Part shown: positions 1-64,000 of the stretch, one piece after another
How positions within the stretch are numbered: position 1 is the first letter of the stretch
Layout: each line of letters opens with the position of its first letter
Source: Candidatus Binataceae bacterium
GTDB lineage: Bacteria > Desulfobacterota > Binatia > Binatales > Binataceae
DNA length: 64,000 nt
NCBI GenBank assembly: GCA_035650475.1
Contig: DASRHP010000013.1
Span: 21,755-85,754, forward strand
Direction of reading: 5' to 3'
Notes under the pieces: model-generated
The model's database searches: none
What the model saw: only the letters and a program-made list of their open reading frames with translations
What the model was told of the DNA's origin: nothing
Program-made: the position numbers and the translations under genes

Positions 1-2
1 AG

Positions 3-341
3 ACACCCGCATCCGCGAGCGCCATGAACAGCGAACCTTCCGAGCCCGGGCACCTCGAGCTGCCGCAATTGCCGTCGATCACGATGACCGCGGTGCCGAG
101 CTACGGGCCCGAGCCGTTGACCGTGGGCTTTTTCGCCAACGGCATCGATCCCGCGGGCCAGGGCTTCGTCTCCTATCTGTGGACCTTCGGCGACGGACAG
201 GTATCGATGGCGCCGCCGATGATGTTTTTCCACACCTACAGCAAACCCGGCACCTATATCGCCACCGTCACTGCGACCACCGCCGACGGGCGCACCGCGA
301 CCTCCTACGTCGGGATCACGGTGCGGCCGCGCACGGATTGA
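3..341 (+). CDS. PKD-domain protein, C-terminal fragment (5' end lies outside the window)
   Basis: Reading frame is open back to nt 3 with no upstream stop. Translation carries a PKD-like motif (WTFGDG ... HTY ... GTY ... V.V.D) and ends at a stop at 339-341. Confidence 0.5.
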   Translation, partial: TPASASAMNSEPSEPGHLELPQLPSITMTAVPSYGPEPLTVGFFANGIDPAGQGFVSYLWTFGDGQVSMAPPMMFFHTYSKPGTYIATVTATTADGRTATSYVGITVRPRTD

Positions 342-380
342 CGCGGCCGTTCGCGCTTCGGCACTGCGCGGCGCCGGGGC

Positions 381-1088
381 TTAGTCGTTGGCCGGGAGAA
401 TTCGCACCCTTCCGGTGTGCAGTTCGTAGCGGGCACCGACGATCATCAGGCGGCCGTCCTTGACCCGCTGCGCGAACCGCGGCGCGCGCTTGAGCGCTGC
501 GACCTGATCGGCCACGTTGAGGTCGATTGCGTCGGACACCACGTCGCCGCTCGCCTTGCGCGCGCGTTTGACCGCCGGACAGATGTTGCTGAAAATTTCG
601 GGCAAGCCCGCCGCCGATTTCTCATCCGCGCGCGGGCATTCCCGCACCGCGCCTGTGACCGCGCCGCAACTGTCGTGGCCCATCACCACGATCAGGCTCG
701 AGCCAAGATGCTCGACCGCGTAGTCGATGCTCTCGAGCCCGGCACGGGTGAGCGTGTTGCCGGCGACGCGTATCACGAAGAGGTCGCCCAGCCCCTGGTC
801 GAAGACGATCTCCGGCGTCACACGTGAATCGGAACAGGCCAGGATCACTGCGAACGGCGACTGTGAGGCGGCGAGCGCGACGCGCCGCGCCGGATCCTGC
901 CCTGGATGGCGCGTCGTGCCCTCCTCGAAGCGCTGGTTGCCCGACATCAGGCGCGCCAGCGCGATTTTCGGGCTAACCGCCGGCGTATCGGCACTGCGCG
1001 CCGAGCTTGTGGTCGACGTCACCATGAGCACAAGTACCGCCAGCGCTGCCGCGACGCCTGGTGGGGTCACGATCGCAGAGGTCACCAT
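381..1088 (-). CDS. beta-class carbonic anhydrase, secreted (signal peptide)
   Basis: 235 aa with a hydrophobic N-terminus. Beta-CA hallmarks CSDSRV ... HDSCGA and the NQRF motif are present. Confidence 0.8.
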   Translation of the reverse strand: MVTSAIVTPPGVAAALAVLVLMVTSTTSSARSADTPAVSPKIALARLMSGNQRFEEGTTRHPGQDPARRVALAASQSPFAVILACSDSRVTPEIVFDQGLGDLFVIRVAGNTLTRAGLESIDYAVEHLGSSLIVVMGHDSCGAVTGAVRECPRADEKSAAGLPEIFSNICPAVKRARKASGDVVSDAIDLNVADQVAALKRAPRFAQRVKDGRLMIVGARYELHTGRVRILPAND

Positions 1089-1231
1089 CGGGCTCCTCCT
1101 CTCGTTCGCCGGTATTCCTGCATCACCTCCCGCGGCGGCGCATCTCGCGCTCGCCCGCTCGGAGCGGCAGCAAACATCATTGCCAGAGGACGGCGCACAT
1201 TGACAGCGCCGCGCGGCTTGCGGCCTAGTAG

Positions 1232-1717
1232 TTGATCATGCCAAGGGCAAAGTTTGCGGCGGGCGCGCTGGCGGTCGCGCTGGCGATGGGCGCGGCGGGA
1301 TGCCTGCAAGAGGCGATCGAGGCCAACCAGCGTCAGCTCGATCAGCAAAGGGCCGAGCTGGACAAGCTCAAGGAGGAGGTCGCCGCGCTCAAGGCGGCGC
1401 AGCCGCCCGCCTATCCAACCACGATGCCGCCGCCGGGCTCGTGCGACGCCGACGTGATGCGCGAGGCGAGTCGGCGCGGCGGCGAGCGCTTTGCGGCCAA
1501 CGACTTCAGCCGCGCCCTCGGCTACTACCAGGACGCGGTCACCGCCTGCCCGTCGAACGCGCAGGCTCAGCTCAACCTGGCGCGTGCATACGAGGCGCTG
1601 GGCCAGCGCGCGCAGGCGATCGACCATTACAGGCTCGCCAGCCAATCCACTGCCGCTGCCGACAGCGACGCCGCCGGCCAGGCGCGCGAGGCGCTAGCGC
1701 GGCTCGGCGCGCACTAG
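1232..1717 (+). CDS. TPR-repeat lipoprotein (hypothetical)
   Basis: Signal peptide with lipobox AAGC, a coiled-coil stretch, and a TPR-like C-terminus (YYQDAV ... NLARAYEALGQ). Confidence 0.55.
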   Translation: MIMPRAKFAAGALAVALAMGAAGCLQEAIEANQRQLDQQRAELDKLKEEVAALKAAQPPAYPTTMPPPGSCDADVMREASRRGGERFAANDFSRALGYYQDAVTACPSNAQAQLNLARAYEALGQRAQAIDHYRLASQSTAAADSDAAGQAREALARLGAH

Positions 1718-1733
1718 CGAGGAGGCAATTCCA

Positions 1734-2531
1734 TTGAAGGACGTATTCAGCGTCGAAGGCAAGGCCACGATCATCACCGGCGGCGGCACGGGTATCGGCG
1801 CGATCATCGCGCGCGAGTTCGCCATGCGCGGGGCCCCGGTGCTGGTCGCCAGCCGCAACGCCGAGCATCTCGAACCCGTGCGTGACGGCATCCGCAAGGC
1901 GGGTGGGCGCTGCGAGATGGCGGTGTGTGACGTGCGCAATGCCGAGTCGTGCGACGCGCTGGTGGCCGAGGCGGTCAAGCATTTCGGCCGACTCGACGTG
2001 ATGATCAACAACCACGGCGCCAGCATCGCGGCGCCCAGCCTCAAGCTTTCGCCCAACGGCTGGCGCGCGGTGGTCGCGATTAACCTCGACGGCGTATTTT
2101 TCTGCTCCAAGGCCGCCGCCCGCCAGTTCATCGCGCAGAAGAGCCCCGGCGTGATAATCAACCTGTCCTCGACCGCCGGCGTCCACGGCTCTTCGACGAT
2201 GCTGCCCTACGCCGCGTCCAAGGCGGGCGTGATCAAGCTGACCGAGTCGCACGCCGGCGAATGGGGCCATCTCGGGATCCGCGTCAACTGTATCGCACCC
2301 GGCCCGGTGACCACTGAGGGCGCCGCCGCGCGGATCTGGCCCAACGACCAGGTCAAGGAGACGATGCGGCGCTCGCGCGCGCTCCAGCGCTTTGGCACCT
2401 GCGAGGAGATCGCCTACCCGTGCATCTTCCTCGCCTCGGATGCGGCTAGCTTCGTCACCGGCGCGACGCTGATCGTTGACGGCGGCAATATCCGCGCCGC
2501 GGAGATCTCGCAGATCGTACCGGAGGAGTAG
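1734..2531 (+). CDS. SDR family short-chain dehydrogenase/reductase
   Basis: TTG start 8 nt after an AGGAGG. TGGGTGIGA Rossmann motif, NNHG, and the YAASKAG catalytic Y-x3-K. Confidence 0.85.
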   Translation: MKDVFSVEGKATIITGGGTGIGAIIAREFAMRGAPVLVASRNAEHLEPVRDGIRKAGGRCEMAVCDVRNAESCDALVAEAVKHFGRLDVMINNHGASIAAPSLKLSPNGWRAVVAINLDGVFFCSKAAARQFIAQKSPGVIINLSSTAGVHGSSTMLPYAASKAGVIKLTESHAGEWGHLGIRVNCIAPGPVTTEGAAARIWPNDQVKETMRRSRALQRFGTCEEIAYPCIFLASDAASFVTGATLIVDGGNIRAAEISQIVPEE

Positions 2532-2638
2532 AGGCGCCGCGTCGCTCGCTCTGGCGCACGGGTGCTTGTCGCGGCTGCGACGCGCGTGGTATCCGAAATC
2601 GCGCGGGCCGGACCGGCAGCGCGGAAAGGATCGCCAAA

Positions 2639-3769
2639 TTGGACTTCGGGTTCAGTCAGGAGCAGGAGATGCTGCGCCAGAGCGCGCGCGCCCTGCTCGA
2701 GCGCGAATGCACCTCGGCCCACGTGCGCCGGATGATGGAGGACGAACGCGGTTACTCGCCGGAGCTGTGGCGCAAGATGGCCGAGTTGGGATGGCTCGGC
2801 CTGGTCCTGCCTGAGACTTATGGCGGTGCCGGACTTGGCTACGTTGACCTGGTCGTGGTGGCCGAGGAGATGGGCCGCGTGTTGCTGCCCTCGCCATTCA
2901 TCTGGACTTTGGCCTTCGCCGAAGCGATAGGTCGCGCCGGCTCCGACGAACAGAAGCAGCGCTTCCTGCCGGCGATCGCGCGCGGTGAGATGGTTGCGAC
3001 GGTCGCTCATCTGGAGGCCGGCGGCACTCTGGAAGAGCGCGGAATCGTGATGGGGGCGCGGCGGGCCGGCAAGGGCTTCATTCTCGAAGGGGAGAAGCTG
3101 TTCGTCAACGACGCCCATGTTGCGGACTGCTTCCTGGTGGCGGCGCGCACCGGCTCCCGGCGCGGCGGCGGTGTGACGCTCTTCGCGATCGACAGCCGAC
3201 GCGCCGGCATTACGATCAACCGGCTCAAGACGATGGACCAGACGCGCAAGCTTGGCGAGGTCAGGTTTCAGGCCGTCAGGGTTGCGGCCGCGGACGTGGT
3301 GGGCGAAATCGGCGCCGGATGGCCCATTTTGTCGGCCGCACTCGATCGTGCCAAGGTGGCGCTAGCGGCCGAGATGATGGGTGGTGCGCAGCGGGTGCTC
3401 GAGATGGCGGTGGAATACAGCAAGGTGCGCGAGCAGTTCGGCCGTCCGATCGGAAGCTTCCAGGCGATCCAGCACAAGTGCGCAAACATGATGGTCGATG
3501 TGGAGGGCGCGAAGTCGGTTGTCTACTACGCGGCGTGGGCGGTCAGCAACGGGGTCGCCGACGCGCCGCTGGCTGCGGCGGTAGCCAAGGCCGCGGCCTC
3601 CGACGCCTACCGGCGCACGGCGGCCGAGGGAATCCAAATCCACGGCGGAATCGGCTTCACCTGGGAGCATGACATGCATCTGTACTTCAAACGCGCCAAG
3701 TCCTCCGAGGTCACCCTGGGCGACGCCAACTTCAACCGCGAACTGGTCGCGCAAGGAATCGGACTGTAA
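2639..3769 (+). CDS. acyl-CoA dehydrogenase family protein
   Basis: 376 aa. ACAD-typical N-terminus MDFGFSQEQEMLRQ, and a C-terminal IQIHGGIGFTWEHD resembling the ACAD signature. Confidence 0.85.
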   Translation: MDFGFSQEQEMLRQSARALLERECTSAHVRRMMEDERGYSPELWRKMAELGWLGLVLPETYGGAGLGYVDLVVVAEEMGRVLLPSPFIWTLAFAEAIGRAGSDEQKQRFLPAIARGEMVATVAHLEAGGTLEERGIVMGARRAGKGFILEGEKLFVNDAHVADCFLVAARTGSRRGGGVTLFAIDSRRAGITINRLKTMDQTRKLGEVRFQAVRVAAADVVGEIGAGWPILSAALDRAKVALAAEMMGGAQRVLEMAVEYSKVREQFGRPIGSFQAIQHKCANMMVDVEGAKSVVYYAAWAVSNGVADAPLAAAVAKAAASDAYRRTAAEGIQIHGGIGFTWEHDMHLYFKRAKSSEVTLGDANFNRELVAQGIGL

Positions 3770-3817
3770 ATCCAGCCAAACGGCGGCCTCGACGCGCCGC
3801 CAGGGAGCATCTCAGCG

Positions 3818-4279
3818 ATGGCCGTAGACAAAAGCATCATCGGGAAAGCCGGCAAGCCGTTTACGATGCCAATAGAGTGGGGCAAGGTGCGCGAGTTCGC
3901 CCGCGCGGTCAAGGACCCCAACCCAGTGTACTTCGACCCGGAACTGGCCAAAAAGGAGTGCGGCGGAGTGCCGATCCCGGTGACCTTCCTTCAGACCAGC
4001 GCGTTCTGGCAGACCGCCGAGTCGATGCCGTCGCTCGACATGTTCGACATGCGGCGTATCCTGCACGGCGAGCAGGAGTTCGAGTTCTTCAACCCGATCC
4101 TGGTCGGCGACACGCTGACCGGCGTCGCCCGGGTCGCGGATCTGTACGAGAAGGAAGGCGGGCGCGGCGGCAAGATGACTTTTCTGGTAGTCGAGACGAC
4201 CTACACCAACCAGCGCAACGAGAAGGTCGCGCTCTCGCGCTTCGTGCTGGTCGAAACCGGCCAGGCGGTGAGCGGTTGA
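3818..4279 (+). CDS. MaoC-family (hotdog) dehydratase, N-terminal-type subunit
   Basis: 153 aa hotdog-fold sequence (FAS1-like dehydratase N-terminal type). Paired with the next ORF as in two-subunit (R)-specific enoyl-CoA hydratases. Confidence 0.65.
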   Translation: MAVDKSIIGKAGKPFTMPIEWGKVREFARAVKDPNPVYFDPELAKKECGGVPIPVTFLQTSAFWQTAESMPSLDMFDMRRILHGEQEFEFFNPILVGDTLTGVARVADLYEKEGGRGGKMTFLVVETTYTNQRNEKVALSRFVLVETGQAVSG

Positions 4280-4343
4280 GCGAGCTCGCGCTGCGGGTCA
4301 TCAACGGACTGACGCGCGGCTTCAGTCGCGCGGTGAGGCTGCT

Positions 4344-4766
4344 ATGGCATCCAAGGTAAAGTTCGACCAGGTGAAAATCGGCGACTCGATCCCCACTATC
4401 GTAATCGAAAACGTCGCGCGTCCGGATTTCGTCCGTTACGCGGGCGCCTCGGGCGACTTCGTCCCGCTCCATTACGATCAGACCTTCGTCGAGGCGGCCG
4501 GGATTCCGACCGTCTTCGCGCAGGGGATGTGGACGGCAGGGTGCCTGTCGCGCTGCCTGACCGACTACGCCGGCGCGGGCCGCGTCCGCCGTTTCAAGGT
4601 GCGCTTCGCGCGCCAGGTCTGGCCCGGCGACACGCTGACGATGCGTGGCAAGGTGACCGGCAAGCGCGAGGAGGGCGGCGAGCGGCTGGTGGACGGCGAG
4701 ATGGAGGTTGTCAACCAGAAGGGCGAGACTACGGTCAAGGGCTCGTTCAGCGTCGCCGCGGCCTGA
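4344..4766 (+). CDS. MaoC-family (hotdog) dehydratase
   Basis: 140 aa with MaoC-like motifs (GDFVPLHYD ... FAQGMW). Confidence 0.7.
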   Translation: MASKVKFDQVKIGDSIPTIVIENVARPDFVRYAGASGDFVPLHYDQTFVEAAGIPTVFAQGMWTAGCLSRCLTDYAGAGRVRRFKVRFARQVWPGDTLTMRGKVTGKREEGGERLVDGEMEVVNQKGETTVKGSFSVAAA

Positions 4767-4880
4767 GCCCTGCCCGCCCGCCGCACGCTTCCGAAGGGGC
4801 GTGCGCCCGCGCCTGCGGGTGCTCGGGATTCAGGCGCCCGTGCGCAAATTGCTGGAACAAGTTGCTAGAATTGGAGTGCG

Positions 4881-6334
4881 ATGTCGGAGCCGCGCTACGT
4901 CATTATCCACGGCCATTTTTACCAGCCGCCGCGTGAGAGTCCGTGGACCGGGCTTATCAGTCCCGAGCCCGGCGCGACGCCGTTCGCCAATTGGAACGAG
5001 CGGATCCTCAGCGAATGCTACCTCGCCAACGCCCGCGCCCATGTGATGGAAGGGCGGGTGGTGCGGATCCATAACAATTACGCGGCGCTCAACTTCGACT
5101 TCGGGCCGACGCTGGCGAGTTGGCTGGAGCGGCACGGCACGGCGGCCTATCGCGCGCTGCACCTTGGCGACCAGCTCAGCCTGCAGGCGCGCGGCGGCCA
5201 TGGCAACGCGATCGCGCAGGCCTACAACCACTCGATCCTGCCGCTGCTGGGCCGGCGCGAGCGCGCGCTCCAGATCGCGTGGGGAATCGAGGACTTCGTC
5301 ATGCGTTTCAAGCGGCGGCCGGTGGGGATGTGGCTTCCCGAGTGCGCGGCCGACCACGACACGCTGCGCGACGTCGCCGCGGCGGGGATCAAGTTTGTGA
5401 TCCTTGCTCCCGAACAGGGCGTCTTTGGCGGCGAGGGCGCGGCGCGGCGCGGCGCCGGACCCTTTATCTGGCGCGCCGATGATCTGCGTCTTGCGGTATT
5501 TCGTTTCGACCGCGACCTTTCGCGCACAGTGTCTTTCGAGGACGCGCTCGACGACGGCGCCACGCTCGCACAGCGGATCGCCGGCGCCGCGGCCGAGGTC
5601 GCTCCGGGCGGCGTGCTTATGCTCGCTACCGACGGTGAAACCTTCGGCCATCACAAGCGCAATGGCGCGGCCGAACTGGCGCGCGCGCTCCTGGAGCTGG
5701 GGCGGCGCGACGATATCCGCCTCACCAACTGCGCGGAATACCTTGCGATGCACCCGGAGGGCGACGGAACCTTCGAAATCGACTCGCCCAGTTCGTGGAG
5801 CTGCGCGCACGGAATCGAGCGCTGGCGCGCCGACTGCGGATGCCGGCTCGACCACGCGACCGCGCAGCACTGGCGCGGGCCGCTGCGCGCGGCGATGGAG
5901 TTCGTGATGAACCATGCGGGGGCGGTGTACGATCGCTTCGCACCGCCGCTGGTGGACGACGCCCAGGCCGCGCTATGTGAGTCGATCCGTCTCGCCGTCG
6001 ATCCCAACCCCGCGTTGCACGAGGAGTTCTTCGCCCATCATCACGTCGGCGCCGACGCCAATCGCCAGCGCCTGATGCGGCTGTTCGAGATGCAGCGCGC
6101 GGCGCAGGCCGCGCTCACCAGCTGCGCGTGGTTCTTTGACGACTTCGGCGGGCCCGAGGGGCGGGTAGCGCTGCGCTGGGCGGCGCGGGCGGTCGAGGTC
6201 GCCGCCGAATTTTCAGCCAGTATCGAGAGCGAGCTGCTCGAGCGGCTGCGCCAGATCCACTCCAACCGCCGCGAGATCGGCGACGCCGCCACGCTCTATC
6301 TCAGTCTCAAGACGCGCGAAGCGCGCGGGAGGGT

Positions 6335-6338
<4 letters not shown>
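4881..6338 (+). CDS. glycoside hydrolase family 57 protein (alpha-glucan branching/amylase-like)
   Basis: N-terminal [10 protein letters not shown] is the GH57 signature region. 485 aa. Stop overlaps the acs start (ATGA). Confidence 0.75.
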
Positions 6339-8302
<1,964 letters not shown>

Positions 8303-8420
8303 GTCGGAGGACGAGGAATAAACCGACGCGCAGTCGACGGTTTCGAGCAGGACCGAGGCGGGTGCGGCCGCAGGGCCGGGCCCGCTCCGCGTTTAGCGAG
8401 AGCCGATGGCGCCGCCGGGT

Positions 8421-8696
8421 CTAGCGGCGATCGAAGCCGCGATGAAACCAGTCATCCGCGTCGCGCCAGCGCCAGCGATCGTCCCGGTCGTGATGCTCGC
8501 GCCATTCGCCCTGGCTCCACGCCCATCGCGGATGATGTTCGAGAAACTCGTGGCGCTCGCCCGCGCGGTAAAACTGATGCCATCCGTTGCCGTCGCGCCA
8601 GGGGCGAAAGTCGTCGCGGTCGCGCGCCATCGCGGGCGCCGCCAGCAGCGCGCCGAACAAAAGCGCCGAAAGAGAGGCTGCTACCAGGTTCTTCAT
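8421..8696 (-). CDS. small secreted W/R/D/H-rich protein (hypothetical)
   Basis: ATG at 8696 follows an AGGAGG. Signal peptide MKNLVAASLSALLFGALLAAPAMA, then a 68 aa mature part dominated by Trp/Arg/Asp/His. No family recognised. Confidence 0.45.
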   Translation of the reverse strand: MKNLVAASLSALLFGALLAAPAMARDRDDFRPWRDGNGWHQFYRAGERHEFLEHHPRWAWSQGEWREHHDRDDRWRWRDADDWFHRGFDRR

Positions 8697-8842
8697 CGCT
8701 TGTCCTCCTGTCTCTCCGGCCCTCGGTTTCTCAATCCTGCTCGCATTTGAAAGACGTGCCGGCATTCGACGGGTTACGCGGTACCCGCTTCCGGCCCGTT
8801 TACACCGGTGTTTGGCCCTTGAACCGCTCTCGAAAACCCGCC

Positions 8843-8872
8843 TTGCCAGCTGCCGCGCGCCGGTGGTAGTGT
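8843..8872 (+). promoter_or_regulatory. candidate sigma-70 promoter for the rimP-nusA-infB operon
   Basis: TTGCCA, 18 nt spacer, TAGTGT, about 240 nt upstream of rimP. Motif match only. Confidence 0.3.
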
Positions 8873-8881
8873 GGTTGGTGC

Positions 8882-8903
8882 GTGGGCTTTTGCCCACTTT
8901 TTT
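8882..8903 (+). terminator. intrinsic terminator / attenuator hairpin in the rimP-nusA leader
   Basis: GTGGGC-TTTT-GCCCAC followed by TTTTTT. Functional only on the + strand. Lies between the candidate promoter and rimP. Confidence 0.5.
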
Positions 8904-9112
8904 GTTGGTCGGCCGGCCCGATGGCGGCGGCGCTCGGGCGCAGGTTTCCCTGGACAGAGTCGGACTGCGATTGGCGCTGCGGAGCCCGCCTCGGGCGTGG
9001 CGGGGAGGAGGTGCCCCGCGGCGTCACGACGGCCGTCCCGGGAGTGAATTTTGCCGTGGGCGACGGGGGCGCGACAGACAGCCATAGCAGAGCGGTTGTA
9101 CGGCTCAATCCG

Positions 9113-9586
9113 ATGGCCGAGCGGATCATCGAGATGCTCGGGCCGCACGTCGAGCGCCAGGGCTACGAGCTGGTGTCGGTCGAGTATCACAAGGGCACGC
9201 GCAGCTCGATGCTGCGCCTGCTGGTGGATCGGCCGGGCGGAGGTATCGGGCTTGACGACCTCGAGCGCTTGAGCCCCATCCTCGGCGACCTGCTCGATGT
9301 ATACGACCCAATCGAAGGGCGCTACACGCTCGAAGTGGCTTCGCCAGGACTGAACCGGCCGCTGGTGCGGCTGGCCGACTTCGAAGCCGTACGCGGCGGA
9401 CGCGTCAGGATTAAGACGCATCACGCGCTGGAGGGGCGCAAGGCGTTTGTCGGAAGGCTCGCGGATGTAGGAGCCGACGGCGTCGAGATCGACGACGAGC
9501 CGAGCGGACGGCGGGTGCGGATCGAATTCGGCGAGATAAAGGGAGCGAATTACGAATACGATTTTGATGCAGCCGAGCGCAAATAG
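9113..9586 (+). CDS. rimP: ribosome maturation factor RimP
   Basis: Internal ATG of the 8882 ORF. MAERIIEML ... ELVSVEY ... LEVASPGLNRPL is RimP-like. First gene of the nusA-infB operon. Confidence 0.85.
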   Translation: MAERIIEMLGPHVERQGYELVSVEYHKGTRSSMLRLLVDRPGGGIGLDDLERLSPILGDLLDVYDPIEGRYTLEVASPGLNRPLVRLADFEAVRGGRVRIKTHHALEGRKAFVGRLADVGADGVEIDDEPSGRRVRIEFGEIKGANYEYDFDAAERK

Positions 9587-9649
9587 GTGCACCTCGTCGG
9601 CGGGCGCAATTTTCTCGGGCGGCGCAGCGGCGCGCCCCGTGGAGGCCGT

Positions 9650-11116
9650 ATGACCGGAGAGCTTAACCGGGTAATCGAGCAGGTTTCCAAGGAGAAGGGG
9701 ATCGACAAGGCGATCGTGATAAACGCGGTCGAAGAGATGATGCATTCGGCGGCGCGCCGGACCTTCGGCCCCGATTGCCGCATCGAATCGCGCTACAACC
9801 AGGAGCTGGGCGAGGTCGAGCTGTTCGAAATCAAGACCGTGGTCGAGCAGGTCGTCAATCCACAAGCCGAGGCGACGCTCGAGGAGGCGCGCGCAAAGTA
9901 CGACCCTGAGGCGCAGGTGGGCGACGAGATCCTGATCAAGCTCGACACCGCGACGATGGGCCGGATTGCCGCGCAGGCGGCCAAGCAGAACCTCATCCAG
10001 CACATCCGCGACGCCGAGCGCAAACAGATCTACAACGAGTTCAAAGATCGCAAGGGCGAAATCGTCTCCGGCATCGTGCAGCGCTTCGAGCGCAAAAACA
10101 TGATCGTCAATCTCGGCCGCACCGAAGCGATCCTGCCCGAGAAGGAGCAGATCCCGCACGAGCGCTATCGCCAGGGCGATCGCATCCGCGCCCTCATCCT
10201 CGACGTCGATCTCTCCGAGAAGGGCCTCTCGATCGTGCTCTCGCGCACCTCCAACGACTTTTTGCGCAAGCTCTTCGAGCAGGAAGTGCCCGAGATATAC
10301 GAGGGCATCGTGGAAATCCGTCAGTGTGCCCGCGAGCCGGGCGGACGGGCCAAGGTCGCGGTGTACTCCAAGGACTCCGACGTCGACCCGGTCGGCGCGT
10401 GTGTCGGGATGAAGGGCACGCGCGTGCAGGCGGTGGTTCAGGAGCTGCGCGGTGAGAAGATCGACATCGTGCCATGGACTGACGACCAGGCCGAGCTGGT
10501 CTGCCGCGCACTTGCCCCGGCCAAGGTCTCCAAGGTGATCATCGACGAGGACGAGCATGCGATGGAGGTCGTGGTGCCGGACGACCAGCTCTCGCTGGCG
10601 ATCGGCAAGCGCGGCCAGAACGTGCGCCTGGCCCATCGGCTCTCCGGATGGAAAATCGATCTGCGCAGCGATTCCGAGGCCGAGGAGGAGGCGCGCAAGG
10701 CCCGCGCCTCGCTCAACGCCATCCCCGGCATCGGCGACATCAATGCCGAGCTGCTCTACCAGTGGGGATTCCGCTCGGCCGAGCAGCTGGCGGAAACCGC
10801 TGAAGAGTCTTTCGAGGTCGAGGGCATCACGCCTGAGCGTGCGCGCCAGCTTATTCAGGCCGCGCGCGAATGGGTTTCGAAGAAGCGTGCCGAGGAGGCC
10901 GCGGCGGCTGAAGCCGCCGCCGCTGCGGCTGCCGACGCCGCCACTGCTGCGGCTGCCGACGCCGCCACTGCTGCGGCGGCCGACGCCGCCGCTGCGGAGG
11001 TTGCGGCTGAGGACGGTGAAATCGAGGCGCCGCTTGCCGAAGGCGCCGAGGGCGTCGCTGCGGATGCGGCAGGCGAGCAGGGAGCGGTTCAACCGGATGT
11101 CGCGGCGAAATCATAA
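9650..11116 (+). CDS. nusA: transcription termination/antitermination factor NusA
   Basis: ATG at 9650 follows a GGAGG. S1 and KH domains, one HhH-like C-terminal domain, then an Ala/Asp-rich low-complexity tail. Confidence 0.9.
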   Translation: MTGELNRVIEQVSKEKGIDKAIVINAVEEMMHSAARRTFGPDCRIESRYNQELGEVELFEIKTVVEQVVNPQAEATLEEARAKYDPEAQVGDEILIKLDTATMGRIAAQAAKQNLIQHIRDAERKQIYNEFKDRKGEIVSGIVQRFERKNMIVNLGRTEAILPEKEQIPHERYRQGDRIRALILDVDLSEKGLSIVLSRTSNDFLRKLFEQEVPEIYEGIVEIRQCAREPGGRAKVAVYSKDSDVDPVGACVGMKGTRVQAVVQELRGEKIDIVPWTDDQAELVCRALAPAKVSKVIIDEDEHAMEVVVPDDQLSLAIGKRGQNVRLAHRLSGWKIDLRSDSEAEEEARKARASLNAIPGIGDINAELLYQWGFRSAEQLAETAEESFEVEGITPERARQLIQAAREWVSKKRAEEAAAAEAAAAAAADAATAAAADAATAAAADAAAAEVAAEDGEIEAPLAEGAEGVAADAAGEQGAVQPDVAAKS

Positions 11117-11402
11117 TCCCGGGCATACGCCGGTCCGCACGTGCCTCGGATGTGGCCTCGGCGACGCACAGGCGGCGATGGTGCGGCTGGCGGCGGTGGG
11201 CGGCGCGGTGAGCATCGACGCCGAGCGCCGGCGCGGCGGGCGCGGCGGCTACTTGCATCCGCGCCCGGATTGCCTGGAGAGGTTTGCGCGCAGCAAGACC
11301 CGCGCGTTTCGCTCGCTGCGCGTGGCGCTGGACGTGCAGGCGCGCAGGTCGATTACGCAAATGTTAAGCGCGCGGCTGGATAGCAACGGCCCGCTCGAAT
11401 AG
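11097..11402 (+). CDS. ylxR: YlxR/DUF448 family protein (putative RNA-binding, nusA-infB operon)
   Basis: RTCLGCG motif and GRGGYLHP ... CLERFARSK, in the conserved position between nusA and infB. Overlaps the nusA 3' end by 20 nt. Confidence 0.7.
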
Positions 11403-11409
11403 AATACCC

Positions 11410-14382
11410 GTGATGGCGCGAAAGCGGATCAAAACTCTTGCCCACGAGTGGGGCGTATCGGTTGAAGACGTCCTGGCCAGCGTCGAGCGTCTGCGCCTGG
11501 GACACAGCCACTCCGAGTCGAGCCTGCTGGCGCCGGACGAGGCCGAGCGCATCAAGGCCGAGCTCGACGAGCAGGCCCAGCGCCAGAGCCTGCTCCGGCG
11601 CGAAACCGTGCTGGAGACCAGCGCGGGCAAGGTGGTCGAAAAGCGGCTGACCGCGACCGTCATGCGCCGGCGCCACGCCGAGCCCGAGCCGGGCGCCGCG
11701 CCCGCCGCCGCCCGCCCCGAAGAACCGTTCCATTTCGAACTCGAACGCGAATCCGAGGAACCGTTCGTCGCGCCGTTCCTCGAGGAGCGCGAGCCGCCGC
11801 AGCCCGAAATTCCGGCGCTGCTTGAGCGCGAGCCGGCGACGCCGGCTCAGGCCGAGACCGCCGGCGAGCAGGGCAGGCCGTCTGCCTCTGAGGTTCACCC
11901 GCCCGCTGGCGAGGCGCCCGCAGCCCCCACGCCTTCCAATGGAGGCGCTCCGCAGCCGGCCGAGCCGATGCGGGTCGAGCCGGCCATGCCTGCGCGTCCT
12001 GTCGAAGCTCAGCGCCCGGCGCCGGCGAGGGTTGAGCCTTCGCGCCCGCATCCGCCGGCAGCGCAACCCCCGCGCGCGCAGCCGTCGGCGGCGCAGCCGT
12101 CGCGTCCGCAGTATGCGGGCGCCGGAATGGGTGTACGCCGTGTCGTTGAGCCACGCCCGGTTGCCGCTGGCCCGGGGGGAGCGATCAACCTGACCGGCGC
12201 CGCACACGCGGCCGCGCCGTCGCTCGATGACGGCCAGCGCGGACCGCGCGTGCTCGGCAAGATCGAATTGCCCAAGCCCGCACCGCGCCCCTCGGCGCCG
12301 ACCAGTCGGCCTGGCGGGCCGCCGCGTCCGGGTCAGGCCGGCCGTTTCGCGCCCGCGCCGGCGGCGCCCTCGATGGAGCCGGCGATGCCGCCGAGCGAGG
12401 GCGCAGTCAAGCCGGGTGCGCGCCCGATCAAGAAAAAGCGCGTGGTGAAGAAGGGCGTGCCCGACTTCACGGCCGAGCGCGAGATGCGCGGCCTGCGCGT
12501 GCCCAAGAAGCGGCGCGCCCTGCCCGGCAAGGAACAGCGCAAGACCGAAATCACCACGCCCAAGGCGTCCAAGCGAGTCGTTCGCATCACCGAAGGGGTG
12601 ACCGTCGGCGACCTCGCCCGCAACATGGGAGTCAAGGCCGGCGAGATCATAAAGAAGCTGATGGAGTTGGGTGTGATGTCCACGCTCAACCAGGTGCTCG
12701 ACGTTGACACCGCCGCGCTGGTCGCCGGCGAATTCGGCTACAGCGTCGAGAACGTTGCTTTCGACGTCGAATCGGCGATCGAGGAAGAGGACGAGCAAGC
12801 CCCCGGTGAAGCGGTCGAGCGGCCGCCGGTGGTCACCGTCATGGGCCATGTTGACCACGGCAAGACCTCCCTGCTCGACGCGATTCGCCACGCCCGCGTG
12901 ACCGAGCAGGAGTTCGGCGGTATCACTCAGCACATCGGCGCCTACACTACCGAGAGCAACGGGCGCAAGATAACCTTCGTCGACACCCCCGGCCACGAGG
13001 CGTTTACCGCGATGCGCGCGCGCGGCGCCAAAGTGACCGACATCGTGATTCTCGTGGTGGCGGCCGACGAGGGCGTGATGCCGCAGACGATCGAGGCGCT
13101 CAACCATGCGCGCGCGGCCGGCGTCCCGATAATCGTCGCGATCAACAAGATCGACCGTCCCGAGGCCAACGTTGACCGAGTCAAGCAGCAGCTCACCGAG
13201 CAGGGGCTGATCCCGGAAGATTACGGCGGCGAAACGATCACGGTGCCGGTTTCGGCGCGCACCGGCGAGGGGCTCGACCGCCTGCTTGAGATGATCCTGT
13301 TGCAGGCCGACCTGATGGAGCTCAAGGCCAATCCGCATCGCACGGCGCGCGGCACCGTCATCGAGTCGCAGCTCGACCGCGGGCGCGGACCCGTGGCCAC
13401 CGTGCTCATCCAGGAAGGCACGCTGCATCAGGGCGACCCGTTCGTGTGCGGGATGGCTTACGGGCGCGTGCGCGCGATGCTGGATCACAACGGCCAGCGG
13501 ATCGCCGAGGCGACGCCCGCGACCCCGGTCGAGATTTTCGGCCTCTCCGAGGTGCCCGAGCCCGGCACCGCCTTCGTGGCGGTGGCCGACGAGGCCAAGG
13601 CGCGCCAGGTTGCCGAGTACCGCCGCTCCAAGCGGCGCGAGGGCGAGCTGCAAAAAACGGCGCGCGTCTCGTTGCAGGACCTCAGCGAGCGGATGAAGGC
13701 CGGCGAGGTCAAGGAACTCAAGGTCATCATCAAGGGCGACGTCCAGGGCTCGGTCGAGGCGCTCGCCGAATCGCTCGGCCGTCTGTCCACTTCCGAAGTG
13801 AAGATCGAGATCATCCACAGCTCCGCGGGCGCGATTTCGGAGACCGACGTGACCCTCGCCTCGGCTTCGGGCGCGGTTATCCTCGGCTTCAACGTGCGGC
13901 CCGAACCCAAAGCCGCCGCGCTGGCCGAGAAGGAAGGCGTTGACATCCGCCTCTACACGGTGATCTACGAGGCGATCAACGAGATGCGCGAGGCGATGGA
14001 GGGGATGCTGGCGCCGACCTACCGCGAGAAGGCCCTCGGCCGCGCCGAGGTGCGCAAGACCTTCAATGTGCCCGGCGGCACCGTGGCCGGCTCGATGGTG
14101 GTCGACGGCAAGATCACCCGCAACGCGCGTGCGCGGCTGGTGCGCGACGGGCGGGTGGTATGGGAAGGCAAGATCGCCTCGCTCAAGCGCTTCAAGGATG
14201 ACGCGCGCGAGGTCGCCGCCGGCTACGAGTGCGGTATCGGGCTGGAGAACTTCAACGACATCAAGCCCAACGACGTTATCGAAGCCTTCGAGATGGAGGC
14301 GGTCGTGCGCCGGCTCGAAACCCCGCGTCCGGAGACGGTGCGCGGCGGGCAGGCCGCGGTCGAGAAGCAGCTCCAGACCTGA
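11410..14382 (+). CDS. infB: translation initiation factor IF-2
   Basis: 990 aa. Pro/Ala-rich N-terminal region, GTPase motifs [17 protein letters not shown] and NKID, and a C-terminal beta-barrel. Confidence 0.95.
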
Positions 14383-14505
14383 GCGCGCGCCGCGGGCGCG
14401 GGCCGGCCATGCGAAGCGCCGCCATTGCGCGGCGGCGCGGCACAGCTAGGACGCTCATCCGAATGCCTTCCGCATCCTGGTCCGCGAGGGGAGGGGAGGA
14501 CGACG

Positions 14506-14793
14506 ATGGTAGTAGGCATCCTGCAGCTCACCCTGTTCCTGCCGGAGAACCACTCGCTCAAGGGCAAGCGCCAGGTCCTGCGCGCGATCAAGGATCGCGT
14601 GCGCTCGAAGTTCAACGTTTCCATCGCCGAGGCCGATGGTCACGATCTCTGGCAGCGCGCCGAGTTGGGAATCTGCCAGGTCGGAACCGACCGCGCCTTC
14701 GTCGACGGCGCCCTGCGTGCGGTGGTCAACTACATCGATTCGCTCGGGCTTGCCCCGCTCGGCGAGGAGCATCTCGAAATAATCAACTGCTGA
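14506..14793 (+). CDS. DUF503 (YlxP-like) protein
   Basis: ATG after GAGGGGAGGA. MVVGILQLTLFLPENHSLKGKRQV ... NVSIAEADGHDLWQRAELG matches DUF503 found downstream of infB. Confidence 0.75.
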   Translation: MVVGILQLTLFLPENHSLKGKRQVLRAIKDRVRSKFNVSIAEADGHDLWQRAELGICQVGTDRAFVDGALRAVVNYIDSLGLAPLGEEHLEIINC

Positions 14794-14854
14794 CGGTGCG
14801 CGCGGCAGGGATGCGAGCTTGTTCCGCATCGGCGCCGCGCTAACATGGAACACG

Positions 14855-15205
14855 ATGGCTGCGGAAGCACGGCGTCCCGAGCGCGTGGGCGAGCTGGTGT
14901 TGCGTGAACTTTCGCGGATGCTGCTGCGCGATCTCAAGGACCCGCGTCTGCGCGGCGTCACGCTCACCGGCGTCAGGATGGCCGACGACTTGCGCCACGG
15001 ACGGGTTTTCTTCTCCCACCTCGAGGGGAGCGCGCGTGCCGCGGCCGCAGTTGCGGGATTCAAGAGCGCAAGCGGATTCATCCGCCGCGAGATCGGCCAT
15101 GCACTTGGGTTGCGCTACACGCCGGAGCTCGATTTTGAGTTCGATCCCGGACCCGAGCGCGCCGCGCGCATCGACGCGCTGCTGCGCGCGAGCCGACGGG
15201 CGTAG
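14855..15205 (+). CDS. rbfA: ribosome-binding factor A
   Basis: RVGELVLRELSRMLL ... DPRLRGVTLTGVRMADDLRHGRVFF ... GLRYTPELDFEFD is the RbfA pattern. Confidence 0.85.
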   Translation: MAAEARRPERVGELVLRELSRMLLRDLKDPRLRGVTLTGVRMADDLRHGRVFFSHLEGSARAAAAVAGFKSASGFIRREIGHALGLRYTPELDFEFDPGPERAARIDALLRASRRA

Positions 15206-15274
15206 CACGCGCCGGACGATTGACCCGGCTGCGATCGCGCGCAATCGAGCCTCATACCGGAGGGGCGTCCCCCT

Positions 15275-15907
15275 ATGCACCGCTCCAAGACCTTTCGCAA
15301 AAACTGTTTCAGAGCAATCGTGGCGGCGGTTCTGATGGCGCTGACGGTCGCGGCCGCGCAGCGCGCGTGGGCACATTGCGACACGCTCAGCGGCCCAGTG
15401 GTTACGGCGGCGCGCCGCGCGCTCCAGATTGGCGACGTCAATTATGTCCTGATCTGGGTCCAAGCCAGGGACGAGGCCGAGGTTCGCCATGCGTTTGAAC
15501 AAACAATGGCGGTGCGCAGGCTTGGTCCTACAGCCCGGGATCTCGCAGACGAGTATTTCTTCGAGACGGTTGTGCGTCTGCATCGCGCCGGCGAGGGCGC
15601 ACCCTACGTCGGTCTCAAGACTACGGAGGATGTCGGCCCGGCGATTCCGGCGGCGGACCGCGCGATCGCCGAGGGCGCCTCGATCGCCCGATTGAACAAG
15701 CTTCTGAGCGACGCGATGCAGGCCGGGCTGCGCAAGCACTTCGAAGACGTGATGGAGAAGCGTCAGTACCAGCCCGACGACCTCGCCGCCGGGCGCCGCT
15801 ACGTCCGCGCCTACGTCGAGTACGTCCATTATGTCGAACGGCTGTATGAGGCGGCCATGAGCCCCGCGCATGGCCACTACGCCGAGCCGCTGGCAGCGAA
15901 AGATTAG
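15275..15907 (+). CDS. secreted hypothetical protein (mature N-terminus HCDT...)
   Basis: Signal peptide, predicted cleavage AWA|HCD. 210 aa with no recognised family. Lies between rbfA and truB. Confidence 0.5.
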   Translation: MHRSKTFRKNCFRAIVAAVLMALTVAAAQRAWAHCDTLSGPVVTAARRALQIGDVNYVLIWVQARDEAEVRHAFEQTMAVRRLGPTARDLADEYFFETVVRLHRAGEGAPYVGLKTTEDVGPAIPAADRAIAEGASIARLNKLLSDAMQAGLRKHFEDVMEKRQYQPDDLAAGRRYVRAYVEYVHYVERLYEAAMSPAHGHYAEPLAAKD

Positions 15908-15968
15908 CGCTCGCGGTCCAGCGCGCTTAATCCACGCGCGGATATCGGCTATCGTCGCTCTTTCCTCT

Positions 15969-16853
15969 ATGGACGGAGTGCTGCTCGTTGATAAGCCGGC
16001 GGGGATTGGCTCCGCCGAGGTGGTGCGCAAGATAAAGGCGCATCTGCGTCCGGCACGCGTTGGTCATCTCGGCACCCTCGATCCGTTTGCGACCGGGCTA
16101 TTGCCCATCCTGGTTGGCGAGGCGACCAAGCTTGCGCCCTTCCTCCAGGACGCCGAGAAGGAATACGCGGGCGTAATCCGACTTGGCGTCGAAACTGACA
16201 CGCTCGATCCTACCGGCGGGGTGGTGCGCGACGCCGAAATTCCCGTTCTTGATCCGGCGCCCCTGGCCGAGGTCACGGCGCGCTTCACCGGGAAAATCGT
16301 GCAGCAGCCGCCCGTCTTTTCGGCGATCAAACGCGCCGGAGTGCCGCTGTACAAGCTGGCGCGCCGCGGAGTCAAGGTTGAGCCGCCGCCGCCGCGCGAA
16401 GTTGAGATTTCGCGCCTGGAGATCGCGCCGCTTGCCCCCGCTGCGCTGCGCTTCGTGGCGGTGTGTTCGACCGGCACCTACATGCGCGCGCTCGCCCGCG
16501 ACGTCGGGCTCGCGCTCGGCACCGTCGCGCATCTGGCGGAGCTGCGCCGGATTCGCAGCGGCTGCTTGGGCCTCGAGCGCGCGCGTCCGCTCGACGAGGT
16601 TCTTGCCGCGCTCGCCGAGGGGCGCGGTTCGGAGTTGCTGATCGGGCTCAGCGAGGCGCTCGCGACGATGCCGGAGGCGCAGGCGGGGCCGGTCGAGGAG
16701 CGGATGCTGCGCAACGGCGATTCACGCGCGCTGGACGGGCTGGCGCCCGCCGGCACCCGCCTGTTCAAGGTGGTAAGCCGCGGCCGGCTGATCGCGGTGG
16801 CCGAGGCGACTTCGCGGGTCACCGCCCGCGTCCTGCGTGTGTTCGCGCAGTGA
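15969..16853 (+). CDS. truB: tRNA pseudouridine(55) synthase TruB
   Basis: MDGVLLVDKPAGIGSAEVV ... VGHLGTLDPFATGLLPILVGEATKL is the TruB catalytic core (Asp in GTLDP). Confidence 0.9.
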   Translation: MDGVLLVDKPAGIGSAEVVRKIKAHLRPARVGHLGTLDPFATGLLPILVGEATKLAPFLQDAEKEYAGVIRLGVETDTLDPTGGVVRDAEIPVLDPAPLAEVTARFTGKIVQQPPVFSAIKRAGVPLYKLARRGVKVEPPPPREVEISRLEIAPLAPAALRFVAVCSTGTYMRALARDVGLALGTVAHLAELRRIRSGCLGLERARPLDEVLAALAEGRGSELLIGLSEALATMPEAQAGPVEERMLRNGDSRALDGLAPAGTRLFKVVSRGRLIAVAEATSRVTARVLRVFAQ

Positions 16854-16898
16854 TCGGCGCCGGGCGGGGCGGCGCGCGCCGCACCCGGAATGCAGGCT

Positions 16899-18035
16899 TC
16901 AGTTGATGCCTTCGCGCACCGGTTGGACCGGCTCGCCGTCGCGCGCCGACTGTCCGACGTTGACCGCGACCAGGTCGCCGATCACCACCCCGCGCGTGAC
17001 CTGCACGTTGATCCCGTCGTCGTAGCCGAGCGTGACCGGCGCCAGGTGCAGCCGGTTGGCGCGCACCACCGGCACGTAGGGCTTGCCGTCGCGAAAGATC
17101 AGCGCGTCGTCGGGCACTATCGGCACGCGCGTCGTTATCCCGACCTGGAACTGCACCCGCGCATACATCCCCGGGTACAGCGCCAGATCCTCGTTGGGCA
17201 GATCGACCTCGACCAGCATCGTGCGCGTAGCCGGGTCGAGCGCGTCGGGATGGCGGGTCACGGAGCCGTCGAAGACGCGCTCGGGATAGTCGGTCACGCT
17301 GACCGTGGCCGGGTCGCCGTCCTTGATGAACGGCGCGACGCTCTGCGGCACGTGGGCGTAAACGCGCACCGGGCGCAGCGTCGCCATCGCGATCAGCGGC
17401 ATCTCGGCGGTGGTCCCGCCGGTGGCCTGCGGAATCAGCTTGCCCGGATCGGCGTAGCGCGCGGTGACCACGCCGGAGAAGGGCGCGCGGATGGTCTCGT
17501 AGGCCTGGGTCGCGGCGAGCTGCTCGTAGGTCGCCTTGGCCTGCAGCATCGCGGTGTGCGAGTCGTCGGCGGTCTGTTCCGCGATAACGCTCTGGCGCGC
17601 GAGGGTCTGGTTGCGGCGGTCGGTGATCGCGGCGAGGTTGTAAGCGGCGCGCGCGTTGGCCACCTGCTGGTCGAGTTCGGGCGAAGCCAGCAGGGCGATT
17701 ACCTGGCCGCGCTTGACGCGGTCGCCCTTGTCAACCCGAATTTCTTCGAGATAGCCGGGAATCTTCGCATACACCGGGGTTTCGATGTAGCCGTGGATCT
17801 CGCCCGGCAGATCGAGCGAGCGCGAGCGCGGCGCGGGTCCGACCTCGCGCACCAGCACGCGCTGGCCGCGTGCGACTTCCGCCTCGCGCTCCGAGGCCGC
17901 GCGCTGAAGCCACAGGCTGCGCGCCGCGACCAATCCGGCGGTGCCAGCCACCGCCACGATCACCGCGACCACCCATCCGAGGTAAAACCTCCGGCCGGGC
18001 TTGCGCGGCGCGTAATTCCTTGGGTCGTCGTCCAT
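16899..18035 (-). CDS. efflux RND transporter periplasmic adaptor (membrane fusion protein)
   Basis: ATG at 18035, 20 nt after the stop of the upstream permease. TM anchor, then HlyD/MFP barrel-sandwich, lipoyl and beta-barrel motifs. Confidence 0.8.
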   Translation of the reverse strand: MDDDPRNYAPRKPGRRFYLGWVVAVIVAVAGTAGLVAARSLWLQRAASEREAEVARGQRVLVREVGPAPRSRSLDLPGEIHGYIETPVYAKIPGYLEEIRVDKGDRVKRGQVIALLASPELDQQVANARAAYNLAAITDRRNQTLARQSVIAEQTADDSHTAMLQAKATYEQLAATQAYETIRAPFSGVVTARYADPGKLIPQATGGTTAEMPLIAMATLRPVRVYAHVPQSVAPFIKDGDPATVSVTDYPERVFDGSVTRHPDALDPATRTMLVEVDLPNEDLALYPGMYARVQFQVGITTRVPIVPDDALIFRDGKPYVPVVRANRLHLAPVTLGYDDGINVQVTRGVVIGDLVAVNVGQSARDGEPVQPVREGIN

Positions 18036-18055
18036 CTCCGTCGCCAGATCTGTCC

Positions 18056-21000
18056 CTATGCGCCGGGCACGATCGCCTCGACCTCGGCGTCGCGTTGATG
18101 CTTGCCGATGACGTGGCCGCTGAGCAGCGAGTAGGCCGCCGGCACCGCGAACAGGGTCATGAACGTGGCGACCAGCAGCCCGCCGATCACGGCCAGGCCG
18201 AGCGGCGCGTTGATGCTGCCGCCCAGCGCCATCGGCAACATCCCGAGCACCATCGCCAGCGCCGTCATTATCACCGGGCGCAGACGCGTGCGCGCGCCCT
18301 CGATCGCCGCCGCCGTGGGGCTGTAGCCCTGCTCGCGCAGATCGTTGGCGAAGATGATGAGCAGGTTGCCGTTGGCGACGCCCACGCCGACCGCCATAAT
18401 CGCGCCCATCAGCGATTCCACGTTGATCGTCGTGTGGGTCAGCGCGAGCATCCACAGCACGCCCGCCAGCGCGCCAGGCACCGCGAGCAGGATGATGAAC
18501 GGTTCCGCCCACGACTGGAAGTTGGTCACCATCAGCAGGTACACGAGGATGACCGCGAGGATGAGCCCCTGTCCGAGACTCGCGAACGACTCGCGCATCG
18601 CCTGGCTCTGGCCGCGGATGACGATCTTCACGCCGGACGGCGGCTTACCCAGCGCATCGATCGCGCGCTGCACCGCCGCCGATGCGCTGCCGAGGTCGCG
18701 CCCCGATACCGAGCAGTTGACGTCGATGACGCGCTGGACGGTGTAGTGGTTGATGACCGCCGGCTCGACTTCCTGCGTGATGGTGGCGAGGTTGCCGAGA
18801 AATTGCGGTGGCGTCTGGGCGCCGGCGCCGTCCAGACGCCCCGGATTGAGCGGCGTCGCGGCCAGCGCCTGAACCGAGTTGATCATGTGCTGCGGAGTTT
18901 GCGCCAGCACGCTGTAGTTGACACCGTTTTCCGGATTCAGCCAGAAGTTCGGCGCGAGCAGCGTGTTCGAGCTGAGCGACGTCAGCAGGCTGGAGGCGAC
19001 CTGCTGCTGGGTCACGCCGAGCTCGAGCGCCTTGGCCCGATCGACCTTGACCCGCAGGGTCGGGTAGTCGAGGTGCTCGGCAATTCGCAGATCGAGCAAG
19101 CCCGGAATTTTGGCCATCCGCGCGCGCAGCCGGCGCGCCACGGCGTAGTCTTCCTCCAGGTTGTTGCCCGAGATCTGTGCGTCGATCGGCGCCGAGAGCC
19201 CGAAGTTCAGCACCTGGCTGATGATGTCGGCGGCCTGGAAGTAAACGTCAACGCCGGGAAAGCCGCGCGCCAGCACGGCGCGGATTTTGCGCTGGTACTC
19301 GCGGGTCGAATGATGGTCGGGCGTCAGCGAGATCAGGATGTCGGCGTCCTGCGGGCCGGTCGAGTCGCTTTGGTAGTAGGAGAGGTTGTAGTAGGTCGGC
19401 AGCCCGATGTTGTCGCTTATCGAGTCGAGTTCGGAAGCTGGAATCACAGTGCGAATCGCGCGCTCGATGCGATCGACGATGAGCTCGGTATGTTCGATGC
19501 GGGTGCCGGTCGGCGCGCGCACGTGCAGCCGCATCAGGCCGGCGTCAACGTCCGGGAAGAAGTCCTCGCCCACCACCAGCACCAGCGCGACCGAGGCGAG
19601 CACGATCGCGGCCACGCATCCGAGCGCGAAGCCGCGGCACGCCACGAACGCGCCGAGCGCCGCGCGGTAGCGCTCGCGGAAGTGTTCGAAGCCGGCCTCG
19701 AAGGCGGCCAGGAAGCGCCCGAGCAGGCTGCGCGGCGTCGTGTGCTCGTAATGCTCGGGCAGCAGGTAGCGCGCCATCATCGGCACCAGCGTGCGCGAGA
19801 GCAGGTACGAGGTCAGCATCGCGTACACCACCGCCAGCGCCAGCGGCGTGAACAAAAAGCGCGCCACGCCGTAGAGCAGCACCACCGGGAAGAACACGAT
19901 GCAGATCGCAAGCGTGCCGACCAGCGCCGGCGCCGCGATCTCGGCGGAGCCGTCGAGGATCGCCGCCAGCAGCGGCTTGGGCATCGCGTGGTGGCGATGG
20001 ATGTTCTCGACCGCCACGGTCGCGTCGTCCACCAGCATCCCGACCGCCAGCGCGAGTCCGCCCAGCGTCATCGTGTTGATGGTTTGTCCGGAAAGCTTGA
20101 GCGCGACTATCGCGGTCAGAATCGACAGCGGGATCGAGACGATCACCATCACCATCGAGCGCCCCGACCCCAGGAAAATGAGCACCATCAGGGCGACCAG
20201 CCCGGCCGCAATCGCGGCCTCGCGCACGACCTCCCATAGCGCGTCGCGCACGAACTTCGACTGGTCGAACGTCAGCTTGAGCTTGAGCCCGTTGGGCGCG
20301 GTGGCAAGGATCTCCGGCAGCTTGGCCTTGACCGCGCTGACCACCGCGAGCGTCGATGCTGCCGCATGCTTGACGATCGCCAGGTAGGTCGCGCGCTTGC
20401 CGTTGACCCGCACGATATTGGTCTGCACCTGGTGCGAGTAGCTCACCGGCGCGACGTCGCCGAGCAGCACCGGCGTGCCTGCGGCGACCTTGACCGGCAG
20501 ATCGTTGAATTCGGCCGGGTGGTCGGGCGTGCCGTTGAGCTCGACGTTGTACTCGCGGTTGCCGATCTTCACCGTGCCGCCGGGGATAGTGACGCTCGAT
20601 TGGTTGACTGCCGTGCTCACGTCGGCGGGCGAGAGGTTCTGGGCGTAAAGCGCCTCGGGATGCAGGTTGACCATCATCGCGCGGCTCACCCCGCCGAACG
20701 GCGCCGGCGAAGAGAGCCCCTCGATGGTGAAGAGCTTGACCCGGATGAAGTTGAGCCCATAGTCGAACAGCGCCTGCTCCGAGAGGGTGTCGCTGTAGAC
20801 GTCGAGTTGCGCCACCGGCACGTTGGCGGCATTGTAGTCGATGATGTCGGGGGCGACGGTGCCCGGCGGCATGATGTGCAGGATGCCCTCGCTCTCGGAG
20901 CTTATCTGCGCGATTGCTGCGGCGACGTCCTGGTCGGGATGAAAGTAAACGCGCAGCATCCCGATCCCATCCATCGCGGTCGATTCGATGTGCTCGATGC

Positions 21001-21229
21001 CGTTGACCTCGGTGGAGAAGGCGCGCTCGCTGATCCAGACCATCCGCCGCTCCATCATCAGCGCCGACAGCCCGGGGTAGTTCCAGATGACCTCGACCAC
21101 TGGGAGGTTGATGACCGGAAAGATGTCGGCGTTCATGCGGGTGAAGGCGAGCACACCCAGCACCAGCATCAGCAGCGCCATCACCGCGATCGAATGCGGC
21201 CGGCGTAGCGCGAAGCGGACGATCCACAT
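18056..21229 (-). CDS. efflux RND transporter permease (AcrB/HAE-type)
   Basis: 1057 aa. 12-TM architecture with two large periplasmic loops. N-terminus MWIVRFALRRP ... is typical of RND permeases. Confidence 0.88.
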   Translation of the reverse strand: MWIVRFALRRPHSIAVMALLMLVLGVLAFTRMNADIFPVINLPVVEVIWNYPGLSALMMERRMVWISERAFSTEVNGIEHIESTAMDGIGMLRVYFHPDQDVAAAIAQISSESEGILHIMPPGTVAPDIIDYNAANVPVAQLDVYSDTLSEQALFDYGLNFIRVKLFTIEGLSSPAPFGGVSRAMMVNLHPEALYAQNLSPADVSTAVNQSSVTIPGGTVKIGNREYNVELNGTPDHPAEFNDLPVKVAAGTPVLLGDVAPVSYSHQVQTNIVRVNGKRATYLAIVKHAAASTLAVVSAVKAKLPEILATAPNGLKLKLTFDQSKFVRDALWEVVREAAIAAGLVALMVLIFLGSGRSMVMVIVSIPLSILTAIVALKLSGQTINTMTLGGLALAVGMLVDDATVAVENIHRHHAMPKPLLAAILDGSAEIAAPALVGTLAICIVFFPVVLLYGVARFLFTPLALAVVYAMLTSYLLSRTLVPMMARYLLPEHYEHTTPRSLLGRFLAAFEAGFEHFRERYRAALGAFVACRGFALGCVAAIVLASVALVLVVGEDFFPDVDAGLMRLHVRAPTGTRIEHTELIVDRIERAIRTVIPASELDSISDNIGLPTYYNLSYYQSDSTGPQDADILISLTPDHHSTREYQRKIRAVLARGFPGVDVYFQAADIISQVLNFGLSAPIDAQISGNNLEEDYAVARRLRARMAKIPGLLDLRIAEHLDYPTLRVKVDRAKALELGVTQQQVASSLLTSLSSNTLLAPNFWLNPENGVNYSVLAQTPQHMINSVQALAATPLNPGRLDGAGAQTPPQFLGNLATITQEVEPAVINHYTVQRVIDVNCSVSGRDLGSASAAVQRAIDALGKPPSGVKIVIRGQSQAMRESFASLGQGLILAVILVYLLMVTNFQSWAEPFIILLAVPGALAGVLWMLALTHTTINVESLMGAIMAVGVGVANGNLLIIFANDLREQGYSPTAAAIEGARTRLRPVIMTALAMVLGMLPMALGGSINAPLGLAVIGGLLVATFMTLFAVPAAYSLLSGHVIGKHQRDAEVEAIVPGA

Positions 21230-21376
21230 AGCGGCAGGCGGCGGGCGCGGGGCGGCGGCTCAGCCCGCGCGGCCTTCGGAAGCGTTCAGATACGACATTG
21301 TTCGTGAGAATAGGGCACGCCGCCGCAGGCTGGCAAGCACCGCCTCCGGCGATGGCGCGCCCGCCGTCGACGCGGC

Positions 21377-21382
21377 TACAAT
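21377..21382 (+). promoter_or_regulatory. candidate -10 box (TACAAT) upstream of tRNA-Asp
   Basis: TACAAT lies 67 nt before the tRNA 5' end. No convincing -35. Confidence 0.2.
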
Positions 21383-21448
21383 AGAACCTTCGCCGGCGGG
21401 GCTTGGTTGCTCCGGGAGCGTGAAAATGTCAAAAAAGATGGTTCGGGC

Positions 21449-21526
21449 GGGGTCGTAGTTCAGCCCGGTTAGAACGCCGGCCTGTCACGTCGGAAGTCGT
21501 GGGTTCAAATCCCATCGGCCCCGCCA
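21449..21526 (+). tRNA. tRNA-Asp (anticodon GTC)
   Basis: Cloverleaf by manual folding: acceptor GGGGTCG/CGGCCCC, anticodon loop CTGTCAC, T-loop TTCAAAT, encoded CCA. Confidence 0.85.
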
Positions 21527-21572
21527 ATCGTTTGGGCGCCGCGCAGCGCGCGCCGCGCCGGGAGTTGACGAG

Positions 21573-22019
21573 TTGAAGCTGACCGAACAGACCAGGAGCG
21601 TGTCGCGCGAGAGCGCGCTGCGCGCGCGGCGCTGGGTGCTGATCGACGCGAGCGAGCGCCCGTTGGGCCGCGTCGCCGCGCGCGCGGCCAGCGTGCTGCG
21701 CGGCAAGCATCGCCCCGACTTCACCCCCAACCAGGACGCCGGCGACTTCGTCGTCATCATCAATGCGTCCAAGGTCAAGTTGACCGGCGACAAGGCGGAG
21801 GGCAAGCTCTACCATCGCCATACCGAGTATCCGGGCGGAGTGCGTACGACCACTGCCGGGCGTTTGCTGGAGACCCGGCCGGAGCGGCTGCTTGAGATGG
21901 CGGTGCGCGGGATGTTGCCCAAGAACCGGCTGGGGCGGCGGCTATTCACCAAGCTGAAGATCTACCGCGGCGCGGACCACCCGCACGCCGCGCAACAGCC
22001 CCAGCAGCTCAAGTTGTAG
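21573..22019 (+). CDS. rplM: 50S ribosomal protein L13
   Basis: TTG start. RWVLIDA ... GRVA ... KHRPDFTP ... GDFVVIINA ... GKLYHRHTEYPGG is the L13 pattern. Confidence 0.85.
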   Translation: MKLTEQTRSVSRESALRARRWVLIDASERPLGRVAARAASVLRGKHRPDFTPNQDAGDFVVIINASKVKLTGDKAEGKLYHRHTEYPGGVRTTTAGRLLETRPERLLEMAVRGMLPKNRLGRRLFTKLKIYRGADHPHAAQQPQQLKL

Positions 22020-22034
22020 GCGGGACCCGAGGAG

Positions 22035-22433
22035 ATGGCAGACAAGAAGGCGGAAGTCTGGGCGACTGGCAAGCGCAAGACCGCGATCGCGCGCATCCGG
22101 CTCGCCCCCGGCAGCGGCACCATCAGCGTCAACCAGCGTTCGCTCGAAGAATACTTTCCGCGCGACACCTCGCGCATGAAGATCCTCGAGCCCTTCGAGC
22201 TGACCGAAACCAAGGGCCAATACGACGTGATCGCCAGCGTCAAGGGCGGCGGTATTGGCGCCCAGGCCGAGGCGGTCCGCCACGGCATCTCGCGCGCGCT
22301 GGTGCTCGCCTCCGAGGCGCTGCGTCCAGCGCTGCGCAAGAACGGGATGCTGACGCGCGACCCGCGCGAGGTCGAGCGTAAGAAGTACGGCCGCCACAAG
22401 GCACGCAAGCGTCCGCAATACTCCAAGCGCTAA
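22035..22433 (+). CDS. rpsI: 30S ribosomal protein S9
   Basis: 132 aa. GKRKTAIARIRL ... C-terminal KYGRHKARKRPQYSKR is the S9 signature. Confidence 0.92.
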   Translation: MADKKAEVWATGKRKTAIARIRLAPGSGTISVNQRSLEEYFPRDTSRMKILEPFELTETKGQYDVIASVKGGGIGAQAEAVRHGISRALVLASEALRPALRKNGMLTRDPREVERKKYGRHKARKRPQYSKR

Positions 22434-22443
22434 ACGACGCCCG

Positions 22444-22469
22444 CCGGCGCGCCCCGCGTGGCGCGCCGG
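22444..22469 (+). terminator. GC-rich hairpin downstream of rpsI (possible terminator)
   Basis: CCGGCGCGCC-ccgcgt-GGCGCGCCGG, a perfect 10 bp stem. No U-tract. Confidence 0.3.
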
Positions 22470-22621
22470 GCGCGGCTTTCCGCCGTGCGACCGCGTTTAT
22501 CCACGCTCGTTGCGTCATGTAACTGGTTCGTACGGCGATTTAGTGCTAGGTGGTGGGGCAGAATAACGCCGGGCCGCCGACGCGCGCTCGCCATTTTCAG
22601 CGGAGGGGTTTGAGAATCGAG

Positions 22622-23680
22622 ATGGCGTCGCACAATAACAGAATCAAGCTGGCGGTGCTCGGGGCTTCAGGCTATTCGGGCATCGAAGCCGTGCGCCTGC
22701 TCGCCGGTCATCCTTTCGTCGAGCTGAGCGCGCTGACCTCGGAGCATTTCGCCGGGCGCGAGGTGGCCGAGGTTTACCGCCATCTGGCCGGAATCGACCT
22801 GCCGCCGTTCGAGGAGCTGCGCGCCGACCTTATCCGCGGCCGCGCGGAGGTCGTGGTATCGTGCCTGCCTGAGCGCGTGGGCGCGGCGCTTATCGGCGAA
22901 CTCGTGGGGGCGGGCCTCAAGGTGATCGACCTGTCGGCCGACTTCCGGCTCAAGGACCCTGCGCAGTACCGCCAGACCTATGGCGTCGATCATCCGGCGC
23001 CGGCGCTGCTCAAGGAGGCGGTTTACGGGCTCGCCGAGTTCCATCGCCGCGAGCTGCGCGAGGCGCGCCTGGTCGCGGTGCCCGGATGCTATCCGACCAG
23101 CGCGCTGCTCGGTATCCTGCCGCTCATCCGGCGCGACCTCGTCGATCCGTCGTCGATCGTGATCGACTCCAAGTCCGGCACCACCGGGGCGCGCCGCGCG
23201 CCGCAGATCGAGCAACTCTTCGCCGAAGTCAACGAGAATTTCCGCGCCTATAAAGTCGGCAACCATCGCCACGTTCCCGAGATGGAACAGGAGATCGGCG
23301 CCGCGCTCGGGCGCGAGGTGGCGGTGATGTTCGTGCCGCACCTGCTGCCGGTCACCCGCGGCATCCTGACTTCGATCTTCATGCGTCCGCGCGCCGGCAC
23401 CAGCGAGGAAGACGTGCGCGCGGCGTTCGAGGCGGCCTTCGCCAAGTCGCGCTTCGTGCGCCTGCTCAAGCCGGGCGAGCTGCCCGAGCTGAAGAACGTC
23501 CGCGCGACCAACTTCTGCGAGCTCGGCTTCGTGCTCGAACGCCGTTCGCAGACGCTGTGCGTGCTGAGCGCCATCGACAATCTCGGCAAGGGCGCGGCGG
23601 GCCAGGCGATCCAGGACCTCAACCTGATGCTGGGGCACGACGAGGCGGCGGGCCTGCTGGGCGCGGCGCCCGTTCCGTGA
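22622..23680 (+). CDS. argC: N-acetyl-gamma-glutamyl-phosphate reductase
   Basis: ATG at 22622. IKLAVLGASGYSG NAD motif and the catalytic Cys region PGCYPTS. Confidence 0.88.
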   Translation: MASHNNRIKLAVLGASGYSGIEAVRLLAGHPFVELSALTSEHFAGREVAEVYRHLAGIDLPPFEELRADLIRGRAEVVVSCLPERVGAALIGELVGAGLKVIDLSADFRLKDPAQYRQTYGVDHPAPALLKEAVYGLAEFHRRELREARLVAVPGCYPTSALLGILPLIRRDLVDPSSIVIDSKSGTTGARRAPQIEQLFAEVNENFRAYKVGNHRHVPEMEQEIGAALGREVAVMFVPHLLPVTRGILTSIFMRPRAGTSEEDVRAAFEAAFAKSRFVRLLKPGELPELKNVRATNFCELGFVLERRSQTLCVLSAIDNLGKGAAGQAIQDLNLMLGHDEAAGLLGAAPVP

Positions 23681-24459
23681 GCACGCGGCGCGGCGACGAG
23701 TCAGGCTCTGGCTTGCGCGGCGGCGCCGCGCTCGGCCGCCGCGCGCTGCTTGGCGGCGCAATCGCACTCGGCGCGGCGGCAGCCCTCAACGCCGCCGCGC
23801 GGACGGGCGCGGCTGCGCCGCCGCCCAAGGAGGCGGGCCTCAGCTACGAGGGCCTGCTCAAGGGGCAGGCTGGATTCCAGCCGCGCAAGCCGATGGCGCC
23901 GCCGCACGCCGAGCTGCCAGGCTTCCTCTCCCGTCTCCAGCTCGCGCAAAGCTACACGCATTACGCGCACGATTTCCAGCGGCTGCTGGTCGCCGAGCGC
24001 GCGCTGGCCGCGCTGCCGCGCGACAAGGCGCATCGCAACGACTACGCCGCGCTCCGCTTGCAACAGGTCGAGGCGGCCAATTCGGTGCTGCTGTACGAGT
24101 TCTATTTCCGCGGGATGGCGCCGCGGCCGGTCAAGCCGCCGGCCTACGTTATTGACAACATCAATGAGCACATGGGCTCGATGGAGAGCTGGCGCGAGGA
24201 CTTTATCGCGTGCGCGCGCGTCGCCTCGGCCTGGGCGATCCTCGCCTACGATCCCTACGATGATCGCTGGCACAACGTGCCCACGGGCAAGGGCGATGCT
24301 GGCGGGTGGGTAGGGGCAAACCCGCTGGTTGTATGCGCGATGGCCGAGAGCGCATACGCGGCCGACTACCCGATGCGGGACAGTTACGTCGAGCGCTTCA
24401 TCGAGCACATCGACTGGAATGTGGTCGCGGCGCGCTACCGCGCCGTCGACCGCCATTAG
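23677..24459 (+). CDS. Fe/Mn-superoxide-dismutase-fold protein, Tat-signal, probably inactive (metal ligands substituted)
   Basis: GTG start overlaps the argC stop (GTGA). Twin-arginine-like N-terminus GRRALLGGAIALGAAAAL. C-terminal region aligns to the SOD C-terminal domain (ASAWAIL, AMAESAYAADY vs DVWEHAYY, IDWNVVAARY). Confidence 0.5.
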   Translation: MSTRRGDESGSGLRGGAALGRRALLGGAIALGAAAALNAAARTGAAAPPPKEAGLSYEGLLKGQAGFQPRKPMAPPHAELPGFLSRLQLAQSYTHYAHDFQRLLVAERALAALPRDKAHRNDYAALRLQQVEAANSVLLYEFYFRGMAPRPVKPPAYVIDNINEHMGSMESWREDFIACARVASAWAILAYDPYDDRWHNVPTGKGDAGGWVGANPLVVCAMAESAYAADYPMRDSYVERFIEHIDWNVVAARYRAVDRH

Positions 24460-24488
24460 CGCAACCGCAGGCGACGGTCGGCCGAGCG

Positions 24489-25175
24489 CTACGAGAGGGC
24501 CTCCCGCAATGCGGCGCGCGCGAGCAGCCGCGTCGAGTCCAGAACCGGCAAGCGGGAGTCGGATTCGCTTACCAGCAGCGGTATCTCGGTGCACGCGAGT
24601 GCAACCGCGTCACAACCCTCTGCTTCAAAGGCCTCAATCACCTCTCGGAAATAAGCTAACGAAGAGGGCAGGAAGCGCGCGCGAACGAGTTCCTCGAAAA
24701 TGATCCGATTGATACCCTCGCGCCGCTCGGCACCGGGGATACGAAACTCGATGCCCGCCGCCGCGAGCTTGGCGGGATACACAGGCCCTTCCATCAGGTA
24801 CCGCGTGCCAAGGACCCCGACACGCCTGAACCCGCGGCGGACGGCTTCGCGGGCCACCACCTCGCCGATATGGATCCACGGCGCGGGCGATTGGTCGTGC
24901 ACGAGGTCTAGCCCCTGATGTACCGTGTTGTCCGGGCAGATCAAGATCTGCGCGCCCGCGCTGACCAGCCGGGCTGCCGATTGAAGCAGAAGGTCGCCCA
25001 CTTCCCGCCACCGTCCGCGCTCGATCAGGCGCTGATAATCGGCGAGCGGAAGATTGTGCAGGGAGGTCTCGGGATAGGCGTGGCGGCCCATCAGCGCCTC
25101 GCCTTCCAGACAGATTGTCCGGTAGCAGAGCGCCGCTCCCTCGCTGCTGACCGCTACGATCCCGATATGCTTCAT
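24489..25175 (-). CDS. Asp/Glu/hydantoin racemase family protein
   Basis: 228 aa. Two conserved Cys contexts (ICPDNTVH and LACTEIPLL) typical of aspartate-racemase-like enzymes. Confidence 0.7.
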   Translation of the reverse strand: MKHIGIVAVSSEGAALCYRTICLEGEALMGRHAYPETSLHNLPLADYQRLIERGRWREVGDLLLQSAARLVSAGAQILICPDNTVHQGLDLVHDQSPAPWIHIGEVVAREAVRRGFRRVGVLGTRYLMEGPVYPAKLAAAGIEFRIPGAERREGINRIIFEELVRARFLPSSLAYFREVIEAFEAEGCDAVALACTEIPLLVSESDSRLPVLDSTRLLARAALREALS

Positions 25176-25191
25176 TCGGCGGGCTGGGCGC

Positions 25192-26235
25192 CTAGGCCAC
25201 GCGGCGCATCAACTCCAGGATGTCGTAGCCTGTGATCGCGCGGCTCTTCTCCGACCAGTCCTTGAGCTCGCGCTCGCTCACCATCCCGGCCTGCGCTCCC
25301 TTGGCGAGATCCATCAGCGCGATCTTGATCGTCGCCTCGTCGATCATCTCGCCGGTCTTGGGGTCGGCCATCGAGCCGCCGCCCTTTTCGTGGTACAGGC
25401 GGACCACCCGGCGGGCCTCCTCGACTTGGTCGGCGCTCGGGGTGTAGCAGGCGTTGGCTATCTCGGCTTGCTGCGGATGGATGACCCAAGTGCCGTCCAT
25501 GCCGAGATTGGCGGCGCCGATGTTCTTTTCGCGCAGGCCGCGCTGCAACTCGGCTATCCGCTCGGGCGAATCGTCCTTACGCCACAGCCGCAGATAGACG
25601 TTATCGATCGCGTGCAGGCCGGCCGCCTTGGCCGCGACCACCATCGACTGCTTGGCGTAATGGAAGTTCTGATTCTGACCCTCGACGATCTCGCGCACGC
25701 CGAGGTTGGCGGCGAAGTCGGCGATCCCGAAGACCAGGCCGCACATCCGGTCTGAGGCGGTGGCGATATCGTAGGCTTTGATCAGTGCGTGCGGCGTCTC
25801 GATCAGCGACTCTATCTGGACCTTGTACTTCCATCCGCTGCGCTTCTCCAGGTCGTCGAGCATCCGCGACACCTCGCGGATCTCCTCCGGGCCGCGCGTC
25901 TTGGGCAGGATGATCCCGTGGAAGCGGTTGGGCGCGCCGAGCATGATCGCTTCCATGTCGCCCTTGAAGAAGGGCGAGTGGATGTTGTTAGGCCGCACGG
26001 TGACTACCTTGCGCCCGAAGTTCAGCGTGTTGAGCGCCTCGACCATCACCTTGTGGCTCTTGGGCCCTTTGAACTCGTAGGGGCAAGCGTCCTCGAAGTC
26101 CGCCATCACATGGTCCACCGGGGCTTTGATCGGGTCGGCGGCGGTTTGATGGAGCTTCATGCTGTGGCCGGGATAGGTCATCTCGGTGCGTGGGATGACG
26201 AAGCGGTTGCCATTGTCGAGAATGAACATGGTCAA
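25192..26235 (-). CDS. HpcH/HpaI aldolase / citrate-lyase beta (CitE) family, malyl-CoA-lyase-like
   Basis: 347 aa with CitE/Mcl architecture (ADFEDA ..., GIADFAANLG ..., TWVIHPQQA). Confidence 0.7.
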   Translation of the reverse strand: MTMFILDNGNRFVIPRTEMTYPGHSMKLHQTAADPIKAPVDHVMADFEDACPYEFKGPKSHKVMVEALNTLNFGRKVVTVRPNNIHSPFFKGDMEAIMLGAPNRFHGIILPKTRGPEEIREVSRMLDDLEKRSGWKYKVQIESLIETPHALIKAYDIATASDRMCGLVFGIADFAANLGVREIVEGQNQNFHYAKQSMVVAAKAAGLHAIDNVYLRLWRKDDSPERIAELQRGLREKNIGAANLGMDGTWVIHPQQAEIANACYTPSADQVEEARRVVRLYHEKGGGSMADPKTGEMIDEATIKIALMDLAKGAQAGMVSERELKDWSEKSRAITGYDILELMRRVA

Positions 26236-26327
26236 TTTTTCTCCGTTCAGCGGTATGTTTCCGCTGCAAAAGTTGCCGCCAAGGAGCGCGGTTAGCGTCC
26301 TGGCGCCGCAGAATAGTCACCTCAGTT

Positions 26328-26343
26328 TGGCATCGCCATTGCT
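26328..26343 (+). promoter_or_regulatory. candidate sigma-54 promoter (TGGCAT-N5-TTGCT)
   Basis: TGGCATCGCCATTGCT matches the GG-N10-GC consensus spacing exactly. Lies 268 nt upstream of the MDR reductase gene. Confidence 0.35.
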
Positions 26344-26610
26344 AGGGTGGATGCCGAGGACCACAATGCGCGCACGATTGGCTGGCCGGGACGGGCCTCG
26401 CGATCCAAAACGGGCGGCCTTTGGCGCGGGCGGCCGAACGAATCGGAACTCGACCGCTGCGCGCTTGGTTTTTACGGCATTGAACGCAAGCCGTCAACCG
26501 AGCACTTGGGCAGGTGCGAACCGCCCCAGTTGCGCGAGCGGCCGCAAACGTATAGCTAATTTCGCACCCCTAGGCACCTACCCAAGGGCCTTAGATAAAC
26601 GGACTATTCG

Positions 26611-27654
26611 ATGAAGGCGATTGCATTCGAGCGCAATGGAGGCGTGGAGGTCCTTCGATATCAGGACGTTGCTGAACCCAAAGCCGGCCCCAATGAGGTC
26701 GTGATCAAGGTCAAGGCTTCGGCGTGCAATTTCAATGACATTTGGGCCCGCCGCGGCCTGCCCGGGATGAAAATCATCCTTCCGCACATCTCGGGCTCCG
26801 ACGCCGCCGGCGAAGTGGTTGACCGCGGCAGCGAGGTCAAAGACATCGCAATCGGCGACGAGGTCGTGGTCCATTGCGGCATCGCCTGCCGCCATTGCTA
26901 CTATTGCACCCGCGGCGAGGAATTCTTCTGCCACGACTTCAAGATCTGGGGCTTCCAGACCGGGCCGCTCGACGGCGCCCACGGCGAGTACTGCAAGGTG
27001 CCGGCGGTCAACGTGCTGGCCAAGCCGCGCAACCTGAGCTTCGAGGAGGCGGCCTCGATGCCGCTGGTGCTGGTGACGGTGTGGCGGATGCTGGTGACGC
27101 GCGCGCGCATGCGGGCCGGCGATTTCGTCCTGATCTGGGGCGCCACCGGCGGGCTGGGCGTGATGGCGATCCAGATCGCCAAGCTTTTCAACGCGCGGCC
27201 GATCGCGGTCGCCTCCAGCGACGAGAAGCTCGAGCTGGCGCGCAAGCTGGGCGCTGAGTTCACGCTCAACCGCAAGCGCGACGACATCTTCCAAGAGGTC
27301 CGGCGAATAACCGACGGCAGGCGCGCCGACATCGTCTTCGAGCATACTGGTGCCGACACCTGGCCGCTTTCGATGCAGTGTCTGAAGTGGGGCGGGACGA
27401 TTGTGACCTGCGGCGCCACTTCCGGCTTTGACGCCCACATGGACATCCGTCTGCTATGGAATAAGCAGCAGAACTATCTCGGCTCCCATCTTGGGAATAA
27501 GGGCGAGCTGATCGAGGCGATGCGGTTTGTCGAGCGCGGGCTTATCAAGCCCGTCATCGACCGCGTGATGCCGCTTAGGGAGCTGGGCAAAGCGCAGGAG
27601 CTGATGGAGAACAATATCGTGGCGGGCAAAATCGTGATGCTGCCCGAGGCGTAG
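26611..27654 (+). CDS. zinc-binding alcohol dehydrogenase / MDR-family oxidoreductase
   Basis: 347 aa with Zn-ADH architecture (structural Cys cluster CRHCYYC) and a GATGGLG Rossmann motif. Confidence 0.8.
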   Translation: MKAIAFERNGGVEVLRYQDVAEPKAGPNEVVIKVKASACNFNDIWARRGLPGMKIILPHISGSDAAGEVVDRGSEVKDIAIGDEVVVHCGIACRHCYYCTRGEEFFCHDFKIWGFQTGPLDGAHGEYCKVPAVNVLAKPRNLSFEEAASMPLVLVTVWRMLVTRARMRAGDFVLIWGATGGLGVMAIQIAKLFNARPIAVASSDEKLELARKLGAEFTLNRKRDDIFQEVRRITDGRRADIVFEHTGADTWPLSMQCLKWGGTIVTCGATSGFDAHMDIRLLWNKQQNYLGSHLGNKGELIEAMRFVERGLIKPVIDRVMPLRELGKAQELMENNIVAGKIVMLPEA

Positions 27655-27900
27655 GGAGCAGGACGCGGCAGGCCGGACAAGCCGGCTCGCCGCGCTGAGC
27701 GGGGCAAACCCGGGTGGGCGGCCGCGAGCGCCAGGAGGCGCTCGCGGCCGCGCCGTTTTGCGCCCGGCGCGCCGGACGCACAACGCGCGCCGCCTCCGTC
27801 GCCCGGGCGCCGCAGGTGTCCAGTGTGATGCCGGCTGGGCCGCGTGGCTCGCGCGCGGCACTACCGGCGCGCGACGGCGATCCACTAAAATCGCCTCGTC

Positions 27901-30768
27901 GTGGCCCACCCAACCCGCGCATTCTGGAACCAGCTCCGCGCCTCAGTCGATGGCGAGGTTCGCTTCGACAACGCCACACTTGCGCTCTACGCCACCGACG
28001 CTTCGGTTTATCGCCAGGTCCCGCTGAGCGTCGTGCTCCCGCGCCACGAGGGCGACGTGATCCGCACGCTCGGGCTCGCGCGCGAAAATTCGCTCCCGCT
28101 GCTCGCCCGCGGGGGCGGCACCGCGCTCGCAGGCCAGAGCTGCAACGCGGCGCTCATCCTCGACTTCTCCAAGTACATGAACGCAATCCGGCATATCGAC
28201 GCCGGTTCGCGAGTCGCCACGGTCGAGCCGGGCGTCGTCCAGGCGCAACTCAACGCTGCGCTTGCCCGGCACGGGCTGTTTTTTGCGCCCGACCCCGCGA
28301 CGAAGAACCGATGCACTATCGGCGGGATGGTAGGCAACAACTCGTGCGGCGCGCATTCCGCCGCCTATGGCAAGACGGTGGACAACGTAGAGGCGCTCGA
28401 TGTTGTGCTGTACGACGGCACACGGCTCCATCTGGGTGCTGCGGACGAGGGCGACGTCGCGCGCGCGTCGGCGGGCGGCGGTCGCGAGGGCGAGTTGCGA
28501 ACCTCGATGCGCGCGCTGGTCGAACGTCACGCCGAGGAGATTCGCCGCCGCTATCCGAAAATTCCGCGTCGCGTCTCCGGCTACAACCTCGATGAGCTGC
28601 TGCCCGAGCGCGGCCACAATCTGGCGCGCGCGATCGTCGGCTCGGAAGGGACGCTGGCGGTAACGCTCGCCGCGACGCTCAAGCTGGTCCCGCGCCCGCG
28701 CAGCCTCGCGCTGGTGGTGCTCGGCTTTGACGATGTCTATCTCGCAGCGGACCAGGTGCCGTGGATCCTGGAGCATCGCCCGCAGGCATTGGAGGGTTTT
28801 GACCATCGTCTGCCAGACTTCGCGCGCAGCAAGGGGCTCGACGCCGCGCGGTTTCTACCCGACGGGCGTGCATTCCTGATCGTCGAGCTTGGCGCCGATG
28901 GAGACGACGAGGCGCGCGCCGCCGCCGAGCGACTGGTGGCCGACGCGCGGCGCGTGCGCGCCTGCGCGGGCGTCGCGCCCCTCTACGACGGCGGCGCGCA
29001 GCGTGCCGTATGGGGCCTGCGCGAGTCCGGGCTCGGCGCCGGCGCCCTCATTCCCGGCCATCCGCGGACCTGGCCGGGCGCCGAGGACACCGCGGTGCCG
29101 CCGGCGCGCCTCGGCGATTACCTGCGCCGCTTCGTGCGCCTGCTCGACGGCCACGGGCTCGCCGCCGCGACTTACTACGGCCATTTTGGCGAGGGATGCG
29201 TCCATTGCCGGGTCAATTTCGATTTCACCACGCCTAAGGGCGTCCAGACCTTCCGCGCCACGATGCTTGAGATCGGCGATTTGGTCGCCGAGTTCGGCGG
29301 CTCGATGTCGGGCGAGCACGGCGACGGCCTTGCGCGCTCCGAGTTGCTGCCAAAGATGTTCGGGCCGCGCCTGATCGAGGCGTTCGCCGACTTCAAGCGC
29401 GCCTTCGATCCCGACTTCCGGATGAACCCGGGCGTGATTGTGAATCCGCATCCGCTGGATTCTCATCTGCGCGTGACTCCGGGCTACCGTCCGGCGCCGG
29501 TGGAGACCCATTTCGACTTCATCGCCGAGGGTGGTCTGGCGGGGGCCGCGCTCAAGTGTGTCGGGATCGGTAAATGCCGCAAGACCGACGCCGGCACGAT
29601 GTGCCCGTCGTACATGGCGACGCGCGAGGAGATGCACTCGACGCGCGGGCGGGCCCATCTGCTGTGGGAGGCGCTGAGCGGCGGCAGGCTGCTTGAAGGC
29701 AGGGCGGGGGACAGGGCGATTAAAGAAGCGCTTGAACTTTGCCTCTCGTGTAAAGGGTGCAAGAGCGAATGCCCGGCGGCGGTCGATATTGCCGCCTACA
29801 AGGCCGAATTCTTCGCCCGCTACTACGCCCGCAACCGTCGCCCGCTCGCTGTGCGATTCTTCGCGCGTATCCACGAGGTCGCCCGCGCCGGCGCTGCCAT
29901 CCCCGCGCTGGCTAACGCGCTTGGGCATGCGCCGGCGCTCGGCGAGATCGTGCGGGCGCTGCTAAAAATTCATCCCGAGCGTGAACTTCCGCGCTTCGCG
30001 GCGCAGAGCTTTCGTTCATGGTTCGCGGCGCGCGGGCGACGCGACGGATCGGCTGCGCCCGAGGTCGTACTGTTCGCCGACACCTTCAACAACTTCTTCG
30101 AACCCGACGTAGCTATCGCGGCCGTGGAGGTCCTCGAGCGCGCCGGCTTCACCGTGGTCGTGCCGCCGCGCGATTTGTGCTGCGGGCGCCCGCTGTACGA
30201 CGCTGGGATGTTCGCGCGGGCGCGCTGGCGGCTCGAGCAGGTGATGAAGACGCTCGCGCCTTACGTCGAGCGCGGCGCGGCGGTGGTCGGGCTCGAACCG
30301 AGCTGCATCCTCACCTTCCGCGACGAGTTGCCGAGCCTTTTCCCGGCCGACGCGCGCGCCGCGGCGCTGGCCAAGCGCGCGATGCTGCTCGATGAGTTCC
30401 TCGTGCGCGAGGCGCCCAGTTATGTCCCGCCCGCGCTCGCCCGCCGTGCGCTCGTTCACGGCCATTGCCATCAGAAGTCTCTTGCCGGCATGCGGTCCGA
30501 GATGGCCATCCTCGGCCGCGTCGGGGGGCTGGGTGCGCAGGAGCTCGACGCCGGATGTTGCGGGATGGCGGGCGCGTTCGGCTACGGCGCCGAGCGCTTC
30601 GAGCTCTCGCGCGTGATCGGCGAGCGCGTGCTGCTGCCGGCGGTGCGCGCGAGCGCGCCCGATACGCTGGTGGTCGCCGACGGCTTCGCCTGCCGCCAGC
30701 AGATCCGCCATCTCTGCCCCGGCCGCCAGCCGCTCCATCTGGCGCAACTGCTCAACCTCAAGGCCTGA
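27901..30768 (+). CDS. FAD-binding (GlcD-like) plus Fe-S/CCG (GlcF-like) fusion oxidoreductase, D-lactate/glycolate dehydrogenase-like
   Basis: 955 aa. N-terminal FAD PCMH domain, C-terminal 4Fe-4S CxxCxxC motif (CLSCKGCKSEC) and CCG domains. GTG start. Confidence 0.8.
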   Translation: MAHPTRAFWNQLRASVDGEVRFDNATLALYATDASVYRQVPLSVVLPRHEGDVIRTLGLARENSLPLLARGGGTALAGQSCNAALILDFSKYMNAIRHIDAGSRVATVEPGVVQAQLNAALARHGLFFAPDPATKNRCTIGGMVGNNSCGAHSAAYGKTVDNVEALDVVLYDGTRLHLGAADEGDVARASAGGGREGELRTSMRALVERHAEEIRRRYPKIPRRVSGYNLDELLPERGHNLARAIVGSEGTLAVTLAATLKLVPRPRSLALVVLGFDDVYLAADQVPWILEHRPQALEGFDHRLPDFARSKGLDAARFLPDGRAFLIVELGADGDDEARAAAERLVADARRVRACAGVAPLYDGGAQRAVWGLRESGLGAGALIPGHPRTWPGAEDTAVPPARLGDYLRRFVRLLDGHGLAAATYYGHFGEGCVHCRVNFDFTTPKGVQTFRATMLEIGDLVAEFGGSMSGEHGDGLARSELLPKMFGPRLIEAFADFKRAFDPDFRMNPGVIVNPHPLDSHLRVTPGYRPAPVETHFDFIAEGGLAGAALKCVGIGKCRKTDAGTMCPSYMATREEMHSTRGRAHLLWEALSGGRLLEGRAGDRAIKEALELCLSCKGCKSECPAAVDIAAYKAEFFARYYARNRRPLAVRFFARIHEVARAGAAIPALANALGHAPALGEIVRALLKIHPERELPRFAAQSFRSWFAARGRRDGSAAPEVVLFADTFNNFFEPDVAIAAVEVLERAGFTVVVPPRDLCCGRPLYDAGMFARARWRLEQVMKTLAPYVERGAAVVGLEPSCILTFRDELPSLFPADARAAALAKRAMLLDEFLVREAPSYVPPALARRALVHGHCHQKSLAGMRSEMAILGRVGGLGAQELDAGCCGMAGAFGYGAERFELSRVIGERVLLPAVRASAPDTLVVADGFACRQQIRHLCPGRQPLHLAQLLNLKA

Positions 30769-30784
30769 TTCGACGGAGGTCCTC

Positions 30785-31378
30785 GTGAACGAACCCAGAG
30801 AAGTGAAGATGTACTCGGACTACAAGAGTCCGTACGCCTATCTCGCCTTCGACCCGGCCTTCGCCCTCGAGCAACGCTTTTGGGTGCGTGTCCGATGGAT
30901 TCCGTTCCAGCTCCGGATCAAAGACCGCGGCCAGCGCAGCGTCTATTCCGACTACAAGGCCAAGTACTCTTACCTCGACGCGCGGCGGTGGGCGAAACCG
31001 CGCGGGATCATCATCCGCGCGCCGCAGAAGGTTTACGACTCGACGCCGGCGCTGGTCGGCGGACTGTTCGCCGAATCCAAGGGCCGCCTGCTCGACTACA
31101 GCCGCAGGGTCTATGAGCTGTTCTTCCGGCGCGCGCTTGAGATCGACCAGCCCGAGGTGGTGGCGGCGATGATCGCGGATCTCAAGATGTCCGCTGACGA
31201 GTATCGCGCGTACCTGGGCGGCGAGGGGATGCGCGCGCTCGAACGCGCCCAGGCCGAGGCCGCCGAGGATCACATCTTCGGCGTGCCGATTTTCCTCTTC
31301 GGCGGCGAGCCGTTCTGGGGTCACGACCGCCTGCCGCTGCTGGAGCAGCGCCTGCGCGAGGCCGGCCTCGCGCGCTAG
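30785..31378 (+). CDS. DsbA-like thioredoxin-fold protein, 2-hydroxychromene-2-carboxylate isomerase family
   Basis: GTG start 6 nt after a GGAGG (alternative ATG at 30809). YSDYKSPYAYLAF is the HCCA-isomerase / GST-kappa N-terminal motif. Confidence 0.65.
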   Translation: MNEPREVKMYSDYKSPYAYLAFDPAFALEQRFWVRVRWIPFQLRIKDRGQRSVYSDYKAKYSYLDARRWAKPRGIIIRAPQKVYDSTPALVGGLFAESKGRLLDYSRRVYELFFRRALEIDQPEVVAAMIADLKMSADEYRAYLGGEGMRALERAQAEAAEDHIFGVPIFLFGGEPFWGHDRLPLLEQRLREAGLAR

Positions 31379-31496
31379 CCCAGCGGGCTCCCGAGCCCGC
31401 GCAGGCTATGCTCATTCGGCCAAAACGTGTACACCAGGCAGCGGCTGGGAGGGCAGGGCGAGGCGTATCGCCCGCAACCATCAGGGAGAGACGACG

Positions 31497-32579
31497 ATGA
31501 AATTCGGAATCATGTTCGACACCCACATCGACAAGTGGGATCTCATCCGCTATGCCGAGGAGCTCGGCTACGACAACGCCTGGGTGCCCGACTCGCAGAT
31601 GATCTGGTCGGATTGTTATGCGACGATGGCGCTGGCGGCGTTCAACACCAAACGCATCCGCATCGGCACCGGCGTCGCGATCCCGGGCACGCGGATCGCG
31701 CCGGTCACCGCCCATTCGATCGCGACCATCAACCAGCTCGCGCCCGGCCGCGTTTTCCTCGGCATCGGCACCGGCCATACCGCGATGCGCGTGATGGGAC
31801 AGGACCCGATGCCGCCACGCGAGTTCCGCGAATACCTGCGCGTGGTGCGCGGGCTGCTCGCCGGCGAGGAGGTTGATTACACCTACGCCGGCAAGACCCG
31901 CCAGATAAAGTTCCTCCATCTCGACCGCCACTTCATCAACATCTCCAACCCCATCCCGATCTACGTCGCCGCCAATGGACCGCAGGCGCTGCGTGCGACC
32001 GGCGCCTACGGCGACGGCTGGATCACGGTCAGCGGCAACCCCGAGGATTTCCGCTACTCGATGGAGGCGGTCAGGGCGGGGGCGCAGGAAGTCGGCCGCA
32101 CGATCGGCCCGGATTTTCACACCGCATGCCTGACCACCGCGTGCGTCCTGCGGCCGGGCGAGAAGCTCAGCGATGAGCGCGTGGTCAACGAGACCGGCTC
32201 GCAGGTTACCTGCACGCTCCATTTCGCATGGGAGATCTGGAAGCAGCGCGGCAAGAAGGACGAACTGATCCCGCCATTCTTCGCCAACGTGTGGGACGAC
32301 TACGTAAGGCGCGTCGAGAACTTTAGCCTGCCCGAGACCGCGCGCTTTCGCCAGATCCACGAGGGCCACTGCACGTTTCTTCAGCCCGAGGAGCGCCGCT
32401 TTGTCACGCCCGAGGCGATCGCCGGGGTATGCGTGGTCGGCACACCGGAGGAGATTATCGAGCGGTTGCGCGCGATGGAGAGGGCGGGAGTGAAGGAAGT
32501 CGCGCTGCTGCCGCCGGCCGACTACCAGCGCAAGGTCTTCCGCGACGTCGCCGAGATGGTGATGCCGGCCTTCAGGTAG
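31497..32579 (+). CDS. LLM-class flavin-dependent oxidoreductase
   Basis: 360 aa luciferase-like TIM barrel (MKFGIMFDT ..., GIGTGHTAMR). Confidence 0.8.
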   Translation: MKFGIMFDTHIDKWDLIRYAEELGYDNAWVPDSQMIWSDCYATMALAAFNTKRIRIGTGVAIPGTRIAPVTAHSIATINQLAPGRVFLGIGTGHTAMRVMGQDPMPPREFREYLRVVRGLLAGEEVDYTYAGKTRQIKFLHLDRHFINISNPIPIYVAANGPQALRATGAYGDGWITVSGNPEDFRYSMEAVRAGAQEVGRTIGPDFHTACLTTACVLRPGEKLSDERVVNETGSQVTCTLHFAWEIWKQRGKKDELIPPFFANVWDDYVRRVENFSLPETARFRQIHEGHCTFLQPEERRFVTPEAIAGVCVVGTPEEIIERLRAMERAGVKEVALLPPADYQRKVFRDVAEMVMPAFR

Positions 32580-32623
32580 CCGAAGCTGATAGCAGGTGCC
32601 GTGCGCGAGCGGCCCGTGCGCGC

Positions 32624-33958
32624 TTACTCGATGCCATAGCGTTTGCGCCGGCGCCAGAGCGTGGTGACGTTGATGCCGAGCGTGGCCGCGGCTTCCTCGA
32701 GCGTCGCGCTCTGCGCGAGGACGCGCGCGATGTGCTTTCGCTCGACTTCGTCGAGGCTTGCCGTTTGGCCAATCTCGGCAGTCTCCGCAGTCCGCTCGCG
32801 GAAGAGCGAATCGGGCAGGTCGTTGAGTGTAATCGCTTCGCTGCGGCTCAGCACGGCGGCGCGCTCGAGCGCGTTGCGCAACTCGCGCACGTTGCCCGGC
32901 CATCGGTAAGCCTGAATCGCCGCCGCCGCTTCCGGCGCCAGGCATATCGGCGGACGGCGGTTGCGCACGCTTGCCGCCGCAAGCAGCCATTCGGCCAGCG
33001 GCAGGATATCCTCGCGGCGCTCGCGCAGCGGCGGTACTGCCAGCGAGATCACGTTGAGGCGGTAGAACAGATCCTCGCGGAAGCGGCGCGCGGCGACCTC
33101 GGCGTCAAGGTCGCGGTTGGAGGCGGCGATAATCCGAATGTCAACGCGGATGGTGCGGTCGCCGCCGACCCGCTCGAAGCTCTGTTCCTGCACGAAGCGC
33201 AGAAACTTGGTCTGGAGCGCGCCCGAGAGATCGGCGATCTCGTCGAGGAACACGGTGCCGCCGTCGGCCGCTTCCAGCCGTCCGGGTTTGTCCTTGATCG
33301 CGCCGGTAAACGCGCCGCGCACGTGGCCGAACAGCTCGCTCTCGAGCAGCTCCTCGGAAAGCGTCGTGCAATTGACCACGACGAAGGGGCGCTCGTGGCG
33401 CGGGCTCCATTGATGGATTTGGCGGGCGAGCACGTTCTTGCCGGTGCCGCTCTCGCCGGCGAGCAAGATGGTGGCGTCGCTGGCGGCGGCCTGACGCGCT
33501 ATCTCGAGCAGCCGCACCATCGCCGGGCTGCGCGACTCGAGCATCGGCGCCTCGTCGATCGCGTTGCGCAGCGCGCGGTTCTCGGCTTGGAGGCGCTGCA
33601 TCTGGAGCGCGCGTTCGACGATGGGCTGGATCTGATCGAGCGAGAATGGCTTGGTGACATAGTCGTACGCGCCCGCCTTCATCGCGGCCACCGCGTTCTC
33701 CACCGTCGCGTAGGCGGTCATCAGAATGACGACGGTTTCCGGGCGGCGGCGCTTGAAGTCGGCGAGCAGCTCGAGCCCGTTGATCTCCGCCATCCGGTAG
33801 TCGGTCAGCACGAGGTCAAAGCCGTTTTCCTCGGCCAACGTGCTCGCCTCGCGCCCGCTGGCGGCGGTGTGCACCTCGTGGCCGAGCACTTCAAAGAAGG
33901 CCGCCAGGCTCGAGCGGATATTGCGCTCGTCGTCGACTATAAGCAGCCGCACCGTCAT
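32624..33958 (-). CDS. sigma-54-dependent response regulator (NtrC family)
   Basis: REC domain (DDE...D...K), AAA+ domain with GESGTGK and the GAFTGA sigma-54-interaction motif, C-terminal HTH. Start overlaps the upstream kinase stop. Confidence 0.92.
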   Translation of the reverse strand: MTVRLLIVDDERNIRSSLAAFFEVLGHEVHTAASGREASTLAEENGFDLVLTDYRMAEINGLELLADFKRRRPETVVILMTAYATVENAVAAMKAGAYDYVTKPFSLDQIQPIVERALQMQRLQAENRALRNAIDEAPMLESRSPAMVRLLEIARQAAASDATILLAGESGTGKNVLARQIHQWSPRHERPFVVVNCTTLSEELLESELFGHVRGAFTGAIKDKPGRLEAADGGTVFLDEIADLSGALQTKFLRFVQEQSFERVGGDRTIRVDIRIIAASNRDLDAEVAARRFREDLFYRLNVISLAVPPLRERREDILPLAEWLLAAASVRNRRPPICLAPEAAAAIQAYRWPGNVRELRNALERAAVLSRSEAITLNDLPDSLFRERTAETAEIGQTASLDEVERKHIARVLAQSATLEEAAATLGINVTTLWRRRKRYGIE

Positions 33959-35748
33959 GCCTCCCGCGTTGCGGGCAGCTGAACGACGAAGCGGCTGCCG
34001 TGGGGCGTGTTGCCGGTCACGAAAATTCTTCCGCTGTGCGCCATCACGATGTCTTTGACGATCGCCAGCCCGAGCCCGGCCGAGCCTTTCTTCTCGCCGT
34101 CGGCGCCGTACTGCGCGAAGCGTTCGAAGATGTAGTCGCGCAGCTCGGGCGCGATGCCGGGGCCGGAGTCGGCGACCTCAAGGCGCACGGTGTCGTCAGC
34201 CGAGCTGGTCGCGACCTCGATCCGTCCACCGGCGGGCGTGTAGCGCAGCGCGTTGCCGATCAGGTTGGAGACCAACCACGACAGCTTGACCGGGTCGCCG
34301 GTGACCTGCGGCACCGCCTCGACATGCTTATCGAGCCGCACGTGCTTGTCTTCGAGCTGGAGGGCGAAGCGGCCGATGACTTCGTCGGTGATGCGCGCCA
34401 GGTCCAGGCGCTTACGGGCGAGCGAGATCGAGCCCAATTCGCCGCGGGCAAGGCCAAGCAGGTTGTCGGTGAGCTGCTTCATCCGCGCGCACTCCTCGAG
34501 GATGGTGCGCAGCAGTTCGCGCTGGCGCGGCTCGAGCGAGACCTCATCACGCTGCAGCAATTGCGCGGAGAGCGTGAGCGAAGTCAGCGGTGTGCGCAGC
34601 TCGTGCGAGAGCGTCTCGATCAGGTTGGAGCGCGCGCGGTCCTGGTCGCGCAGGTAGGTTACGTCCTGGAGGATGAGCAGCGTGCCGAAAACGCCATCGG
34701 TGTCGTCCCGGCGCAGCGCGATCGGCTTGAGCACGTAGGAGTGATCGCGCCCGCGCACGTGGAGCTGCACTTCGGTGCGCGGAACTTCGGGCGCTGCGCG
34801 CCTGAGTCCGCGCAGCGCGTCGCGCACACGCAGGTAATGCGGCGAGTTGCTGCTCAGATCGTCGAACGGACTGCCCAGCGCCTCGCGCGGCGCGATGTCG
34901 AGGATGAGCGAGGCGATCTCGTTGATATGGGTGACTACGCCCTCGGGGTCGATCAGCACCACGCCATCCTCGAGGCTCTCGATAATCGCTTCGGTCTTGC
35001 GCTTTTCGAAGAGCAGGCGCTCGACATTGAGCTTCTCGTACTGCTCGAGCTGCTCGGCCATCTGGTTGAATTCGCGCGCCACCGCGTCGAGCTCGGCCAG
35101 CGGCTGCGGCCCCAGGCGCACCTGCGTACGCCGCTGGCTTACTCCGCGCAGGCGCTCGGCGAGCTCGGTCAGCGGCCGCGCCAAAGCCCATCCGAAGCCC
35201 CACGACACCGCCGCGCCTGCGAGCAACAGCACCGCCAGGCAGATTGCGAACTCGTAGCTCAGCCGAGTGCCGAGGCGGGTCGCGCGGCTGTTGGCGCGGA
35301 ACATCGCCGCCTGGTTCATCGCGATGAGGTCGTTTAGGCGCGCGTGCAGCTCCTCGAACTGCCGATCGTGCCGCGGCCCCGGCGGCGCGCTTGCAATCTC
35401 GCCGAACAGCCGCCGCGCGCGCTGCTCGATATCATGCGCGAGCTGGGGCTCGCCGATCTCCGTGTAGTCGTGGTTCTCGACCTCCATCCAGTGCATGAAG
35501 GTCTGGCGCTGGCGCGCCAGCTCTTCGGCTGCGCGGCCGTCGCGCTCGGCGAGCTGGAGCACGCGCAGCGCGGCGTGCATGTGCTGGGCCGCTTCGATGC
35601 TGACGTAGTTGCGGTACAGGGTTTCGCGGATCGCGCCGCCGAGGCGGTAGACGCGGGGCAGCGCGTAGATTCCGACGCCCATCACCAGCGCTAGCATCAG
35701 CAGCGTGGCATTGCGGATGCGCGAGCGCAGGGAGGGCAGCGCGCTCAT
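33955..35748 (-). CDS. sensor histidine kinase (TM-HAMP-PAS-HisKA-HATPase)
   Basis: 597 aa. H-box LSHELRTPL, plus N, G1 and G2 boxes. Start overlaps the KdpD-N stop (ATGA), stop overlaps the regulator start. Confidence 0.88.
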   Translation of the reverse strand: MSALPSLRSRIRNATLLMLALVMGVGIYALPRVYRLGGAIRETLYRNYVSIEAAQHMHAALRVLQLAERDGRAAEELARQRQTFMHWMEVENHDYTEIGEPQLAHDIEQRARRLFGEIASAPPGPRHDRQFEELHARLNDLIAMNQAAMFRANSRATRLGTRLSYEFAICLAVLLLAGAAVSWGFGWALARPLTELAERLRGVSQRRTQVRLGPQPLAELDAVAREFNQMAEQLEQYEKLNVERLLFEKRKTEAIIESLEDGVVLIDPEGVVTHINEIASLILDIAPREALGSPFDDLSSNSPHYLRVRDALRGLRRAAPEVPRTEVQLHVRGRDHSYVLKPIALRRDDTDGVFGTLLILQDVTYLRDQDRARSNLIETLSHELRTPLTSLTLSAQLLQRDEVSLEPRQRELLRTILEECARMKQLTDNLLGLARGELGSISLARKRLDLARITDEVIGRFALQLEDKHVRLDKHVEAVPQVTGDPVKLSWLVSNLIGNALRYTPAGGRIEVATSSADDTVRLEVADSGPGIAPELRDYIFERFAQYGADGEKKGSAGLGLAIVKDIVMAHSGRIFVTGNTPHGSRFVVQLPATREA

Positions 35749-36899
35749 CGCTCTTCCCCGGCCTGGATGGCCACGACTTCAACGTCGAAGTCGACCGCCT
35801 CCTCGAGCAGGCGCTTGGTGATGTCGCGCCCGAGCAGACGGCGCCACAGCGGCTGATGCGTGCGGCCGAGCACGATCTTGGTGATCCCGTGCGTACGGGC
35901 GAAGTCCAGCAGCGCCTGCGTCACGTTGTCCGATTTAAGCCACACGCTTTCGGCGCCGAGATCGCTGGCGAGGTTGATGTTGTCAAGCAGGGCCACGAAG
36001 TCGCGAGTGCTGATGCGGCTGACCGACTCGGCCGGAGTCTCAACATGCACGGCATACCAGTCGGCGCCAAGCTGGCCGGCGATGCGGCAGGCCTTGCGCA
36101 GCAGCTCGCGCGCGGCGTGCGGATTGGACGATAGCCCGACCATCACCCGCTCGGCCGGCTGGGCGCGGCGTCCGCCCTCGCGCTGGAGCGCCTCGCGATC
36201 CTCGCGCTGGCGGCAGAGCCCGCGCGCGACCTCACGCAGCGCGATCTCGCGCAGCGAGGCCAGGTTGCTGGGCTTGAAAAAGCTGCGCAACGCCTGTTCG
36301 ACCTGCGGCGGCGGGTAGATTTTGCCCTCGCGCAGCCGCTCGCGCAGCGCCTCGGCGGTGATGTCGACATTGACCACCTGGTCGGCGCGGGCTAGAAAGC
36401 TGTCGGGCACGGTCTCACGCACGTCGACCCCGGTGAGCCGCTTCATCAGCGGGTTCAAACTCTCGACGTGCTGGATATTCATCGCAGTGATTACGTTGAT
36501 GCCCGCGGCGAGCAGTTCCTCGACGTCCTGGTAGCGTTTCTCGTGCTTGGAGCCGGGGACGTTGGTGTGCGCAAGTTCGTCGACCACCACGACCTCAGGC
36601 TTGCGCGCCAAAGTCGCGTCCAGGTCCATCTCCTCCACCGTCGTGCCGCGATACTCGACGCGCCGGCGCGGGATCACTTCGAGGTCTCCAACCTTGGTCA
36701 GCGTTTCGGCGCGGCCGTGGGTCTCGATCAGCCCGAGCACCACATCGACGCCGTGCTCGCGGAGTTGATGCGCTTCCTCCAGCATCCGCCAGGTCTTGCC
36801 CACGCCCGCTGCGGCACCGATATAAATCTTGAGCCTGCCCTTCGGCGACTGGGCGACCAGGTCGAGAAATGATTCAGGCTCAGGCCGCTCCTCGTCCAT
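35745..36899 (-). CDS. kdpD: KdpD N-terminal sensor domain plus USP domain protein (stand-alone, no kinase domain)
   Basis: 384 aa. IYIGAAAGVGKTWRMLEEAHQLREHGVDVVLGLIETHGRAET ... MNIQHVESLN matches the KdpD N-terminal (Kdp-sensing) domain, followed by a universal-stress-protein-like domain. No TM or HisKA domains. Confidence 0.85.
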   Translation of the reverse strand: MDEERPEPESFLDLVAQSPKGRLKIYIGAAAGVGKTWRMLEEAHQLREHGVDVVLGLIETHGRAETLTKVGDLEVIPRRRVEYRGTTVEEMDLDATLARKPEVVVVDELAHTNVPGSKHEKRYQDVEELLAAGINVITAMNIQHVESLNPLMKRLTGVDVRETVPDSFLARADQVVNVDITAEALRERLREGKIYPPPQVEQALRSFFKPSNLASLREIALREVARGLCRQREDREALQREGGRRAQPAERVMVGLSSNPHAARELLRKACRIAGQLGADWYAVHVETPAESVSRISTRDFVALLDNINLASDLGAESVWLKSDNVTQALLDFARTHGITKIVLGRTHQPLWRRLLGRDITKRLLEEAVDFDVEVVAIQAGEER

Positions 36900-36928
36900 C
36901 CAGCTTAGTATACGCCGCGCTCGGTCTC

Positions 36929-37513
36929 TCAGCGCTGTCGCTGACCGAGGTGGTCGAGGGCCAGGTTCAGGTCCAGGACGTTGACGCCGGGCTCGCCAAA
37001 CACGCCGGCGAATCGCGGGCGGGTGTGCTCGCGCACGAGACCCTCCACCACGTCAGGGCTCAGGCCGCGCGCTTTAGCGACGCGTGCGACCTGGAGTTGC
37101 GCGTCGGCTGGGCTAATCTCCGGGTCGAGGCCGCTGCCCGAGGCGGTAACCATTCCCGTCGGCACCTGCTGAGGCGTGGCGCCCGGGTTCTCTTCGAGCA
37201 CCTTGTGCAGCGCGTCCCGGACGTCGTCGATGAGCTTGCGGTTGGTCGGGCCGAGGTTGGAGCCGCCCGAGTCGGAAGCGTCGTAGCCCCTGGCGCCGGC
37301 ATCCGAAGGTCGGGGATGGAAGTAGCGCGCCTGGGTGAAGCTCTGGCCGATCAACTCTGAGCCGATTACCTGCCCGCTGCGCACGATGAGGCTGCCATTG
37401 GCCTGCCAGGGGAAGGCAGTCTGCGCGATTACATAGACCGCGAGCGGATAGATGATGCCGGTCACCACCGTCAGCGCTATCACCATCGCGATCGCGGAAA
37501 GCAGCGTGCGCAT
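36929..37513 (-). CDS. kdpC: potassium-transporting ATPase subunit C
   Basis: 194 aa. N-terminal TM, then the KdpC pattern (ASGSGLDP, GLVREHT). Confidence 0.9.
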   Translation of the reverse strand: MRTLLSAIAMVIALTVVTGIIYPLAVYVIAQTAFPWQANGSLIVRSGQVIGSELIGQSFTQARYFHPRPSDAGARGYDASDSGGSNLGPTNRKLIDDVRDALHKVLEENPGATPQQVPTGMVTASGSGLDPEISPADAQLQVARVAKARGLSPDVVEGLVREHTRPRFAGVFGEPGVNVLDLNLALDHLGQRQR

Positions 37514-37524
37514 GTCTCGCTTCC

Positions 37525-39567
37525 TTATGCCAGGTGCAGAGCTGCGACTAGCAAATCAATCGCCTTGATGCCGATGAACGGGATGAGCACGCCGCCCAGG
37601 CCGTAGATGAAGAGGTTGCGGGTCAGGATCGCCGCCGCGCCGAGCGGGCGGTAGGCAACGCCGCGCAGCGCCAGCGGGATGAGCGCGATGATGATCAGCG
37701 CGTTGAAGATGACCGCCGACAGAATCGCGCTCTGCGGAGTTGCCAGGTGCATGATGTTGAGCGACTGGAGTTCGGGATATTCCACCACGAACATCGCCGG
37801 GATGATCGCGAAATACTTGGCGACGTCGTTGGCGATCGAAAAAGTGGTCAGCGCGCCGCGCGTCATCAGAAGCTGCTTGCCGATCTCGACGACCTCCATG
37901 ATTTTGGTCGGGTTGGAGTCGAGGTCGACCATATTGCCGGCCTCGCGCGCGGCCTGGGTGCCGGCGTTCATCGCGACCCCGACGTCGGCCTGCGCCAGCG
38001 CCGGCGCGTCATTGGTGCCGTCACCGATCATCGCGACCAGTTTGCCCTGCGCCTGCTCCTCGCGGATGAGCTGGAGCTTGGTCTCGGGCGTGGCTTCGGC
38101 GCGAAAGTCGTCGACGCCGGCCTCATAGGCGATGGCGGCGGCGGTCAACGGATTGTCGCCGGTGATCATCACCGTACGCATGCCCATCGCGCGCAGGCGG
38201 GCGAAACGCTCGCGGATGCCCTCCTTGATAATGTCTTTGAGGTGAATCACGCCGAGCACGCGCGGGCCGTCGGCGACCACCAGCGGCGTGCCGCCCGCGC
38301 GCGCGATGCGCTCGACGATTCCCGCCAACTCGGGCGGCGCGGCGCCGCCGTTTTCCCTGACGAACTTCACCACTTGGTCGGCTGCGCCCTTGCGTACTCG
38401 GCGGCCGTTGAGGTTCACCCCGCTCATGCGGGTCTGCGCCGAGAACGGGATGAATTCCGCCTCATGCTCGGCGAGTTCGCGTCCGCGGAGGTTGTATTCG
38501 CGCTTGGCCAGCACCATGATCGAGCGGCCCTCCGGCGTCTCGTCGGCGAGCGAGGCCAATTGCGCGGCGTCGGCCAGTTCCTCGATTCGGGTGTCGAGCA
38601 CGGGGATGAACTCGGTTGCCATCCGGTTGCCGAGCGTGATCGTGCCGGTCTTGTCGAGCAGCAGGGTGTCAACGTCGCCGGCCGCCTCGACCGCGCGCCC
38701 TGACATCGCGAGCACGTTGTGCTGAACGAGCCGGTCCATCCCGGCGATGCCGATTGCCGAGAGCAGGCCGCCAATGGTCGTGGGAATCAGGCATACCAGC
38801 AGCGCAACCAGCACCGGCAGCGAAAGCGAGGTTCCGCCGTAGCGCGCGAACGGATAGAGGCTCACGCAGACCAGCATGAAGATGATCGTCAGGCCGGCGA
38901 GCAGGATGCTGAGCGCGATTTCGTTGGGCGTCTTCTGGCGCTGCGCGCCCTCGACCAGGTTAATCATGCGATCGAGGAAGGTCTCGCCGGGGTTGGCAGT
39001 GATGCGCACCTTGATGTGGTCCGAGATAACCGTGGTGCCGCCGGTTACCGCGCTGCGGTCACCGCCGCTCTCGCGAATCACCGGCGCCGATTCGCCGGTT
39101 ATCGCCGCCTCGTTGACCGCCGCGATTCCCTCGATCACTTCGCCGTCGCCGGGAATCATGGCGCCCGCCTCGACCAGCACTATGTCGCCGCGTTTGAGCC
39201 TGGTCGCCGGCACCATCCGCACCGCGCCGTCCTGCCCGACCAGCTTGGCCTGGGTCTCGGTGCGGGTCTTGCGCAGGTTATCGGCTTGCGCCTTGCCGCG
39301 CCCCTCTGCCATCGCTTCGGCAAAGTTCGCAAACCCCACCGCGAACCACAGCCATAGCGCGATTTGAAACTCGAAGAGGGCGAGCCCGAACTGTCCCTCG
39401 AGAAAGTCGCGGATCAGGATCAGGGTGACCGCGGCCGCGGTGACCTCGACCACAAACATCACCGGGTTGCGTAGCTGGATGCGCGGGTCGAACTTGCGCA
39501 TCGAGTTGAACAGCGCGCCCCGCACGATCTGACGGTCCCACAGCGCCGTCGCCTTACGCTCTGCCAT
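37525..39567 (-). CDS. kdpB: potassium-transporting ATPase subunit B (P-type ATPase)
   Basis: 680 aa with DKTGTIT phosphorylation motif, TGDNPLTA and [12 protein letters not shown]. Confidence 0.95.
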
Positions 39568-39613
39568 CGCGATTCACTCCTTGCCCATTACAGGTAGTGC
39601 GCGCGACGCGGCC

Positions 39614-41338
39614 CTAGTAGAGCTTGCCCTTCATCATGACGAGGTGTTCGACGATCGGCCCCAGCGCGTCGACCGGGAAGAACGTCAGCGCGGCGACGAT
39701 CAGGACCACGCCGACCAGCAGCACGACGAAGATCGCGCCATTGGTAGGAAAGGTCCCGGCGCTCGGTGGTACCGCCTTCTTGCCCGCCAGCGACCCGGCC
39801 AGCGCGAGCACCGGGATCTTCATCATGAAACGGCCGAACAGCATCACGAACGCAAGCGTCGAGTTATAGAAGGGGGTGTTCGCATTGAGCCCGGCGAAGG
39901 CCGAGCCGTTGTTGGCTGAGGCCTCGGTGTAGGCGTAGAGAATCTGCGTGAGGCCGTGCGGCCCGGGATTTGTGATCCCGGCAAGGCCAGGCTTGGTCAC
40001 CACGGCGATGCCGGCCAGGATCAAGATCACCGCGGGAAAGATCAGGATGAAGAGCATAGCGAGCTTCATCTCGCGCCCCTCGATCTTCTTGCCCAGGTAC
40101 TCCGGCGTGCGCCCCACCATCAGCCCCGCGATGAACACCGCGAGCACCGCCATCACCAGCATCCCGTAAAGTCCCGAACCGACGCCGCCGAAGATGATCT
40201 CGCCGAGCTGCATGTTGACCAGGGGGACCAGTCCGCCGAGCGGGGTGAAACTGTCGTGCATCGAGTTCACCGCGCCGCACGAGCTGTCGGTAGTGACCGT
40301 CGCCCACAGCGCCGAGTCAACGATGCCGAAGCGCGTCTCCTTGCCCTCCATGTTGCCGCCGCTGTCGCCGGGCGCGGCGGCCTGGCTGATTCCCAGTTTG
40401 GCGAACTCGGGATTGCCCCGTTGCTCGGCCCAAATCGCTGGCGTCACGCCCATCAGAAAGAGGATTGCCATCGCGCCGAACAACGCCCATCCCTGACGCC
40501 GGTCACCCGTCATTTGGCCGAAGGTGTGCGTCAGCGCCGCGCCGATCGCGAAGATCGCCAACAGCTCAATCAAGTCGCTGAGCGGAGTAGGGTTTTCATA
40601 GGGGTGGGCGGCGTTGGCGTTGAAGAAGCCGCCACCGTTGGTCCCGAGTTCCTTGATGATCTCCTGCGAAGCGACTGGACCTTCGGCGATCACCTGCTCG
40701 GCGCCCTCGACGGTCCTTGCATGGACATAAGGGCTAAAGTTCTGCGGCACCCCCTGCCATACCAGCGCCAGCGCGCCGACTAGCGAGATCGGCAGCAGCA
40801 CCCACAGCGTCGCGCGAGTCAAATCGACCCAGAAGTTGCCGATGGTCCTCGCGCCGGAGCGGACGAAGCCGTGGATAACCGCAATCGCGACCGCGATGCC
40901 GGCCGCGGCGGAGACAAAATTGTGAAAGGCGAGCCCGGCCATCTGCGTCAGATAGCTCATCGTGGTTTCGCCGCCGTAGGCCTGCCAGTTGGTATTGGTG
41001 GTGAAGCTTGCCGCCGTGTCGAAAGCGAGATCGGGCGCGACTCCGGCGAAGTGCTGCGGGTTGAGCGGCAGGAACGCCTGCAAGCGCTGCATCGCGTAGA
41101 GCACGATCATTCCGACCATGCTGAACAGCAGCATCGCGATCGCGTACTCCCGCCAAGTCATCTCCGCGCCCGGACGTACGCCGCACAACCGATAGATCAG
41201 GCGTTCGACCGGCTCCAGCATCGGGTCGAGGAAGGTCCGCTCGCGGGCGAACACGCGCGCCATGTAAAGGCCGAGCGGCACGCTTACCGCGGTGACGATA
41301 GCGAGAAAAATCCCCACCTGGAGGACGGCATTCCACAT
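39614..41338 (-). CDS. kdpA: potassium-transporting ATPase subunit A
   Basis: Start taken at the internal ATG (41338, MWNAVLQVGIF...). The upstream 46 codons of the ORF look like non-coding read-through. KdpA-like 10-TM channel subunit. Confidence 0.9.
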   Translation of the reverse strand: MWNAVLQVGIFLAIVTAVSVPLGLYMARVFARERTFLDPMLEPVERLIYRLCGVRPGAEMTWREYAIAMLLFSMVGMIVLYAMQRLQAFLPLNPQHFAGVAPDLAFDTAASFTTNTNWQAYGGETTMSYLTQMAGLAFHNFVSAAAGIAVAIAVIHGFVRSGARTIGNFWVDLTRATLWVLLPISLVGALALVWQGVPQNFSPYVHARTVEGAEQVIAEGPVASQEIIKELGTNGGGFFNANAAHPYENPTPLSDLIELLAIFAIGAALTHTFGQMTGDRRQGWALFGAMAILFLMGVTPAIWAEQRGNPEFAKLGISQAAAPGDSGGNMEGKETRFGIVDSALWATVTTDSSCGAVNSMHDSFTPLGGLVPLVNMQLGEIIFGGVGSGLYGMLVMAVLAVFIAGLMVGRTPEYLGKKIEGREMKLAMLFILIFPAVILILAGIAVVTKPGLAGITNPGPHGLTQILYAYTEASANNGSAFAGLNANTPFYNSTLAFVMLFGRFMMKIPVLALAGSLAGKKAVPPSAGTFPTNGAIFVVLLVGVVLIVAALTFFPVDALGPIVEHLVMMKGKLY

Positions 41339-41361
41339 GATGAGCGGCCTTGCACGCGCGG

Positions 41362-41454
41362 CTAGAAGCGCTCGGGGTGCAGCAGCGCCCAGACCAGGTA
41401 GGCGATCAGAAGGACTGCGCCCACCGAACCCAAGATCAACTCCCAACCGCTCAT
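41362..41454 (-). CDS. kdpF: potassium-transporting ATPase subunit F (KdpF peptide)
   Basis: 30 aa MSGWELILGSVGAVLLIAYLVWALLHPERF, a single TM, ending 24 nt before kdpA. Not in the ORF track (too short). Confidence 0.75.
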   Translation of the reverse strand: MSGWELILGSVGAVLLIAYLVWALLHPERF

Positions 41455-41546
41455 AGCCGGCGGCATCCTTCGACATAGGCGACGCTGATCGCGAAGAAGG
41501 TGACGCTCGCCGCGAGGAAGACTAGATCCAGCATGTCAGCCTTAAA

Positions 41547-41562
41547 AGCAGAAGCCGTGCCA
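41547..41562 (-). promoter_or_regulatory. candidate sigma-54 promoter of the kdp operon (TGGCACG-N4-CTGCT on the - strand)
   Basis: Minus-strand TGGCACGGCTTCTGCT, GG and GC at consensus spacing, about 93 nt upstream of kdpF. Confidence 0.5.
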
Positions 41563-41974
41563 GAACCAACACGGCTCAGAAGCGGGAATTTTCCACCCCC
41601 TCCGTAATTCAGGATGCAGACTGCACTGGGAGGCCTTGCACTTCGCAATCGCTTGAAGAGCAACGACTCACCAGCCGTCAGAGCGTCAGCCGCGGGTGGC
41701 GGCGGAACCAACAATGTGTTCGGATGGCGCGGCGCACGGGAACGCGTGGGCACAACGAGCCGAGCGTTTCCGGCCAGCGTGGCTTACTAACCATGTTTCA
41801 ATCCAAAAAGAACGAAACCATCCAAGGGCCGAAGCGCCGGTTCCGCCCCCGACGACCGCTATCGGACTCGTCGGGCACGCCAGTTAGATCGCGAGCCGCC
41901 TGATGCGTTGCGCGCCGTGCAGTCGAGCCGCTACAGTGGCACGGACGCGAGCGCAGCACGGAATCCGTCCATGA

Positions 41975-43018
41975 ATGCAGAAAGCTACTCTCCGCGTCGG
42001 AGTTTTCAGTCGTATGGTACGACATGGAATCACGGCGCCACTTGAGGCGTTCCAGAATCAGCACTTCGTGGAACTCGTGCGGACGGCCGAACGTTGCGGC
42101 TATGTCGACGTGTGGTCGTTTGAATCGTTTGCGACCGACGCCTTCGCGCCGCTGGCGGCGGCGGCGATGATCGCGCCGAAGATGCGCCTGGGCACGGCGA
42201 TCGTGCCGGTTTTCACGCGGCCGCCAGCACTGATCGCGATGTCGGCGGCGACGGTTCAGCAACTTTCGAGCGGGCGTTTCGTCCTGGGCCTGGGAATTTC
42301 CAGCCGGACTATCGTCGAGCAATGGATGGGCGTGCCGTTCGAGCACCCGCTGACGCGCCTGCGCGAGACGGTCGCCGCGATTCGCGATTCGTTCCGCGGC
42401 GGCAAGGTGAACTTCAGCGGCAAGACCGTGCACATCAACGGCTTCCGCCTCAGCGTGACCCTGGATACGCCGCCGCCGATCTATCTCGGCGCCCAGGGCG
42501 CGAAGATGCTCCGGCTGGCCGGCGAGATCGGCGACGGGCTAATCACCAACTTCGTCACGCCGGCGACGCTGCCCGCGATGCTCGAGCACGTGCGCGAGGG
42601 GCGGCGCGCCGCGGGCAAGGATCCCGCCGCGCCGCTCGACGTCGTCTGCCGCATCATGATCGCCGTCGATGACGACGAGGAGAAGGTGCGCGCTGAATTG
42701 CGGCGCCATCTGACCGCCTACGTGACGGTCCCGACCTACAACGCCTTCTTCCGCGAGATCGGCTTCGAACGCGAGGCCAGGCTCGCGTTGGAGGCGTGGA
42801 ACGCCGGCGACCGCAAGGCGGCGCTCGCCTCGCTGCCCGAGCGGATGATCGAAGAGATCTACGTCTTCGGCAGCGTCGCCAACTGCCGACGGCGGTTAGA
42901 GCAATACCTCCGGGCCGGCGTGACGACGACCGCGCTCGAGTTCGAGTCGTTTGCCCCCGATCCGAAGGAGCGTCGCGCGCGTATTCTGCGCGCGGCCGAG
43001 CGCTTGGCGCCGGCCTAG
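41975..43018 (+). CDS. LLM-class F420-dependent oxidoreductase-like protein
   Basis: 347 aa luciferase-like TIM barrel (LGLGISSRTIVEQWMGVPFEHP). Confidence 0.75.
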   Translation: MQKATLRVGVFSRMVRHGITAPLEAFQNQHFVELVRTAERCGYVDVWSFESFATDAFAPLAAAAMIAPKMRLGTAIVPVFTRPPALIAMSAATVQQLSSGRFVLGLGISSRTIVEQWMGVPFEHPLTRLRETVAAIRDSFRGGKVNFSGKTVHINGFRLSVTLDTPPPIYLGAQGAKMLRLAGEIGDGLITNFVTPATLPAMLEHVREGRRAAGKDPAAPLDVVCRIMIAVDDDEEKVRAELRRHLTAYVTVPTYNAFFREIGFEREARLALEAWNAGDRKAALASLPERMIEEIYVFGSVANCRRRLEQYLRAGVTTTALEFESFAPDPKERRARILRAAERLAPA

Positions 43019-43947
43019 CGCGCGGCGATCGGCTTCGCGCCCGCGGTGTAGTAGCGGATCAGCTCGGTGGTGACTTCGGGTCCGCCGACGAACGCGGTGC
43101 CCTGCTGCCGGAGCATCCGGTACGGCGGTGTGGACTCGAAGTAGAGCGTGTTGCGCGGCACGAACGGTTTGATCACGTGCAGCACGAAGCGCGGCCAGTT
43201 CGGCATCAGCGTGCCGACGTCGGCCTGCGCGGTGACCTTGAGAGCGGAAAAATCCCCGGCCGGCACCCGGATATGTTCGGTGCCGGTGGCGGAGACTTCC
43301 TGGCCGACGTAGCTGTAGGGCGAGAGCTGCTGATGTAGCGTGCCGGCGCCTCCGTTGCGCGGCGCGTCGAGCGCGCGCAGGAACGCCATCGCCGGGATCG
43401 CGTCGGGATAAAGGTCCTGCGGCAGGGCGTCGGCGCCGGCCAGATGCAGTCCCGGATCGTTACGCCAGAACGTGCTCTTCAGCGCGCGCCCGCTGTCGTA
43501 GAGCGTCCAACCGAACATCGCGCACCCCTGCCGATGCAGCGGGAAGGCCCAGAAGCCGACCGAATACCGCTTGCCGGGGAGCGAGGTAACTTCGATATGC
43601 ACCGTGTCGTCGCCGGTGATCTCGTTCCACGACTTGATTCGCATCAGCTCCTGGCCGCTGCTGCTGACGCTTTGCCGCGCCTCATCAATCTCGGTGCCGG
43701 GCGGCGGCGTCGGAACCGCGGAGCCCGCTTGATGACCGGTCATGCCGTGCCGCATCAGGCCGCGCGCGATCAGCCAGGATTCGAGTTCAGTGGACGCGCT
43801 CGCGGAGCCAGCGGCCGGCGCCGGGTGCGGCGCGACATCGATATTTGCGTGGCCAGGCGACGGCGACAGCGCCCCAAGCGTGAGCGCTGCGCCCAACAAT
43901 CCGACCACAATCAACAGCGGCGCCAACGACGATTTCCTGGCAATCAC
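43015..43947 (-). CDS. secreted hypothetical protein
   Basis: Signal peptide (MIARKSSLAPLLIVVGLLGAALTLGALSPSPGHA). 310 aa, no recognised family. Confidence 0.5.
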   Translation of the reverse strand: MIARKSSLAPLLIVVGLLGAALTLGALSPSPGHANIDVAPHPAPAAGSASASTELESWLIARGLMRHGMTGHQAGSAVPTPPPGTEIDEARQSVSSSGQELMRIKSWNEITGDDTVHIEVTSLPGKRYSVGFWAFPLHRQGCAMFGWTLYDSGRALKSTFWRNDPGLHLAGADALPQDLYPDAIPAMAFLRALDAPRNGGAGTLHQQLSPYSYVGQEVSATGTEHIRVPAGDFSALKVTAQADVGTLMPNWPRFVLHVIKPFVPRNTLYFESTPPYRMLRQQGTAFVGGPEVTTELIRYYTAGAKPIAAR

Positions 43948-44230
43948 TAAACCGGATACTCCTTGCGCTCAACGCGCGCTGTTCAGCCGAGGGCGCAATC
44001 GCGCATTCGGGCCATTTCGACAATTCAAAAAACCTGGATGCATAGCGCGCGCGCCGAGGCGCCCTGCATTGCCCAGAGCCTTGTGGAAGAGGGGAGAAGA
44101 ACTAAGCTCGCAGGCGGAGCTATTAATCTAGCGACAGCATCGGGTGCGCGCAACAAAATTGCGCGCGGTCTATACGGACTCGGCGCCTCGTCGTGGCGCG
44201 CTGTCCCCAAAAGATGCAGCCGGTGTTCGG

Positions 44231-45544
44231 TTATTTGGACACCGCCGGTTCCGCGTGCGCGGCCAGCTCGGTGGTCAGCTCGCGCGCGAGTTGCGACGGG
44301 TCGGCGTCGTCCGGCAGAACCAGCAGCAGCGAATTGAGCCGATGGGTTCCGGCGGCGAGATTCTCCCATCCGGTCATCAGGTAGCCGACCTGGAGTGTCG
44401 CGCCGGTGCAACCTTGCGCCGCCGCCGCCGCCGGCGAGGTTCCGTCGCAATAATAGAGTTGCGGCCGGATGACGTCGAGGTCGGGCGACGGCAGAAACGT
44501 CTGGACGATGGTTTTACCGCCGCCGCGCATCGCCAGCCATCTGACGTGCGGCGGATCGCGCTGAATCGCCTCCACGACGCTGGCCGCGGGGTCGTCCAGC
44601 CGGAGGGGCTGGCCGTTCATGCCCGACCAGAACAGACTGAAACCCCTGAGCCCGACGAAGTCCAGCCAGGTGCGCACCCGCACGTTGCCGAAGAACACGC
44701 GCGGCAGCCATAACACGCGCGCGACGAACGCGTCTTGCGCGTAGTCGCGGTAGAAGAATTCGCGGCTGACGACTTGGGGCGATTGGATCCCCAAAATCAG
44801 CTTGACCGAATGGGCCACGCGGCGGATCAGGCGAATCGGTCCCAGATGCCACGCCAGCACCCGGTTGGTCACGCCCTCGCCGCTGAGCCTGAGCTTGAAA
44901 ACCATCAGCACCCTGGCCGAGACGTGAACCTCGGAGCCTTCGATCAGGCTGGGCGACGCTTCGCCGCGCGCGTCCTTCAGAGCCAACTCGATCGGGAAGT
45001 CGCCGCGGAAGACCATCCGGTAGCCGGCGCCCTCAACGCGAGCCGCGGCGGCGTCGTAATGAACATAACGGACCGGGCTCAGGCGCGGGACCGGCGCTGC
45101 GGCGATATACGCATAGCGGCGCACGCCTGTGAGGGAATCGAATGCCTCGATCTGAAAGGCGCCCGGAGTCAGCTTTGCCAGCTGCGCCGGCCCGGCGCGG
45201 TCGCCCAGGTCGGAGAGCATCATCGCGATCTCGTCGTCGCGGTCGAGAATCCCCGGGCTGTCGTCGGCGACCGGCTGCGGCCCGTCGGGCAGCGCGTATT
45301 CGCCGTCGGCTAGGCGCTCATCAACCTGGAAGGGAATCGGCTCGAGCCGCCCGTCGTGGACCGCGAGCACTTCGAGATGGCTCTCGTCGACGCCCACAAA
45401 TTGCGCAACCGCGGCGCCGCTGATCACAACCGCGCGCCATCGCGCCGAAGCGCTGAGCGGCGCGCCGTGCCCAGCCGCGCCCGCCACGGTCGAAGCAGCG
45501 GCCGTGCAGGCCGCCGCGACCATCGCCGCCAGCAATCGCATCAT
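44231..45544 (-). CDS. secreted hypothetical protein
   Basis: Likely start at MMRLLAAMVAAACTAAAS (signal peptide). The ORF extends to 45610. About 437 aa, no recognised family. Confidence 0.5.
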   Translation of the reverse strand: MMRLLAAMVAAACTAAASTVAGAAGHGAPLSASARWRAVVISGAAVAQFVGVDESHLEVLAVHDGRLEPIPFQVDERLADGEYALPDGPQPVADDSPGILDRDDEIAMMLSDLGDRAGPAQLAKLTPGAFQIEAFDSLTGVRRYAYIAAAPVPRLSPVRYVHYDAAAARVEGAGYRMVFRGDFPIELALKDARGEASPSLIEGSEVHVSARVLMVFKLRLSGEGVTNRVLAWHLGPIRLIRRVAHSVKLILGIQSPQVVSREFFYRDYAQDAFVARVLWLPRVFFGNVRVRTWLDFVGLRGFSLFWSGMNGQPLRLDDPAASVVEAIQRDPPHVRWLAMRGGGKTIVQTFLPSPDLDVIRPQLYYCDGTSPAAAAAQGCTGATLQVGYLMTGWENLAAGTHRLNSLLLVLPDDADPSQLARELTTELAAHAEPAVSK

Positions 45545-45674
45545 GATCCGACGAAAGCCCGCACTCCCCACGTTATACGGCGCTGGCGCCACGAGATATG
45601 GAGCGGGCACTGTGCAGGCGGATGCTTTCCGGGCGGCAACGCGCTATCGAAATAGCGGGAGGCGAGACACCACG

Positions 45675-47399
45675 ATGAGCCGGCACAAGACCGTCGAGAT
45701 CGACAACACCGCGCAGGCTTTCCTCGAAATGCTCGAAGCGCTCGGCGCACGCTACCTACTGGGCAACGCCGGCACCGACTTTGCTTCGATCATCGACGGG
45801 CTTGCGCGCCGCGCGGCCGAGGGTAAGACGGCGCCGCACCCGATGCTGGTGGCGCACGAATGCTGTGCGGTCAGCATGGCGCACGGCTACTACCTGGTGA
45901 CCGGCGAGCCGGCGGTGGTGATGGTGCATACCACGCCTGGCACCGCCAACGCGCTCGGCGGGCTGATGAATGCGCGGCGGGCGAACGTCCCGATGCTGGT
46001 GTGCGCCGGGCGCACGCCGCTGACCGAGAGCGGGCAGCCCGGCAGCCGCGACACGCTGATTCATTGGGGCCAGGAGGCTTTCGACCAGGGCGGACTCGTG
46101 CGCGAGTTCGTCAAGTGGGACTACGAGCTGCGCGGCATCGCGCAGCTCGAAGCGGTGCTCCGCCGGGCGTTCGCGGTCGCGATGGCGGAGCCGTGCGGCC
46201 CGGTCTATTTGAGCCTGCCGCGCGAGGTGCTGGCCGAGCCGCATCGCGAGTTTACATTTTCAGCCGAAGGGATCGAGCCGCCTGTCGCGCCGCCGGCACC
46301 CGCGCCCGCAGCGCTGGAGCAGCTCGCCCGCTTCATCGCCGAATCCGAGCGCCCGCTCATCGTCACCCGCACGCTGGGGCGCAATCCGGCGGCGGTGGGT
46401 GCGCTGGTTGCGCTCGCTGAGTCGTTCGCGCTCCCGGTGGTCGAGCATCCCAATCCCGCGCACGTCAACTTCCCCAACAACCACCGGCTGCATCTCGGTT
46501 ACGATCCCGCGCCGTTTCTTGACGACGCGGATCTGATCCTCGTGATCGACACCGACGTGCCGTGGATTCCCCATCTGCGCAACCCTGGCCCGCGCGCCAG
46601 GGTTGTTCATATCGGCGTGGACCCGATTTATTCGCGCTATCCGATCTGGGGCTTTCGGGCCGACCTCGCGCTCCAGGCCGACTCGGCCCTCGCGGTCCCG
46701 ATGCTCACCGAGGCGCTCGCCGCGAAGCGCTCAGCCTGCGCCGCCACTATCGATCGGCGGGCCGAACGCGTCGCCGGCGAGCATCGCCGCCAGCGCGAGG
46801 CGTGGCGCGCCGAGATCGAGGCCGCCGCGCGGGCCGAGACGCCCACGATGGAATGGATCGCACACTGTCTCGATCGCGTGCGCGACCGCGACACGATTTT
46901 CATCAACGAGTACGATCTCAGTCTGCGCCACCTCACCCTTGACACGCCGGGCGCCCAGTTCGGCCATTCAACCGCGGGCTATCTGGGATGGGGTGTGGGC
47001 GCCGCGCTCGGGGTGAAGCTGGGTGCGCCCGACAAGACCGTCATCGCCGTCGTCGGCGACGGCTCGTACATCTTCAGTGTGCCGAGCGCGTGCCATCTGG
47101 CCTCCGCCGCGCACGGGCTGCCGACGCTGACGATCATCGCGAACAACGGCGGATGGGGCGCAGTGCGGCGAGCGGTCGAGAGCGTGCATCCGGAAGGATG
47201 GGCGATGCGCGCCGCCGAGATGCCGTTCGTGCGCTTCGGCGTGCGCCCGGCCTACGAGATGTTCGTCCAGGCCTGCGGTGGCCACGGCGAGGCGGTCAGC
47301 GACCCGAAGGAACTGCCCGCGGCACTCGAGCGCGCGCTGCGCGCAGTGCGCGACGAGCGGCGCCAGGCCGTGCTCAACGTCACCTGCCGCCCGCTTTGA
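45675..47399 (+). CDS. thiamine-pyrophosphate-dependent enzyme (acetolactate-synthase / benzoylformate-decarboxylase-like)
   Basis: ATG at 45675 after a GGGAGG. TPP N-terminal Pyr domain and a C-terminal GDGS...NN TPP-binding motif (VGDGSYIFS ... IANNGGWG). Confidence 0.8.
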   Translation: MSRHKTVEIDNTAQAFLEMLEALGARYLLGNAGTDFASIIDGLARRAAEGKTAPHPMLVAHECCAVSMAHGYYLVTGEPAVVMVHTTPGTANALGGLMNARRANVPMLVCAGRTPLTESGQPGSRDTLIHWGQEAFDQGGLVREFVKWDYELRGIAQLEAVLRRAFAVAMAEPCGPVYLSLPREVLAEPHREFTFSAEGIEPPVAPPAPAPAALEQLARFIAESERPLIVTRTLGRNPAAVGALVALAESFALPVVEHPNPAHVNFPNNHRLHLGYDPAPFLDDADLILVIDTDVPWIPHLRNPGPRARVVHIGVDPIYSRYPIWGFRADLALQADSALAVPMLTEALAAKRSACAATIDRRAERVAGEHRRQREAWRAEIEAAARAETPTMEWIAHCLDRVRDRDTIFINEYDLSLRHLTLDTPGAQFGHSTAGYLGWGVGAALGVKLGAPDKTVIAVVGDGSYIFSVPSACHLASAAHGLPTLTIIANNGGWGAVRRAVESVHPEGWAMRAAEMPFVRFGVRPAYEMFVQACGGHGEAVSDPKELPAALERALRAVRDERRQAVLNVTCRPL

Positions 47400-47412
47400 G
47401 CGTAGCGTCAGG

Positions 47413-47943
47413 CTACGCGCCCTCGCGATTGCGGAAGTTGGAGCGCCCGTTGGGCGGCAGCGTCAGCAGGTCGCGGTTGAAGAAGTCGCTGAGGTACTGG
47501 ACCAGCTCCCGCATCGAGACCACAGCGATCGGCTGCCCGTGCTCGTCAACCAGCGGGATGTGGCGGAAGCCCTCAGAGAGCATCCGGCTCAGCGCGAAGG
47601 CGACGCTGGAGTCGGCGGGCAGCGTGACCGGGTCGCGCGTCATGTATTCGCTCACCGCGGTCCGCTCGAGATCAATCGGATGGCCGGCGACGCGCAGCAG
47701 GACGTCGCGCTCGGTGAAGATCCCGACCAGGCGGCCGAACTCGACCACCAGCGCGCAGCTGCGCATCTCGTCCTGCATCGCCGCGATCGTTTCGGCCAGC
47801 GAGGAGTTGAAAGTCACCACCAGCGGCTGTTGGGTGGTCACGTCGCTGAGCGTTTCGAGGACGAGGGCGGATTCGAGGTCGGCGGGCCCGGGGCATTCCT
47901 CGTCAGAGATCAAATCCGTAACTTCGTCGTCATTGCGCGGCAT
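47413..47943 (-). CDS. CBS domain-containing protein
   Basis: Two CBS repeats (FTERDVLLRVAG ..., VVSMRELV). Start at the internal ATG 47943. Confidence 0.65.
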   Translation of the reverse strand: MPRNDDEVTDLISDEECPGPADLESALVLETLSDVTTQQPLVVTFNSSLAETIAAMQDEMRSCALVVEFGRLVGIFTERDVLLRVAGHPIDLERTAVSEYMTRDPVTLPADSSVAFALSRMLSEGFRHIPLVDEHGQPIAVVSMRELVQYLSDFFNRDLLTLPPNGRSNFRNREGA

Positions 47944-48193
47944 GTTGAGGCGCCCCCCCTTTGGGACGAATGTAAACCACCTTATGCCCGCGGCGAGGCA
48001 ACGCAAAGCGCTTTTCCTCGCCGGCCAGGACCTCCTGGAGCGCACAATCCGCGCATCGCTGGCGTCGCGGTTTCCCCGGTTTGACACCGCCGATTTTTCC
48101 GTGGTAGCGCCGTAACATGGCCGCGCCGGGGGCGTCGCGCACACACCTTATGGTCGTCGGTCAGCAAGACGCCGCGGCGCGGGAGCAAACGCC

Positions 48194-48898
48194 ATGAACG
48201 ATCTTCCCGGCTACCGACGGCCTGCACAGGGCGTCCATCCGCCTTATGACCACGCCGCGTACGAAAGCACGCGCAAGCGCGCCCCCAGGCAGGCGCCGAT
48301 CCGGATCGCGCATACCCTCTCCGAGATAACTGGCCCGGCGCTGGGCGCCGAGCTGGTGCGCCCGGGCGATGCCGATCTGACGCACTTCGCCGGCGGTGAG
48401 GCGCTCGGCGAGCGGATTATCGTCACTGGCCGCGTGCTCGACGAAGACGGCCGCCCGCAGCCCAACCTGCTGATCGAGATCTGGCAGGCCAACGCGGCCG
48501 GCCGCTACCTGCACGAGGTCGACCAGCACGACGCGCCGCTCGACCCGCACTTCACCGGCGTCGGCCGCGTGGCGACCGACCCCGACGGCGTCTATCGCTT
48601 CATAACGATCAAGCCCGGCGCCTACCCGTGGAAGAACCACTACAACGCGTGGCGTCCGAACCATATCCACTTCAGCCTCTTTGGCCCCGGCCTCGCGACG
48701 CGGCTCGTCACGCAGATGTACTTTCCCGGCGATCCGCTGCTCAGACTCGATCCGATCTTCAACAGCATCCCCGACTCCGCCGCGCGCGAGCGGCTCGTGG
48801 CGGCCTTCGATATCGAGGCTACCGAGCCCGGGCGGGCGCTCGGCTATCGCTTCGATTTCGTGTTGCGCGGGCGCCACGCGACGCCGATGGAGGACTGA
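48194..48898 (+). CDS. pcaH: protocatechuate 3,4-dioxygenase beta subunit
   Basis: 234 aa with intradiol-dioxygenase motifs (IEIWQANAAGRY, NHIHF). Confidence 0.88.
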   Translation: MNDLPGYRRPAQGVHPPYDHAAYESTRKRAPRQAPIRIAHTLSEITGPALGAELVRPGDADLTHFAGGEALGERIIVTGRVLDEDGRPQPNLLIEIWQANAAGRYLHEVDQHDAPLDPHFTGVGRVATDPDGVYRFITIKPGAYPWKNHYNAWRPNHIHFSLFGPGLATRLVTQMYFPGDPLLRLDPIFNSIPDSAARERLVAAFDIEATEPGRALGYRFDFVLRGRHATPMED

Positions 48899-48899
48899 G

Positions 48900-49481
48900 A
48901 TGGGCCGGGCGCTGACACCGTCGCAGACCGTTGGCCCGTTCTTCCATCGCGCGCTCGTGCGCGAAGGAGGGAACGACCTTGCCGCGCGCGGCGCCAAGGG
49001 CGAGCGTGTGGTCATCGAAGGGCGCGTGCTCGACGGCGAGGGCGCGCCGGTCAGCGACGCGATGCTCGAGATCTGGCAGGCCAACGCCGACGGCCGTTAC
49101 GACCATCCCGAGGACCGGCAGGAGAAGCTGCGCGATCCCAACTTCCACGGCTTCGGCCGCACGGCGACCGACACCGAGGGCCGCTTCCGTTTCACGACCA
49201 TCAAGCCGGGCGCGCTGCCCGGGCGCGGCGGCGCGCTCCAGGCGCCGCATATCAACGTCATCGTCTTCGCGCGCGGCCTGCTGCGCCATCTGGTCACCCG
49301 AATCTACTTTCCCGACGAGCCGCTCAACGCCAGCGACCCCGTGCTCAACGCGGTGCCCGCCGGGCGCCGGGCAACGCTCGTCGCGCGCCGCGCGGCCGCA
49401 GGCGGCGGCAGCGCCCCGCAGGTGCTCAATTTCGACATCGTGTTGCAGGGCGCGGACGAGACCGTCTTCCTGGACGTGTAG
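48900..49481 (+). CDS. pcaG: protocatechuate 3,4-dioxygenase alpha subunit
   Basis: ATG 1 nt after the pcaH stop. TVGPFFH ... LEIWQANADGRY, the non-catalytic paralogue pattern. Confidence 0.85.
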   Translation: MGRALTPSQTVGPFFHRALVREGGNDLAARGAKGERVVIEGRVLDGEGAPVSDAMLEIWQANADGRYDHPEDRQEKLRDPNFHGFGRTATDTEGRFRFTTIKPGALPGRGGALQAPHINVIVFARGLLRHLVTRIYFPDEPLNASDPVLNAVPAGRRATLVARRAAAGGGSAPQVLNFDIVLQGADETVFLDV

Positions 49482-49517
49482 GCGGGCGGTGGCTCTGATG
49501 AACCCCGGCCGGCAGCG

Positions 49518-50873
49518 ATGAGCATCAATCCCGCCGATTCAGAGATCTTCGGCGCGCTCTGGGGGACGCCAGAGATGCGCGCGCTGTTCTCCGATCCCGC
49601 GCGCTTTCAGCTGATGCTCGACGTCGAGGCGGCGCTCGCCCGCGCCGAGGCGAAGCTTGGCCTGGTTCCACAAGCCGCCGCTGACGCGGTCGCCAGGGCC
49701 GCGCGTTTCGAGAACCTCCACCCCGGGGCGATCGCCGAGGACGTGCGCAAGGCGGGGCAGCCGGTCGCCGCGCTGGTCGCCGAGCTGGGCCGCATCACGG
49801 GCGGCGACGCCGCACGCCATATCCATCTTGGCGCGACCACCCAGGACATCGTCGATACTGCGCTGGTGCTCCAGATGCGGCGAGGCTTCGAATACGTGCG
49901 CCGCGACCTCGTTGCGCTGGCGCGTGCGCTGGCCGAGCGCGCCGCGCGCTACCGCGACACGCCGATCGCCGGGCGCACTCATCTTCAGCATGCGGTACCG
50001 ATAAGCTTCGGCTACAAGTGCGCGGTATGGGCGGCGCCGCTCGCCGCCCACCTCGAGCGGCTCGACCAGGCGGCCCGCCGCGTACTGGTCGTGCAGTTCG
50101 GCGGCGCCGCCGGCACGTTGGCGACGCTCGGGGCGCGCGGCGCGGCGGTCGCCCAGGCGCTCGCGGACGAGCTCGGACTCGGCGTTCCCGATCTCCCATG
50201 GCATGTTGCGCGCGACACGACAGCCGAGGCGGCGGCGCTACTCGGGCTTATCTGCGGCAGCCTCGCGAAGTTCGCACTCGACGTCGCGCTCCTGATGCAA
50301 TCCGAAGTCGCCGAGGTCTTCGAGCCGCACGAGCCCGGGCGCGGCGGGTCGAGCACGATGCCGCAAAAACGCAATCCGGTCGCCGCCGAGTATATCCTCG
50401 CCGCCGCGCGCGAGGTGCACGCGCAGGTCGGCGTGATGATGTCGGCGATGGCGCAGGACCACGAGCGCGCGACCGGCCCGTGGCAGAGCGAAGCGCTCGC
50501 GTTGCCGCAGTGCTTCGTACTCACATCGGGCGCGCTTGCGCACGGGCGCGCGATCGCCGAGGGGATGAGCGTCGATACCGAGCGGATGCGCCGCAACCTT
50601 GGGCTGAGCGCCGGACTGATCATGGCCGAGGCGGTCGCGGCGGGGCTGACGCCCGCGATGGGGCGCGCGGCGGCGCATCATGTGCTCCAACGCGCCTCCG
50701 AGCGCGCGCTTGGCGAGGGCCGTTCGCTCAGCGAAGTCCTGCGCGACGACCCCGAAGTACGCAAGCATCTGGGCGCCGAACAGATCGATCGTCTGATGGA
50801 TCCCGCCGGCTACCTCGGCTCGGCCGGGGTGTTCGTCGATCGCGTGGTCGCCCGCATCGCGCGCCTTGCGTAA
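49518..50873 (+). CDS. pcaB: 3-carboxy-cis,cis-muconate cycloisomerase (fumarate-lyase family)
   Basis: 451 aa. GSSTMPQKRNP lyase signature. Positioned directly after pcaHG. Confidence 0.8.
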   Translation: MSINPADSEIFGALWGTPEMRALFSDPARFQLMLDVEAALARAEAKLGLVPQAAADAVARAARFENLHPGAIAEDVRKAGQPVAALVAELGRITGGDAARHIHLGATTQDIVDTALVLQMRRGFEYVRRDLVALARALAERAARYRDTPIAGRTHLQHAVPISFGYKCAVWAAPLAAHLERLDQAARRVLVVQFGGAAGTLATLGARGAAVAQALADELGLGVPDLPWHVARDTTAEAAALLGLICGSLAKFALDVALLMQSEVAEVFEPHEPGRGGSSTMPQKRNPVAAEYILAAAREVHAQVGVMMSAMAQDHERATGPWQSEALALPQCFVLTSGALAHGRAIAEGMSVDTERMRRNLGLSAGLIMAEAVAAGLTPAMGRAAAHHVLQRASERALGEGRSLSEVLRDDPEVRKHLGAEQIDRLMDPAGYLGSAGVFVDRVVARIARLA

Positions 50874-51265
50874 ATCAGGCGCCCGCATTGCGGCGTGCTC
50901 TTTAGCGGGGCGGGCTCACCTGCCCGCCGCTTTCCGCTCGCCAAAGAAATCCCGGCATCCGCGGCGGTATCAGCAATAGCGTGGCGAGCACCAATGCGCC
51001 GAAGGCGAGGTAGGCGATAGTCAACATCCATGCCGGCGCGTCGCAGTAGATTAGCCGATCCAGCCATCGGCCGATGAAGTCGCCGGCATAAGGCTTCGCC
51101 GGCGCGCTCACGCGGGTAGTTCTCAAGCGCCGTCAGCGGGCAGCTCCATCCCGCGCAGAAACGTGCATCATAGCCGGCGTCTGTTCCCGTGCGTCAGGCG
51201 GAGCTCTGAGCGTTGGGCAGAACATCGTGGCCGTGCGTATGATGGGGTAGGGTGGAAAAGCCCGC

Positions 51266-51613
51266 ATGGCCATGGACATGGGACCTCGAACGCGCGCTGC
51301 GATTCTTTCGCTGCTCCTGCTTGCGACGGCGGCTGGATGCGGCGAGACTGCCGCCGCGCGGGCTGCCACCGCGCGGCGCAACTTTGTCCTGGCGCAGCAA
51401 TATCGCAAGCAGGCGCTGGCGGCGAACGAGCGCGGCGACAGCGCGCGCGCCACGCAGTATTTGCAGCAGGCGCAGATGCATGAGCCGGTGGGCGAGCAGG
51501 CTTCGCTTCCGCCCTCGACCACGATGCTTCTGCCGCAGCATCGTGCGATTGCGCCGGCCAGCGGCCCGGTCACCTGCCATACGATCGGCATCAATCGCTT
51601 CTCCTGTTTCTGA
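51266..51613 (+). CDS. lipoprotein (hypothetical)
   Basis: Signal peptide with lipobox LATAAGC. 115 aa. Confidence 0.4.
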   Translation: MAMDMGPRTRAAILSLLLLATAAGCGETAAARAATARRNFVLAQQYRKQALAANERGDSARATQYLQQAQMHEPVGEQASLPPSTTMLLPQHRAIAPASGPVTCHTIGINRFSCF

Positions 51614-51658
51614 TTCACCATCGTCTGACGCGGCATCGAAGTTGCGTTTTGCGCCGGC

Positions 51659-52705
51659 GTGGATCGTATGCGGGCAGGGCGGCGCCGCGCGCGGGATATT
51701 CGGTTTCTGCCGTGCTGCGCATTGGCGCGCATTGAGCCTCCCTACGCGACGCGCACTCTTGGCTCATGCGCCCGTGGCGCGCTGGGCGCCATTATTTTCG
51801 CGCTGCTCGCCATCGCGGCGAGCGTCAGAACCGCGTCGGCCTCCGAATTCGGGATCAGCACCTATCGCCCCGGCCTGATGGACCTCTACTCGGGCTATCT
51901 GGCCCCTCCCGGAACGCTGATGGTCAAAAACTTCTTCATGTTTCAGGACGCAAACGAGCGCGCGATCACGTCGGACGGGCGAATCGAGGCGCGCAGCCAC
52001 ACGGTCAGCTACACCAACGCAGTCTTCATTGCGTACGTGACGAAATTCTCCGTGCTCGGTTCGTATTGGGGCGTCGGCGTGATTCCGTTGTTTCGGCTCT
52101 CCGAGCAGAGCCTGCGGGTGGGGCCGCGTGGAGTCAGAGGGCCGCGCCAGACCTCGACTTTGGCGGGGCCGGGCGACTTCATCTTCGGGCCGTGCCTGCT
52201 GGGATGGAACTTCGGCCAGTTCCATCTTTCTACCTCGTTGATGTTTTACGCGCCCACCGGCAGCTACGACCGCCAACGGATCATCGACATCGGACTCAAT
52301 CGCTGGGCCTTCGAGCCCGACGTCGGGCTGACCTGGCTGGATGAGCGGACCGGCCGTCACGCCTCGTTGTTCGTCGGCTACACGGTCAACACCGAAAATT
52401 CTTCGACCCACTACCTCAGCGGACAGGAGTTCCATGCCGACTTCGTGCTGGCCCAGCACCTTCCGGGCGACTGGGTGCTGGGGATGGCCGGGTATGCCTT
52501 TCAGCAGACCACCGGCGATTCGGGCAGCGGAGCCTTATTCGGCCCGTTTCGCGGCCGGGTGCTGGCGCTGGGCCCGCTGGTGGGAAAAACGCTCCGGAGC
52601 GCCGAGCTGCCGATCAACTTTTCGCTCAAGTACGATGTCGAGTTTGCGGCGGAGAATCGCTCGACCGGTAACGAGCTATGGTTCAACGCGGCGTTTCGCT
52701 TCTGA
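51659..52705 (+). CDS. outer-membrane beta-barrel channel, phenol-degradation (MetA-pathway) transporter family
   Basis: Signal peptide ... ASA|SEFG, alternating beta-strand pattern, C-terminal aromatic (RF). The start codon is uncertain: about 40 aa precede the signal peptide. Confidence 0.55.
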   Translation: MDRMRAGRRRARDIRFLPCCALARIEPPYATRTLGSCARGALGAIIFALLAIAASVRTASASEFGISTYRPGLMDLYSGYLAPPGTLMVKNFFMFQDANERAITSDGRIEARSHTVSYTNAVFIAYVTKFSVLGSYWGVGVIPLFRLSEQSLRVGPRGVRGPRQTSTLAGPGDFIFGPCLLGWNFGQFHLSTSLMFYAPTGSYDRQRIIDIGLNRWAFEPDVGLTWLDERTGRHASLFVGYTVNTENSSTHYLSGQEFHADFVLAQHLPGDWVLGMAGYAFQQTTGDSGSGALFGPFRGRVLALGPLVGKTLRSAELPINFSLKYDVEFAAENRSTGNELWFNAAFRF

Positions 52706-52905
52706 TTAATCCCTCAGGCACGAGGGCTACGGGAGGCAGCCGTCTCAGGTCTGACACGATTTGGCGTCGTCCGCTGTCGCATGCGGCGTAGGCGGTCAGG
52801 TTTTGCTGTCGGAACAGCTTTTGCGTGAATTCGCTGAGGTTTGCCGCCGGTTTCCACCACTTCCAGCAACATCCATGCGAAGGCGGCTTCGGCTGGCGCA
52901 CTGTC

Positions 52906-55900
52906 ATGGGCGATGAACGAACCTCCACAGCCTCGCTCGAGGTTGGAATGGGCTCGGGAACCGCGGCGGGACGCAGCGGGGCAGGCCGGGTCCTTCTCGA
53001 CTTGCTGCCGGACGCCGCGCTGATTGCCGATCGCAGCGGGACGGTCCTGGCCGCCAACCATAAACTGATTGAGCTGTTTGAGGCCGAAACATCTGAACAG
53101 ATCGTTGGGCGAAAGCTATTCGCGCTCATCGCACCGGAGCAGATGCACGCAGCGATGGGTGCACCACGGAGCTATGGCAGCTCTGTTCACGCCGTGCTTG
53201 ATGCAACAACGCTAAAGGGGAATCCGCTCAGTGTTGAAATCTTCGATCTGCCGTTAGTTACGGATTCCGGTCAGCCCGAATGCATCCTGAGCCTCGCGCG
53301 CGACGTCAGCGCACGCAAGCGCGCCGAGCGCGAGCAGGCGCTGCTCGCCGCGATCGTGCAGAGCGCCGATGCGGCCATTCTCAGCATCACGTTGGACTTT
53401 CGCATCGCGAGCTGGAACGCCGCGGCGGAAAAGCTGTTCGGCTATACGGCCGAGGAAGCCATCGGCCGCCAGCCTACCGAGTTGGTCGTGTTTGCGGCGG
53501 ACAAGGAGCGCGCTTTCACACAGTTCGCCGCCGACGTCGAAGAGTTTCTTCGGGGCAAGCGCGAGGCGCACTATTTTGAGGAAACGCTGCGCCGCAAAGA
53601 CGGCGGTCCGCTTCTCGTGTCGTTCATCGTCTCCGGCGTCTATGACGGCAACGCGGAACTCATCGGCGTGTCGGTCATCGTGCGTGACATTACGGAACAG
53701 AAACGGGCGGAGAGCGCGCGCGCTCGGCTCGCTACAATCGTGGAAGCTTCCGACGACGCGATAATCGGTGTTACCTCCGACTTCCGCGTTGCGACCTGGA
53801 ACCGTGGTGCGCAAAAACTGCTGGGCTTCACCGCCGAGGAGGCGATCGGTCAATCGTGCGATATTTTCATACCATCCGACCAACTCGGTCGCGCCCATGC
53901 CATGTTCGTTTCGGTCGCCGAGCAACCCGACCATGTGCTGCGGTTCGAGGCGCGGTTGCGGCGCAAGGGCGGGGACGAGGTAGAGGCCTCGGTGGTGGCG
54001 GCCGAAGTCCAGGGTGCGGGCGCCGAGATAAGCCAGTCGGTAATCATGCGCGATATCACCGAGCGGCGGCGTGCCGAACGCGAGCAGGCGCTGCTCGCCG
54101 CGATTGTCGAGTCCTCCGGCGACGCTATCGTAAGCGTTGCCCTCGACGGCACCATCACGAGTTGGAACCCTGGGGCTGAAAAACTTTTCGGTTTCACCGC
54201 CGGTGAGGCGGTCGGGAAACCACTGACCATTTTTGTTCCAGCCGATCAACAGGAGCGTACCGCGCGCGTGATTGAAGAGCTCCGGACCCACCCCGGGCGC
54301 GCAATCAGCTTCGAGGCGCCCAATCTCAGGAAGGACGGCAGTCGGATCGAAACCGCGATGACGGTTTTCGGCACCTACGGCCGCGACGGCAGGTTGCTCG
54401 GCATTGCCTCAATCCATCGCGACGCCACCGAGCGGCGGCGTGCCGAACGCGAGCGGGCCCTGCTTGCCGCGATCGTTGAGTCCTCTGAGGACGCCATCAT
54501 CAGCATCGACACCGAGCTGCGCATCACGAGCTGGAACAAGGGCGCCCAAAGGCTGTTCGGATTCACCGCCGAGGAAGCGCTCGGCCGGCCCTTCACGCTG
54601 TTCGTCCAGCCCGAGCGGCGCCAGTATGCCGTCGAGGGCGCTCGACGGAGCCAACGCGGCCTCGTCGAGGTAACCGGACTGGAAGTGAACTGCCAACGCA
54701 AAGACGGCAGCGTAATCGAGGTCTCAATCACCGCCTCGCCCGTCTACGGCCCCGGCGGCGAGGTGATCGGCCAGTCGGCGATCATGCACGACATAACCGA
54801 GCGCAAGCGCGCCGAGCGCGCCCTAATTGCCGCGCAGCGCGAGCTGCGCGCACGGCTCAACCAGCAGGGGGTGGTCGCCCGTCTGGGCCAGCGCGCACTG
54901 GAGCAGATCGATCCGGTCAAGCTGATGGAGGAGGCGGCAGTGTTGCTCGCCGAGACGCTCGGCGTCGAGCGCTCGGCGATTTTCGAGCTTCAGCCGGGGG
55001 GCAAGTCGCTGCTGCTGCGCGCGGGCTACGGCTGGGAGGCGGGCGCGATCGGGCAAGCGACGATGGATGCCGACAAGCAGACCTTGGTCGGTTACACGCT
55101 GGCGGCCAAGGCGCCAGTGGTAGTGAGCGACTTCGGCGCCGAAACCCGCTTCCACCGCGGCCGGCTGGTTGGCGCCGAGGGCGCGGCCAGCGCGCTGGCG
55201 GTGGTGGTCTCCTTCGACGGCGAGCCCTGGGGCGTGCTGGTGGTAGAGAGCAGGGCCACGCGTGAGTTCAACCACGACGACGTCAACTTCGTCCAGGCGC
55301 TCGCCCATATTCTCGCCGAGGCGCTGGTCCGCCAGCGCGCCGAGCAGGAGCTGCGCGCCGCGCGCGACGCCGCACTGGAGTCGGCGCGCGCCAAGTCGGC
55401 CTTCCTTGCCGCGATGAGCCACGAGATTCGCACTCCGCTCAACTCGATCGTCGGCCTTATCGGTCTGCTACTCGACACCCCGCTTACGGCCGAGCAGCGC
55501 GACTTTATGCAGAATATCCTCGCCAGCAGCGATGCCCTGCTCAGCATCATCAACAACGTGCTCGACTTCTCGCGGCTCTCGGCCGGCAAGGTCGTGCTCG
55601 AGGAAATCGAATTCGACCCGCGCGCGGTAACCGAAGGCGCGGCCGACATGGTGGCCGAGACGGCGCAGCGCAAGGGGTTGGAGCTTGCGGTCTCGATCGA
55701 TGAGCGGGTTCCCGCCCGGCTGCGCGGCGACCCTGCGCGTCTGCGCCAGATCCTGATCAACTTGCTCGGCAATGCGGTCAAGTTCACCGAGAAAGGGGAA
55801 GTCGTGGTGCGGGTGAGCCTGGAGAGCGAAACCGACACCACCGCGCATCTGCGCTTTTCGGTCACCGACACCGGCATCGGCATCTCCGAGGAGATGCAGC

Positions 55901-57399
55901 GCATCCTGTTTCGGCCCTTCTCGCAGGCGGACACTTCAACCACGCGCAAGTACGGCGGCACCGGGCTCGGCCTTGCGATCTCTTCGCAGCTGGCCGAGCA
56001 GATGGGCGGCAAGATCGGGGTGAGCAGCCGCCCCGGCCAGGGATCGACTTTCTGGTTCACCGCCGACTTCGCAAAGACGGCGGCAAGCGAGACCCCTCAG
56101 AGCGGCGAGCGCGAGCTCGAGGGCCTGCACGTCCTGATCGTGGACGACAACGCGACCAACCGCTGGATTCTCAGGCATCACGTCGAGTCATGGGGAATGC
56201 GAGCCGACGCGGTGGCAAGCGGTGCCGAAGCACTCGACCTTGTCCGCGACCGCGCGGCCAGTGACCCTTACGCAATCGTCCTGCTCGATTACTTCATGCC
56301 CGAGATGGACGGGCTCGAGCTCGCCAATCGCATCAAGGCCGACCCCGCCAACGCCGACGTGCATCTGGTGATAATGTCTTCGGCGGGGCGGCCGCGCGAG
56401 TTCGGCGCCCGCGCGACGCCGATCGAAGCCTGGCTAACCAAGCCAGTCAAATCGGGGCAGCTCTTTAAGTGCCTCACCGCGCTCCCGCCCCACGACGGTG
56501 AGCGGCCCAGGCGTGCACCTGCGCCGGCCACGCTCACGCCCGCCGAACGTGCGTCTGCAGCGGTCGCGCCGGCCAAGGCGGCGGAGACCGCTGCTCCCGC
56601 GGGCGGCCGCATCCTGCTGGTCGAGGACAATCCGATCAACCAAAAAGTGACGCTCGCTCAGCTGAAGCGGCTCGGCTACGAGGCCGACGGCGCCTCCAAC
56701 GGGCGCGAGGCGCTCCAGGCCATCGAAAGGACGGCCTACGACGCGGTCCTGATGGATTGCCAGATGCCCGAGATGGACGGTTATGAGGCGACTCGCGAGC
56801 TGCGCCGGCGTGAGGCGGGTAAGCGCCATACGGTGGTCATAGCGATGACCGCCTATGGCTTGGCAGGGGACCGCGAAAAGTGCCTGGCTGCCGGGATGGA
56901 CGACTACATCGCCAAACCGGTGCGCAAGGAGCAACTTGCCCAAATACTTCAACGCTGGCTTGCTCCCAAGCCGCAGTCTGCGGTGGCGACCCCGGCCGCT
57001 CCGGCCGGCGCACCCGGCGCCGACGGCGAGGCGCTGTTCGACGTCGCGGTGCTTGGCGCGCTGCGCGGCGAAGGTAAAGAGTTTTTCACTGAACTCACCG
57101 AGATGTTCAACGCCGAAGTGCCAGCGTCGCTCGGCCAGCTCGCCGAGGCGTTCGCCAAGGGCGACGCCGGGGCAGTAGCGACTGTCGCATACCGGATCAA
57201 GGGGGCGGCGGCGATCTTCGGGGCGCGCCGGATGCAGGAGCAGGCCGCTGCGATCGAACAGACGGCGCGCGCGGGTTCGATGGAGTTGGCAGCCACCATG
57301 ATGGAAGAGCTGCGCGCCGAGTTCGAACGGGTGCGGGCGGTCCTTCAGTCCGAGTGCGCCAAGCCCGCTACGCCGACCGACGCGGCGCAATCAAACTGA
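52906..57399 (+). CDS. hybrid sensor histidine kinase (PAS x5, GAF, HisKA, HATPase, REC, REC, HPt-like)
   Basis: ATG 52906 (ORF opens at 52825). Four near-identical PAS modules each introduced by R(K/R)RAERE(Q/R)ALLAAIVES. GAF domain, H-box AMSHEIRTPLNS, two receiver domains with DD...D...K, and a C-terminal HPt-like domain. Confidence 0.88.
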   Translation: MGDERTSTASLEVGMGSGTAAGRSGAGRVLLDLLPDAALIADRSGTVLAANHKLIELFEAETSEQIVGRKLFALIAPEQMHAAMGAPRSYGSSVHAVLDATTLKGNPLSVEIFDLPLVTDSGQPECILSLARDVSARKRAEREQALLAAIVQSADAAILSITLDFRIASWNAAAEKLFGYTAEEAIGRQPTELVVFAADKERAFTQFAADVEEFLRGKREAHYFEETLRRKDGGPLLVSFIVSGVYDGNAELIGVSVIVRDITEQKRAESARARLATIVEASDDAIIGVTSDFRVATWNRGAQKLLGFTAEEAIGQSCDIFIPSDQLGRAHAMFVSVAEQPDHVLRFEARLRRKGGDEVEASVVAAEVQGAGAEISQSVIMRDITERRRAEREQALLAAIVESSGDAIVSVALDGTITSWNPGAEKLFGFTAGEAVGKPLTIFVPADQQERTARVIEELRTHPGRAISFEAPNLRKDGSRIETAMTVFGTYGRDGRLLGIASIHRDATERRRAERERALLAAIVESSEDAIISIDTELRITSWNKGAQRLFGFTAEEALGRPFTLFVQPERRQYAVEGARRSQRGLVEVTGLEVNCQRKDGSVIEVSITASPVYGPGGEVIGQSAIMHDITERKRAERALIAAQRELRARLNQQGVVARLGQRALEQIDPVKLMEEAAVLLAETLGVERSAIFELQPGGKSLLLRAGYGWEAGAIGQATMDADKQTLVGYTLAAKAPVVVSDFGAETRFHRGRLVGAEGAASALAVVVSFDGEPWGVLVVESRATREFNHDDVNFVQALAHILAEALVRQRAEQELRAARDAALESARAKSAFLAAMSHEIRTPLNSIVGLIGLLLDTPLTAEQRDFMQNILASSDALLSIINNVLDFSRLSAGKVVLEEIEFDPRAVTEGAADMVAETAQRKGLELAVSIDERVPARLRGDPARLRQILINLLGNAVKFTEKGEVVVRVSLESETDTTAHLRFSVTDTGIGISEEMQRILFRPFSQADTSTTRKYGGTGLGLAISSQLAEQMGGKIGVSSRPGQGSTFWFTADFAKTAASETPQSGERELEGLHVLIVDDNATNRWILRHHVESWGMRADAVASGAEALDLVRDRAASDPYAIVLLDYFMPEMDGLELANRIKADPANADVHLVIMSSAGRPREFGARATPIEAWLTKPVKSGQLFKCLTALPPHDGERPRRAPAPATLTPAERASAAVAPAKAAETAAPAGGRILLVEDNPINQKVTLAQLKRLGYEADGASNGREALQAIERTAYDAVLMDCQMPEMDGYEATRELRRREAGKRHTVVIAMTAYGLAGDREKCLAAGMDDYIAKPVRKEQLAQILQRWLAPKPQSAVATPAAPAGAPGADGEALFDVAVLGALRGEGKEFFTELTEMFNAEVPASLGQLAEAFAKGDAGAVATVAYRIKGAAAIFGARRMQEQAAAIEQTARAGSMELAATMMEELRAEFERVRAVLQSECAKPATPTDAAQSN

Positions 57400-57455
57400 G
57401 GACTGAGCGCTGCCGCGAGCCGATTTGCGGCCGCGGAGCGGCAGGCAGCAGCGTG

Positions 57456-57489
57456 CCCGGCGCATCCGCCCTCGCGAGGGTGCGCCGGG
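57456..57489. terminator. nested palindrome between convergent genes (possible bidirectional terminator)
   Basis: CCCGGCGCA-tccg-CCCTCGCGAGGG-TGCGCCGGG. Confidence 0.3.
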
Positions 57490-57544
57490 GCACATCGTTT
57501 CTCCAGTTGGACTCTGCGCGATCGTAGGACCGCGCCGCCCCCGG

Positions 57545-57763
57545 TCACTTGCCGCCGGCGGTCGCGCCGTGACGGCGGCTGATGCCGTTGTCGTGGTTGA
57601 ACAGAAGCCCAGCGGCCAACAGGCCCACCCCGAGCATCGTGAGCAGCACGAGCAGAAACGGCGGTGCCACTCCGAGCCGGACGAAGAAGCCGAAACTGAT
57701 TACGAAGGCAAGCATCACGGCCCCTAAGACCACGGCGATGTTTGCGTATCGAGCGCCTTCCAT
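57545..57763 (-). CDS. small two-TM membrane protein (hypothetical)
   Basis: 72 aa. ATG after a GGGAGA RBS. Two hydrophobic helices. Confidence 0.45.
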   Translation of the reverse strand: MEGARYANIAVVLGAVMLAFVISFGFFVRLGVAPPFLLVLLTMLGVGLLAAGLLFNHDNGISRRHGATAGGK

Positions 57764-58883
57764 CTGAAGATTCTCCCTTTTCGAAAGGATTCTGTAATCG
57801 TGTTGAGAGCACGCGCTGTGCCAGCGCGGCGCAGCCACGTACCGCTCGTCAAGCTAGCGGTGGACTGCACCAATGTGCCTGTCATTGCTCGTCGATGGTT
57901 CGCAGACGCCCCGTTGTTCGCATCACCGCGGTGATGCGGGTCCGTCCGTCGCGGAATCGCTCAGCAACGCGAACGCCTGTGTCTGAGACACTTGGGCCGT
58001 CTCACGCTGCGGCATTCGGGCTGCGCTTTGGAGCAAACGGAAGCTGGGAGCGGAAGTGCGATGCAGGCGCGATGAAAATGCGCGCGCTACGCGATGTGGC
58101 AGGGGCAATGGCAGGCGCTGCTCGCGCATCGCCCGTGCCCGCCTGTGACACATTCGATCGTGCGCGCCGCGGGTTCGCCCACGGCCGCCCTTTCTCCTGC
58201 CGACGGGTAATTCGATGAGAAGAGCCTACCCACCAGCCTGGCCGAACGGCGCGCCCACTGCGAGGTCGATAGTCGCGGCGGCAACGCTCTAAGCCAAGTC
58301 CTCAGGTCCGAGGCTTCGTCGGCGCTGGCGGCCGAAGGCGGGTTGGGGATCGCATTAGCTCGAAGATCGCGATCTCTCATGGAGCCAACTCTACGCTATT
58401 CAGGTCAGCAACGAAACCAAATTTCATCGCGCACTGATCCTGATGTCAACAATGCGTGTCATCAAAACGTGTGCGCGACCGCCAATGCCACGCGACCTTA
58501 AGCCTGGGTCGTCAAAAGTTGTGCATAGAAGAGCATGACGCGGCGTCCGCTGAATTACCGCGCAATATGCTTCCCAAATCGGCGCGGGGGCTCGGCTGTC
58601 GTGCGTGCGTTCTTGAAACGCATGCCGGGGGTCCCCCTCTTAACGAACTAACGCCCCCAGCATGCTTCCAAGATCCGTCGCCGGCGACATCGATCACGGA
58701 GCGCCACTCCGGCAGAGCAAAAACGTTGCCGACGAAGGGGCCAGCTAGTCGCAGTCTGAAATTCCGTAGTTTGCGTGGGCGATTCGTTGCGCCGCGGTCG
58801 TCCTCGCCAGATGAGGCGCTAATGTCGGTTTGCGCTCAGCCGATAACTTTTCGTCGAAGTGCCAATCAAACTTAGCGCAATTG

Positions 58884-58911
58884 TTGCACAGGCTGGTCTG
58901 CGCCTGTGCAA
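58884..58911 (-). terminator. hairpin 47 nt downstream of the CheB-like gene
   Basis: TTGCACAGGC-N8-GCCTGTGCAA, a perfect 10 bp stem. No clear U-tract. Confidence 0.3.
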
Positions 58912-58956
58912 CGCCGGCAGGGGCGGACCAAACACGGCGGCGGGGCCGGACCAAAC

Positions 58957-59991
58957 CTAGCGCGCGATGGCGGCGCCGAGTTTGCGCACGGGGGGCCGGC
59001 CGTTGAGCGCCAACCGCCGAATGAACGGCGCAAGCTCCAGCTCGGGGATTACATGGTCAACCGCCCCGGTTGCGATCGCCGCCGCCGGCATCGCGCCGTA
59101 CGCCAGCCCTTCGGGCGAAAGCGCGATGGTCAGGCCCCCCATCTGATGCACCACGCGTATTCCATCGGCGCCGTCCTGCCCGGCGCCACAGAGGATGATC
59201 GCTGCCAGGTGGCGCCCGAAGGCCTGTGCGGCTGAACGGAACAGCACGTCGATCGATGGTTTGGCAAAGTGTTCCGGGGGTTGGTCGCTCAGCGCCAGCC
59301 GCCGCCGTTCGACCGTAAGGTGCGCGTTGGGAGTCGCGATGTAAGCATAGCCGAGATAAAGTGGCGCGCCCTGCATGCCGGGGGCGATGTGCATCCCCGA
59401 ATGGCGAGCCAAGATGGCCGGAAGGACGCTGGGGCCGGTGCGTCCAAGATGCTGGACGACGACCAGCGTGACCGGCAGCTCGGCGTCCAGCTGCGGCATC
59501 AGGTCGGTGAGCACTCCGAGGCCGCCAGCTGAGGCGCCGATGACGATAATGTCGATACGCCGGCGCTCCCAGCGTCGAAGCTGCTCGACGATGACCTCGC
59601 TTAATCGGTCCATCGTCGCATTGACGAATATCGCTGATTCCGTCTTGCTGCCGGTAGGGAGGAAGGCTTCCAGCGTGCGCCGCCAGATATCCATTACGTC
59701 GCGCGCCTCGCGCTCGGAAGCGCCCGCCAGCGCGCCCGCGACCACCTGCTTGCGCGCGCCCGCGGTCAGCGGCGCGAGCGCGCCGCTGTACAGCGAGGCC
59801 AGGAACAATTCGAGGAAGCTTGACGACTCGCTGTGCAGGCGATCGGGCGCCGAGCGGCGACGAATGTCGGGCAGTCCGCTGCCGATCGCGCTGGCGATAA
59901 GCAGATGCTGGTTCTGGCGCAGAAACTCGCCCAGGTCCGGCGGCGGCGAGTAAAAGCTGTGTACGGGATGTCGGCCGAGCCTTTCTTTCAC
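58957..59991 (-). CDS. CheB-type protein-glutamate methylesterase domain protein (no receiver domain, unknown N-terminal domain)
   Basis: C-terminal 190 aa match the CheB catalytic domain (IGASAGG, VVVQHLG, GAGQDGADG). N-terminal about 150 aa unassigned. Confidence 0.75.
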   Translation of the reverse strand: MKERLGRHPVHSFYSPPPDLGEFLRQNQHLLIASAIGSGLPDIRRRSAPDRLHSESSSFLELFLASLYSGALAPLTAGARKQVVAGALAGASEREARDVMDIWRRTLEAFLPTGSKTESAIFVNATMDRLSEVIVEQLRRWERRRIDIIVIGASAGGLGVLTDLMPQLDAELPVTLVVVQHLGRTGPSVLPAILARHSGMHIAPGMQGAPLYLGYAYIATPNAHLTVERRRLALSDQPPEHFAKPSIDVLFRSAAQAFGRHLAAIILCGAGQDGADGIRVVHQMGGLTIALSPEGLAYGAMPAAAIATGAVDHVIPELELAPFIRRLALNGRPPVRKLGAAIAR

Positions 59992-60140
59992 GGGTCCGCC
60001 TCGCTTCGGGAATGCCTCTGTGGGCGGCCGCCGCCCGGGGACCTCTGTATGCCGCCCGTCCGCGCCGGACGTTGCAGCACCGACAGACCGCTTCTATGAT
60101 TAGGCAGCCTTGAGCCTTTGGGGGGGCGCTCGCAGCCGCC

Positions 60141-62078
60141 GTGGCAGTAAAGACTAGCACATTGCCCCGCACTGAAGTGCAACAGGTGCTCAACCTGCTG
60201 CGGCAAGCCCGCAACCTCGATTTCAGCGGCTACAAGCGTTCGACCCTCCACCGCCGCATCGAGCATCGGATGCGCGAGCGGCGCTGCGTCAAGGTCGAGG
60301 ACTACTGCGAGATTCTGCAGCGCGAGCCGGCTGAGGCCGACGCGCTGGTTTCCGCCCTCTTGATCAAGGTGACCGAGTTCTTCCGCGATCCGCCCTTATG
60401 GGAGAAGCTGCGCAAGCACGTCTTGCCCGAATTGCTGGCCCGTGCCGCCGCCAACGGCGAGATGCGAGTGTGGAGCGCGGGCTGCGCTACCGGCGAAGAG
60501 GCGTATTCGATCGCGATGGTGTTGGCCGAACTGACGGCGGCGAACAGCGCCAGCGTGCCCTTCCGGATCTTCGGCACCGACCGCGACGCCGGCGCGATCG
60601 CGACCGCGCGGCGGGGAGTGTACACCCAGCAGCAGATCCGTACTCTGCCCGCGCGCCTGCTCGAGCGCTGGTTCGAGCGGGTGCCGGAGGGCTACCTGGT
60701 GCGCAAGGACCTGCGCCGCTACCTGGTCTTCGGCGTCCACGACGTCGTCAACGACGCGCCCATCTCGCGTCTGGACCTGATCCTGTGCCGCAACCTGTTT
60801 ATCTACCTTGACGCCGCCGCGCAGCGGCGCGCGCTGCTCCATTTCCATCACGGACTCAAGCATGATGGCGTTCTGGTACTGGGTAAGTCGGAGCTGATCC
60901 CGTTTGCCGAGAAGCTGTTCGCGCCGGCTGATCTGCCCTCGCGGATCTACCGCAAGCTTGCCTATCAGGCGCGACAGGCGGAGTATCCGTTTACCCTGCC
61001 GGCCGCGCCGCGCGAGCCGGCGGCCAAGGAGAAATTGCCGATTCTGCCGCCCGCAATTACGCCGTTCTACCGCGACGCGCTGATGGCGCTCGACGTTGCG
61101 GTGGTGGTGCTCAACAGGGACGGCGTGGTCACGGTGTGGAACGAGGCCGCCGCCCGCTTGTGGGGTCGGCGCGAGTCCGACGTTATTGGCCGTCCGTTGA
61201 GCGAGGTTAAATGGGAGGACAACAGCGCGGGGCAGCGTCTGCTCGAGCGCGCGGCCACAATGCGCGCGGTGCGCGGTCATGTCGCCCAGGAGACGTTCAC
61301 TCTGGACGGCGAACGTCCACGCACTATCCGGCTCGAAATCAGCCCGCTACGCAGCGGCGAGCATCAAGAGCCCAATGGCTTCGTTTTCATGGCGCGCGAC
61401 ATCACGGACCTCCAGGACGCACTCTCGGGCCTGCGCCAGGCCGAGGAGCGTCAGCGCGAGGCTACCTCCAAGTACCAGGCGGCGATCGACGAACTGCAAT
61501 CGACCAACGAGGAGCTCGAAACCACCAACGAGGAACTGCAGTCGGCCAACGAAGAGCTCCAGACCACCAACGAGGAACTGCAATCGACCAACGAGGAACT
61601 GGAGACCATCAACGAAGAGCTCCAATCCACTAACGCCAGCCTCGACGCGGTCAACACCGAGCTGGCTGCGCGCACTGAAGAGCTCAATCGGGTCAACCTT
61701 GCCCAGCGCGCGATGATTCGCGCGCTCTCTGCGGCGATCGTGGGGGTTGACAGCCAGGGCCAGATCACGATCTGGAACCCGGCGGCCGAGCGGATGCTCA
61801 ACCGCAGTGAGGAGCAGCTACGCAATCACAATCTCCAGCGGCTGTCGCTGGCGCCACTGCCGCGTGCGGTCGCCGCGCGGATCAAGCGTGCGCTGTTGCG
61901 CAAGGCCGCGCTCAATATCGAAGGCTTCGATTGCAGGCTCAACGGCCGCAACGTCAAACTGCGGTGCAGCCTGATACCCCTGAGCAACCAGGAGGCGCAT
62001 TACGGAGCGATGCTGATTCTGGAGCCTGCGCGCAACCAGCTGGCGGCAGAGTCCGCCCAGCGGCGCAAGCGCGTATAG
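60141..62078 (+). CDS. CheR-type methyltransferase fused to PAS, heptad coiled-coil, PAS
   Basis: CheR N- and SAM-binding domains (VWSAGCATGEEAYS, DLILCRNLFIY), a PAS domain, 7x ELQSTNE heptads, and a second PAS domain. Confidence 0.85.
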   Translation: MAVKTSTLPRTEVQQVLNLLRQARNLDFSGYKRSTLHRRIEHRMRERRCVKVEDYCEILQREPAEADALVSALLIKVTEFFRDPPLWEKLRKHVLPELLARAAANGEMRVWSAGCATGEEAYSIAMVLAELTAANSASVPFRIFGTDRDAGAIATARRGVYTQQQIRTLPARLLERWFERVPEGYLVRKDLRRYLVFGVHDVVNDAPISRLDLILCRNLFIYLDAAAQRRALLHFHHGLKHDGVLVLGKSELIPFAEKLFAPADLPSRIYRKLAYQARQAEYPFTLPAAPREPAAKEKLPILPPAITPFYRDALMALDVAVVVLNRDGVVTVWNEAAARLWGRRESDVIGRPLSEVKWEDNSAGQRLLERAATMRAVRGHVAQETFTLDGERPRTIRLEISPLRSGEHQEPNGFVFMARDITDLQDALSGLRQAEERQREATSKYQAAIDELQSTNEELETTNEELQSANEELQTTNEELQSTNEELETINEELQSTNASLDAVNTELAARTEELNRVNLAQRAMIRALSAAIVGVDSQGQITIWNPAAERMLNRSEEQLRNHNLQRLSLAPLPRAVAARIKRALLRKAALNIEGFDCRLNGRNVKLRCSLIPLSNQEAHYGAMLILEPARNQLAAESAQRRKRV

Positions 62079-62186
62079 CGACCGGCGGGAACTGGACCCG
62101 TGGCGGTCGCGCGCGGCAGAGCGAGCAAACAGAACCAATGGCCGGAGGGCGAGCGCCAGCGCTGGCCGCAGCCTGCCTGGCCGCGG

Positions 62187-62879
62187 ATGATTCGCCAGAT
62201 TCCGCGCCTGCGCGATCTTCCGGCCGCCACGCTCGATACCCTGGGGCGCGAGCTCGAATTCCGCATTATCGCGCCGCGTCAGGTCCTGTTCTTCGAAAAC
62301 GAAATTACCTACGACGTCTATATCGTCCTGAGCGGGCTTGCCACGATGACTTACCTGGACGCGCGTGCGCGGCGCGTCCTGCTCGAAGTCTTGGGGCCGG
62401 GCGACCTCGTGGGCGACCTGCCGTTCATGCCCGAGCCCCTGCGCGGACGGCTGCGCTGCGACGCTTTGCACGAGTGCGCGATGGGCAAGATCGACTGCCG
62501 GCGGCTGGTCGAGATCCTCTTCGGGATGCCGTTTGAGCGGCTGGCGCACGCCAGCGCCTTTCTCTTTGGCGCCTGGCCGGAGCGGCTCGCGCGCGCCGCG
62601 CTGGTGCGCGGCTGGCCGCTGCGCGAGCGCCTGCTGGGCACGATTTCCTATGTGGCGCGCAGGTTCGGGGTGCAGGATGAAACCGGCAGCATCGTAAACC
62701 TGCCGCTTACCCATGCCGACCTTGCCGACCTCGTGGGCGCATCGCGCCCCAAGGTTTCCCATCACATGCGTCTGCTCGAGAAGCAGGGGCTGCTCGTCCA
62801 TGAACGCCACCGCATAATCCTGCCTTCGTCCGCAAAGCCGGCTACCGGGCACTCCGGCGGCGCACCCTCACGCTCCTAG
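62187..62879 (+). CDS. Crp/Fnr family transcriptional regulator
   Basis: cNMP-binding domain plus C-terminal HTH (ADLVGASRPKVSHHMRLLEKQG). ATG 62187 preferred over the ORF-track start 62100. Confidence 0.8.
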   Translation: MIRQIPRLRDLPAATLDTLGRELEFRIIAPRQVLFFENEITYDVYIVLSGLATMTYLDARARRVLLEVLGPGDLVGDLPFMPEPLRGRLRCDALHECAMGKIDCRRLVEILFGMPFERLAHASAFLFGAWPERLARAALVRGWPLRERLLGTISYVARRFGVQDETGSIVNLPLTHADLADLVGASRPKVSHHMRLLEKQGLLVHERHRIILPSSAKPATGHSGGAPSRS

Positions 62880-62915
62880 CATCCAGACTTTTCGCTGTCC
62901 TATTTCTGTCAGATT

Positions 62916-62936
62916 GTTACAAAATTGTTTTGTAAC
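62916..62936. promoter_or_regulatory. perfect 21-nt palindrome GTTACAAAA-TTG-TTTTGTAAC (operator-like)
   Basis: In the AT-richer spacer between the crp-family gene and the PAS kinase gene. Further GTGAC-containing palindromes nearby (GGTGACTCACC at 63006-63016). Confidence 0.4.
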
Positions 62937-63296
62937 GTTTTGACACACGAGAGCTTCCGTTTTTCATTGAATGTCACACCGCTATAAGTAGGTGACAGCA
63001 CCCGAGGTGACTCACCAAAGTGACGGAAGTAATTAGAGTATCGATGTGATACCGATCCAGCTTCCTTGCAGGGGCGGTGCGGCGTGAACTCCCCATCGCG
63101 ACGTGCCGCCCCTATTTGTCCCGGCTTCAACCGCGTGCCCGGGGGGAAGCCAGAAAGAGTTATTGGGGGGAAGGTCACAAAAGGGGTGAGAGCTGCCCGG
63201 TGCCGGGCGACGGTCGGCCGTGCATGACTAGCAAGGGCCGATCGAGTATGCGCCGGCGAACCCGGGTCGCAGGGCGGTAAATCCGTTAAGCGCGTC

Positions 63297-64000
63297 ATGC
63301 CTTATCAGGCATATTTCAATTCGGCCTCTGAGGGCTTAATCATCGTCGATCGCGAGGGGCGCATCGTCGATCTTAACGCCGCTTGCGAGCGGATGTTCGC
63401 GTACTCGCGCGACGAGCTTATCGGGCAACCGATCGAGCTCCTGGTGCCCGAGCCTTCGCGCCGACAGCACTGCAGCCATCGCCAGGACTTCTTTCGCGCG
63501 CCGCGCAGCCGGCCGATGGGAATCGGGCTCAATCTTGCTGCGCGCCGCAAAGATGGCAGCGAATTTCCGGTGGAAGTCAGCCTGACCTACACGCAGGAAA
63601 TAGTGCGCGGCGGCTTGGTGGTGGCCGCGCTGACCGACATCACCGAGCGCCTTGCGCTCGAGCGCGAGGCGCGGCGGGCGGAAACCCTGGCCTCGCTAGG
63701 GACGATGGCGGTGGGCATCGCGCACGACCTCAACAACCCGCTCAGCGTGATACTCGCCCGCGCCGAACTCCTGTTGGCGACGCCGCCGGAGGCGCTGGGA
63801 CGCGCGCAGATCGAGGACGATCTCGTGGTGATCCGGCGGCAGGCTGAGCGGGCCGCGCGTATCGTAGAGCAGTTTCTCGAGCTCGCGCGGGCGGGCTCGA
63901 GGTCGCCCGCGCCGCTCAACCTCAACCACCTGGTCGAGCGCGTTTTGCTCCTGTTTGGCGAACAGCTACGCAAGGGCGGCATCGATGTCCGTGCCGACCT
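63297..64000 (+). CDS. PAS-domain sensor histidine kinase (3' end outside window)
   Basis: Manual translation: MPYQAYFNSASEGLIIVDREGRIVDLNAACERMF ... (PAS), then the HisKA H-box GIAHDLNNPLSVI. No stop before the window end. Not in the ORF track. Confidence 0.75.
   Translation, partial: MPYQAYFNSASEGLIIVDREGRIVDLNAACERMFAYSRDELIGQPIELLVPEPSRRQHCSHRQDFFRAPRSRPMGIGLNLAARRKDGSEFPVEVSLTYTQEIVRGGLVVAALTDITERLALEREARRAETLASLGTMAVGIAHDLNNPLSVILARAELLLATPPEALGRAQIEDDLVVIRRQAERAARIVEQFLELARAGSRSPAPLNLNHLVERVLLLFGEQLRKGGIDVRAD

Follow-up and report, generated by a model that had tools for sequence, protein, structure and literature searches.

The window analysed here, a 64-kb stretch of a Candidatus Binataceae contig, carries at the end of a conserved rplM-rpsI-argC string a gene for a 260-aa protein that combines a predicted twin-arginine (Tat) signal with an iron/manganese superoxide dismutase (SodFM) fold devoid of metal ligands (Table 1). 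The reading frame put forward in a preliminary description was confirmed on the plus strand, with its end at position 24459, and a database protein (P0001) is identical to it over 260 aa and has the same start. Direct reading of the sequence likewise bore out the proposed overlap, in which the GTG start of the SOD-like gene and the TGA stop of argC share the four nucleotides GTGA. The upstream gene scores 393 bits against TIGR01850 (cut-off 233.6), and we place its start at the ATG at 22622 because argC orthologues measure 351–352 aa. An identical 4-nt overlap occurs in loci L004, L005, L054, L055 and L056; at further loci, too, the start coincides with the stop. A scan of the plus strand between 21300 and 24800, the argC/SOD-like junction included, revealed neither promoter-like nor terminator-like sites; it was confined to sigma-70-type consensus sites and carries little weight in a GC-rich genome.

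Table 1 Features of the locus, with positions in the 64-kb window.
Feature	Position	Strand	Basis
rplM-rpsI, head of the conserved rplM-rpsI-argC-SOD-like string	21573..22433	+	ORFs, Pfam labels on syntenic loci, synteny table
argC (N-acetyl-gamma-glutamyl-phosphate reductase), upstream operon gene	22622..23680	+	TIGR01850
GTGA, SOD-like GTG start over argC TGA stop	23677..23680	+	sequence reading
CDS, 260-aa predicted Tat-signal SodFM-fold protein without metal ligands	23677..24459	+	ORF, P0001, Pfam, AF2/Foldseek
Predicted twin-arginine signal peptide, aa 1-47, h-region ALLGGAIALGAAAALNAAA, approximate cleavage	23677..23817	+	RR conservation, hydropathy, spacing
RR, aa 21-22	23737-23742	+	alignment of 99 sequences
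Mature N-terminus PPKExGLSxEGLLKGxxGFQPRxP, aa 48-72, family-specific	23818..23892	+	conservation
N-terminal helical hairpin, helices 86-112 and 117-145	23932..24111	+	model secondary structure, hhalign, MAFFT vs SodB/ChrC
Ligand-1 equivalent S92	23950-23952	+	hhalign, MAFFT
Ligand-2 equivalent Y140	24094-24096	+	hhalign, MAFFT
C-terminal alpha/beta domain (Sod_Fe_C)	24142..24447	+	Pfam, HMMER vs 1coj/8avm, hhalign
Family signature DPYDDRWH, aa 192-199, beta1-beta2 hairpin	24250..24273	+	conservation
Ligand-3 equivalent A221	24337-24339	+	HMMER, hhalign
Ligand-4 equivalent S225	24349-24351	+	HMMER, hhalign

Kinship to Fe/Mn-SODs, proposed from three motif pairings that agree with our HMMER alignments, proved significant. 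Pfam Sod_Fe_C matches residues 158–253 of the window protein with 48.5 bits (cut-off 20.9, E 9.7e-13), whereas Sod_Fe_N gave no match at E ≤ 1, and the top PDB sequence match is the Fe-SOD 1coj (E 3.5e-12). The AF2 model has a core pLDDT above 90, and Foldseek superposes it on MnSODs over about 197 columns with a target-normalised TM of up to 0.90 and an rmsd of ~2 Å. The similarity is thus not limited to the C-terminal 150 aa, as first thought: the two-domain SodFM architecture is present in full by AF2 and Foldseek, with its N-terminal helical hairpin as well as the C-terminal alpha/beta domain.

The window protein belongs to a family, here termed DPYDDRW, that we recovered by scanning 185,579 species genomes with two peptide patterns, one of them YDPYDDRW. 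It is present in 41 of these genomes, all metagenome-assembled (MAGs) and chiefly Binatia. Its members come from uncultured soil bacteria, and the family is undescribed and uncharacterised; the proteins are currently labelled 'Fe-Mn family superoxide dismutase'. A search of the literature on Tat-signal or ligand-less bacterial SodFMs found nothing on the family, and a 'SodM-like' protein of S. meliloti (PMC3462710) proved to concern a ChrB-domain protein that is no relative. Residues D192, P193, Y194, D195, D196, R197 and W198 are invariant in the family alignment, and the window protein carries every family motif (YDPYDDRWH, PPKExGLSxEGLLKGxxGFQPR, EHMGS...SWREDF, NPLVVC and RYRAVDRH). The family falls into two branches, one of them ligand-complete (H-H-D-H) and the other, to which the window gene belongs, having lost ligand 1 and then, repeatedly, others. 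Family monophyly (100/100) and the ligand-complete branch (98/100) are well supported by neighbour-joining (NJ) bootstrap; the ligand-less branch has little support as a single clade (27/100), which makes the order of ligand losses tentative.

The twin-arginine-like signal noticed earlier holds across the family, with R21 and R22 invariant in 99/99 aligned homologues. In the window protein they lie within GRRALL (residues 20–25), ahead of a ~20-aa hydrophobic stretch (mean Kyte–Doolittle hydropathy of the h-region 1.43) that AF2 models as a helix at residues 21–41 with low pLDDT. An Ala-rich stretch then precedes the conserved PPKE start, and the median distance from the RR to the conserved mature N-terminus is 29 aa. 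The protein thus has the sequence features of Tat substrates, which predicts its export. Within the mature N-terminus, P50, E52, G54, E58–L61 and G66–R70 are kept in at least 90% of sequences, and the PPKE...GFQPR segment, modelled at a low pLDDT of 50–58, is common to both branches and missing from ChrC and SodB. That the RR is the most strictly conserved feature although catalysis appears lost could also mean that a signal-bearing pseudo-SOD takes a partner that has no signal of its own, for instance an active SodFM paralogue, across the membrane. SodFMs are obligate oligomers, and hitch-hiking of this kind is an established Tat mechanism. However, the canonical dimer-interface positions (E159, Y163, the Ser of GSGW and R167) are variable or replaced in these proteins and no partner gene is consistently adjacent, which makes such a transport role rather improbable.

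We next consider the metal site. Profile–profile alignment (hhalign, probability 100, E 4e-52) maps the E. coli FeSOD ligands H26, H73, D156 and H160 onto S92, Y140, A221 and S225, replacements also given by HMMER and MAFFT alignments; with no His or Asp at a canonical ligand column, none of H-H-D-H survives in the window protein. The preliminary description had correctly read the ligand Asp as Ala and the last His as Ser, but the His of THY (H95), taken there for a retained first ligand, corresponds to the second-sphere H30 while S92 occupies the H26 column, and the residue aligned with the second ligand is Tyr140, not Glu141. A first MAFFT alignment with SodB, which placed a gap of four residues in helix 1 and matched Y96 to Y34, was overruled by hhalign, whose placement of ligand 1 we prefer and which agrees with the later MAFFT alignments. 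The W158 position is Ala and E159 is present, the latter variable across the family, and the outer-sphere His/Gln that hydrogen-bonds the metal-bound solvent is absent at the aligned position of a loop whose alignment is uncertain. The window protein therefore shares with canonical SodFM1–5 the two-domain fold, long N-terminal helices as in tetrameric types and a Sod_Fe_C score above threshold, and differs from them in its four replaced ligands, changed outer-sphere residues and undetected Sod_Fe_N domain. According to a recent broad survey of SodFMs (Sendra et al. 2023, PMC10172142), all four ligands are universally conserved. With its metal site lost, the window protein would therefore not dismute superoxide.

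Ligand-site residues vary even among the nearest relatives (S,Y,A,S; S,Y,A,G; S,H,A,R), and at least five clades of the NJ tree contain degenerate ligand sets of differing kinds, the residues of divergent chr-linked members having been read from an L-INS-i alignment. Of 120 close homologues, 107 have His as ligand 2, 83 have Asp as ligand 3 and 71 have His as ligand 4; no sampled member of the ligand-less branch has His as ligand 1. The H-D-H triad is intact in 64 (53%) of the 120, so that some of the family may still bind metal; the common function could then relate to metal and the window protein be an outlier. The persistence of the triad also bears on whether the window protein itself is still a metalloenzyme, an SOD or a new one, with a site rebuilt from residues such as Tyr140, His95, His98, Asp99, Glu224 and Cys220. 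Tat export is typical for proteins that gain their cofactor in the cytoplasm, and the pocket surroundings Y96, F100, N135, E141, W186 and N215 are invariant and C220 nearly so. Many of these invariant residues are, however, common to ordinary ChrC-like SODs and sit at the interface between the two domains, where a structural role accounts for their conservation; the former ligand positions vary between the nearest orthologues, and H95 lacks conservation (family consensus AxYR at its site). A disulfide or metal site formed by C179 and C220 was also considered, but the two cysteines show no strict co-variation. We regard a rebuilt metal site as unlikely.

The closest characterised relative is ChrC (28% identity over 190 aa, E 4e-16; E 0.026 for SodB), the Fe-SOD of chrBAC(E)F chromate-resistance operons of C. 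metallidurans pMOL28 and O. tritici TnOtChr, which in O. tritici is a proven, active enzyme (PMC4779226). The family has clade features in common with ChrC, among them ANSxxLHExYF and loss of Tyr34, and ligand-complete branch genes, like chrC, adjoin chrB, chrA or DUF1259. ChrC of pMOL28, unlike the window protein, has H-H-D-H, is 197 aa long and bears no signal peptide; to this plan the window protein adds a Tat signal, a 25-aa conserved N-terminal extension and the DPYDDRWH hairpin. The window gene also differs from chrC in its surroundings, as chrA, chrB and DUF1259 are all absent from the 64-kb window. In the NJ tree, the sister group of the family consists of Tat-exported ligand-complete SodFMs (for example P0134, P0135, P0137, P0157 and P0169; 33–36% identical), which join an RRxFL signal to a SodFM domain and, unlike the family, keep H-H-D-H and a YEH motif and lack both the PPKE...GFQPR extension and DPYDDRWH. 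One of these outgroup genes, P0135, adjoins a BrxL-type gene, an uninformative context. Descent of the family from ChrC-type SODs of chromate-resistance clusters, which these comparisons indicate, is the most informative context of the gene and had been missed in the preliminary description.

Genomic contexts differ between the two branches. Ligand-complete branch genes lie mostly in or beside chrB-chrA-DUF1259 (chrL) clusters. At eight loci, chrA and/or DUF1259 occur within 8 kb, accompanied by chrB at four; in seven of the eight the chr genes precede the SOD-like gene on its own strand, immediately next to it (24–180 nt) in six, and at L033 they are divergent from the SOD-like gene. Clustering of ORFs around 25 non-argC loci returned only lineage-level synteny blocks and, for the ligand-complete branch, the chr cluster; no gene emerged as a conserved partner of the ligand-less branch.

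The argC adjacency is conserved within one clade, where the junction stays tight (a 4-nt overlap or a 7–8-nt gap), but 21/41 family loci lie elsewhere, beside chrB/chrA/DUF1259, rnhB/PDH or GDT1/modE or in other places. The earlier inference from the overlap therefore goes too far if taken as a tie to arginine biosynthesis. A partnership with argC, serving the metabolism of arginine or ornithine, would fit the persistence of the junction while argC identity falls from 96% to 73%, its survival in L022 and L025 despite broken flanking synteny, and the position of a 46%-identical relative (P0122) that likewise follows argC. Yet the SOD-like protein is predicted to be periplasmic and the argC enzyme is cytoplasmic, and both ancestry and the ligand-complete branch point to chromate-resistance clusters. 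Together with the loci that lie elsewhere, this leaves such a partnership extremely improbable, and the clade-limited junction indicates lineage-specific operon co-expression with no functional tie to arginine synthesis.

Purifying selection on the SOD-like gene is clear. Comparison of the window protein (S,Y,A,S) with its orthologue at L054 (S,Y,A,G), both fully ligand-less, gives a mature-domain dN/dS of 0.11 (95% CI 0.06–0.18), as against 0.045–0.12 for argC; this is therefore no dying gene. Drift towards a pseudogene, in which a former SOD gene is held only by its place in the argC operon, would account for the faster divergence of the SOD-like protein (62–68% aa identity where argC, citE and ADH retain 86–91%), for a whole-gene dN/dS of 0.16–0.43 (argC, 0.05–0.12) and for the two syntenic loci, L043 and L045, that have no intact reading frame. 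The defects at L043 and L045 may, however, be assembly or sequencing errors, and in the window the full-length frame is intact with every family motif in place, so that with the mature-domain constraint we judge gene decay very unlikely.

The replacement of all four ligands, the variability of these residues among relatives, purifying selection and the invariant RR favour the pseudoenzyme reading, as the preliminary description had proposed despite its two misassigned ligands. The window gene thus probably encodes a periplasmic, non-catalytic, SOD-derived protein that is exported by Tat, has lost its metal site and serves a binding role. The Tat pathway would carry it to the periplasm with the whole two-domain fold kept, its signal being a legacy of a metal-bearing ancestor that folded in the cytoplasm. 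As the putative end state of a stepwise decay within the DPYDDRW family, it would stem from a branch that moved away from the chr context and shed first the axial His and later, independently in several lineages, the other ligands. Purifying selection and conservation outside the ligand set make non-catalytic binding the most likely retained role, and the conserved N-terminal segment together with the acidic DPYDDRWH hairpin may bind a partner protein or small ligand. In Binataceae, where the gene closes the rplM-rpsI-argC string, coupling of its translation to that of argC would provide constitutive expression.

Tentatively, we extend this pseudoenzyme reading to a first bacterial family of SodFM-derived pseudoenzymes, in which a second, metal-independent periplasmic function of the ChrC-like ancestor outlived the catalytic site. 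That function may have been the binding of a partner, for example the DUF1259/ChrL lipoprotein, or of an oxyanion or metal species as part of the defence against envelope stress, and living genomes would preserve the series from H-H-D-H (L033, for example) through N-H-D-H (L004, for example) to S-Y-A-S. The Tat signal would then be a relic, as in SufI/FtsP of E. coli, a protein with a multicopper oxidase fold that has lost its metal ligands, is exported by Tat and has a non-catalytic periplasmic role. This likeness is one of mechanism only, as SufI/FtsP is of unrelated fold and family and has a known role in cell division. The SodFM fold itself has been reused as a structural or binding subunit in eukaryotes, in the mitoribosomal mS42/mS43 and the chloroplast PEP-associated PAP4/PAP9; these proteins belong to organellar complexes, have no Tat signal and show no specific kinship to the family, PAP4 chains appearing among the PDB sequence matches of the window protein at an E of only ~1e-5.

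For the ligand-less branch, the SOD annotation is almost certainly wrong and would inflate the oxidative-stress capacity inferred for Binatia and related soil MAGs. The DPYDDRW family is a natural counter-example to universal conservation of the SodFM ligands (PMC10172142), and its intermediate states in living lineages offer a tractable system for studying how a metalloenzyme fold is repurposed after loss of catalysis. The ligand-complete branch, in turn, adds a predicted periplasmic, Tat-exported SOD-like component beside chrA and the poorly understood ChrL/DUF1259, which suggests a periplasmic arm of chromate defence.

The SOD-like gene 3′ of argC encodes a 260-residue protein that has the fold of Fe/Mn superoxide dismutases (SodFMs) and lacks all four of their metal ligands. 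It is identical across its full length, with the same start codon, to protein P0001, labelled in the database 'Fe-Mn family superoxide dismutase [Candidatus Binataceae bacterium]'. Pfam Sod_Fe_C matched it at 48.5 bits (cut-off 20.9; E 9.7e-13) and the best solved relative by sequence was the Aquifex Fe-SOD 1coj (E 3.5e-12), scores that argue for homology to Fe/Mn SODs well above chance; Sod_Fe_N gave no match. An AlphaFold2 model built from 99 family sequences (mean pLDDT 81.6; >90 across residues 71-260) matched MnSOD and FeSOD structures in Foldseek with target-normalised TM scores of up to 0.90 and an rmsd of ~2 Å over ~197 columns. The whole two-domain fold is therefore present, beyond the C-terminal 150 residues to which the preliminary description had limited the similarity.

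Profile-profile alignment (hhalign; probability 100, E 4e-52) of the family against 38 ligand-complete SodFMs placed ligands 1-4 of E. coli FeSOD (SodB), H26, H73, D156 and H160, at S92, Y140, A221 and S225, respectively. Ligands 2-4 were placed identically by HMMER alignment to PDB chains and by two separate MAFFT alignments, and later MAFFT alignments also put S92 at ligand 1. The substitutions of Asp by Ala and of the last His by Ser, first read from sequence, were recovered by all three methods. Two other early assignments shifted: the His of 'THY' (H95), taken for a retained ligand, aligns instead with second-sphere H30, at a position that varies in the family (consensus AxYR), and it is Tyr140, rather than the adjacent Glu141, that takes the place of the second ligand His. 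Further parts of the active site have gone as well: Ala replaces Trp158 of SODs, and neither His nor Gln occupies the aligned outer-sphere position, where the loop alignment is uncertain.

The N terminus carries the twin-arginine-like signal originally proposed: the pair R21-R22 is kept without exception in the alignment (99/99 homologues) and precedes a ~20-residue stretch of mean hydropathy 1.43, composed largely of Ala, Leu and Gly, then an Ala-rich segment, and the conserved mature N terminus starts a median of 29 residues past the arginine pair. The protein is thus probably exported via Tat; in a rival, less likely reading, it would escort a partner lacking a signal through Tat.

A word-indexed search returned 524 homologues at E ≤ 0.001, the best 120 of which are 55-100% identical. 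Among 1.84 billion cluster representatives, searched exhaustively, only a handful of full-length clusters exceeded ~45% identity; below this, identity falls to ~33% and nearly all proteins have H-H-D-H at ligand positions 1-4. Five features distinguish the family from ordinary SODs: the mature N terminus PPKExGLSxEGLLKGxxGFQPR, EHMGSxxSWREDFxAC, an invariant YDPYDDRWH in the beta1-beta2 hairpin, DAGGWxGxNPLVVC and a conserved C-terminal RYRAVDRH. Scanning one genome from each of 185,579 species for family patterns gave 41 loci, every one in a metagenome-assembled genome (MAG); most of these carry the label Binatia, Binataceae or 'delta proteobacterium', a few are assigned to Alpha-, Gamma- or unclassified Proteobacteria, and none is from a cultured organism.

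When the proteins from all loci were aligned with SodB, ChrC and outgroups, two branches emerged. In the ligand-complete branch, ligand-1 His occurs in 11 loci, 9 of them with full H-H-D-H (L044 is H-H-D-R and L046 H-H-D-D), and the chr-linked locus L038 (N-H-D-H) groups with them. Six of these 11, plus L038, lie downstream of chrA and/or a DUF1259 (LppY/LpqO lipoprotein family) gene on the same strand, directly adjacent in six cases, and L033 is divergent from its chr genes; chrB is also near in four of the eight chr-linked loci. Pfam confirms these identities (ChrB_N/ChrB_C; Chromate_transp, 1e-75 to 1e-79; DUF1259, ~1e-75). In Arthrobacter FB24, chromate induces ChrL, a DUF1259 member, and deleting three accessory genes, chrL among them, lowers resistance (PMC2751784). 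In three chr-linked loci (L032, L046 and L041) the SOD-like gene is followed immediately by a gene of the fatty-acid hydroxylase family (PF04116); in rnhB-linked loci such as L003 a gene of this family lies ~1.4 kb upstream, so it recurs as a neighbour in two otherwise different contexts.

The ligand-less branch includes the window protein (S,Y,A,S) and has Asn, Ser, Thr, Ile or Ala at position 1, with other positions variable. In a set of 120 close homologues, His stands at ligand 2 in 107, Asp at ligand 3 in 83 and His at ligand 4 in 71, with the complete H-D-H triad of ligands 2-4 in 64. Degenerate combinations occupy at least five separate clades of the neighbour-joining tree (S,Y,A,S / S,H,A,R; T,H,A,Y; A,H,A,E / I,Y,A,H; T,H,N,D; I,H,A,A). 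A rebuilt metal site is a rival, less likely reading. In this branch the ligand set itself is dispensable. Bootstrap support (100 replicates) was 100 for the family, 98 for the ligand-complete branch and 27 for the ligand-less branch as a single clade, so ligand 1 may have been lost once or more than once.

Searching plasmids with tblastn matched SOD genes, annotated 'Fe-Mn family superoxide dismutase', within chrB-chrA-chrC(-chrE)-chrF operons of C. metallidurans pMOL28 and others. The window protein is 28% identical to ChrC over 190 residues (E 4e-16), as against E 0.026 for SodB, and ChrC is the nearest characterised relative of the family. ChrC, a demonstrated Fe-SOD in O. tritici (PMC4779226), is H-H-D-H and lacks a signal peptide, whereas the window protein is S,Y,A,S and has a Tat signal; Tat-signal SodFMs with complete ligands are the sister group in the tree. 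pMOL28 also has a DUF1259 gene, located ~3 kb 3′ of chrC, and the grouping of SOD-like, DUF1259 and chrA genes in the MAG loci thus has a counterpart on a well-studied plasmid.

Coordinates of features at the window and comparison loci
Feature	Locus	Position (strand)	Context
SOD-like gene	window	23677-24459 (+)	GTG start at 23677
tRNA-Asp (GTC)	window	21449-21526 (+)	directly 5′ of rplM, heading the rplM-rpsI-argC-SOD-like string
Asp/Glu racemase (PF01177)	window	24489-25175 (-)	convergent with SOD-like gene, ends 30 nt past its stop
Syntenic block	window	18056-21229 (-) to 27901-30768 (+)	common to ~20 Binatia MAGs
P0122 region	L058	1107-3002	3′ of rpsI-argC, 63-nt gap, no overlap
Partial match	L043	8278-8724	argC-linked
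Partial match	L045	8001-8402	argC-linked
PF04116 gene	L032	8706-9518	
PF04116 gene	L046	9057-9914	
PF04116 gene	L041	~8683-9432	
PF04116 gene	L003	3736-4563	
GDT1-linked region	L001 (= L024)	4480-6762	Gammaproteobacteria MAG
DUF1259 region, pMOL28 chr cluster	L052	8425-9351	

The GTG start overlaps the argC TGA as GTGA, as first described, and the 5′ gene is argC by TIGR01850 (393 bits; cut-off 233.6). The SOD-like gene follows argC in 20/41 species-level loci, plus extra metagenomic contigs, within a block ordered RND pump, rplM, rpsI, argC, SOD-like, citE/HpcH-like lyase, Zn-ADH and a 955-aa FAD-oxidase bearing Fe-S/CCG domains. Adjacency to argC is kept in part of the family; the other 21 loci lie elsewhere (8 chr-linked, 5 beside rnhB/PDH, 1 beside GDT1/modE, the remainder varied). 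Most argC-linked loci have the GTGA overlap, and L022, L023 and L025, which have diverged further, have instead a gap of 7-8 nt between the genes; a weak scan found no promoter-like or terminator-like site between the two genes, and the 64-kb window holds no chr genes. We read the overlap as translational coupling giving constitutive expression, confined to one lineage. The co-translation proposed in the preliminary description is accepted to that extent. A role in arginine metabolism, which the adjacency might suggest, is very unlikely, since a protein predicted to be periplasmic would share no evident substrate with a reductase of the cytoplasm. P0122, a distant family member (46% identity; T,H,D,Q), also follows argC, so the linkage predates the close Binataceae clade. 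The racemase gene recurs in L056, but tblastn gave no match to it in the remaining argC-syntenic loci, which suggests an insertion, specific to this lineage, between the SOD-like and citE-like genes. In L001, the SOD-like gene (S,H,D,D) and a GDT1-family (UPF0016) gene are divergently oriented, and beside the latter lie a regulator resembling ModE and an ABC transporter of the molybdate type, another oxyanion/metal context.

Against L054, the closest orthologue compared at the DNA level (86% amino-acid identity; S,Y,A,G), dN/dS was 0.16 for the whole gene (95% bootstrap CI 0.106-0.245) and 0.11 for the mature domain, residues 48-260 (0.06-0.18); argC gave 0.045-0.12 in the same genome pairs. 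Selection thus continued after all ligands were gone, and the gene is not dying, as a decaying relic would be. It does evolve faster than its neighbours (62-68% identity versus 86-91% for argC, citE-like and ADH genes), which is usual for envelope proteins and consistent with lost catalytic constraint. Two argC-linked loci, L043 and L045, have partial matches only, lacking an intact DPYDDRW reading frame; these defects may stem from genuine pseudogenisation or from frameshifts introduced during sequencing or assembly.

Much of this has precedent: Tat-exported Fe/Mn SODs, ChrC, pseudoenzymes as a class and, in eukaryotic organelles, SodFM folds reused as non-enzymes have all been described. Our literature search found no description of the bacterial DPYDDRW family or of any bacterial SodFM lineage without ligands, and a recent tree-of-life survey reported universal conservation of all four ligands (PMC10172142). 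The basic observation stands on solid ground, and the series of ligand states is attractive in evolutionary terms. Degenerate ligands also occur in SodFM-like cluster representatives outside the family (P0181, Y,V,D,R; P0241, L,F,N,N; P0209, I,H,D,S with an RR motif; P0136, N,G,D,M), and further bacterial lineages may likewise have lost them.

Both branches share the export signal, the fold, an N-terminal 25-residue segment and the acidic DPYDDRWH hairpin; the segment has low pLDDT, as expected if it is ordered only on binding. The canonical dimer-interface residues E159, Y163 and the Ser of GSGW vary in the ligand-less branch. Ligand loss and SOD descent uphold much of the initial proposal of a secreted SOD pseudoenzyme or binding protein; the fold, the loss of ligands, the ancestry, the genomic settings and continued selection are demonstrated, and export, absence of metal and the binding role are what we infer. 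E. coli SufI/FtsP offers a mechanistic parallel. Most economically, the window protein descends from a ChrC-like SOD and would act in the periplasm by binding, not by catalysis: the catalytic role would have gone and the binding role been kept, Tat use would persist because the ancestor folded around metal in the cytoplasm, and coupling to argC would have taken the place of expression in the ancestral setting, presumably under ChrB control.

Follow-up and report, generated by a model that had tools for sequence, protein, structure and literature searches.

A kdp operon with a short KdpD, a KinB-like kinase and a sigma-54-type regulator in Candidatus Binataceae

The closest described counterpart of the locus analyzed here is the kdp operon of D. 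vulgaris Hildenborough (DVU3339.1-DVU3334), which comprises kdpFABC, a KdpD-N/Usp protein (DVU3336), a sensory-box kinase (DVU3335) and a sigma-54 regulator (DVU3334) (PMC3333781, PMC4641369). In DAP-chip, this regulator, which carries the GAFTGA motif, peaked at the kdp operon that encodes it, the operon figures in the sigma-54 regulon list, and the predicted binding site is the palindrome CGTTACATTTTGTAACG at -149 from the kdpF ATG (PMC3333781, PMC4641369). Three regulators, DVU3334, DVU3305 and DVU0596, are known to bind D. vulgaris kdp (Rajeev 2011, PMC3333781).

The N-domain of KdpD is an atypical serine kinase that on its own phosphorylates S162 of KdpB in E. coli (Silberberg 2024, PMC11018627), and the K+-sensing sites proposed for E. 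coli KdpD lie in its TM/GAF part, not in the N-domain. A short KdpD/Usp form is the main version of KdpD where KdpE is missing; short-KdpD species are mostly devoid of KdpE and were described as relying on post-translational control (PMC11018627). DgKdpD of Deinococcus geothermalis is stimulated by c-di-AMP (PMC11018627). Separate KdpD-N/Usp polypeptides also occur beside kdp in the split kdpD systems of Alicyclobacillus acidocaldarius, Anabaena and Deinococcus radiodurans, where the second polypeptide is a genuine KdpD C-terminal half and the regulator an OmpR-type KdpE.

The operon presented here is a new example of the published D. vulgaris design and not a new kind of system, since the same design has already been mapped experimentally in that organism. 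The novelty that an earlier note had implied for a sigma-54 Kdp wiring does not hold, this wiring having been reported, with some experimental tests, for D. vulgaris in 2011 and 2015 (PMC3333781, PMC4641369). Compared by published description, the two operons share the same parts in the same order, a GAFTGA regulator and a palindrome of similar geometry. They differ in phylum (Binatota vs. Desulfobacterota), in the half-sites of the palindromes (TGCR..YGCA vs. GTTACA..TGTAAC), and in the number and placement of the sites, two being predicted here at approximately -84 and -106 from the predicted transcription start whereas one is listed in D. vulgaris, at -149 from the kdpF ATG.

Gene content and layout of the locus

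The kdp locus of this uncultured soil bacterium occupies positions 41562..32624 on the minus strand of the window, i.e. the whole 64-kb stretch of DNA that was analyzed. A -24/-12 promoter is followed by a small open reading frame (sORF) of 27 residues, kdpF, kdpA, kdpB, kdpC and the genes of a KdpD-N+Usp protein (384 aa), a kinase (597 aa) and a regulator (444 aa):

41362..41454, minus strand: kdpF, 30 aa (Potass_KdpF 7.3e-07; TIGR02115 27.6 bits, above cutoff)
39614..41338, minus strand: kdpA, 574 aa (Pfam KdpA 1.8e-251; 54.5% identity to E. coli KdpA)
37525..39567, minus strand: kdpB, 680 aa, P-type ATPase subunit (E1-E2_ATPase 1.3e-33, Hydrolase 7.3e-28)
36929..37513, minus strand: kdpC, 194 aa (Pfam KdpC 1.3e-74)
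35745..36899, minus strand: short KdpD, 384 aa, predicted stand-alone atypical serine kinase (KdpD PF02702 and Usp)
33955..35748, minus strand: KinB-like sensor histidine kinase, 597 aa (HAMP, PAS, HisKA with H382, HATPase_c)
32624..33958, minus strand: sigma-54-dependent response regulator, 444 aa (REC, AAA+ with GAFTGA, HTH_8)

An independent gene caller run on the source contig gives the identical gene set. The true start of kdpA is the ATG at 41338 and not the start of the open reading frame at 41476, in agreement with the public gene call. The KdpFABC set is thus complete, with all four genes adjacent and with KdpB carrying DKTGT at 305 and TGES at 157-160, in which Ser160 corresponds to Ser162 of E. 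coli. KdpB shares 64.9% identity with its E. coli homologue, and a 16-residue motif is identical. Pfam and the independent gene calls confirm what the earlier note proposed, namely that the genes after kdpFABC encode a short KdpD-N/Usp protein, a kinase of the HAMP-PAS type and an activator of the NtrC type in place of KdpD/KdpE. The 4-nt ATGA overlaps that it described are present at the KdpD-N/kinase (35748..35745) and kinase/regulator (33958..33955) junctions, but kdpC and the KdpD-N gene are separated by a 29-nt gap without overlap. A further ATGA overlap joins the sORF to kdpF.

The resemblance to E. coli kdpFABC-kdpDE extends to KdpA (55% identity), KdpB (65%), KdpC (43%) and the N-terminal half of KdpD (44%), as well as to the position of the regulatory genes after kdpC. 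In contrast to E. coli, the KdpD homologue is devoid of the 4-TM/GAF/transmitter part, both kinase and regulator come from different families, the predicted promoter is of the sigma-54 type instead of the KdpE-activated sigma-70 type, and an extra sORF is present. A search of the 64-kb window for a second KdpD-like gene was negative. The gene rpoN was not found in the window either, an absence that is uninformative because the window covers only 64 kb.

The three regulatory proteins

Profile searches show that the 384-residue protein consists, as proposed previously, only of the KdpD N-terminal and USP module, with matches to KdpD (PF02702, 1.2e-95, residues 20-226) and Usp (5.5e-06, residues 250-368). 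A hydropathy scan reveals no TM segment, and no GAF, DHp/CA or transmitter domain was detected. The protein is 44% identical to residues 7-374 of E. coli KdpD, matches PDB entry 2R8R at 8.9e-68, and scores 377.8 bits against the NCBIfam model KdpD_non_kinase, under its cutoff of 550. Its catalytic residues G28-X5-GKT36, W37, D107/E108 and R188 align with G36-T38, W39, D109/E110 and R190 of E. coli KdpD. The expected target in KdpB, AITGES160, retains the serine and the preceding glutamate in a context identical to that of E. coli. The Usp motif RKACR-X8-WYAVH corresponds to the E. coli-type RXXXR-X8-WXAVY with Y replaced by H, and the S. aureus c-di-AMP-type motif SXS-X20-FTAXY is not present in the Usp region. 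DgKdpD shares with this protein the two-domain architecture, the length class, the catalytic residues and the E-S target in KdpB; c-di-AMP stimulates DgKdpD, whereas the protein described here is without SXS-X20-FTAXY. PMC11018627 attributes post-translational control to short-KdpD species, whereas this operon also encodes a dedicated sigma-54 two-component system.

Judged from these conserved residues, the 384-residue protein appears better read as a stand-alone serine kinase acting on KdpB than as the "K+-sensing half of KdpD". The description of the KdpD N-terminal part as a K+-sensing module is outdated; the N-domain is not an established K+ sensor but a serine kinase, and the proposed sensing sites reside in the TM/GAF part (PMC11018627). 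Among 32 interpretable related metagenomic kdp loci, the short KdpD is accompanied by several kinase and regulator types, which suits a role connected with the pump and not with one kinase; the commonest class, with 15 of the 32 loci, combines KdpD/Usp with a TM/GAF/DHpCA kinase and KdpE. Counting against the serine-kinase model, the protein has neither the TM/GAF K+-sensing part nor the c-di-AMP-type Usp motif. The close coupling of the two genes in translation is equally compatible with a complex of short KdpD and kinase.

The 597-residue kinase is arranged as TM1, a periplasmic four-helix bundle, TM2, HAMP, PAS, HisKA and HATPase_c, with two TM segments at approximately residues 11-34 and 159-190. 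Sensors of this four-helix type are found in many kinases and chemoreceptors. Similarity to E. coli KdpD (31.6% over residues 659-880) is confined to the generic transmitter, consistent with the earlier description of a HAMP-PAS kinase without the KdpD 4-TM/GAF part. It is, however, a KinB-like protein and not the missing half of KdpD, as the reading of a split KdpD had implied: the KinB-like family is broad and its members are also found without kdp genes. The likeness to P. aeruginosa KinB/AlgB comprises two TM segments, a periplasmic helical sensor, HAMP, PAS, transmitter and an NtrC-type partner, and JGI files both the kinase and the 444-residue regulator under the KinB/AlgB KEGG family; the target there is the alginate genes, whereas here it would be kdp. 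The resemblance is architectural and does not imply orthology, because the KinB_sensor Pfam model does not match the kinase and matches only weakly in 2 of 25 members of its family. 4HB_MCP_1 matches 3 of the 25.

The 444-residue regulator is a bacterial enhancer-binding protein (bEBP) of the NtrC family, composed of a receiver, an AAA+ domain with Walker A (GESGTGK) at 168 and GAFTGA at 215, and a C-terminal Fis-type HTH. Pfam identifies Response_reg (9.9e-29), Sigma54_activat (3.9e-67), AAA_lid_14 and HTH_8; the receiver aspartate (TDYRM) was placed by eye near residue 53-54. Only the receiver is shared with E. coli KdpE, and the Sigma54_activat match bears out that the regulator is a sigma-54 AAA+ protein and not of the OmpR winged-helix type. 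It is named "sigma-54 dependent transcriptional regulator" by NCBI and "AlgB" by JGI.

Promoter, upstream palindromes and a small open reading frame

Inspection of the region upstream of kdpF yields the following predicted elements:

41637..41647, no strand assigned: distal enhancer-like palindrome TGCGAAGTGCA (minus-strand reading), TGCR-N3-YGCA
41615..41625, no strand assigned: proximal enhancer-like palindrome TGCAGTCTGCA (minus-strand reading), TGCR-N3-YGCA
41547..41562, minus strand: sigma-54 -24/-12 promoter TGGCACGGCTTCTGCT, matching 11 of 12 specified consensus positions
41451..41534, minus strand: 27-aa hydrophobic sORF MLDLVFLAASVTFFAISVAYVEGCRRL, its stop overlapping the kdpF start (ATGA)

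The promoter is the sole match with at most one mismatch in the window, and the site alone is not significant because approximately 0.8 such matches are expected by chance. Comparison with related loci is more informative. The cassette, the promoter and the paired palindromes recur in Binataceae-like loci, namely seven of the same layout and L151, an independently arranged kdp locus with a different sigma-54 layout that also carries a sigma-54 regulator. The seven-gene cassette lies among differing flanking genes in L003, L004, L005 and L088; L086 and L087 are truncated contigs that show only the part of the cassette they reach. The -24/-12 elements are found upstream of kdp in all seven same-layout cassettes and in L151, i.e. 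in eight loci, the counterparts of the promoter being those of L003, L004, L005, L086, L087, L088 and L151. In three loci the promoter stands at exactly the same distance from the first start codon, an agreement far beyond chance. In the comparative sense, the sigma-54 promoter motif announced upstream of kdpF is thus real. Upstream of L097 and L103 the best -24/-12 match reaches only 8-9 of 12 positions. L103 encodes a 247-aa non-sigma-54 REC protein and the contig of L097 stops at the kinase; no sigma-54 regulator was seen in either. Across the loci compared, the motif goes together with a sigma-54 regulator. The same parts list is also found in Bacteroidota, where the scan revealed no canonical -24/-12 motif.

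The distal and proximal palindromes are 22 bp apart; measured from the T of TGGCAC, their centres lie 80 and 58 nt upstream, or approximately -106 and -84 from the predicted transcription start. The distal site has counterparts in L003, L004 and L087, and one-mismatch versions in L005 and L088; a proximal-type site at -60/-61 is also present in L003, L086 and L151, and palindromes occupy equivalent positions in L005, L088 and L151. Two of the five TGCR-N3-YGCA matches in the window lie upstream of the kdp promoter. In 112 kb of related loci, 9 of 20 fall within 180-nt zones upstream of promoters, a density of approximately 8.3 per kb in these zones vs. 0.18 per kb overall. Taken together, these comparisons make a sigma-54 rewiring of kdp well supported at the level of sequence. 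No sigma-70-like promoter was detected in 32000-42200 and no riboswitch or structured leader at the operon. In an autoregulated sigma-54 operon, kinase and regulator have to be supplied at a basal level. No such supply was found, the one feature noted being a TATACT 7-8 nt ahead of the kdpD start, which is common to L001 and L003 and missing in the other loci.

The sORF belongs to a family of 25 members with the consensus MxDLxxxxxTVxFFAxxxAYVxxCxRL, in which M1, D3, Y20 and C24 are invariant and differences at the three codon positions amount to 920/691/1176. It matches no Pfam or NCBIfam model, its product is present without a name in the public protein collection, and it is found in approximately one third of related soil kdp operons, with any regulator type; no such sORF was found in E. 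coli. Its ATG lies 14 nt past the C of the -12 GC, which predicts a 5' leader of approximately 2 nt. This distance is exactly 14 nt in three loci, all without a Shine-Dalgarno sequence, while such a sequence is present in four of five loci with a farther or unlocated promoter (L087, L133, L143 and L104, not L088). In the window, translation of the sORF seems to start on a predicted sigma-54 transcript with next to no leader. Tentatively, and with the odds somewhat against it, the sORF product may be a small membrane component of Kdp pumps, or a regulator of them, that has so far gone undescribed. Clostridium acetobutylicum, with its additional small peptides KdpZ/KdpY, may offer a precedent. 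This conserved, unnamed gene of a 27-aa membrane peptide ahead of kdpF is the most novel by-product of the analysis.

Proposed control of the operon and alternative readings

Starting from the genes and domains observed, the conservation of catalytic and target residues, and that of the cassette, promoter and upstream sites, we consider it probable that the operon is autoregulated and under two layers of control, sigma-54 transcription and serine-kinase control of the pump. The KinB-like membrane kinase would phosphorylate the NtrC-type regulator, presumably upon K+ limitation. The regulator would bind the two TGCR-N3-YGCA palindromes, which lie some 84 and 106 nt before the putative start site, assemble into an AAA+ ring and spend ATP on opening the sigma-54 promoter at 41562..41547. 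A single transcript would then carry sORF-kdpF-kdpA-kdpB-kdpC-kdpD(short)-HK-RR and, as kinase and regulator are encoded on it, the regulators may amplify their own synthesis. The short KdpD would phosphorylate Ser160 in the TGES loop of KdpB and thereby, under replete K+, shut down the pumps already present.

The two proteins encoded after kdpC might instead form a true split sensor, in which the 384-residue protein is mainly an accessory input or scaffold of the adjacent kinase, tuning its kinase/phosphatase balance or stabilizing a kinase-regulator-DNA complex, and KdpB phosphorylation is minor or absent. Such an arrangement agrees with the ATGA overlap, which implies co-translation in a fixed ratio, with the pairing of short KdpD and kinase conserved in both Binataceae and Bacteroidota, and with the reading of DVU3335/DVU3336 as a kinase split in two ORFs (Rajeev 2011, PMC3333781); the earlier note read the present operon in the same way. 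Moreover, lacking both TM/GAF and the c-di-AMP motif, the protein is without a known switch and would need a K+-sensing partner. Nevertheless we regard it as unlikely: the 597-residue kinase is complete and self-sufficient, with relatives that occur without kdp or KdpD-N, the short KdpD is found elsewhere with quite different kinases, without a visible kinase or as tandem copies, and a pure scaffold would have no need of the full set of serine-kinase residues and the KdpB target, all of which are conserved. The two roles are not mutually exclusive.

It is much less probable still that a canonical kdpDE elsewhere in the genome gives the K+ response and that the sigma-54 module is a second, stress-related input. 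The convergence of three regulators on the D. vulgaris kdp promoter (PMC3333781) offers a parallel, and the inspection covered 64 kb of the genome. Yet no second KdpD-like gene is found in these 64 kb, KdpE is mostly missing from short-KdpD species (PMC11018627), there is no sigma-70-like promoter upstream for an OmpR-type KdpE to serve, and the cassette moves as a unit among differing genomic contexts. A merely coincidental neighbourhood, with the kinase and regulator controlling other genes, could invoke the single promoter match in the window, close to the chance mean of 0.8. The comparative data effectively refute it, leaving it a very slight chance: the motif stands upstream of kdp in eight loci, with identical spacing to the first ATG in three, it co-occurs with the sigma-54 regulator and with paired palindromes at fixed distances, and binding was observed experimentally in D. 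vulgaris (PMC3333781, PMC4641369).

The sigma-54-controlled kdp design extends from sulfate reducers to Binatota, uncultured bacteria widespread in soil, and Bacteroidota show an arrangement of the same parts. The predicted promoter, enhancer sites and sORF are directly testable elements. The view that short-KdpD species use post-translational control only is corrected. The serine-kinase finding of 2024 allows a new reading of "split KdpD" systems, in which the pump keeps its serine-kinase module and the transcriptional two-component module is interchangeable, being KdpD-C/KdpE, KinB-like/sigma-54, or KinB-like with another regulator.

Organization of the kdp operon and its predicted sigma-54 promoter

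The kdp operon comprises the following features, and the same gene set is present in the public gene call for the source, a 313.5-kb Candidatus Binataceae MAG contig; its accession is ENA ERZ27279688 contig k141_2752718, with the NCBI proteins HZO83355.1 and HZO83357.1.

41647..41637, distal palindrome of 11 bp, pattern TGCR-N3-YGCA
41625..41615, proximal palindrome of 11 bp, pattern TGCR-N3-YGCA
41562..41547, minus strand, -24/-12 motif TGGCACGGCTTCTGCT
41534..41451, minus strand, hydrophobic small reading frame (sORF) of 27 aa
41454..41362, minus strand, kdpF
41338..39614, minus strand, kdpA
39567..37525, minus strand, kdpB
37513..36929, minus strand, kdpC
36899..35745, minus strand, KdpD-N+Usp protein (short KdpD) of 384 aa (Pfam)
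35748..33955, minus strand, histidine kinase of 597 aa (Pfam)
33958..32624, minus strand, response regulator of 444 aa (Pfam)

The observation made in the earlier note is confirmed and its interpretation is partly supported. All of the domains that it named were found by Pfam search, and of the in-operon ATGA overlaps that it described, those between the KdpD-N and kinase genes and between the kinase and regulator genes are present, whereas a gap of 29 nt lies between kdpC and the KdpD-N gene; the sORF and kdpF also share an ATGA overlap. Within the kdpC-kdpD gap (window 36900-36928 (-); about 6815-6837 in L003, where L-numbers denote the compared kdp or kinase loci and L001 is apparently that of the window) the sequence TATACT lies 7-8 nt before the short kdpD ATG, without a Shine-Dalgarno sequence. 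It was found in these two loci, and not in L004, L005, L087 and L088; this candidate could serve as a weak, leaderless promoter inside the operon for basal expression of the regulators. Some cassettes contain lineage-specific extra reading frames: in L004 (6551-6832) one of 93 aa separates kdpC from short kdpD, in L005 (1846-2190) one of 114 aa follows the sigma-54 promoter and precedes the sORF, and L087 (428-559) has a hydrophobic one of 43 aa.

The sigma-54 motif announced upstream of kdpF was recovered by the promoter scan; taken alone, this one match to the promoter consensus with at most one mismatch is about what chance would give in 64 kb, and it is recurrence in the cassettes that is decisive. 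The seven-gene cassette (kdpF, kdpA, kdpB, kdpC, short kdpD, kinase gene, regulator gene) is kept in Binataceae-like contigs whose flanking genes are unrelated (L003, L004, L005 and L088), and those of L086 and L087 are cut off by contig ends; coincidental neighbourhood of the kinase and regulator genes with kdp is effectively excluded. A -24/-12 element lies upstream in every cassette, scoring 11/12 in L001, L004 and L088, 10/12 in L005, 9/12 in L003 and L087, and 8/12 in L086. In L001, L003 and L004 (41534-41562 (-), 2187-2217 and 1863-1893, respectively) the distance from the C of the -12 GC to the sORF ATG downstream is exactly 14 nt. An 11/12 motif is also found in L151, an independent arrangement with the sigma-54 regulator gene directly after kdpC, and no good motif at L097 and L103, two loci with a KinB-like kinase in which no sigma-54 regulator was seen (the contig of L097 ends at the kinase, and L103 carries a non-sigma-54 receiver protein). 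This comparative evidence is considered decisive for the predicted sigma-54 wiring being real.

The palindromic pattern TGCR-N3-YGCA has only five occurrences in the window, and two of them precede the T of TGGCAC by 58 and 80 nt; in the related loci, which total 112 kb, 9 of the 20 copies are located in the 180-nt zones upstream of the promoters. Palindromes with one mismatch are present in L005 and L088 at -83/-84 and -66/-67, and L151 has an exact one at -61. No sigma-70-like promoter was found in or before the operon. A riboswitch or structured leader was rejected, since Rfam (E <= 1, window 30000-44000) had no relevant match and the predicted folding of the 208 nt at the 5' end is no more stable than that of shuffled sequences (z = -0.03). 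The inverted repeat AGCCGTG-N10-CACGGCT (7-bp arms, 41577..41552, minus strand), whose second arm overlaps the -24 element, is by eye missing from the closest relative, L003, and is probably not a conserved operator. Elsewhere in the window, a weaker -24/-12-like match, TGGCACAGCGCGTGCT, with 2 mismatches (57808-57823 (-)), is found close to where a reading frame of 155 aa on the minus strand (57345..57812) starts.

The short KdpD, the kinase and the regulator

The 384-aa protein is 44% identical to residues 7-374 of E. coli KdpD and matches the structure of the P. syringae KdpD N-domain (2R8R) at 8.9e-68. This domain has been reported to be an atypical serine kinase, active in isolation, that phosphorylates Ser162 of KdpB, thereby inhibiting the pump when K+ is high; in species without KdpE, the KdpD/Usp-only form is the main version of KdpD (Silberberg et al. 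2024, PMC11018627). All residues described there as essential (G-X5-GKT, W39, D109/E110 and R190) are kept in the short KdpD as G28..T36, W37, D107/E108 and R188, and in the KdpB of the window the AITGES context is identical to that of E. coli, the target being Ser160. The KdpD N-domain and Usp assignment of the earlier note stands, and this protein, to which it gave the role of K+ sensor, is better read as a predicted serine kinase of the reported kind (PMC11018627); NCBIfam holds a curated model named "KdpD-like non-kinase potassium sensor". The Usp motif is of the E. coli type, RKACR-X8-WYAVH. Whereas the short KdpD of D. geothermalis has a c-di-AMP switch (PMC11018627), the S. aureus c-di-AMP-binding motif SXS-X20-FTAXY was not found in the Usp region of the window protein, so that a switch of this kind is not supported and c-di-AMP control was rejected.

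The kinase contains two transmembrane segments around about 130 residues, followed by HAMP, PAS, an H-box (SHELRTPL, H382) and the ATPase domain; residues 30-170 are modelled confidently as a four-helix bundle (AlphaFold2, 21 relatives in the alignment, pLDDT 91.6). Its alignment with E. coli KdpD (31.6% over residues 659-880) is confined to the generic transmitter, and it is therefore not the missing half of KdpD. JGI assigns the kinase/regulator pair to KinB/AlgB, and the KinB_sensor Pfam model does not match the kinase. The regulator is, as the earlier note had it, a sigma-54-type AAA+ protein and not of the OmpR type: its receiver carries the TDYRM aspartate, its Walker A sequence is GESGTGK, GAFTGA stands at residue 215, and the HTH is of the Fis type; E. 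coli KdpE resembles it in the receiver alone. It falls below every NCBIfam equivalog cutoff, the nearest model being AtoC.

Precedent and distribution in other loci

The same gene arrangement is known from another phylum, in D. vulgaris Hildenborough, where a DAP-chip peak was observed at the kdp promoter and a palindrome, CGTTACATTTTGTAACG, was given as the target-based site at -149 (Rajeev et al. 2011, PMC3333781). The same study mentions orthologues from D. vulgaris Miyazaki and Syntrophobacter fumaroxidans (PMC3333781), and the sigma-54 regulome lists DVU3334 (GAFTGA) with the target DVU3339.1-DVU3337, "Potassium uptake" (Kazakov et al. 2015, PMC4641369). With these reports of 2011 and 2015 the design is already in the literature and has been tested in part, so that the window adds a new instance from another phylum.

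Two samples, neither of them a census, were searched for related loci. In the kinase-alignment survey of genomes (at least 600 stretches), the matches listed include eight loci with a full-length kinase and L012, which is cut by the contig end; three of these are from Bacteroidota (Flavitalea sp. BT771, a Bacteroidota MAG and Hymenobacter ruricola), and the remaining ones listed have no kdp genes, two having a sigma-54 regulator. L010 (Flavitalea sp. BT771, 1775-10662) and L012 share the parts list of the window, arranged differently as sigma-54 regulator, small hydrophobic reading frame, kdpF, kdpA, kdpB, kdpC, short KdpD and KinB-like kinase. In L016 (Hymenobacter ruricola) about 1.3 kb separate kdpC and short kdpD, and the sequence stops short of any regulator gene. 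No canonical -24/-12 motif was found in L010, L012 and L016, and a literature search on sigma-54 control of kdp in Bacteroidetes found nothing relevant. TTTC-N6-GAAA repeats were seen by eye between the regulator gene and the small reading frame in Bacteroidota loci.

The metagenomic KdpA scan listed 80 relatives (57-82% identity), 32 of them interpretable. The short KdpD is accompanied by another kinase and an OmpR-type regulator in 15 of these 32 loci, has no visible partner in eight (with tandem copies in some), and stands with a KinB-like kinase in three; full-length KdpD was found in four, the complete sigma-54 cassette in one, and a sigma-54 regulator directly after kdpC in one. Among the loci listed, the short KdpD keeps its association with the pump, and it is the transcriptional module that varies. 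A tandem pair of short KdpD genes follows kdpC in L129, L157 and L162. In L103 (10198-10941) and L132 (15232-15960) the place of the sigma-54 regulator after the KinB-like kinase is taken by a receiver protein about 245 aa long, the two such proteins sharing by eye a conserved C-terminal region; the kinase is full-length in L103, and L132 gave only a kinase reading frame of 266 aa.

The sORF ahead of kdpF and control of the operon

The sORF belongs to a family of 25 members from kdp loci, 27-28 aa long and hydrophobic, located directly before kdpF and often ATGA-overlapping, with the consensus MxDLxxxxxTVxFFAxxxAYVxxCxRL; length and frame are kept, M1, D3, Y20 and C24 do not vary, F13 is nearly invariant, and nucleotide differences at codon positions 1/2/3 number 920/691/1176. 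Copies are located at window 41451-41534 (-), L003 2215-2298, L004 1891-1974, L005 2225-2308, L086 3648-3731, L087 594-677 and L088 8794-8877, and in about 15 further metagenomic loci. It was found in about 21 of the 59 metagenomic loci in which kdpF was found, alongside every regulator type, whereas none precedes kdpF in E. coli; in Bacteroidota loci a different family of small hydrophobic reading frames (…IDFFDKI) takes its place. Pfam and NCBIfam have no family for it, JGI calls it without a name in a public protein collection, and literature searches found no named reading frame before kdpF and nothing relevant on kdpZ/kdpY/kdpX. In the window, L003 and L004, where the -12 GC lies 14 nt before its ATG, a leader of about 2 nt is predicted, which would make the sORF effectively leaderless. 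In these loci, in which it abuts the sigma-54 promoter, no Shine-Dalgarno sequence is present; with a farther promoter or none identified, four of five loci have one (L087, L133, L143 and L104, not L088).

A two-layer control model for the operon is best supported. The KinB-like kinase and the NtrC-type regulator would drive an autoregulated sigma-54 promoter via the two upstream sites, and the short KdpD would phosphorylate KdpB and shut off existing pumps. The kinase signal, assumed from the role of the pump, would be K+ limitation or turgor; the operon is presumably read as a single transcript from a putative start site, and the model also includes a presumptive source of basal regulator and a presumptive control of the serine kinase. 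As the main rival, the short KdpD may chiefly be an accessory subunit of the kinase, which could coexist with the two-layer model; both its translational coupling to the kinase and its lack of an intrinsic switch favour some interaction between them. A canonical kdpDE pair may also be located elsewhere in the genome, the inspection having covered 64 kb; no second KdpD, KdpE or rpoN is found within this window, and the kinase-like gene at 52825-57399 (+) was discarded as a second Kdp regulator, its 1524-aa product being a hybrid histidine kinase that combines five PAS domains with GAF, HisKA, HATPase_c, two receivers and Hpt and is unrelated to Kdp regulation. Two points are worth following, namely the sORF and the way in which a short KdpD devoid of a switch is controlled.

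Follow-up and report, generated by a model that had tools for sequence, protein, structure and literature searches.

The stretch of DNA analysed here (64 kb in length, 'the window') carries a kdp operon on its minus strand. The genes of the potassium pump, kdpF (41362..41454; Pfam Potass_KdpF, 1e-6; TIGR02115, 1.9e-6), kdpA (39614..41338; Pfam KdpA, 1.3e-251), kdpB, encoding the P-type ATPase (37525..39567; Pfam E1-E2_ATPase and Hydrolase), and kdpC (36929..37513; Pfam KdpC, 1.3e-74), are followed by three regulatory genes on the same strand. The first of these (35745..36899) encodes a split KdpD, a soluble protein of 384 residues with the KdpD N-terminal sensor (Pfam KdpD, 1.2e-95) and a Usp domain; it has neither the kinase domains nor a transmembrane-like segment and scores 378 bits against NCBIfam KdpD_non_kinase, under the cut-off of that model. 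The second (33955..35748) encodes a membrane histidine kinase of 597 residues with two transmembrane segments and HAMP, PAS, HisKA and HATPase domains. The third (32624..33958), at the 3' end of the operon, encodes a response regulator of 444 residues composed of REC, Sigma54_activat (AAA+; 3.9e-67) and HTH_8 domains, and is thus of the NtrC type as initially annotated. Its GAFTGA loop is encoded at ~33316 on the minus strand, and no other GAFTGA protein is encoded in the 64-kb window. The best NCBIfam similarities of the regulator are to AtoC, NtrC and ZraR, each under its cut-off, and no equivalog cut-off is reached. The start of the kinase gene overlaps the stop of the KdpD-N/Usp gene and the start of the regulator gene overlaps the stop of the kinase gene, an arrangement that makes translation of all three from a single mRNA very likely.

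Upstream of kdpF lies a spacer that ends at a divergent luciferase-like monooxygenase gene, which starts at 41975. The initial annotation described this region as locally lower in GC and free of ORFs. The first statement holds to a modest degree (0.585-0.63 for the spacer vs 0.62-0.70 for the flanking genes). The second does not, since a conserved 27-codon ORF (41451..41534, minus strand) sits directly before kdpF; it encodes a hydrophobic peptide, MLDLVFLAASVTFFAISVAYVEGCRRL, and its stop overlaps the kdpF start in the sequence ATGA. A KdpA-based scan, with one genome per species, gave 80 kdp loci for comparison. The nearest of these (L001-L006) come from Candidatus Binataceae and other Binatota metagenome-assembled genomes (MAGs), with 80-67% KdpA identity, and all six carry the small ORF at equal length and with the same CTATGA junction. 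Overall, it is present in 22 of 81 kdp loci. It was noted, besides the window, in L001-L006, L019, L021, L023, L026, L035, L042, L047, L048, L061, L066, L069, L071, L073, L078, L080 and L081 (the last at 2956-3084), and it occurs in Binatota, Alphaproteobacteria (Azospirillum, Rhizobium, Sinorhizobium), Myxococcota (Anaeromyxobacter, Myxococcus), Pirellulales and Chloroflexota-like loci (Limnocylindrales); no Acidobacteriota locus among the 80 has one. The window spacer, used as a blastn query, also matches three Methylobacterium loci (L054, L070 and L079, ~9130-9835) in the small-ORF segment only, and these probably carry the ORF too, missed by the peptide pattern.

The consensus of the peptide is MLD-x9-FF-x5-Y-x3-C-x2-L, with D3, Y20 and C24 invariant and encoded by synonymous codons. 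Pairwise differences at codon positions 1, 2 and 3 amount to 2063, 1531 and 2711; with most variation at the third position, the ORF carries the signature of a translated gene. Judged by these patterns, the stretch that had been taken for a leader is a conserved small coding ORF, predicted to be translationally coupled to kdpF. Neither a Pfam nor an NCBIfam family was found for the 27-residue peptide, and the possibility that it is itself a KdpF (PF09604) was rejected, with an hhalign probability of 1.3% vs the KdpF alignment. An exact look-up of the peptide returns unnamed JGI entries only. On the Azospirillum lipoferum plasmid AZO_p2 the ORF, immediately ahead of kdpF, carries the annotation 'hypothetical protein'; the gene table available for Rhizobium leguminosarum lists no gene at its position. 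A literature search found no published description of an ORF upstream of kdpF, and a ribosome-profiling paper on S. meliloti does not mention kdp. The ORF of the window contains a tandem direct repeat of 21 nt (76% identity), at 41477-41518.

In whole-spacer alignments with the relatives only the small ORF aligns, the monooxygenase neighbour is not syntenic and the 325 nt of spacer next to the monooxygenase gene show no conservation. No Rfam leader or riboswitch is matched at E<=1 in 41300-42100 and none reaches the gathering score there; over the whole window, only a tRNA gene at 21449-21523 (plus strand) does so. Two inverted repeats lie in the non-conserved part of the spacer, GTTTC-N14-GAAAC at 41795-41818 (minus strand) and a perfect 8-bp pair, CCCGACGA/TCGTCGGG, with a 12-nt loop at 41848-41875. 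Both may be part of the region that controls the divergent monooxygenase.

Between the non-conserved spacer and the small ORF is a probable sigma-54 (-24/-12) promoter element, TGGCACGGCTTCTGCT, at 41547..41562 on the minus strand (context ...GTTGGTTC TGGCACGGCTTCTGCT TTTAAGGCTGAC ATG...). Its GG (41561-41560) and GC (41549-41548) are exactly 10 nt apart, the canonical spacing, and its 3' end is 93 nt from the kdpF ATG (41454), both as first reported. It had also been called near-consensus, which is apt: it departs from TGGCACG-N4-TTGCW at one position and is the sole match to that consensus with <=1 mismatch in the 64-kb window. Such matches are expected 0.8 times per window, a chance-level count that does not separate the site from chance; plain consensus counting was therefore dropped in favour of a position weight matrix (PWM) of 19 columns, derived from 87 curated Desulfovibrio vulgaris sigma-54 promoters (PMC4641369, supplementary file 6). 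In a scan with this matrix the 19-mer TCTGGCACGGCTTCTGCTT scores 19.6 bits, the top of both strands over 64 kb. First-order Markov simulation (300 runs on the window) gave a mean maximum of 14.8 bits and ~0.01 sites of at least 19.6 bits per 64-kb window. The score is also above the median of the training promoters (17.7 bits, n = 87) and that of the D. vulgaris kdp promoter, which reaches 15.3 bits on the same D. vulgaris matrix.

Two further sigma-54-like sites stand out elsewhere in the window. One, TTTGGCATCGCCATTGCTA (26326-26344, plus strand; 18.6 bits, against a random-window mean maximum of 14.8), lies in the spacer from which an HpcH-type aldolase gene (25192..26235, minus strand) and a zinc alcohol dehydrogenase gene (26611..27654, plus strand) diverge, 267 nt upstream of the latter and with no activator gene nearby in the window. 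The other, CGTGGCGCGCTTTTTGTTC (19850-19868, minus strand; 16.6 bits), falls inside the ORF of an AcrB-family transporter (18056..21229, minus strand) and is probably fortuitous.

When the 80 loci are ranked by their best PWM score within 700 nt upstream of kdpA, the window comes first, followed by L001 (AATGGCACGTACGCTGCTA), L004 (TACGGCACGTTCTATGCTC), L005 (AGCGGCATGCTTTATGCTG) and L002 (TTTGGCACGCGCGGTGCTG). These top five upstream regions all belong to Binatota operons that end in a homologous activator gene; the split KdpD, the kinase and the activator are found by tblastn as the operon tail in L001, L002, L004 and L005. Activator-linked loci (n = 10) outscore the others (n = 70; Mann-Whitney p = 0.0012), and most of the 80 comparison loci have classical KdpD/KdpE and no strong sigma-54 site. 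The association has exceptions: no strong site occurs within 1.2 kb in L003, L061 and L042, although they share the regulator clade or the operon type (in L003 the activator is present, near the contig end), and L006 has neither a sigma-54 site nor an adjacent regulator. Because the spacer is otherwise unalignable and the neighbouring gene is not shared, the recurrence of the motif does not stem from overall sequence similarity. The score, the gene context and the equivalents in four Binatota relatives support the core of the original reading; very probably, the flagged motif is a genuine sigma-54 promoter that drives the kdp operon.

Some of these loci have features of their own. L001 encodes an extra predicted membrane protein of 70 residues (MDRVTIFGLFAVTT...; 9579-9791, plus strand, -422..-210 from kdpA) between the sigma-54 promoter and the small ORF with kdpF; the extra ORFs that follow the promoters of L001 and L002 have no Pfam match. 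The activator homologue of L002 (~17333-18600, plus strand) matches the window protein over residues 1-350 only and continues in an arginine-rich out-of-frame tail, a probable frameshift or assembly error in that MAG. L066, from Pirellulales, has the same set of split KdpD, kinase and activator and a GTG-initiated small ORF.

Sigma-54 upstream activator sites typically lie about 80-150 bp from the transcription start, and the spacer had been credited with room for them. It contains two phased candidate enhancer dyads, spaced as in the D. vulgaris kdp promoter: a distal one, ATTGCGAAGTGCAAG (41635..41649, minus strand; TTGC-N5-GCAA), centred at about -106 from the predicted start, and a proximal one, AGTGCAGTCTGCATC (41613..41627, minus strand; TGC-N5-GCA), centred at about -84. 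They are 22 bp apart, 87 and 65 nt upstream of the -24 element. A PWM built from the four published sites of the D. vulgaris regulator DVU3334 (two from Hildenborough and two from Miyazaki) finds its best window match in ATTGCGAAGTGCAAG at -87, which ranks within the best 0.02% of positions in the window; the score of the proximal dyad is low (2.1 bits). The same matrix gives matches at -67 in L001, -66 in L002 and -68 in L005, and weak ones in L004 at -87 (score -0.4) and -65 (0.6), so that L001, L002, L004 and L005 each have a dyad at -65 to -68.

Since a matrix from D. vulgaris could bias this result, an unbiased search was run with exhaustive 13-mers over -170..-20 of five promoters. The top shared 13-mer (AATGCGGATTGCA / ATTGCGAAGTGCA / ATTGCAGAATGCA) has its window copy within the distal dyad and a summed match of 44, vs 37.2 +/- 0.9 (maximum 39) for shuffled sequences; its copies are at -91, -87 or -86, at -63 or at -43, that is in steps of ~22 bp. 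The window has two perfect matches to TTGC-N5-GCAA, of which ATTGCGAAGTGCAAG is one, and such matches occur at 0.78/kb upstream of activator-linked loci vs 0.06/kb in the others. The Pirellulales locus L066 has two of them, 31 bp apart (~9599-9642, plus strand, -402..-359 from kdpA), upstream of its best sigma-54-like site, which is weaker (9.1 bits). The double pattern TGC-N5-GCA-N11-TGC-N5-GCA occurs just once in the window against an expectation of 0.03, a figure that is descriptive only as the pattern was set post hoc. Between the dyads and the promoter is an A-tract, GGAAAATTCC (41585..41594, minus strand). By eye, five of six aligned promoters have a tract of four to six A between about -30 and -40, and the tract in the window may provide an intrinsic bend that aids looping.

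The identity of the protein that would bind these dyads bears on an alternative in which the sigma-54 promoter is real and another enhancer-binding protein drives it, or the operon regulator mainly controls other genes, the dyads not being its sites. In favour of this view, the proximal dyad is weak, as noted, and the kdp promoter of D. vulgaris is a target of three different response regulators (PMC3333781). A comparison of 42-residue DNA-binding domains with those of 36 D. vulgaris activators places the regulator of the window closest to DVU3381 (103), then DVU2934 (77), with DVU3334 (70) third. Orthology with DVU3334 was set aside given the better match of DVU3381, the claim being one of shared design, and our use of the DVU3334 matrix rests on similar geometry. 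Against this alternative, the sigma-54 site and an operon-encoded activator co-occur across loci, no other activator is encoded in the window, and dyads of this type at these offsets accompany activators with the same DNA-binding domain in Binatota and in a Pirellulales genome; the C-terminal domain (...LGIxxxTLWRKRKxY) is conserved in the kdp-linked activators of Binatota, Myxococcus (L061) and Pirellulales (L066). We regard control by a different activator as unlikely.

Somewhat less probable still is a chance match, in which case an unrecognised promoter of the sigma-70 or ECF type, elsewhere in the spacer, would drive kdp. There is a precedent in Caulobacter, where kdp has an ECF sigma-T promoter (PMC8552747), and the frequency expected of the plain consensus, together with the several related loci that have no strong sigma-54 site, would fit such a view. 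It is opposed by the rarity of sites with the PWM score of the window promoter, by the position of TGGCACGGCTTCTGCT, which closely precedes the first ORF and is on the correct strand, by the recurrence of the motif in four relatives and by a scan of 41300-42100 that gave no sigma-70-like match. Finally, the motif could be read as the 3' half of an RNA hairpin (41577..41552) with a short U-run, terminating or attenuating a transcript from further upstream, and a terminator-like scan does give an 11-pair stem followed by CTGCTTTT, with a fold of -16.1 kcal/mol (z = -2.2 vs shuffles), but the pairing, though present, is not conserved in four relatives (nothing comparable in L001, L002 and L004, z -1.0 to +0.1, where GG-N10-GC is kept), the U-run is short and interrupted, the minus strand has no gene or promoter-like site upstream, Rfam offers no leader or riboswitch, and we rejected this as the main reading and consider it very improbable indeed.

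The reading of TGGCACGGCTTCTGCT as a sigma-54 promoter leads to a predicted transcription start at 41536 (minus strand), 12 nt downstream of the C of the -12 GC. With that C at 41548, the ATG of the small ORF begins at 41534, i.e. at C+14. The geometry is similar in L001, where the first ORF after the promoter (that of the 70-residue protein) has its ATG at C+13, and the distance from the -12 GC to the small ORF is 26 nt in L005, 60 nt in L004 and ~47 nt in L066. Two curated D. vulgaris promoters that start 29 nt before start codons have the same geometry (PMC4641369). From the promoter-to-ATG distance, the mRNA of the window is predicted to be leaderless or nearly so. The long leader of the initial annotation thus gives way to essentially no leader, as only ~2 nt separate the predicted start from the small-ORF ATG. 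Such a start would exclude AAGG, a possible ribosome-binding site, from the transcript, and translation would therefore have to be leaderless.

Taking the promoter, the dyads and the operon genes together, we consider it likely that TGGCACGGCTTCTGCT is the sigma-54 promoter of the kdp operon and that it works by the following mechanism. The operon would comprise, in order, the ORF of the 27-residue peptide, kdpF, kdpA, kdpB, kdpC and the genes for the KdpD-N/Usp protein, the HAMP-PAS histidine kinase and the NtrC-type regulator. When potassium is scarce, the kinase, probably influenced by the soluble KdpD-N/Usp protein, would phosphorylate the regulator. The regulator would then assemble on the two TGC-N5-GCA dyads, 22 bp apart and ~106 and ~84 bp upstream of the start, and loop to the RNA polymerase-sigma-54 complex at TGGCAC-N5-CTGCT, where ATP would be spent on opening the promoter. 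Transcription would begin near 41536, ~2 nt before the ATG of the small ORF. As the sensor and regulator genes are inside the same operon, the circuit would exert positive feedback on itself. The six-frame translation of the 64-kb window contains neither rpoN nor an RpoN-box motif.

The small ORF, which was outside the claims of the initial annotation, is a more novel item than the promoter system. Missed by most annotation, it may matter more than the promoter. A tentative proposal, which we hold to be possible and somewhat doubtful, is that the 27-codon ORF encodes an undescribed small membrane protein that belongs to KdpFABC or modulates it, and that the mRNA is a leaderless sigma-54 transcript in the window and, for the first ORF after its promoter, in L001. 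The ORF could also explain the 'structured 5' UTRs' reported upstream of alphaproteobacterial kdpF. A Caulobacter study describes a ~100-nt 'highly structured 5' UTR' upstream of kdpF, and this might hold the 27-codon ORF. For the promoter, the candidate enhancer and the predicted start, the coordinates given here can be used for annotation or for a reporter construct.

Among known systems, the E. coli-type KdpD/KdpE arrangement shares with the window the same pump genes, the KdpD N-terminal sensor and a two-component system downstream of kdpC. It differs in having a full-length KdpD, an OmpR-family KdpE and a -35/-10 promoter, whereas the window has a split KdpD, an NtrC-type AAA+ regulator and a -24/-12 promoter; neither a single full-length KdpD kinase nor an OmpR-family KdpE, the marks of the classical system, is encoded in this operon. 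The promoters controlled by NtrC, ZraR and AtoC resemble that of the window in having phased dyads ~80-110 bp upstream of TGGCAC-N5-TTGC, and these regulators are likewise built of REC, AAA+ and Fis-type HTH domains. Their targets are nitrogen, zinc and acetoacetate genes, whereas the predicted target in the window is a potassium pump.

The closest likeness is to D. vulgaris Hildenborough (DVU3339.1-DVU3334). Its operon has kdpFABC, a KdpD split into a K+ sensor with Usp (DVU3336) and a kinase part (DVU3335), and a sigma-54 regulator (PMC3333781), which matches the window in gene order and in having a KdpD sensor/Usp-only protein, a separate PAS kinase and a GAFTGA regulator. By DAP-chip, the operon that encodes DVU3334 is itself a target of this regulator (Rajeev et al., 2011; PMC3333781), which controls it from a sigma-54 promoter. 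There, as predicted in the window, that promoter lies upstream of kdpF and the regulator is encoded within the operon that it targets. The published DVU3334 sites upstream of Hildenborough kdpF, GTTACATTTTGTAAC at -148 and CTTTCATTTTGATAC at -127, and the promoter 19-mer at -61 from kdpF (Kazakov et al., 2015; PMC4641369) put the two sites at -89 and -68, counted from the T of TGGCAC. For D. vulgaris Miyazaki another pair is listed, likewise with 21-bp spacing (PMC4641369). Both systems thus have two 15-bp dyads 21-22 bp apart, at -89/-68 in D. vulgaris and at the predicted positions -87/-65 in the window. The half-sites are spaced alike (TAC-N5-GTA in D. vulgaris, TGC-N5-GCA in the window), the core being A/T in the one and G/C in the other.

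The two systems also differ. The window belongs to the phylum Binatota, unlike D. vulgaris, and is known from sequence alone, and DVU3334 is not the closest match to the DNA-binding domain of its regulator. The window has the extra 27-codon ORF before kdpF, with the promoter abutting the ATG of that ORF, whereas in D. vulgaris the promoter 19-mer is 61 nt before kdpF. By its predicted layout, the window is the DVU3334-type kdp regulon design of D. vulgaris in another phylum, a layout already documented. The control of a high-affinity potassium pump through sigma-54 and a split KdpD, for which D. vulgaris is the one experimental system, would thereby extend to the uncultured phylum Binatota; the regulator domain and dyad sites held in common suggest that Myxococcota and Planctomycetota have this design as well.

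Follow-up and report, generated by a model that had tools for sequence, protein, structure and literature searches.

A divergently transcribed CheB/CheR-type gene pair with a putative methyl-accepting acidic coil in a soil bacterium of the family Binataceae

The DNA analyzed here is a 64-kb window from a soil bacterium of the family Binataceae, and the features under study lie close to one end of it (Table 1). A gene for a CheB-like protein and a gene for a CheR methyltransferase fused to PAS, a heptad coil and a second PAS are transcribed divergently, and the latter is followed by genes for a Crp/Fnr-family regulator and for a PAS-HisKA histidine kinase that runs past the end of the window. 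This layout had been proposed in the original prediction and was borne out in each part: the divergent transcription by the coordinates and strands of the open reading frames (ORFs), the receiver-less CheB with an unclassified N-terminal domain (NTD) of about 150 aa by a Pfam scan with CheB_methylest as the only match, the sevenfold heptad coil between PAS domains by Pfam and Tandem Repeats Finder (TRF), and the downstream Crp regulator and PAS kinase by Pfam domains and ORF positions.

Table 1. Positions of the genes, domains and intergenic elements in the 64-kb window
Feature	Position	Strand	Basis
Hairpin, perfect 11-bp stem	58883..58912	-	Inverted-repeat search
CheB methylesterase/deamidase catalytic domain, residues 147-344 + stop	58957..59553	-	Pfam, Foldseek, triad alignment
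N-terminal domain, residues 1-146 of CheB-like protein	59554..59991	-	AF2, Foldseek; no Pfam/PDB sequence match
Divergent intergenic region, 149 bp, cheB-like / cheR-PAS	59992..60140	.	ORF coordinates and sequence
CheR_N-CheR-PAS-heptad coil-PAS protein, 645 aa	60141..62078	+	Pfam
Acidic heptad coil, residues 447-520, proposed methyl-accepting segment	61479..61700	+	TRF, conservation, composition, site pattern
Crp/Fnr-family regulator, 259 aa	62100..62879	+	Pfam cNMP_binding and HTH_Crp_2
Perfect palindrome, 21 nt, AT-rich, GTTACAAAATTGTTTTGTAAC, between crp and PAS kinase	62916..62936	.	
PAS-HisKA histidine kinase, N-terminal 234 aa in window	63297..64000	+	Pfam PAS_9, PAS, HisKA; ATG at 63297

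The CheB-like protein (344 aa, 58957–59991, minus strand) matched CheB_methylest at residues 149–322 with a score of 156 bits against a Pfam cut-off of 24, and no Response_reg (receiver) domain was found in it by Pfam. Ser154, His181 and Asp273 vary little or not at all across 19 homologues and are present on alignment to solved CheBs, in which they correspond to the motifs GASTGG, QHM and GxDG; judged by this alignment, the catalytic triad is intact. The catalytic domain matched 3sft and 1chd with TMt values of 0.89–0.92 (Foldseek).

In the 645-aa CheR protein, CheR_N (residues 13–63) and CheR (77–263) both scored above the Pfam cut-offs and are followed by two PAS stretches. Its nearest solved sequences are the CheRs 5ftw, 1af7 and 1bc5, and its SAM motif WSAGCATGEEAYS is conserved compared with 5ftw and 1af7. 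More than 8000 homologues were found, with a typical length of ~660 aa, and most of them carry in JGI the name of KEGG K13924 (‘two-component system, chemotaxis family, CheB/CheR fusion protein’), which covers CheB-CheR-PAS-coil-PAS(-HWE/HisKA kinase) proteins as well as split forms; the architecture is already common and annotated. No functional study of it, and no methylation biochemistry for any member, was found in the literature searched. The K13924 class shares with the present locus the CheR_N-CheR-PAS-heptad coil-PAS core (43–52% identity, full length), a nearly invariant ELQSxNEEL coil and a receiver-less CheB catalytic domain alongside. The present locus differs in that CheB is encoded by its own gene, which is transcribed divergently, and in that the place after CheR-PAS is taken by a Crp/Fnr regulator instead of a histidine kinase. 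In addition, the CheB has a predicted globin-like NTD, whereas CheBs of the class carry no extra domain (~195 aa), form a fusion with CheR or have a C-terminal zinc-ribbon tail.

In the coil, 7 near-identical heptads (N-E-E-L-Q/E-S/T-T/A) precede 3 degenerate ones (TRF: 61487–61635, period 21, 7.1 copies, 70% DNA matches), and over a stretch of 52 aa it has 16 acidic residues but 0 basic ones. Unusually, Asn takes a heptad core position that a hydrophobic residue occupies in the chemoreceptor helix. No other part of the 645-aa protein is as conserved as the coil, surface positions included: 82% of its columns are at least 90% conserved, versus 42% in the CheR domain (117 homologues, ~45% identity), and all seven heptad positions are nearly invariant among homologues. 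Since the DNA repeats are just 70% alike, this conservation acts at the protein level. In E. coli Tar, the pattern [EQ][EQ]xx[AST][AST] picked out the four known methylation sites and nothing besides; in the 645-aa protein it matched five in-register coil heptads and no others, against a background of 0.68 matches per 1000 aa in the remaining proteins of the window. The coil resembles the Tar methylation helix in its heptad-spaced EE/EQ-xx-small-small pattern. At heptad position four, Q or E is each fixed per heptad across homologues, whereas E and Q interchange freely at chemoreceptor methylation sites; this difference and the core Asn speak against methylation of the coil.

Considering the match to the Tar site pattern, the coil is most plausibly the methyl acceptor, and would then be the ‘non-MCP target’ of the original prediction; alternatively, it may serve as a conserved surface for interactions or as a signalling helix. 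In the latter case, which we consider rather unlikely, the coil would only dimerise or transmit signals, and CheR and CheB would act in trans on the adjacent output protein (Crp here, a kinase in other loci) or on another target. Coiled linkers between PAS domains are indeed common in signalling proteins, and a surface for specific packing or binding would be in keeping with Q or E being fixed in each heptad. Against this reading stand the near invariance of every heptad position and the in-register match to the Tar sites, and a purely acidic coil disfavours stable homodimer packing unless it is neutralised. Similarly, nearly every gene found after CheR-PAS codes for an output protein, and its start codon often overlaps the stop codon before it; this partner, however, is of varying type (Crp, a lone REC, HisKA kinases or hybrid kinases), so that a single conserved methyl-acceptor among the partners is unlikely.

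Residues 1–146 of the CheB-like protein gave zero Pfam matches even at E ≤ 10 in 10 homologues, and a profile of them gave no meaningful match to PDB sequences. By sequence, this domain is novel, and it stands where the receiver domain usually sits. The phospho-receiver normally gates CheB and couples it to CheA. Structure prediction by AF2 gave an all-helical model (pLDDT 87, pTM 0.81–0.86), and the top 50 PDB structure matches obtained with Foldseek were all of globin fold (50/50; examples: RsbR_N 2bnl, TMt 0.65–0.68, Vitreoscilla Hb 3tm9, 0.67, and BpeGReg 6m9a, 0.60), allophycocyanins also being among them, with weak E-values of 0.04–0.4 and TM-scores of 0.5–0.67. A globin-like fold is predicted with high confidence by this modelling. 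The domain would thereby resemble the globin-coupled or non-haem sensor globins (RsbR 2bnl, BpeGReg 6m9a, DosC 4zvb and pXO2-61 3pmc), in which such a domain precedes a signalling output domain, but its sequence resembles that of no globin family, a conserved proximal His is missing, and its output domain is a CheB methylesterase. This combination was not found in the literature searched, and we know of no other example. The domain is also rare: 22 clusters were found in 1.84 billion (1.84e9) representatives, nearly all of NTD+CheB architecture.

The alignment of 19 homologues contains no conserved His or Cys in the NTD, which leaves none to hold a haem or bilin cofactor. Its conserved motif reads GL..R.RS.P.RL..E...F ... 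G.xA ... WR, with R44, R51 and R104 conserved among the 19 sequences and R46, R105, R129, R140, R144 and R145 in a closer homologue set. These Arg residues might bind the acidic coil, which has no basic residue, and the domain would then be substrate-docking or auto-inhibitory rather than a sensor; we regard this as possible though short of probable, and it would be compatible with reversible methylation of the coil. With about the same reserve, the Arg residues may stand in for the receptor pentapeptide tether that canonical CheB and CheR use. The missing His and Cys and the almost exclusive occurrence of the domain in CheB fusions beside CheR-PAS-coil-PAS are consistent with docking, whereas its net charge is just slightly positive (21 K/R vs 17 D/E) and its closest folds (the RsbR N-terminal domain, globin-coupled sensor domains and pXO2-61) are sensor or regulatory modules.

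The NTD-CheB gene adjoins CheR-PAS-coil-PAS in 8/8 independent neighbourhoods (the window, L001, L003, L008/L009, L012, L015, the P0254 contig and P0257), and in P0257 the two are merged in one ORF. When all GC3-supported ORFs of the whole 64 kb were scanned with Pfam, no MCPsignal, CheW or CheA-type domain was found, as had been predicted, and the sole Hpt domain is part of a hybrid PAS/GAF kinase (52825–57399). MCP, CheA and CheW were likewise found in none of the eight NTD-CheB neighbourhoods and in 0 of ~12 related neighbourhoods. The pairing and these absences support the earlier assignment to a non-chemotaxis CheB/CheR-type module. Compared with the canonical CheR/CheB pair acting on MCPs (E. 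coli, Salmonella; 1af7, 1bc5, 1a2o, 1chd), the present pair has the same catalytic folds and residues, whereas here CheR is fused to PAS-coil-PAS and the putative acceptor lies on the methyltransferase polypeptide itself.

Ordinary chemotaxis adaptation, in which CheR and CheB would act on transmembrane or soluble MCPs encoded elsewhere in the genome while the PAS and globin-like domains merely tune activity, agrees with the intactness of both catalytic domains and with their greatest likeness being to chemotaxis CheR and CheB structures. We nevertheless consider it improbable, in view of the lack of MCP, CheA and CheW in the 64 kb and in the ~12 related neighbourhoods, the lack of the CheB receiver that couples to CheA, the NCBIfam scores far under the cut-offs (129 vs 342 for CheB, 112 vs 435 for CheR), and the conserved neighbours, which are two-component kinases or regulators and no che genes.

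The usual gene after CheR-PAS-coil-PAS is an overlapping histidine kinase (CheR-PAS is followed directly by a kinase in L006, L011, L012, L013 and L014, and by a REC protein in L003), and Crp is an unusual substitute here. The crp gene begins 21 nt past the cheR-PAS stop codon in the same reading frame, and both cNMP_binding and HTH_Crp_2 scored above the Pfam cut-offs in its product. Crp follows CheR-PAS at two loci alone, the window and L007; in L007 the CheR-PAS gene is 52% identical, its end is overlapped by a 45%-identical Crp gene, and no CheB was found within 8 kb. Past crp, the palindrome GTTACAAAATTGTTTTGTAAC, unique in the window and with 0 occurrences in 100 shuffles, is nested in an 18+18-nt inverted repeat (62907–62945) and is a candidate terminator hairpin or operator. 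The divergent intergenic region showed neither a sigma-70-like promoter match nor an inverted repeat. The hairpin beyond the cheB-like gene lies 45 nt past its stop codon and is a possible terminator.

On balance, we lean towards a soluble signalling module of reversible glutamate methylation, independent of chemoreceptors and assembled from the adaptation enzymes of chemotaxis. In the 645-aa protein, the CheR domain would use SAM to methylate glutamates, the likeliest substrate being the EE pairs in the protein's own acidic heptad coil or in that of its dimer partner; this segment, placed between the two PAS domains, would mimic the way in which methylation sites recur at heptad spacing in chemoreceptor helices. 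Removal of the methyl groups would fall to the divergently transcribed CheB, whose predicted globin-like, non-haem NTD may serve as a signal sensor or a substrate dock. Methylation would neutralise the acidic segment and thereby change how the coil packs and how the PAS domains lie relative to each other, and the methylation state would be conveyed to a partner, namely the overlapping histidine kinase in most relatives and, in this bacterium, the co-transcribed Crp/Fnr regulator and possibly also the downstream PAS kinase.

The CheB-like gene and the CheR-PAS gene, whose product has the order CheR_N-CheR-PAS-heptad coil-PAS, lie divergently in high-GC DNA (about 65–70% GC in the window), and the sequences of their products support well that both are catalytically competent enzymes of a variant of a widespread non-chemotaxis CheB/CheR-PAS module. 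In the CheB-like protein, CheB_methylest (PF01339) at residues 149–322 was the sole Pfam domain (156.3 bits versus a gathering cut-off of 24), and the catalytic fold matched 3sft and 1chd in Foldseek (TMt 0.89–0.92). The triad residues sit in the motifs GASAGG, QH and GQDG, which align with GASTGG, QHM and GNDG of the solved structures 6ymz and 7esg; among 19 homologues, S154 and H181 were invariant and D273 was nearly invariant. No Response_reg match was obtained with Pfam, so that a receiver of the kind phosphorylated by CheA is absent. The original prediction of a receiver-less CheB was thus borne out, and its catalytic triad stood up to alignment. The score against the NCBIfam CheB subfamily was 129, below the cut-off of 342, and the protein is 100% identical to one listed by NCBI as "chemotaxis protein CheB [Candidatus Binataceae bacterium]". 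In the CheR-PAS protein, CheR_N and CheR scored 54.6 and 178.5 bits (gathering cut-off 27 each), and the remaining Pfam matches were two PAS stretches and a generic coiled-coil, in agreement with the predicted CheR-PAS-heptad-PAS order; the heptads are visible in the DNA as a tandem repeat. Its methyltransferase half was nearest to the CheR structures of B. subtilis and Salmonella, and the SAM-binding motif is conserved, with WSAGCATGEEAYS and CRNLFIY aligning with 5ftw and 1bc5 (NCBIfam CheR equivalog score 112, below the cut-off of 435).

Features of the window discussed in the text
Feature	Position	Strand	Remarks
Kdp locus	32627-41521		
Hybrid kinase gene, 1524 aa	52825-57399		five PAS, GAF, HisKA, HATPase, two receivers and Hpt; cheB-like gene 1.5 kb away
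Stretch without GC3-supported ORF	57400-58956		1.5 kb
Possible two-helix membrane protein, 97 aa	57545-57838	-	
Hairpin, perfect 11-bp stem	58883-58912		just 3' of the cheB-like gene
Direct repeat, 23 nt	58911-58956		just 3' of the cheB-like gene
CheB-like gene, 344 aa	58957-59991	-	ORF and Pfam
CheR-PAS gene, 645 aa	60141-62078	+	divergent from the cheB-like gene, gap 149 bp
21-nt DNA unit, 7.1 copies	61487-61635		nucleotide matches only 70%
Stop codon TAG of cheR-PAS	62076-62078	+	crp frame opens at 62079
Crp/Fnr gene, 259 aa	62100-62879	+	Pfam; first start GTG at 62100
Imperfect inverted repeat	62907-62945		encloses the palindrome
Perfect 21-nt palindrome	62916-62936		37 nt past the crp stop
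PAS-HisKA kinase gene	from 63297, past window end	+	417-bp spacer after crp

More than 8000 CheR-PAS homologues were found at E<=1e-10, usually of ~650–670 aa. The best 120 of these, mostly from Myxococcota-like metagenomic bins and carrying the JGI name "two-component system CheB/CheR fusion protein", all had the same architecture (43–52% identity outside close relatives), indicating that the CheR-PAS half is an ordinary, already catalogued member of a known and annotated class. Compared with the KEGG "CheB/CheR fusion" class K13924, the CheR-PAS part, the NEELQST heptad coil and the second PAS are all present here (full-length alignment of 117 homologues), whereas the fused CheB is absent, CheB having its own gene on the other strand; the best 120 homologues likewise have no fused CheB. 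The kinase output of K13924, whether part of the protein or supplied by the following gene, is also replaced: the next gene encodes the Crp/Fnr-family protein, and the PAS-HisKA kinase gene starts only beyond the spacer that follows crp. In the literature searched, we found no functional study of the CheB/CheR fusion or CheR-PAS class, nor one on globin plus CheB or on CheR automethylation; a candidate paper (PMC2829493) covers only cheR-cheB gene order.

The first ~146 residues of the CheB-like protein constitute a genuine conserved domain (N-terminal domain, NTD), which was common to 10 full-length homologues (37–89% identical) and bears the conserved motifs GL..R.RS.P.RL..E...F, G.xA.A and WR. 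The domain had no Pfam match even at E<=10, and a profile of it gave no meaningful match among PDB sequences, so its predicted novelty was upheld at the level of sequence. AlphaFold2 confidently modelled it, as an isolated stretch and within the complete protein, as an all-helical domain of six to seven helices (pLDDT 87, pTM 0.81–0.86), and all 50 of the top 50 Foldseek matches in PDB had the globin fold (probability 0.82–1.00, TM 0.43–0.67), but with E-values of only 0.04–0.4. These matches include allophycocyanins, smURFP, the globin-coupled sensors BpeGReg and DosC, the N-terminal non-haem globin of RsbR, pXO2-61 and Vitreoscilla haemoglobin. Neither a conserved His nor a conserved Cys was found in the NTD among 19 sequences, so that a proximal histidine is missing and a haem or bilin cofactor is unlikely; nor did the Pfam and PDB sequence comparisons place the domain in a globin family. 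When 1.84 billion cluster representatives were searched exhaustively with a profile, the NTD turned up in only 22 proteins, nearly all of them ~340 aa long and likewise built as NTD+CheB. Neither the NTD nor the full CheB-like protein had a relative among the GTDB species representatives scanned, and a metagenome scan recovered only two loci, L008 and L009. Other CheB proteins of ~345 aa from the first homology search were rejected as sharing the NTD, having the catalytic domain first and a zinc-ribbon/helical tail at the C-terminus. Going by the model, we infer that the globin-like NTD may regulate CheB where a receiver otherwise would; another option is that the conserved arginines of the NTD tether CheB to the acidic coil of the CheR-PAS protein.

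In every recovered context, the NTD-CheB gene adjoins a gene for a CheR-PAS-coil-PAS protein. The two genes diverge in the window and in L001, a close relative (80% identity), and are co-directional in L003, L004, L005 (42%), L008, L009 (45%), L012 (41%), L015 (40%) and the contig of the homologous protein P0254. In the homologue P0257, NTD-CheB and CheR-PAS are joined in a single 998-aa ORF, which judging from its sequence probably arose through a frameshift at the junction. Neither MCPsignal (PF00015) nor CheW or CheA-type domains were detected by Pfam in any GC3-supported ORF of the 64-kb window, as originally predicted, and no MCP, CheA or CheW was present in any related neighbourhood examined. 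One could suppose that CheR and CheB act on MCPs encoded elsewhere in the genome, as chemotaxis enzymes would; we disfavour this explanation because the architecture and all of these neighbourhoods speak against it, and the non-chemotaxis reading of the gene pair is sustained by the constant adjacency of CheR-PAS. Four neighbourhoods also contain a second CheB paralogue, composed of the catalytic domain and a C-terminal helical/zinc-ribbon tail (L008 1007-1834, L009 7101-7673, L015 849-1847 and the P0254 contig), and hence two esterases under different regulation may serve one CheR-PAS.

Elsewhere in the window, the large hybrid kinase is syntenic in L001, its counterpart there being split into two gene calls, and the remaining genes are of housekeeping or metabolic type (NusA, IF-2, TruB, RND efflux, Kdp ATPase, protocatechuate dioxygenase and others). 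Motif and repeat scans of the divergent intergenic region found no sigma-70-like promoter and no inverted repeat, a GTGAC/GTCAC operator idea was dropped for want of support, and Rfam gave no credible RNA match in 57300-64000. The stretch without GC3-supported ORF between the hybrid kinase and cheB-like genes contains several GC-rich inverted repeats. The regulatory layout of the Kdp locus is unusual: after KdpA, KdpB and KdpC come, as separate proteins, a KdpD-sensor + Usp protein of 435 aa and then a PAS-HisKA-HATPase kinase, and after these a sigma-54 REC-AAA-HTH_8 regulator. Usually, one KdpD kinase is paired with a KdpE of the OmpR type.

As for the output position, the protein encoded 3' of cheR-PAS is a Crp-family regulator as predicted, with cNMP_binding (PF00027, 36.5 versus a cut-off of 27.5) and HTH_Crp_2 (PF13545, 43.5 versus 27) in Pfam and no NCBIfam equivalog cut-off reached; the predicted PAS kinase was likewise found downstream. 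Crp also follows CheR-PAS in L007, where the two genes overlap and the proteins are 52% (CheR-PAS) and 45% (Crp) identical to those of the window. In the window, the crp frame opens directly after the cheR-PAS stop codon in the same frame; since the L007 genes overlap in different frames, this in-frame junction is probably a coincidence and not a sign of read-through. Past crp there is a perfect AT-rich palindrome, GTTACAAAATTGTTTTGTAAC, which is unique in the window, absent from shuffles and without a counterpart found in related loci; a terminator hairpin of cheR-crp and an operator before the PAS kinase are both conceivable. Elsewhere CheR-PAS is followed by a lone receiver (L003), a kinase-receiver hybrid (L012), a REC-GAF-kinase-REC protein (P0254 contig), a HATPase-containing kinase with an overlapping start codon (L011, L013 and L014) or a plus-strand kinase-like match (L006); a 294-aa minus-strand gene call at the same place in L006 is probably spurious. 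The kinases of L011 (6967-8199), L012 (7166-8866), L013 (6979-8268) and L014 (7112-8428) have in common, ahead of the HisKA box, an N-terminal helix with the conserved sequence ..KY..L..KYAALV.RLE.. and a PAS-like region. The coil could be read by this surface, and the window encodes no kinase of this kind.

The coil between the two PAS domains (residues 447–520) is the most conserved part of the CheR-PAS protein. In the alignment of 117 homologues, analyzed by segment, the mean frequency of the commonest residue was 0.92 in the coil, 0.76 in the CheR catalytic domain and 0.63–0.69 in the PAS domains, and the proportion of columns conserved at >=90% was 82%, 42% and 23–30%, respectively. Residues are fixed at all seven heptad positions, those outside the core included; as the DNA copies have drifted apart, this conservation reflects selection on the peptide. 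Residues 447–498 include 16 acidic and no basic residues, and a homology search with the coil alone returned mostly short fragments, uninformative about architecture. In E. coli Tar, used here as the chemoreceptor reference, the pattern [EQ][EQ]xx[AST][AST] matched only at 294, 301, 308 and 490, and the methylation sites Q295, E302, Q309 and E491 fall within those four matched pairs. In CheR-PAS, the same pattern matched at 457, 464, 471, 478 and 492, all in register in the coil and none elsewhere in the protein, compared to 12 matches in the other 17,694 window-encoded residues (0.68 per 1000 aa). The Tar heptads EQQASAL, EETAASM and EQLTATV also resemble the coil heptads EELQSTN, EELETTN and EELQSAN. 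The MCPsignal kinase-control domain of chemoreceptors is absent from CheR-PAS. By analogy with Tar, the pattern match and the heptad likeness suggest that the coil would be the substrate, a built-in methyl-accepting helix. Two features fit poorly with a methyl acceptor: at position four, every heptad keeps its own residue throughout the homologues, Q in some heptads and E in others, and position seven is Asn, not a hydrophobic residue. A rival explanation is that the coil is a linker only and that the enzymes act in trans on the output protein encoded downstream.

If the coil is the methyl acceptor, its methylation would neutralize charge and shift both coil packing and PAS geometry, as in receptor methylation helices, and the methylation state would be passed to Crp and perhaps also to the PAS kinase. 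Put together, this would make a self-contained cytoplasmic methylation memory, in which CheR marks an acidic, MCP-like zipper within the same polypeptide, a non-haem globin-coupled CheB erases the marks on a second signal, and a transcription factor or kinase, not CheA, reads the level; we offer this full scheme tentatively, and regard it as possible rather than probable. What is new here is the Crp protein in the output position, an explicit substrate hypothesis for the coil and, as far as the model can be relied on, a CheB whose receiver is replaced by a globin-like domain, an architecture that is rare, confined to few lineages and not described in the literature searched.

To our knowledge, reversible glutamate methylation of the CheR/CheB type is understood almost only on chemoreceptors. 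The methylation memory, if true, would represent chemotactic adaptation free of receptors and would give sensor globins a new class of output. In bacteria of soil and sediment, the PAS-linked CheB/CheR class is very abundant; its homologues run into the thousands and are annotated by domain names only. The window provides two informative variants of this class: a CheB apparently gated by a rare globin-like domain and a Crp-type regulator at the usual position of the kinase. The invariant acidic coil as a methylation helix is a testable substrate hypothesis for the whole class, and should it hold, methylation of the adaptation type would be a device of general use in cytoplasmic signalling that feeds into transcription.
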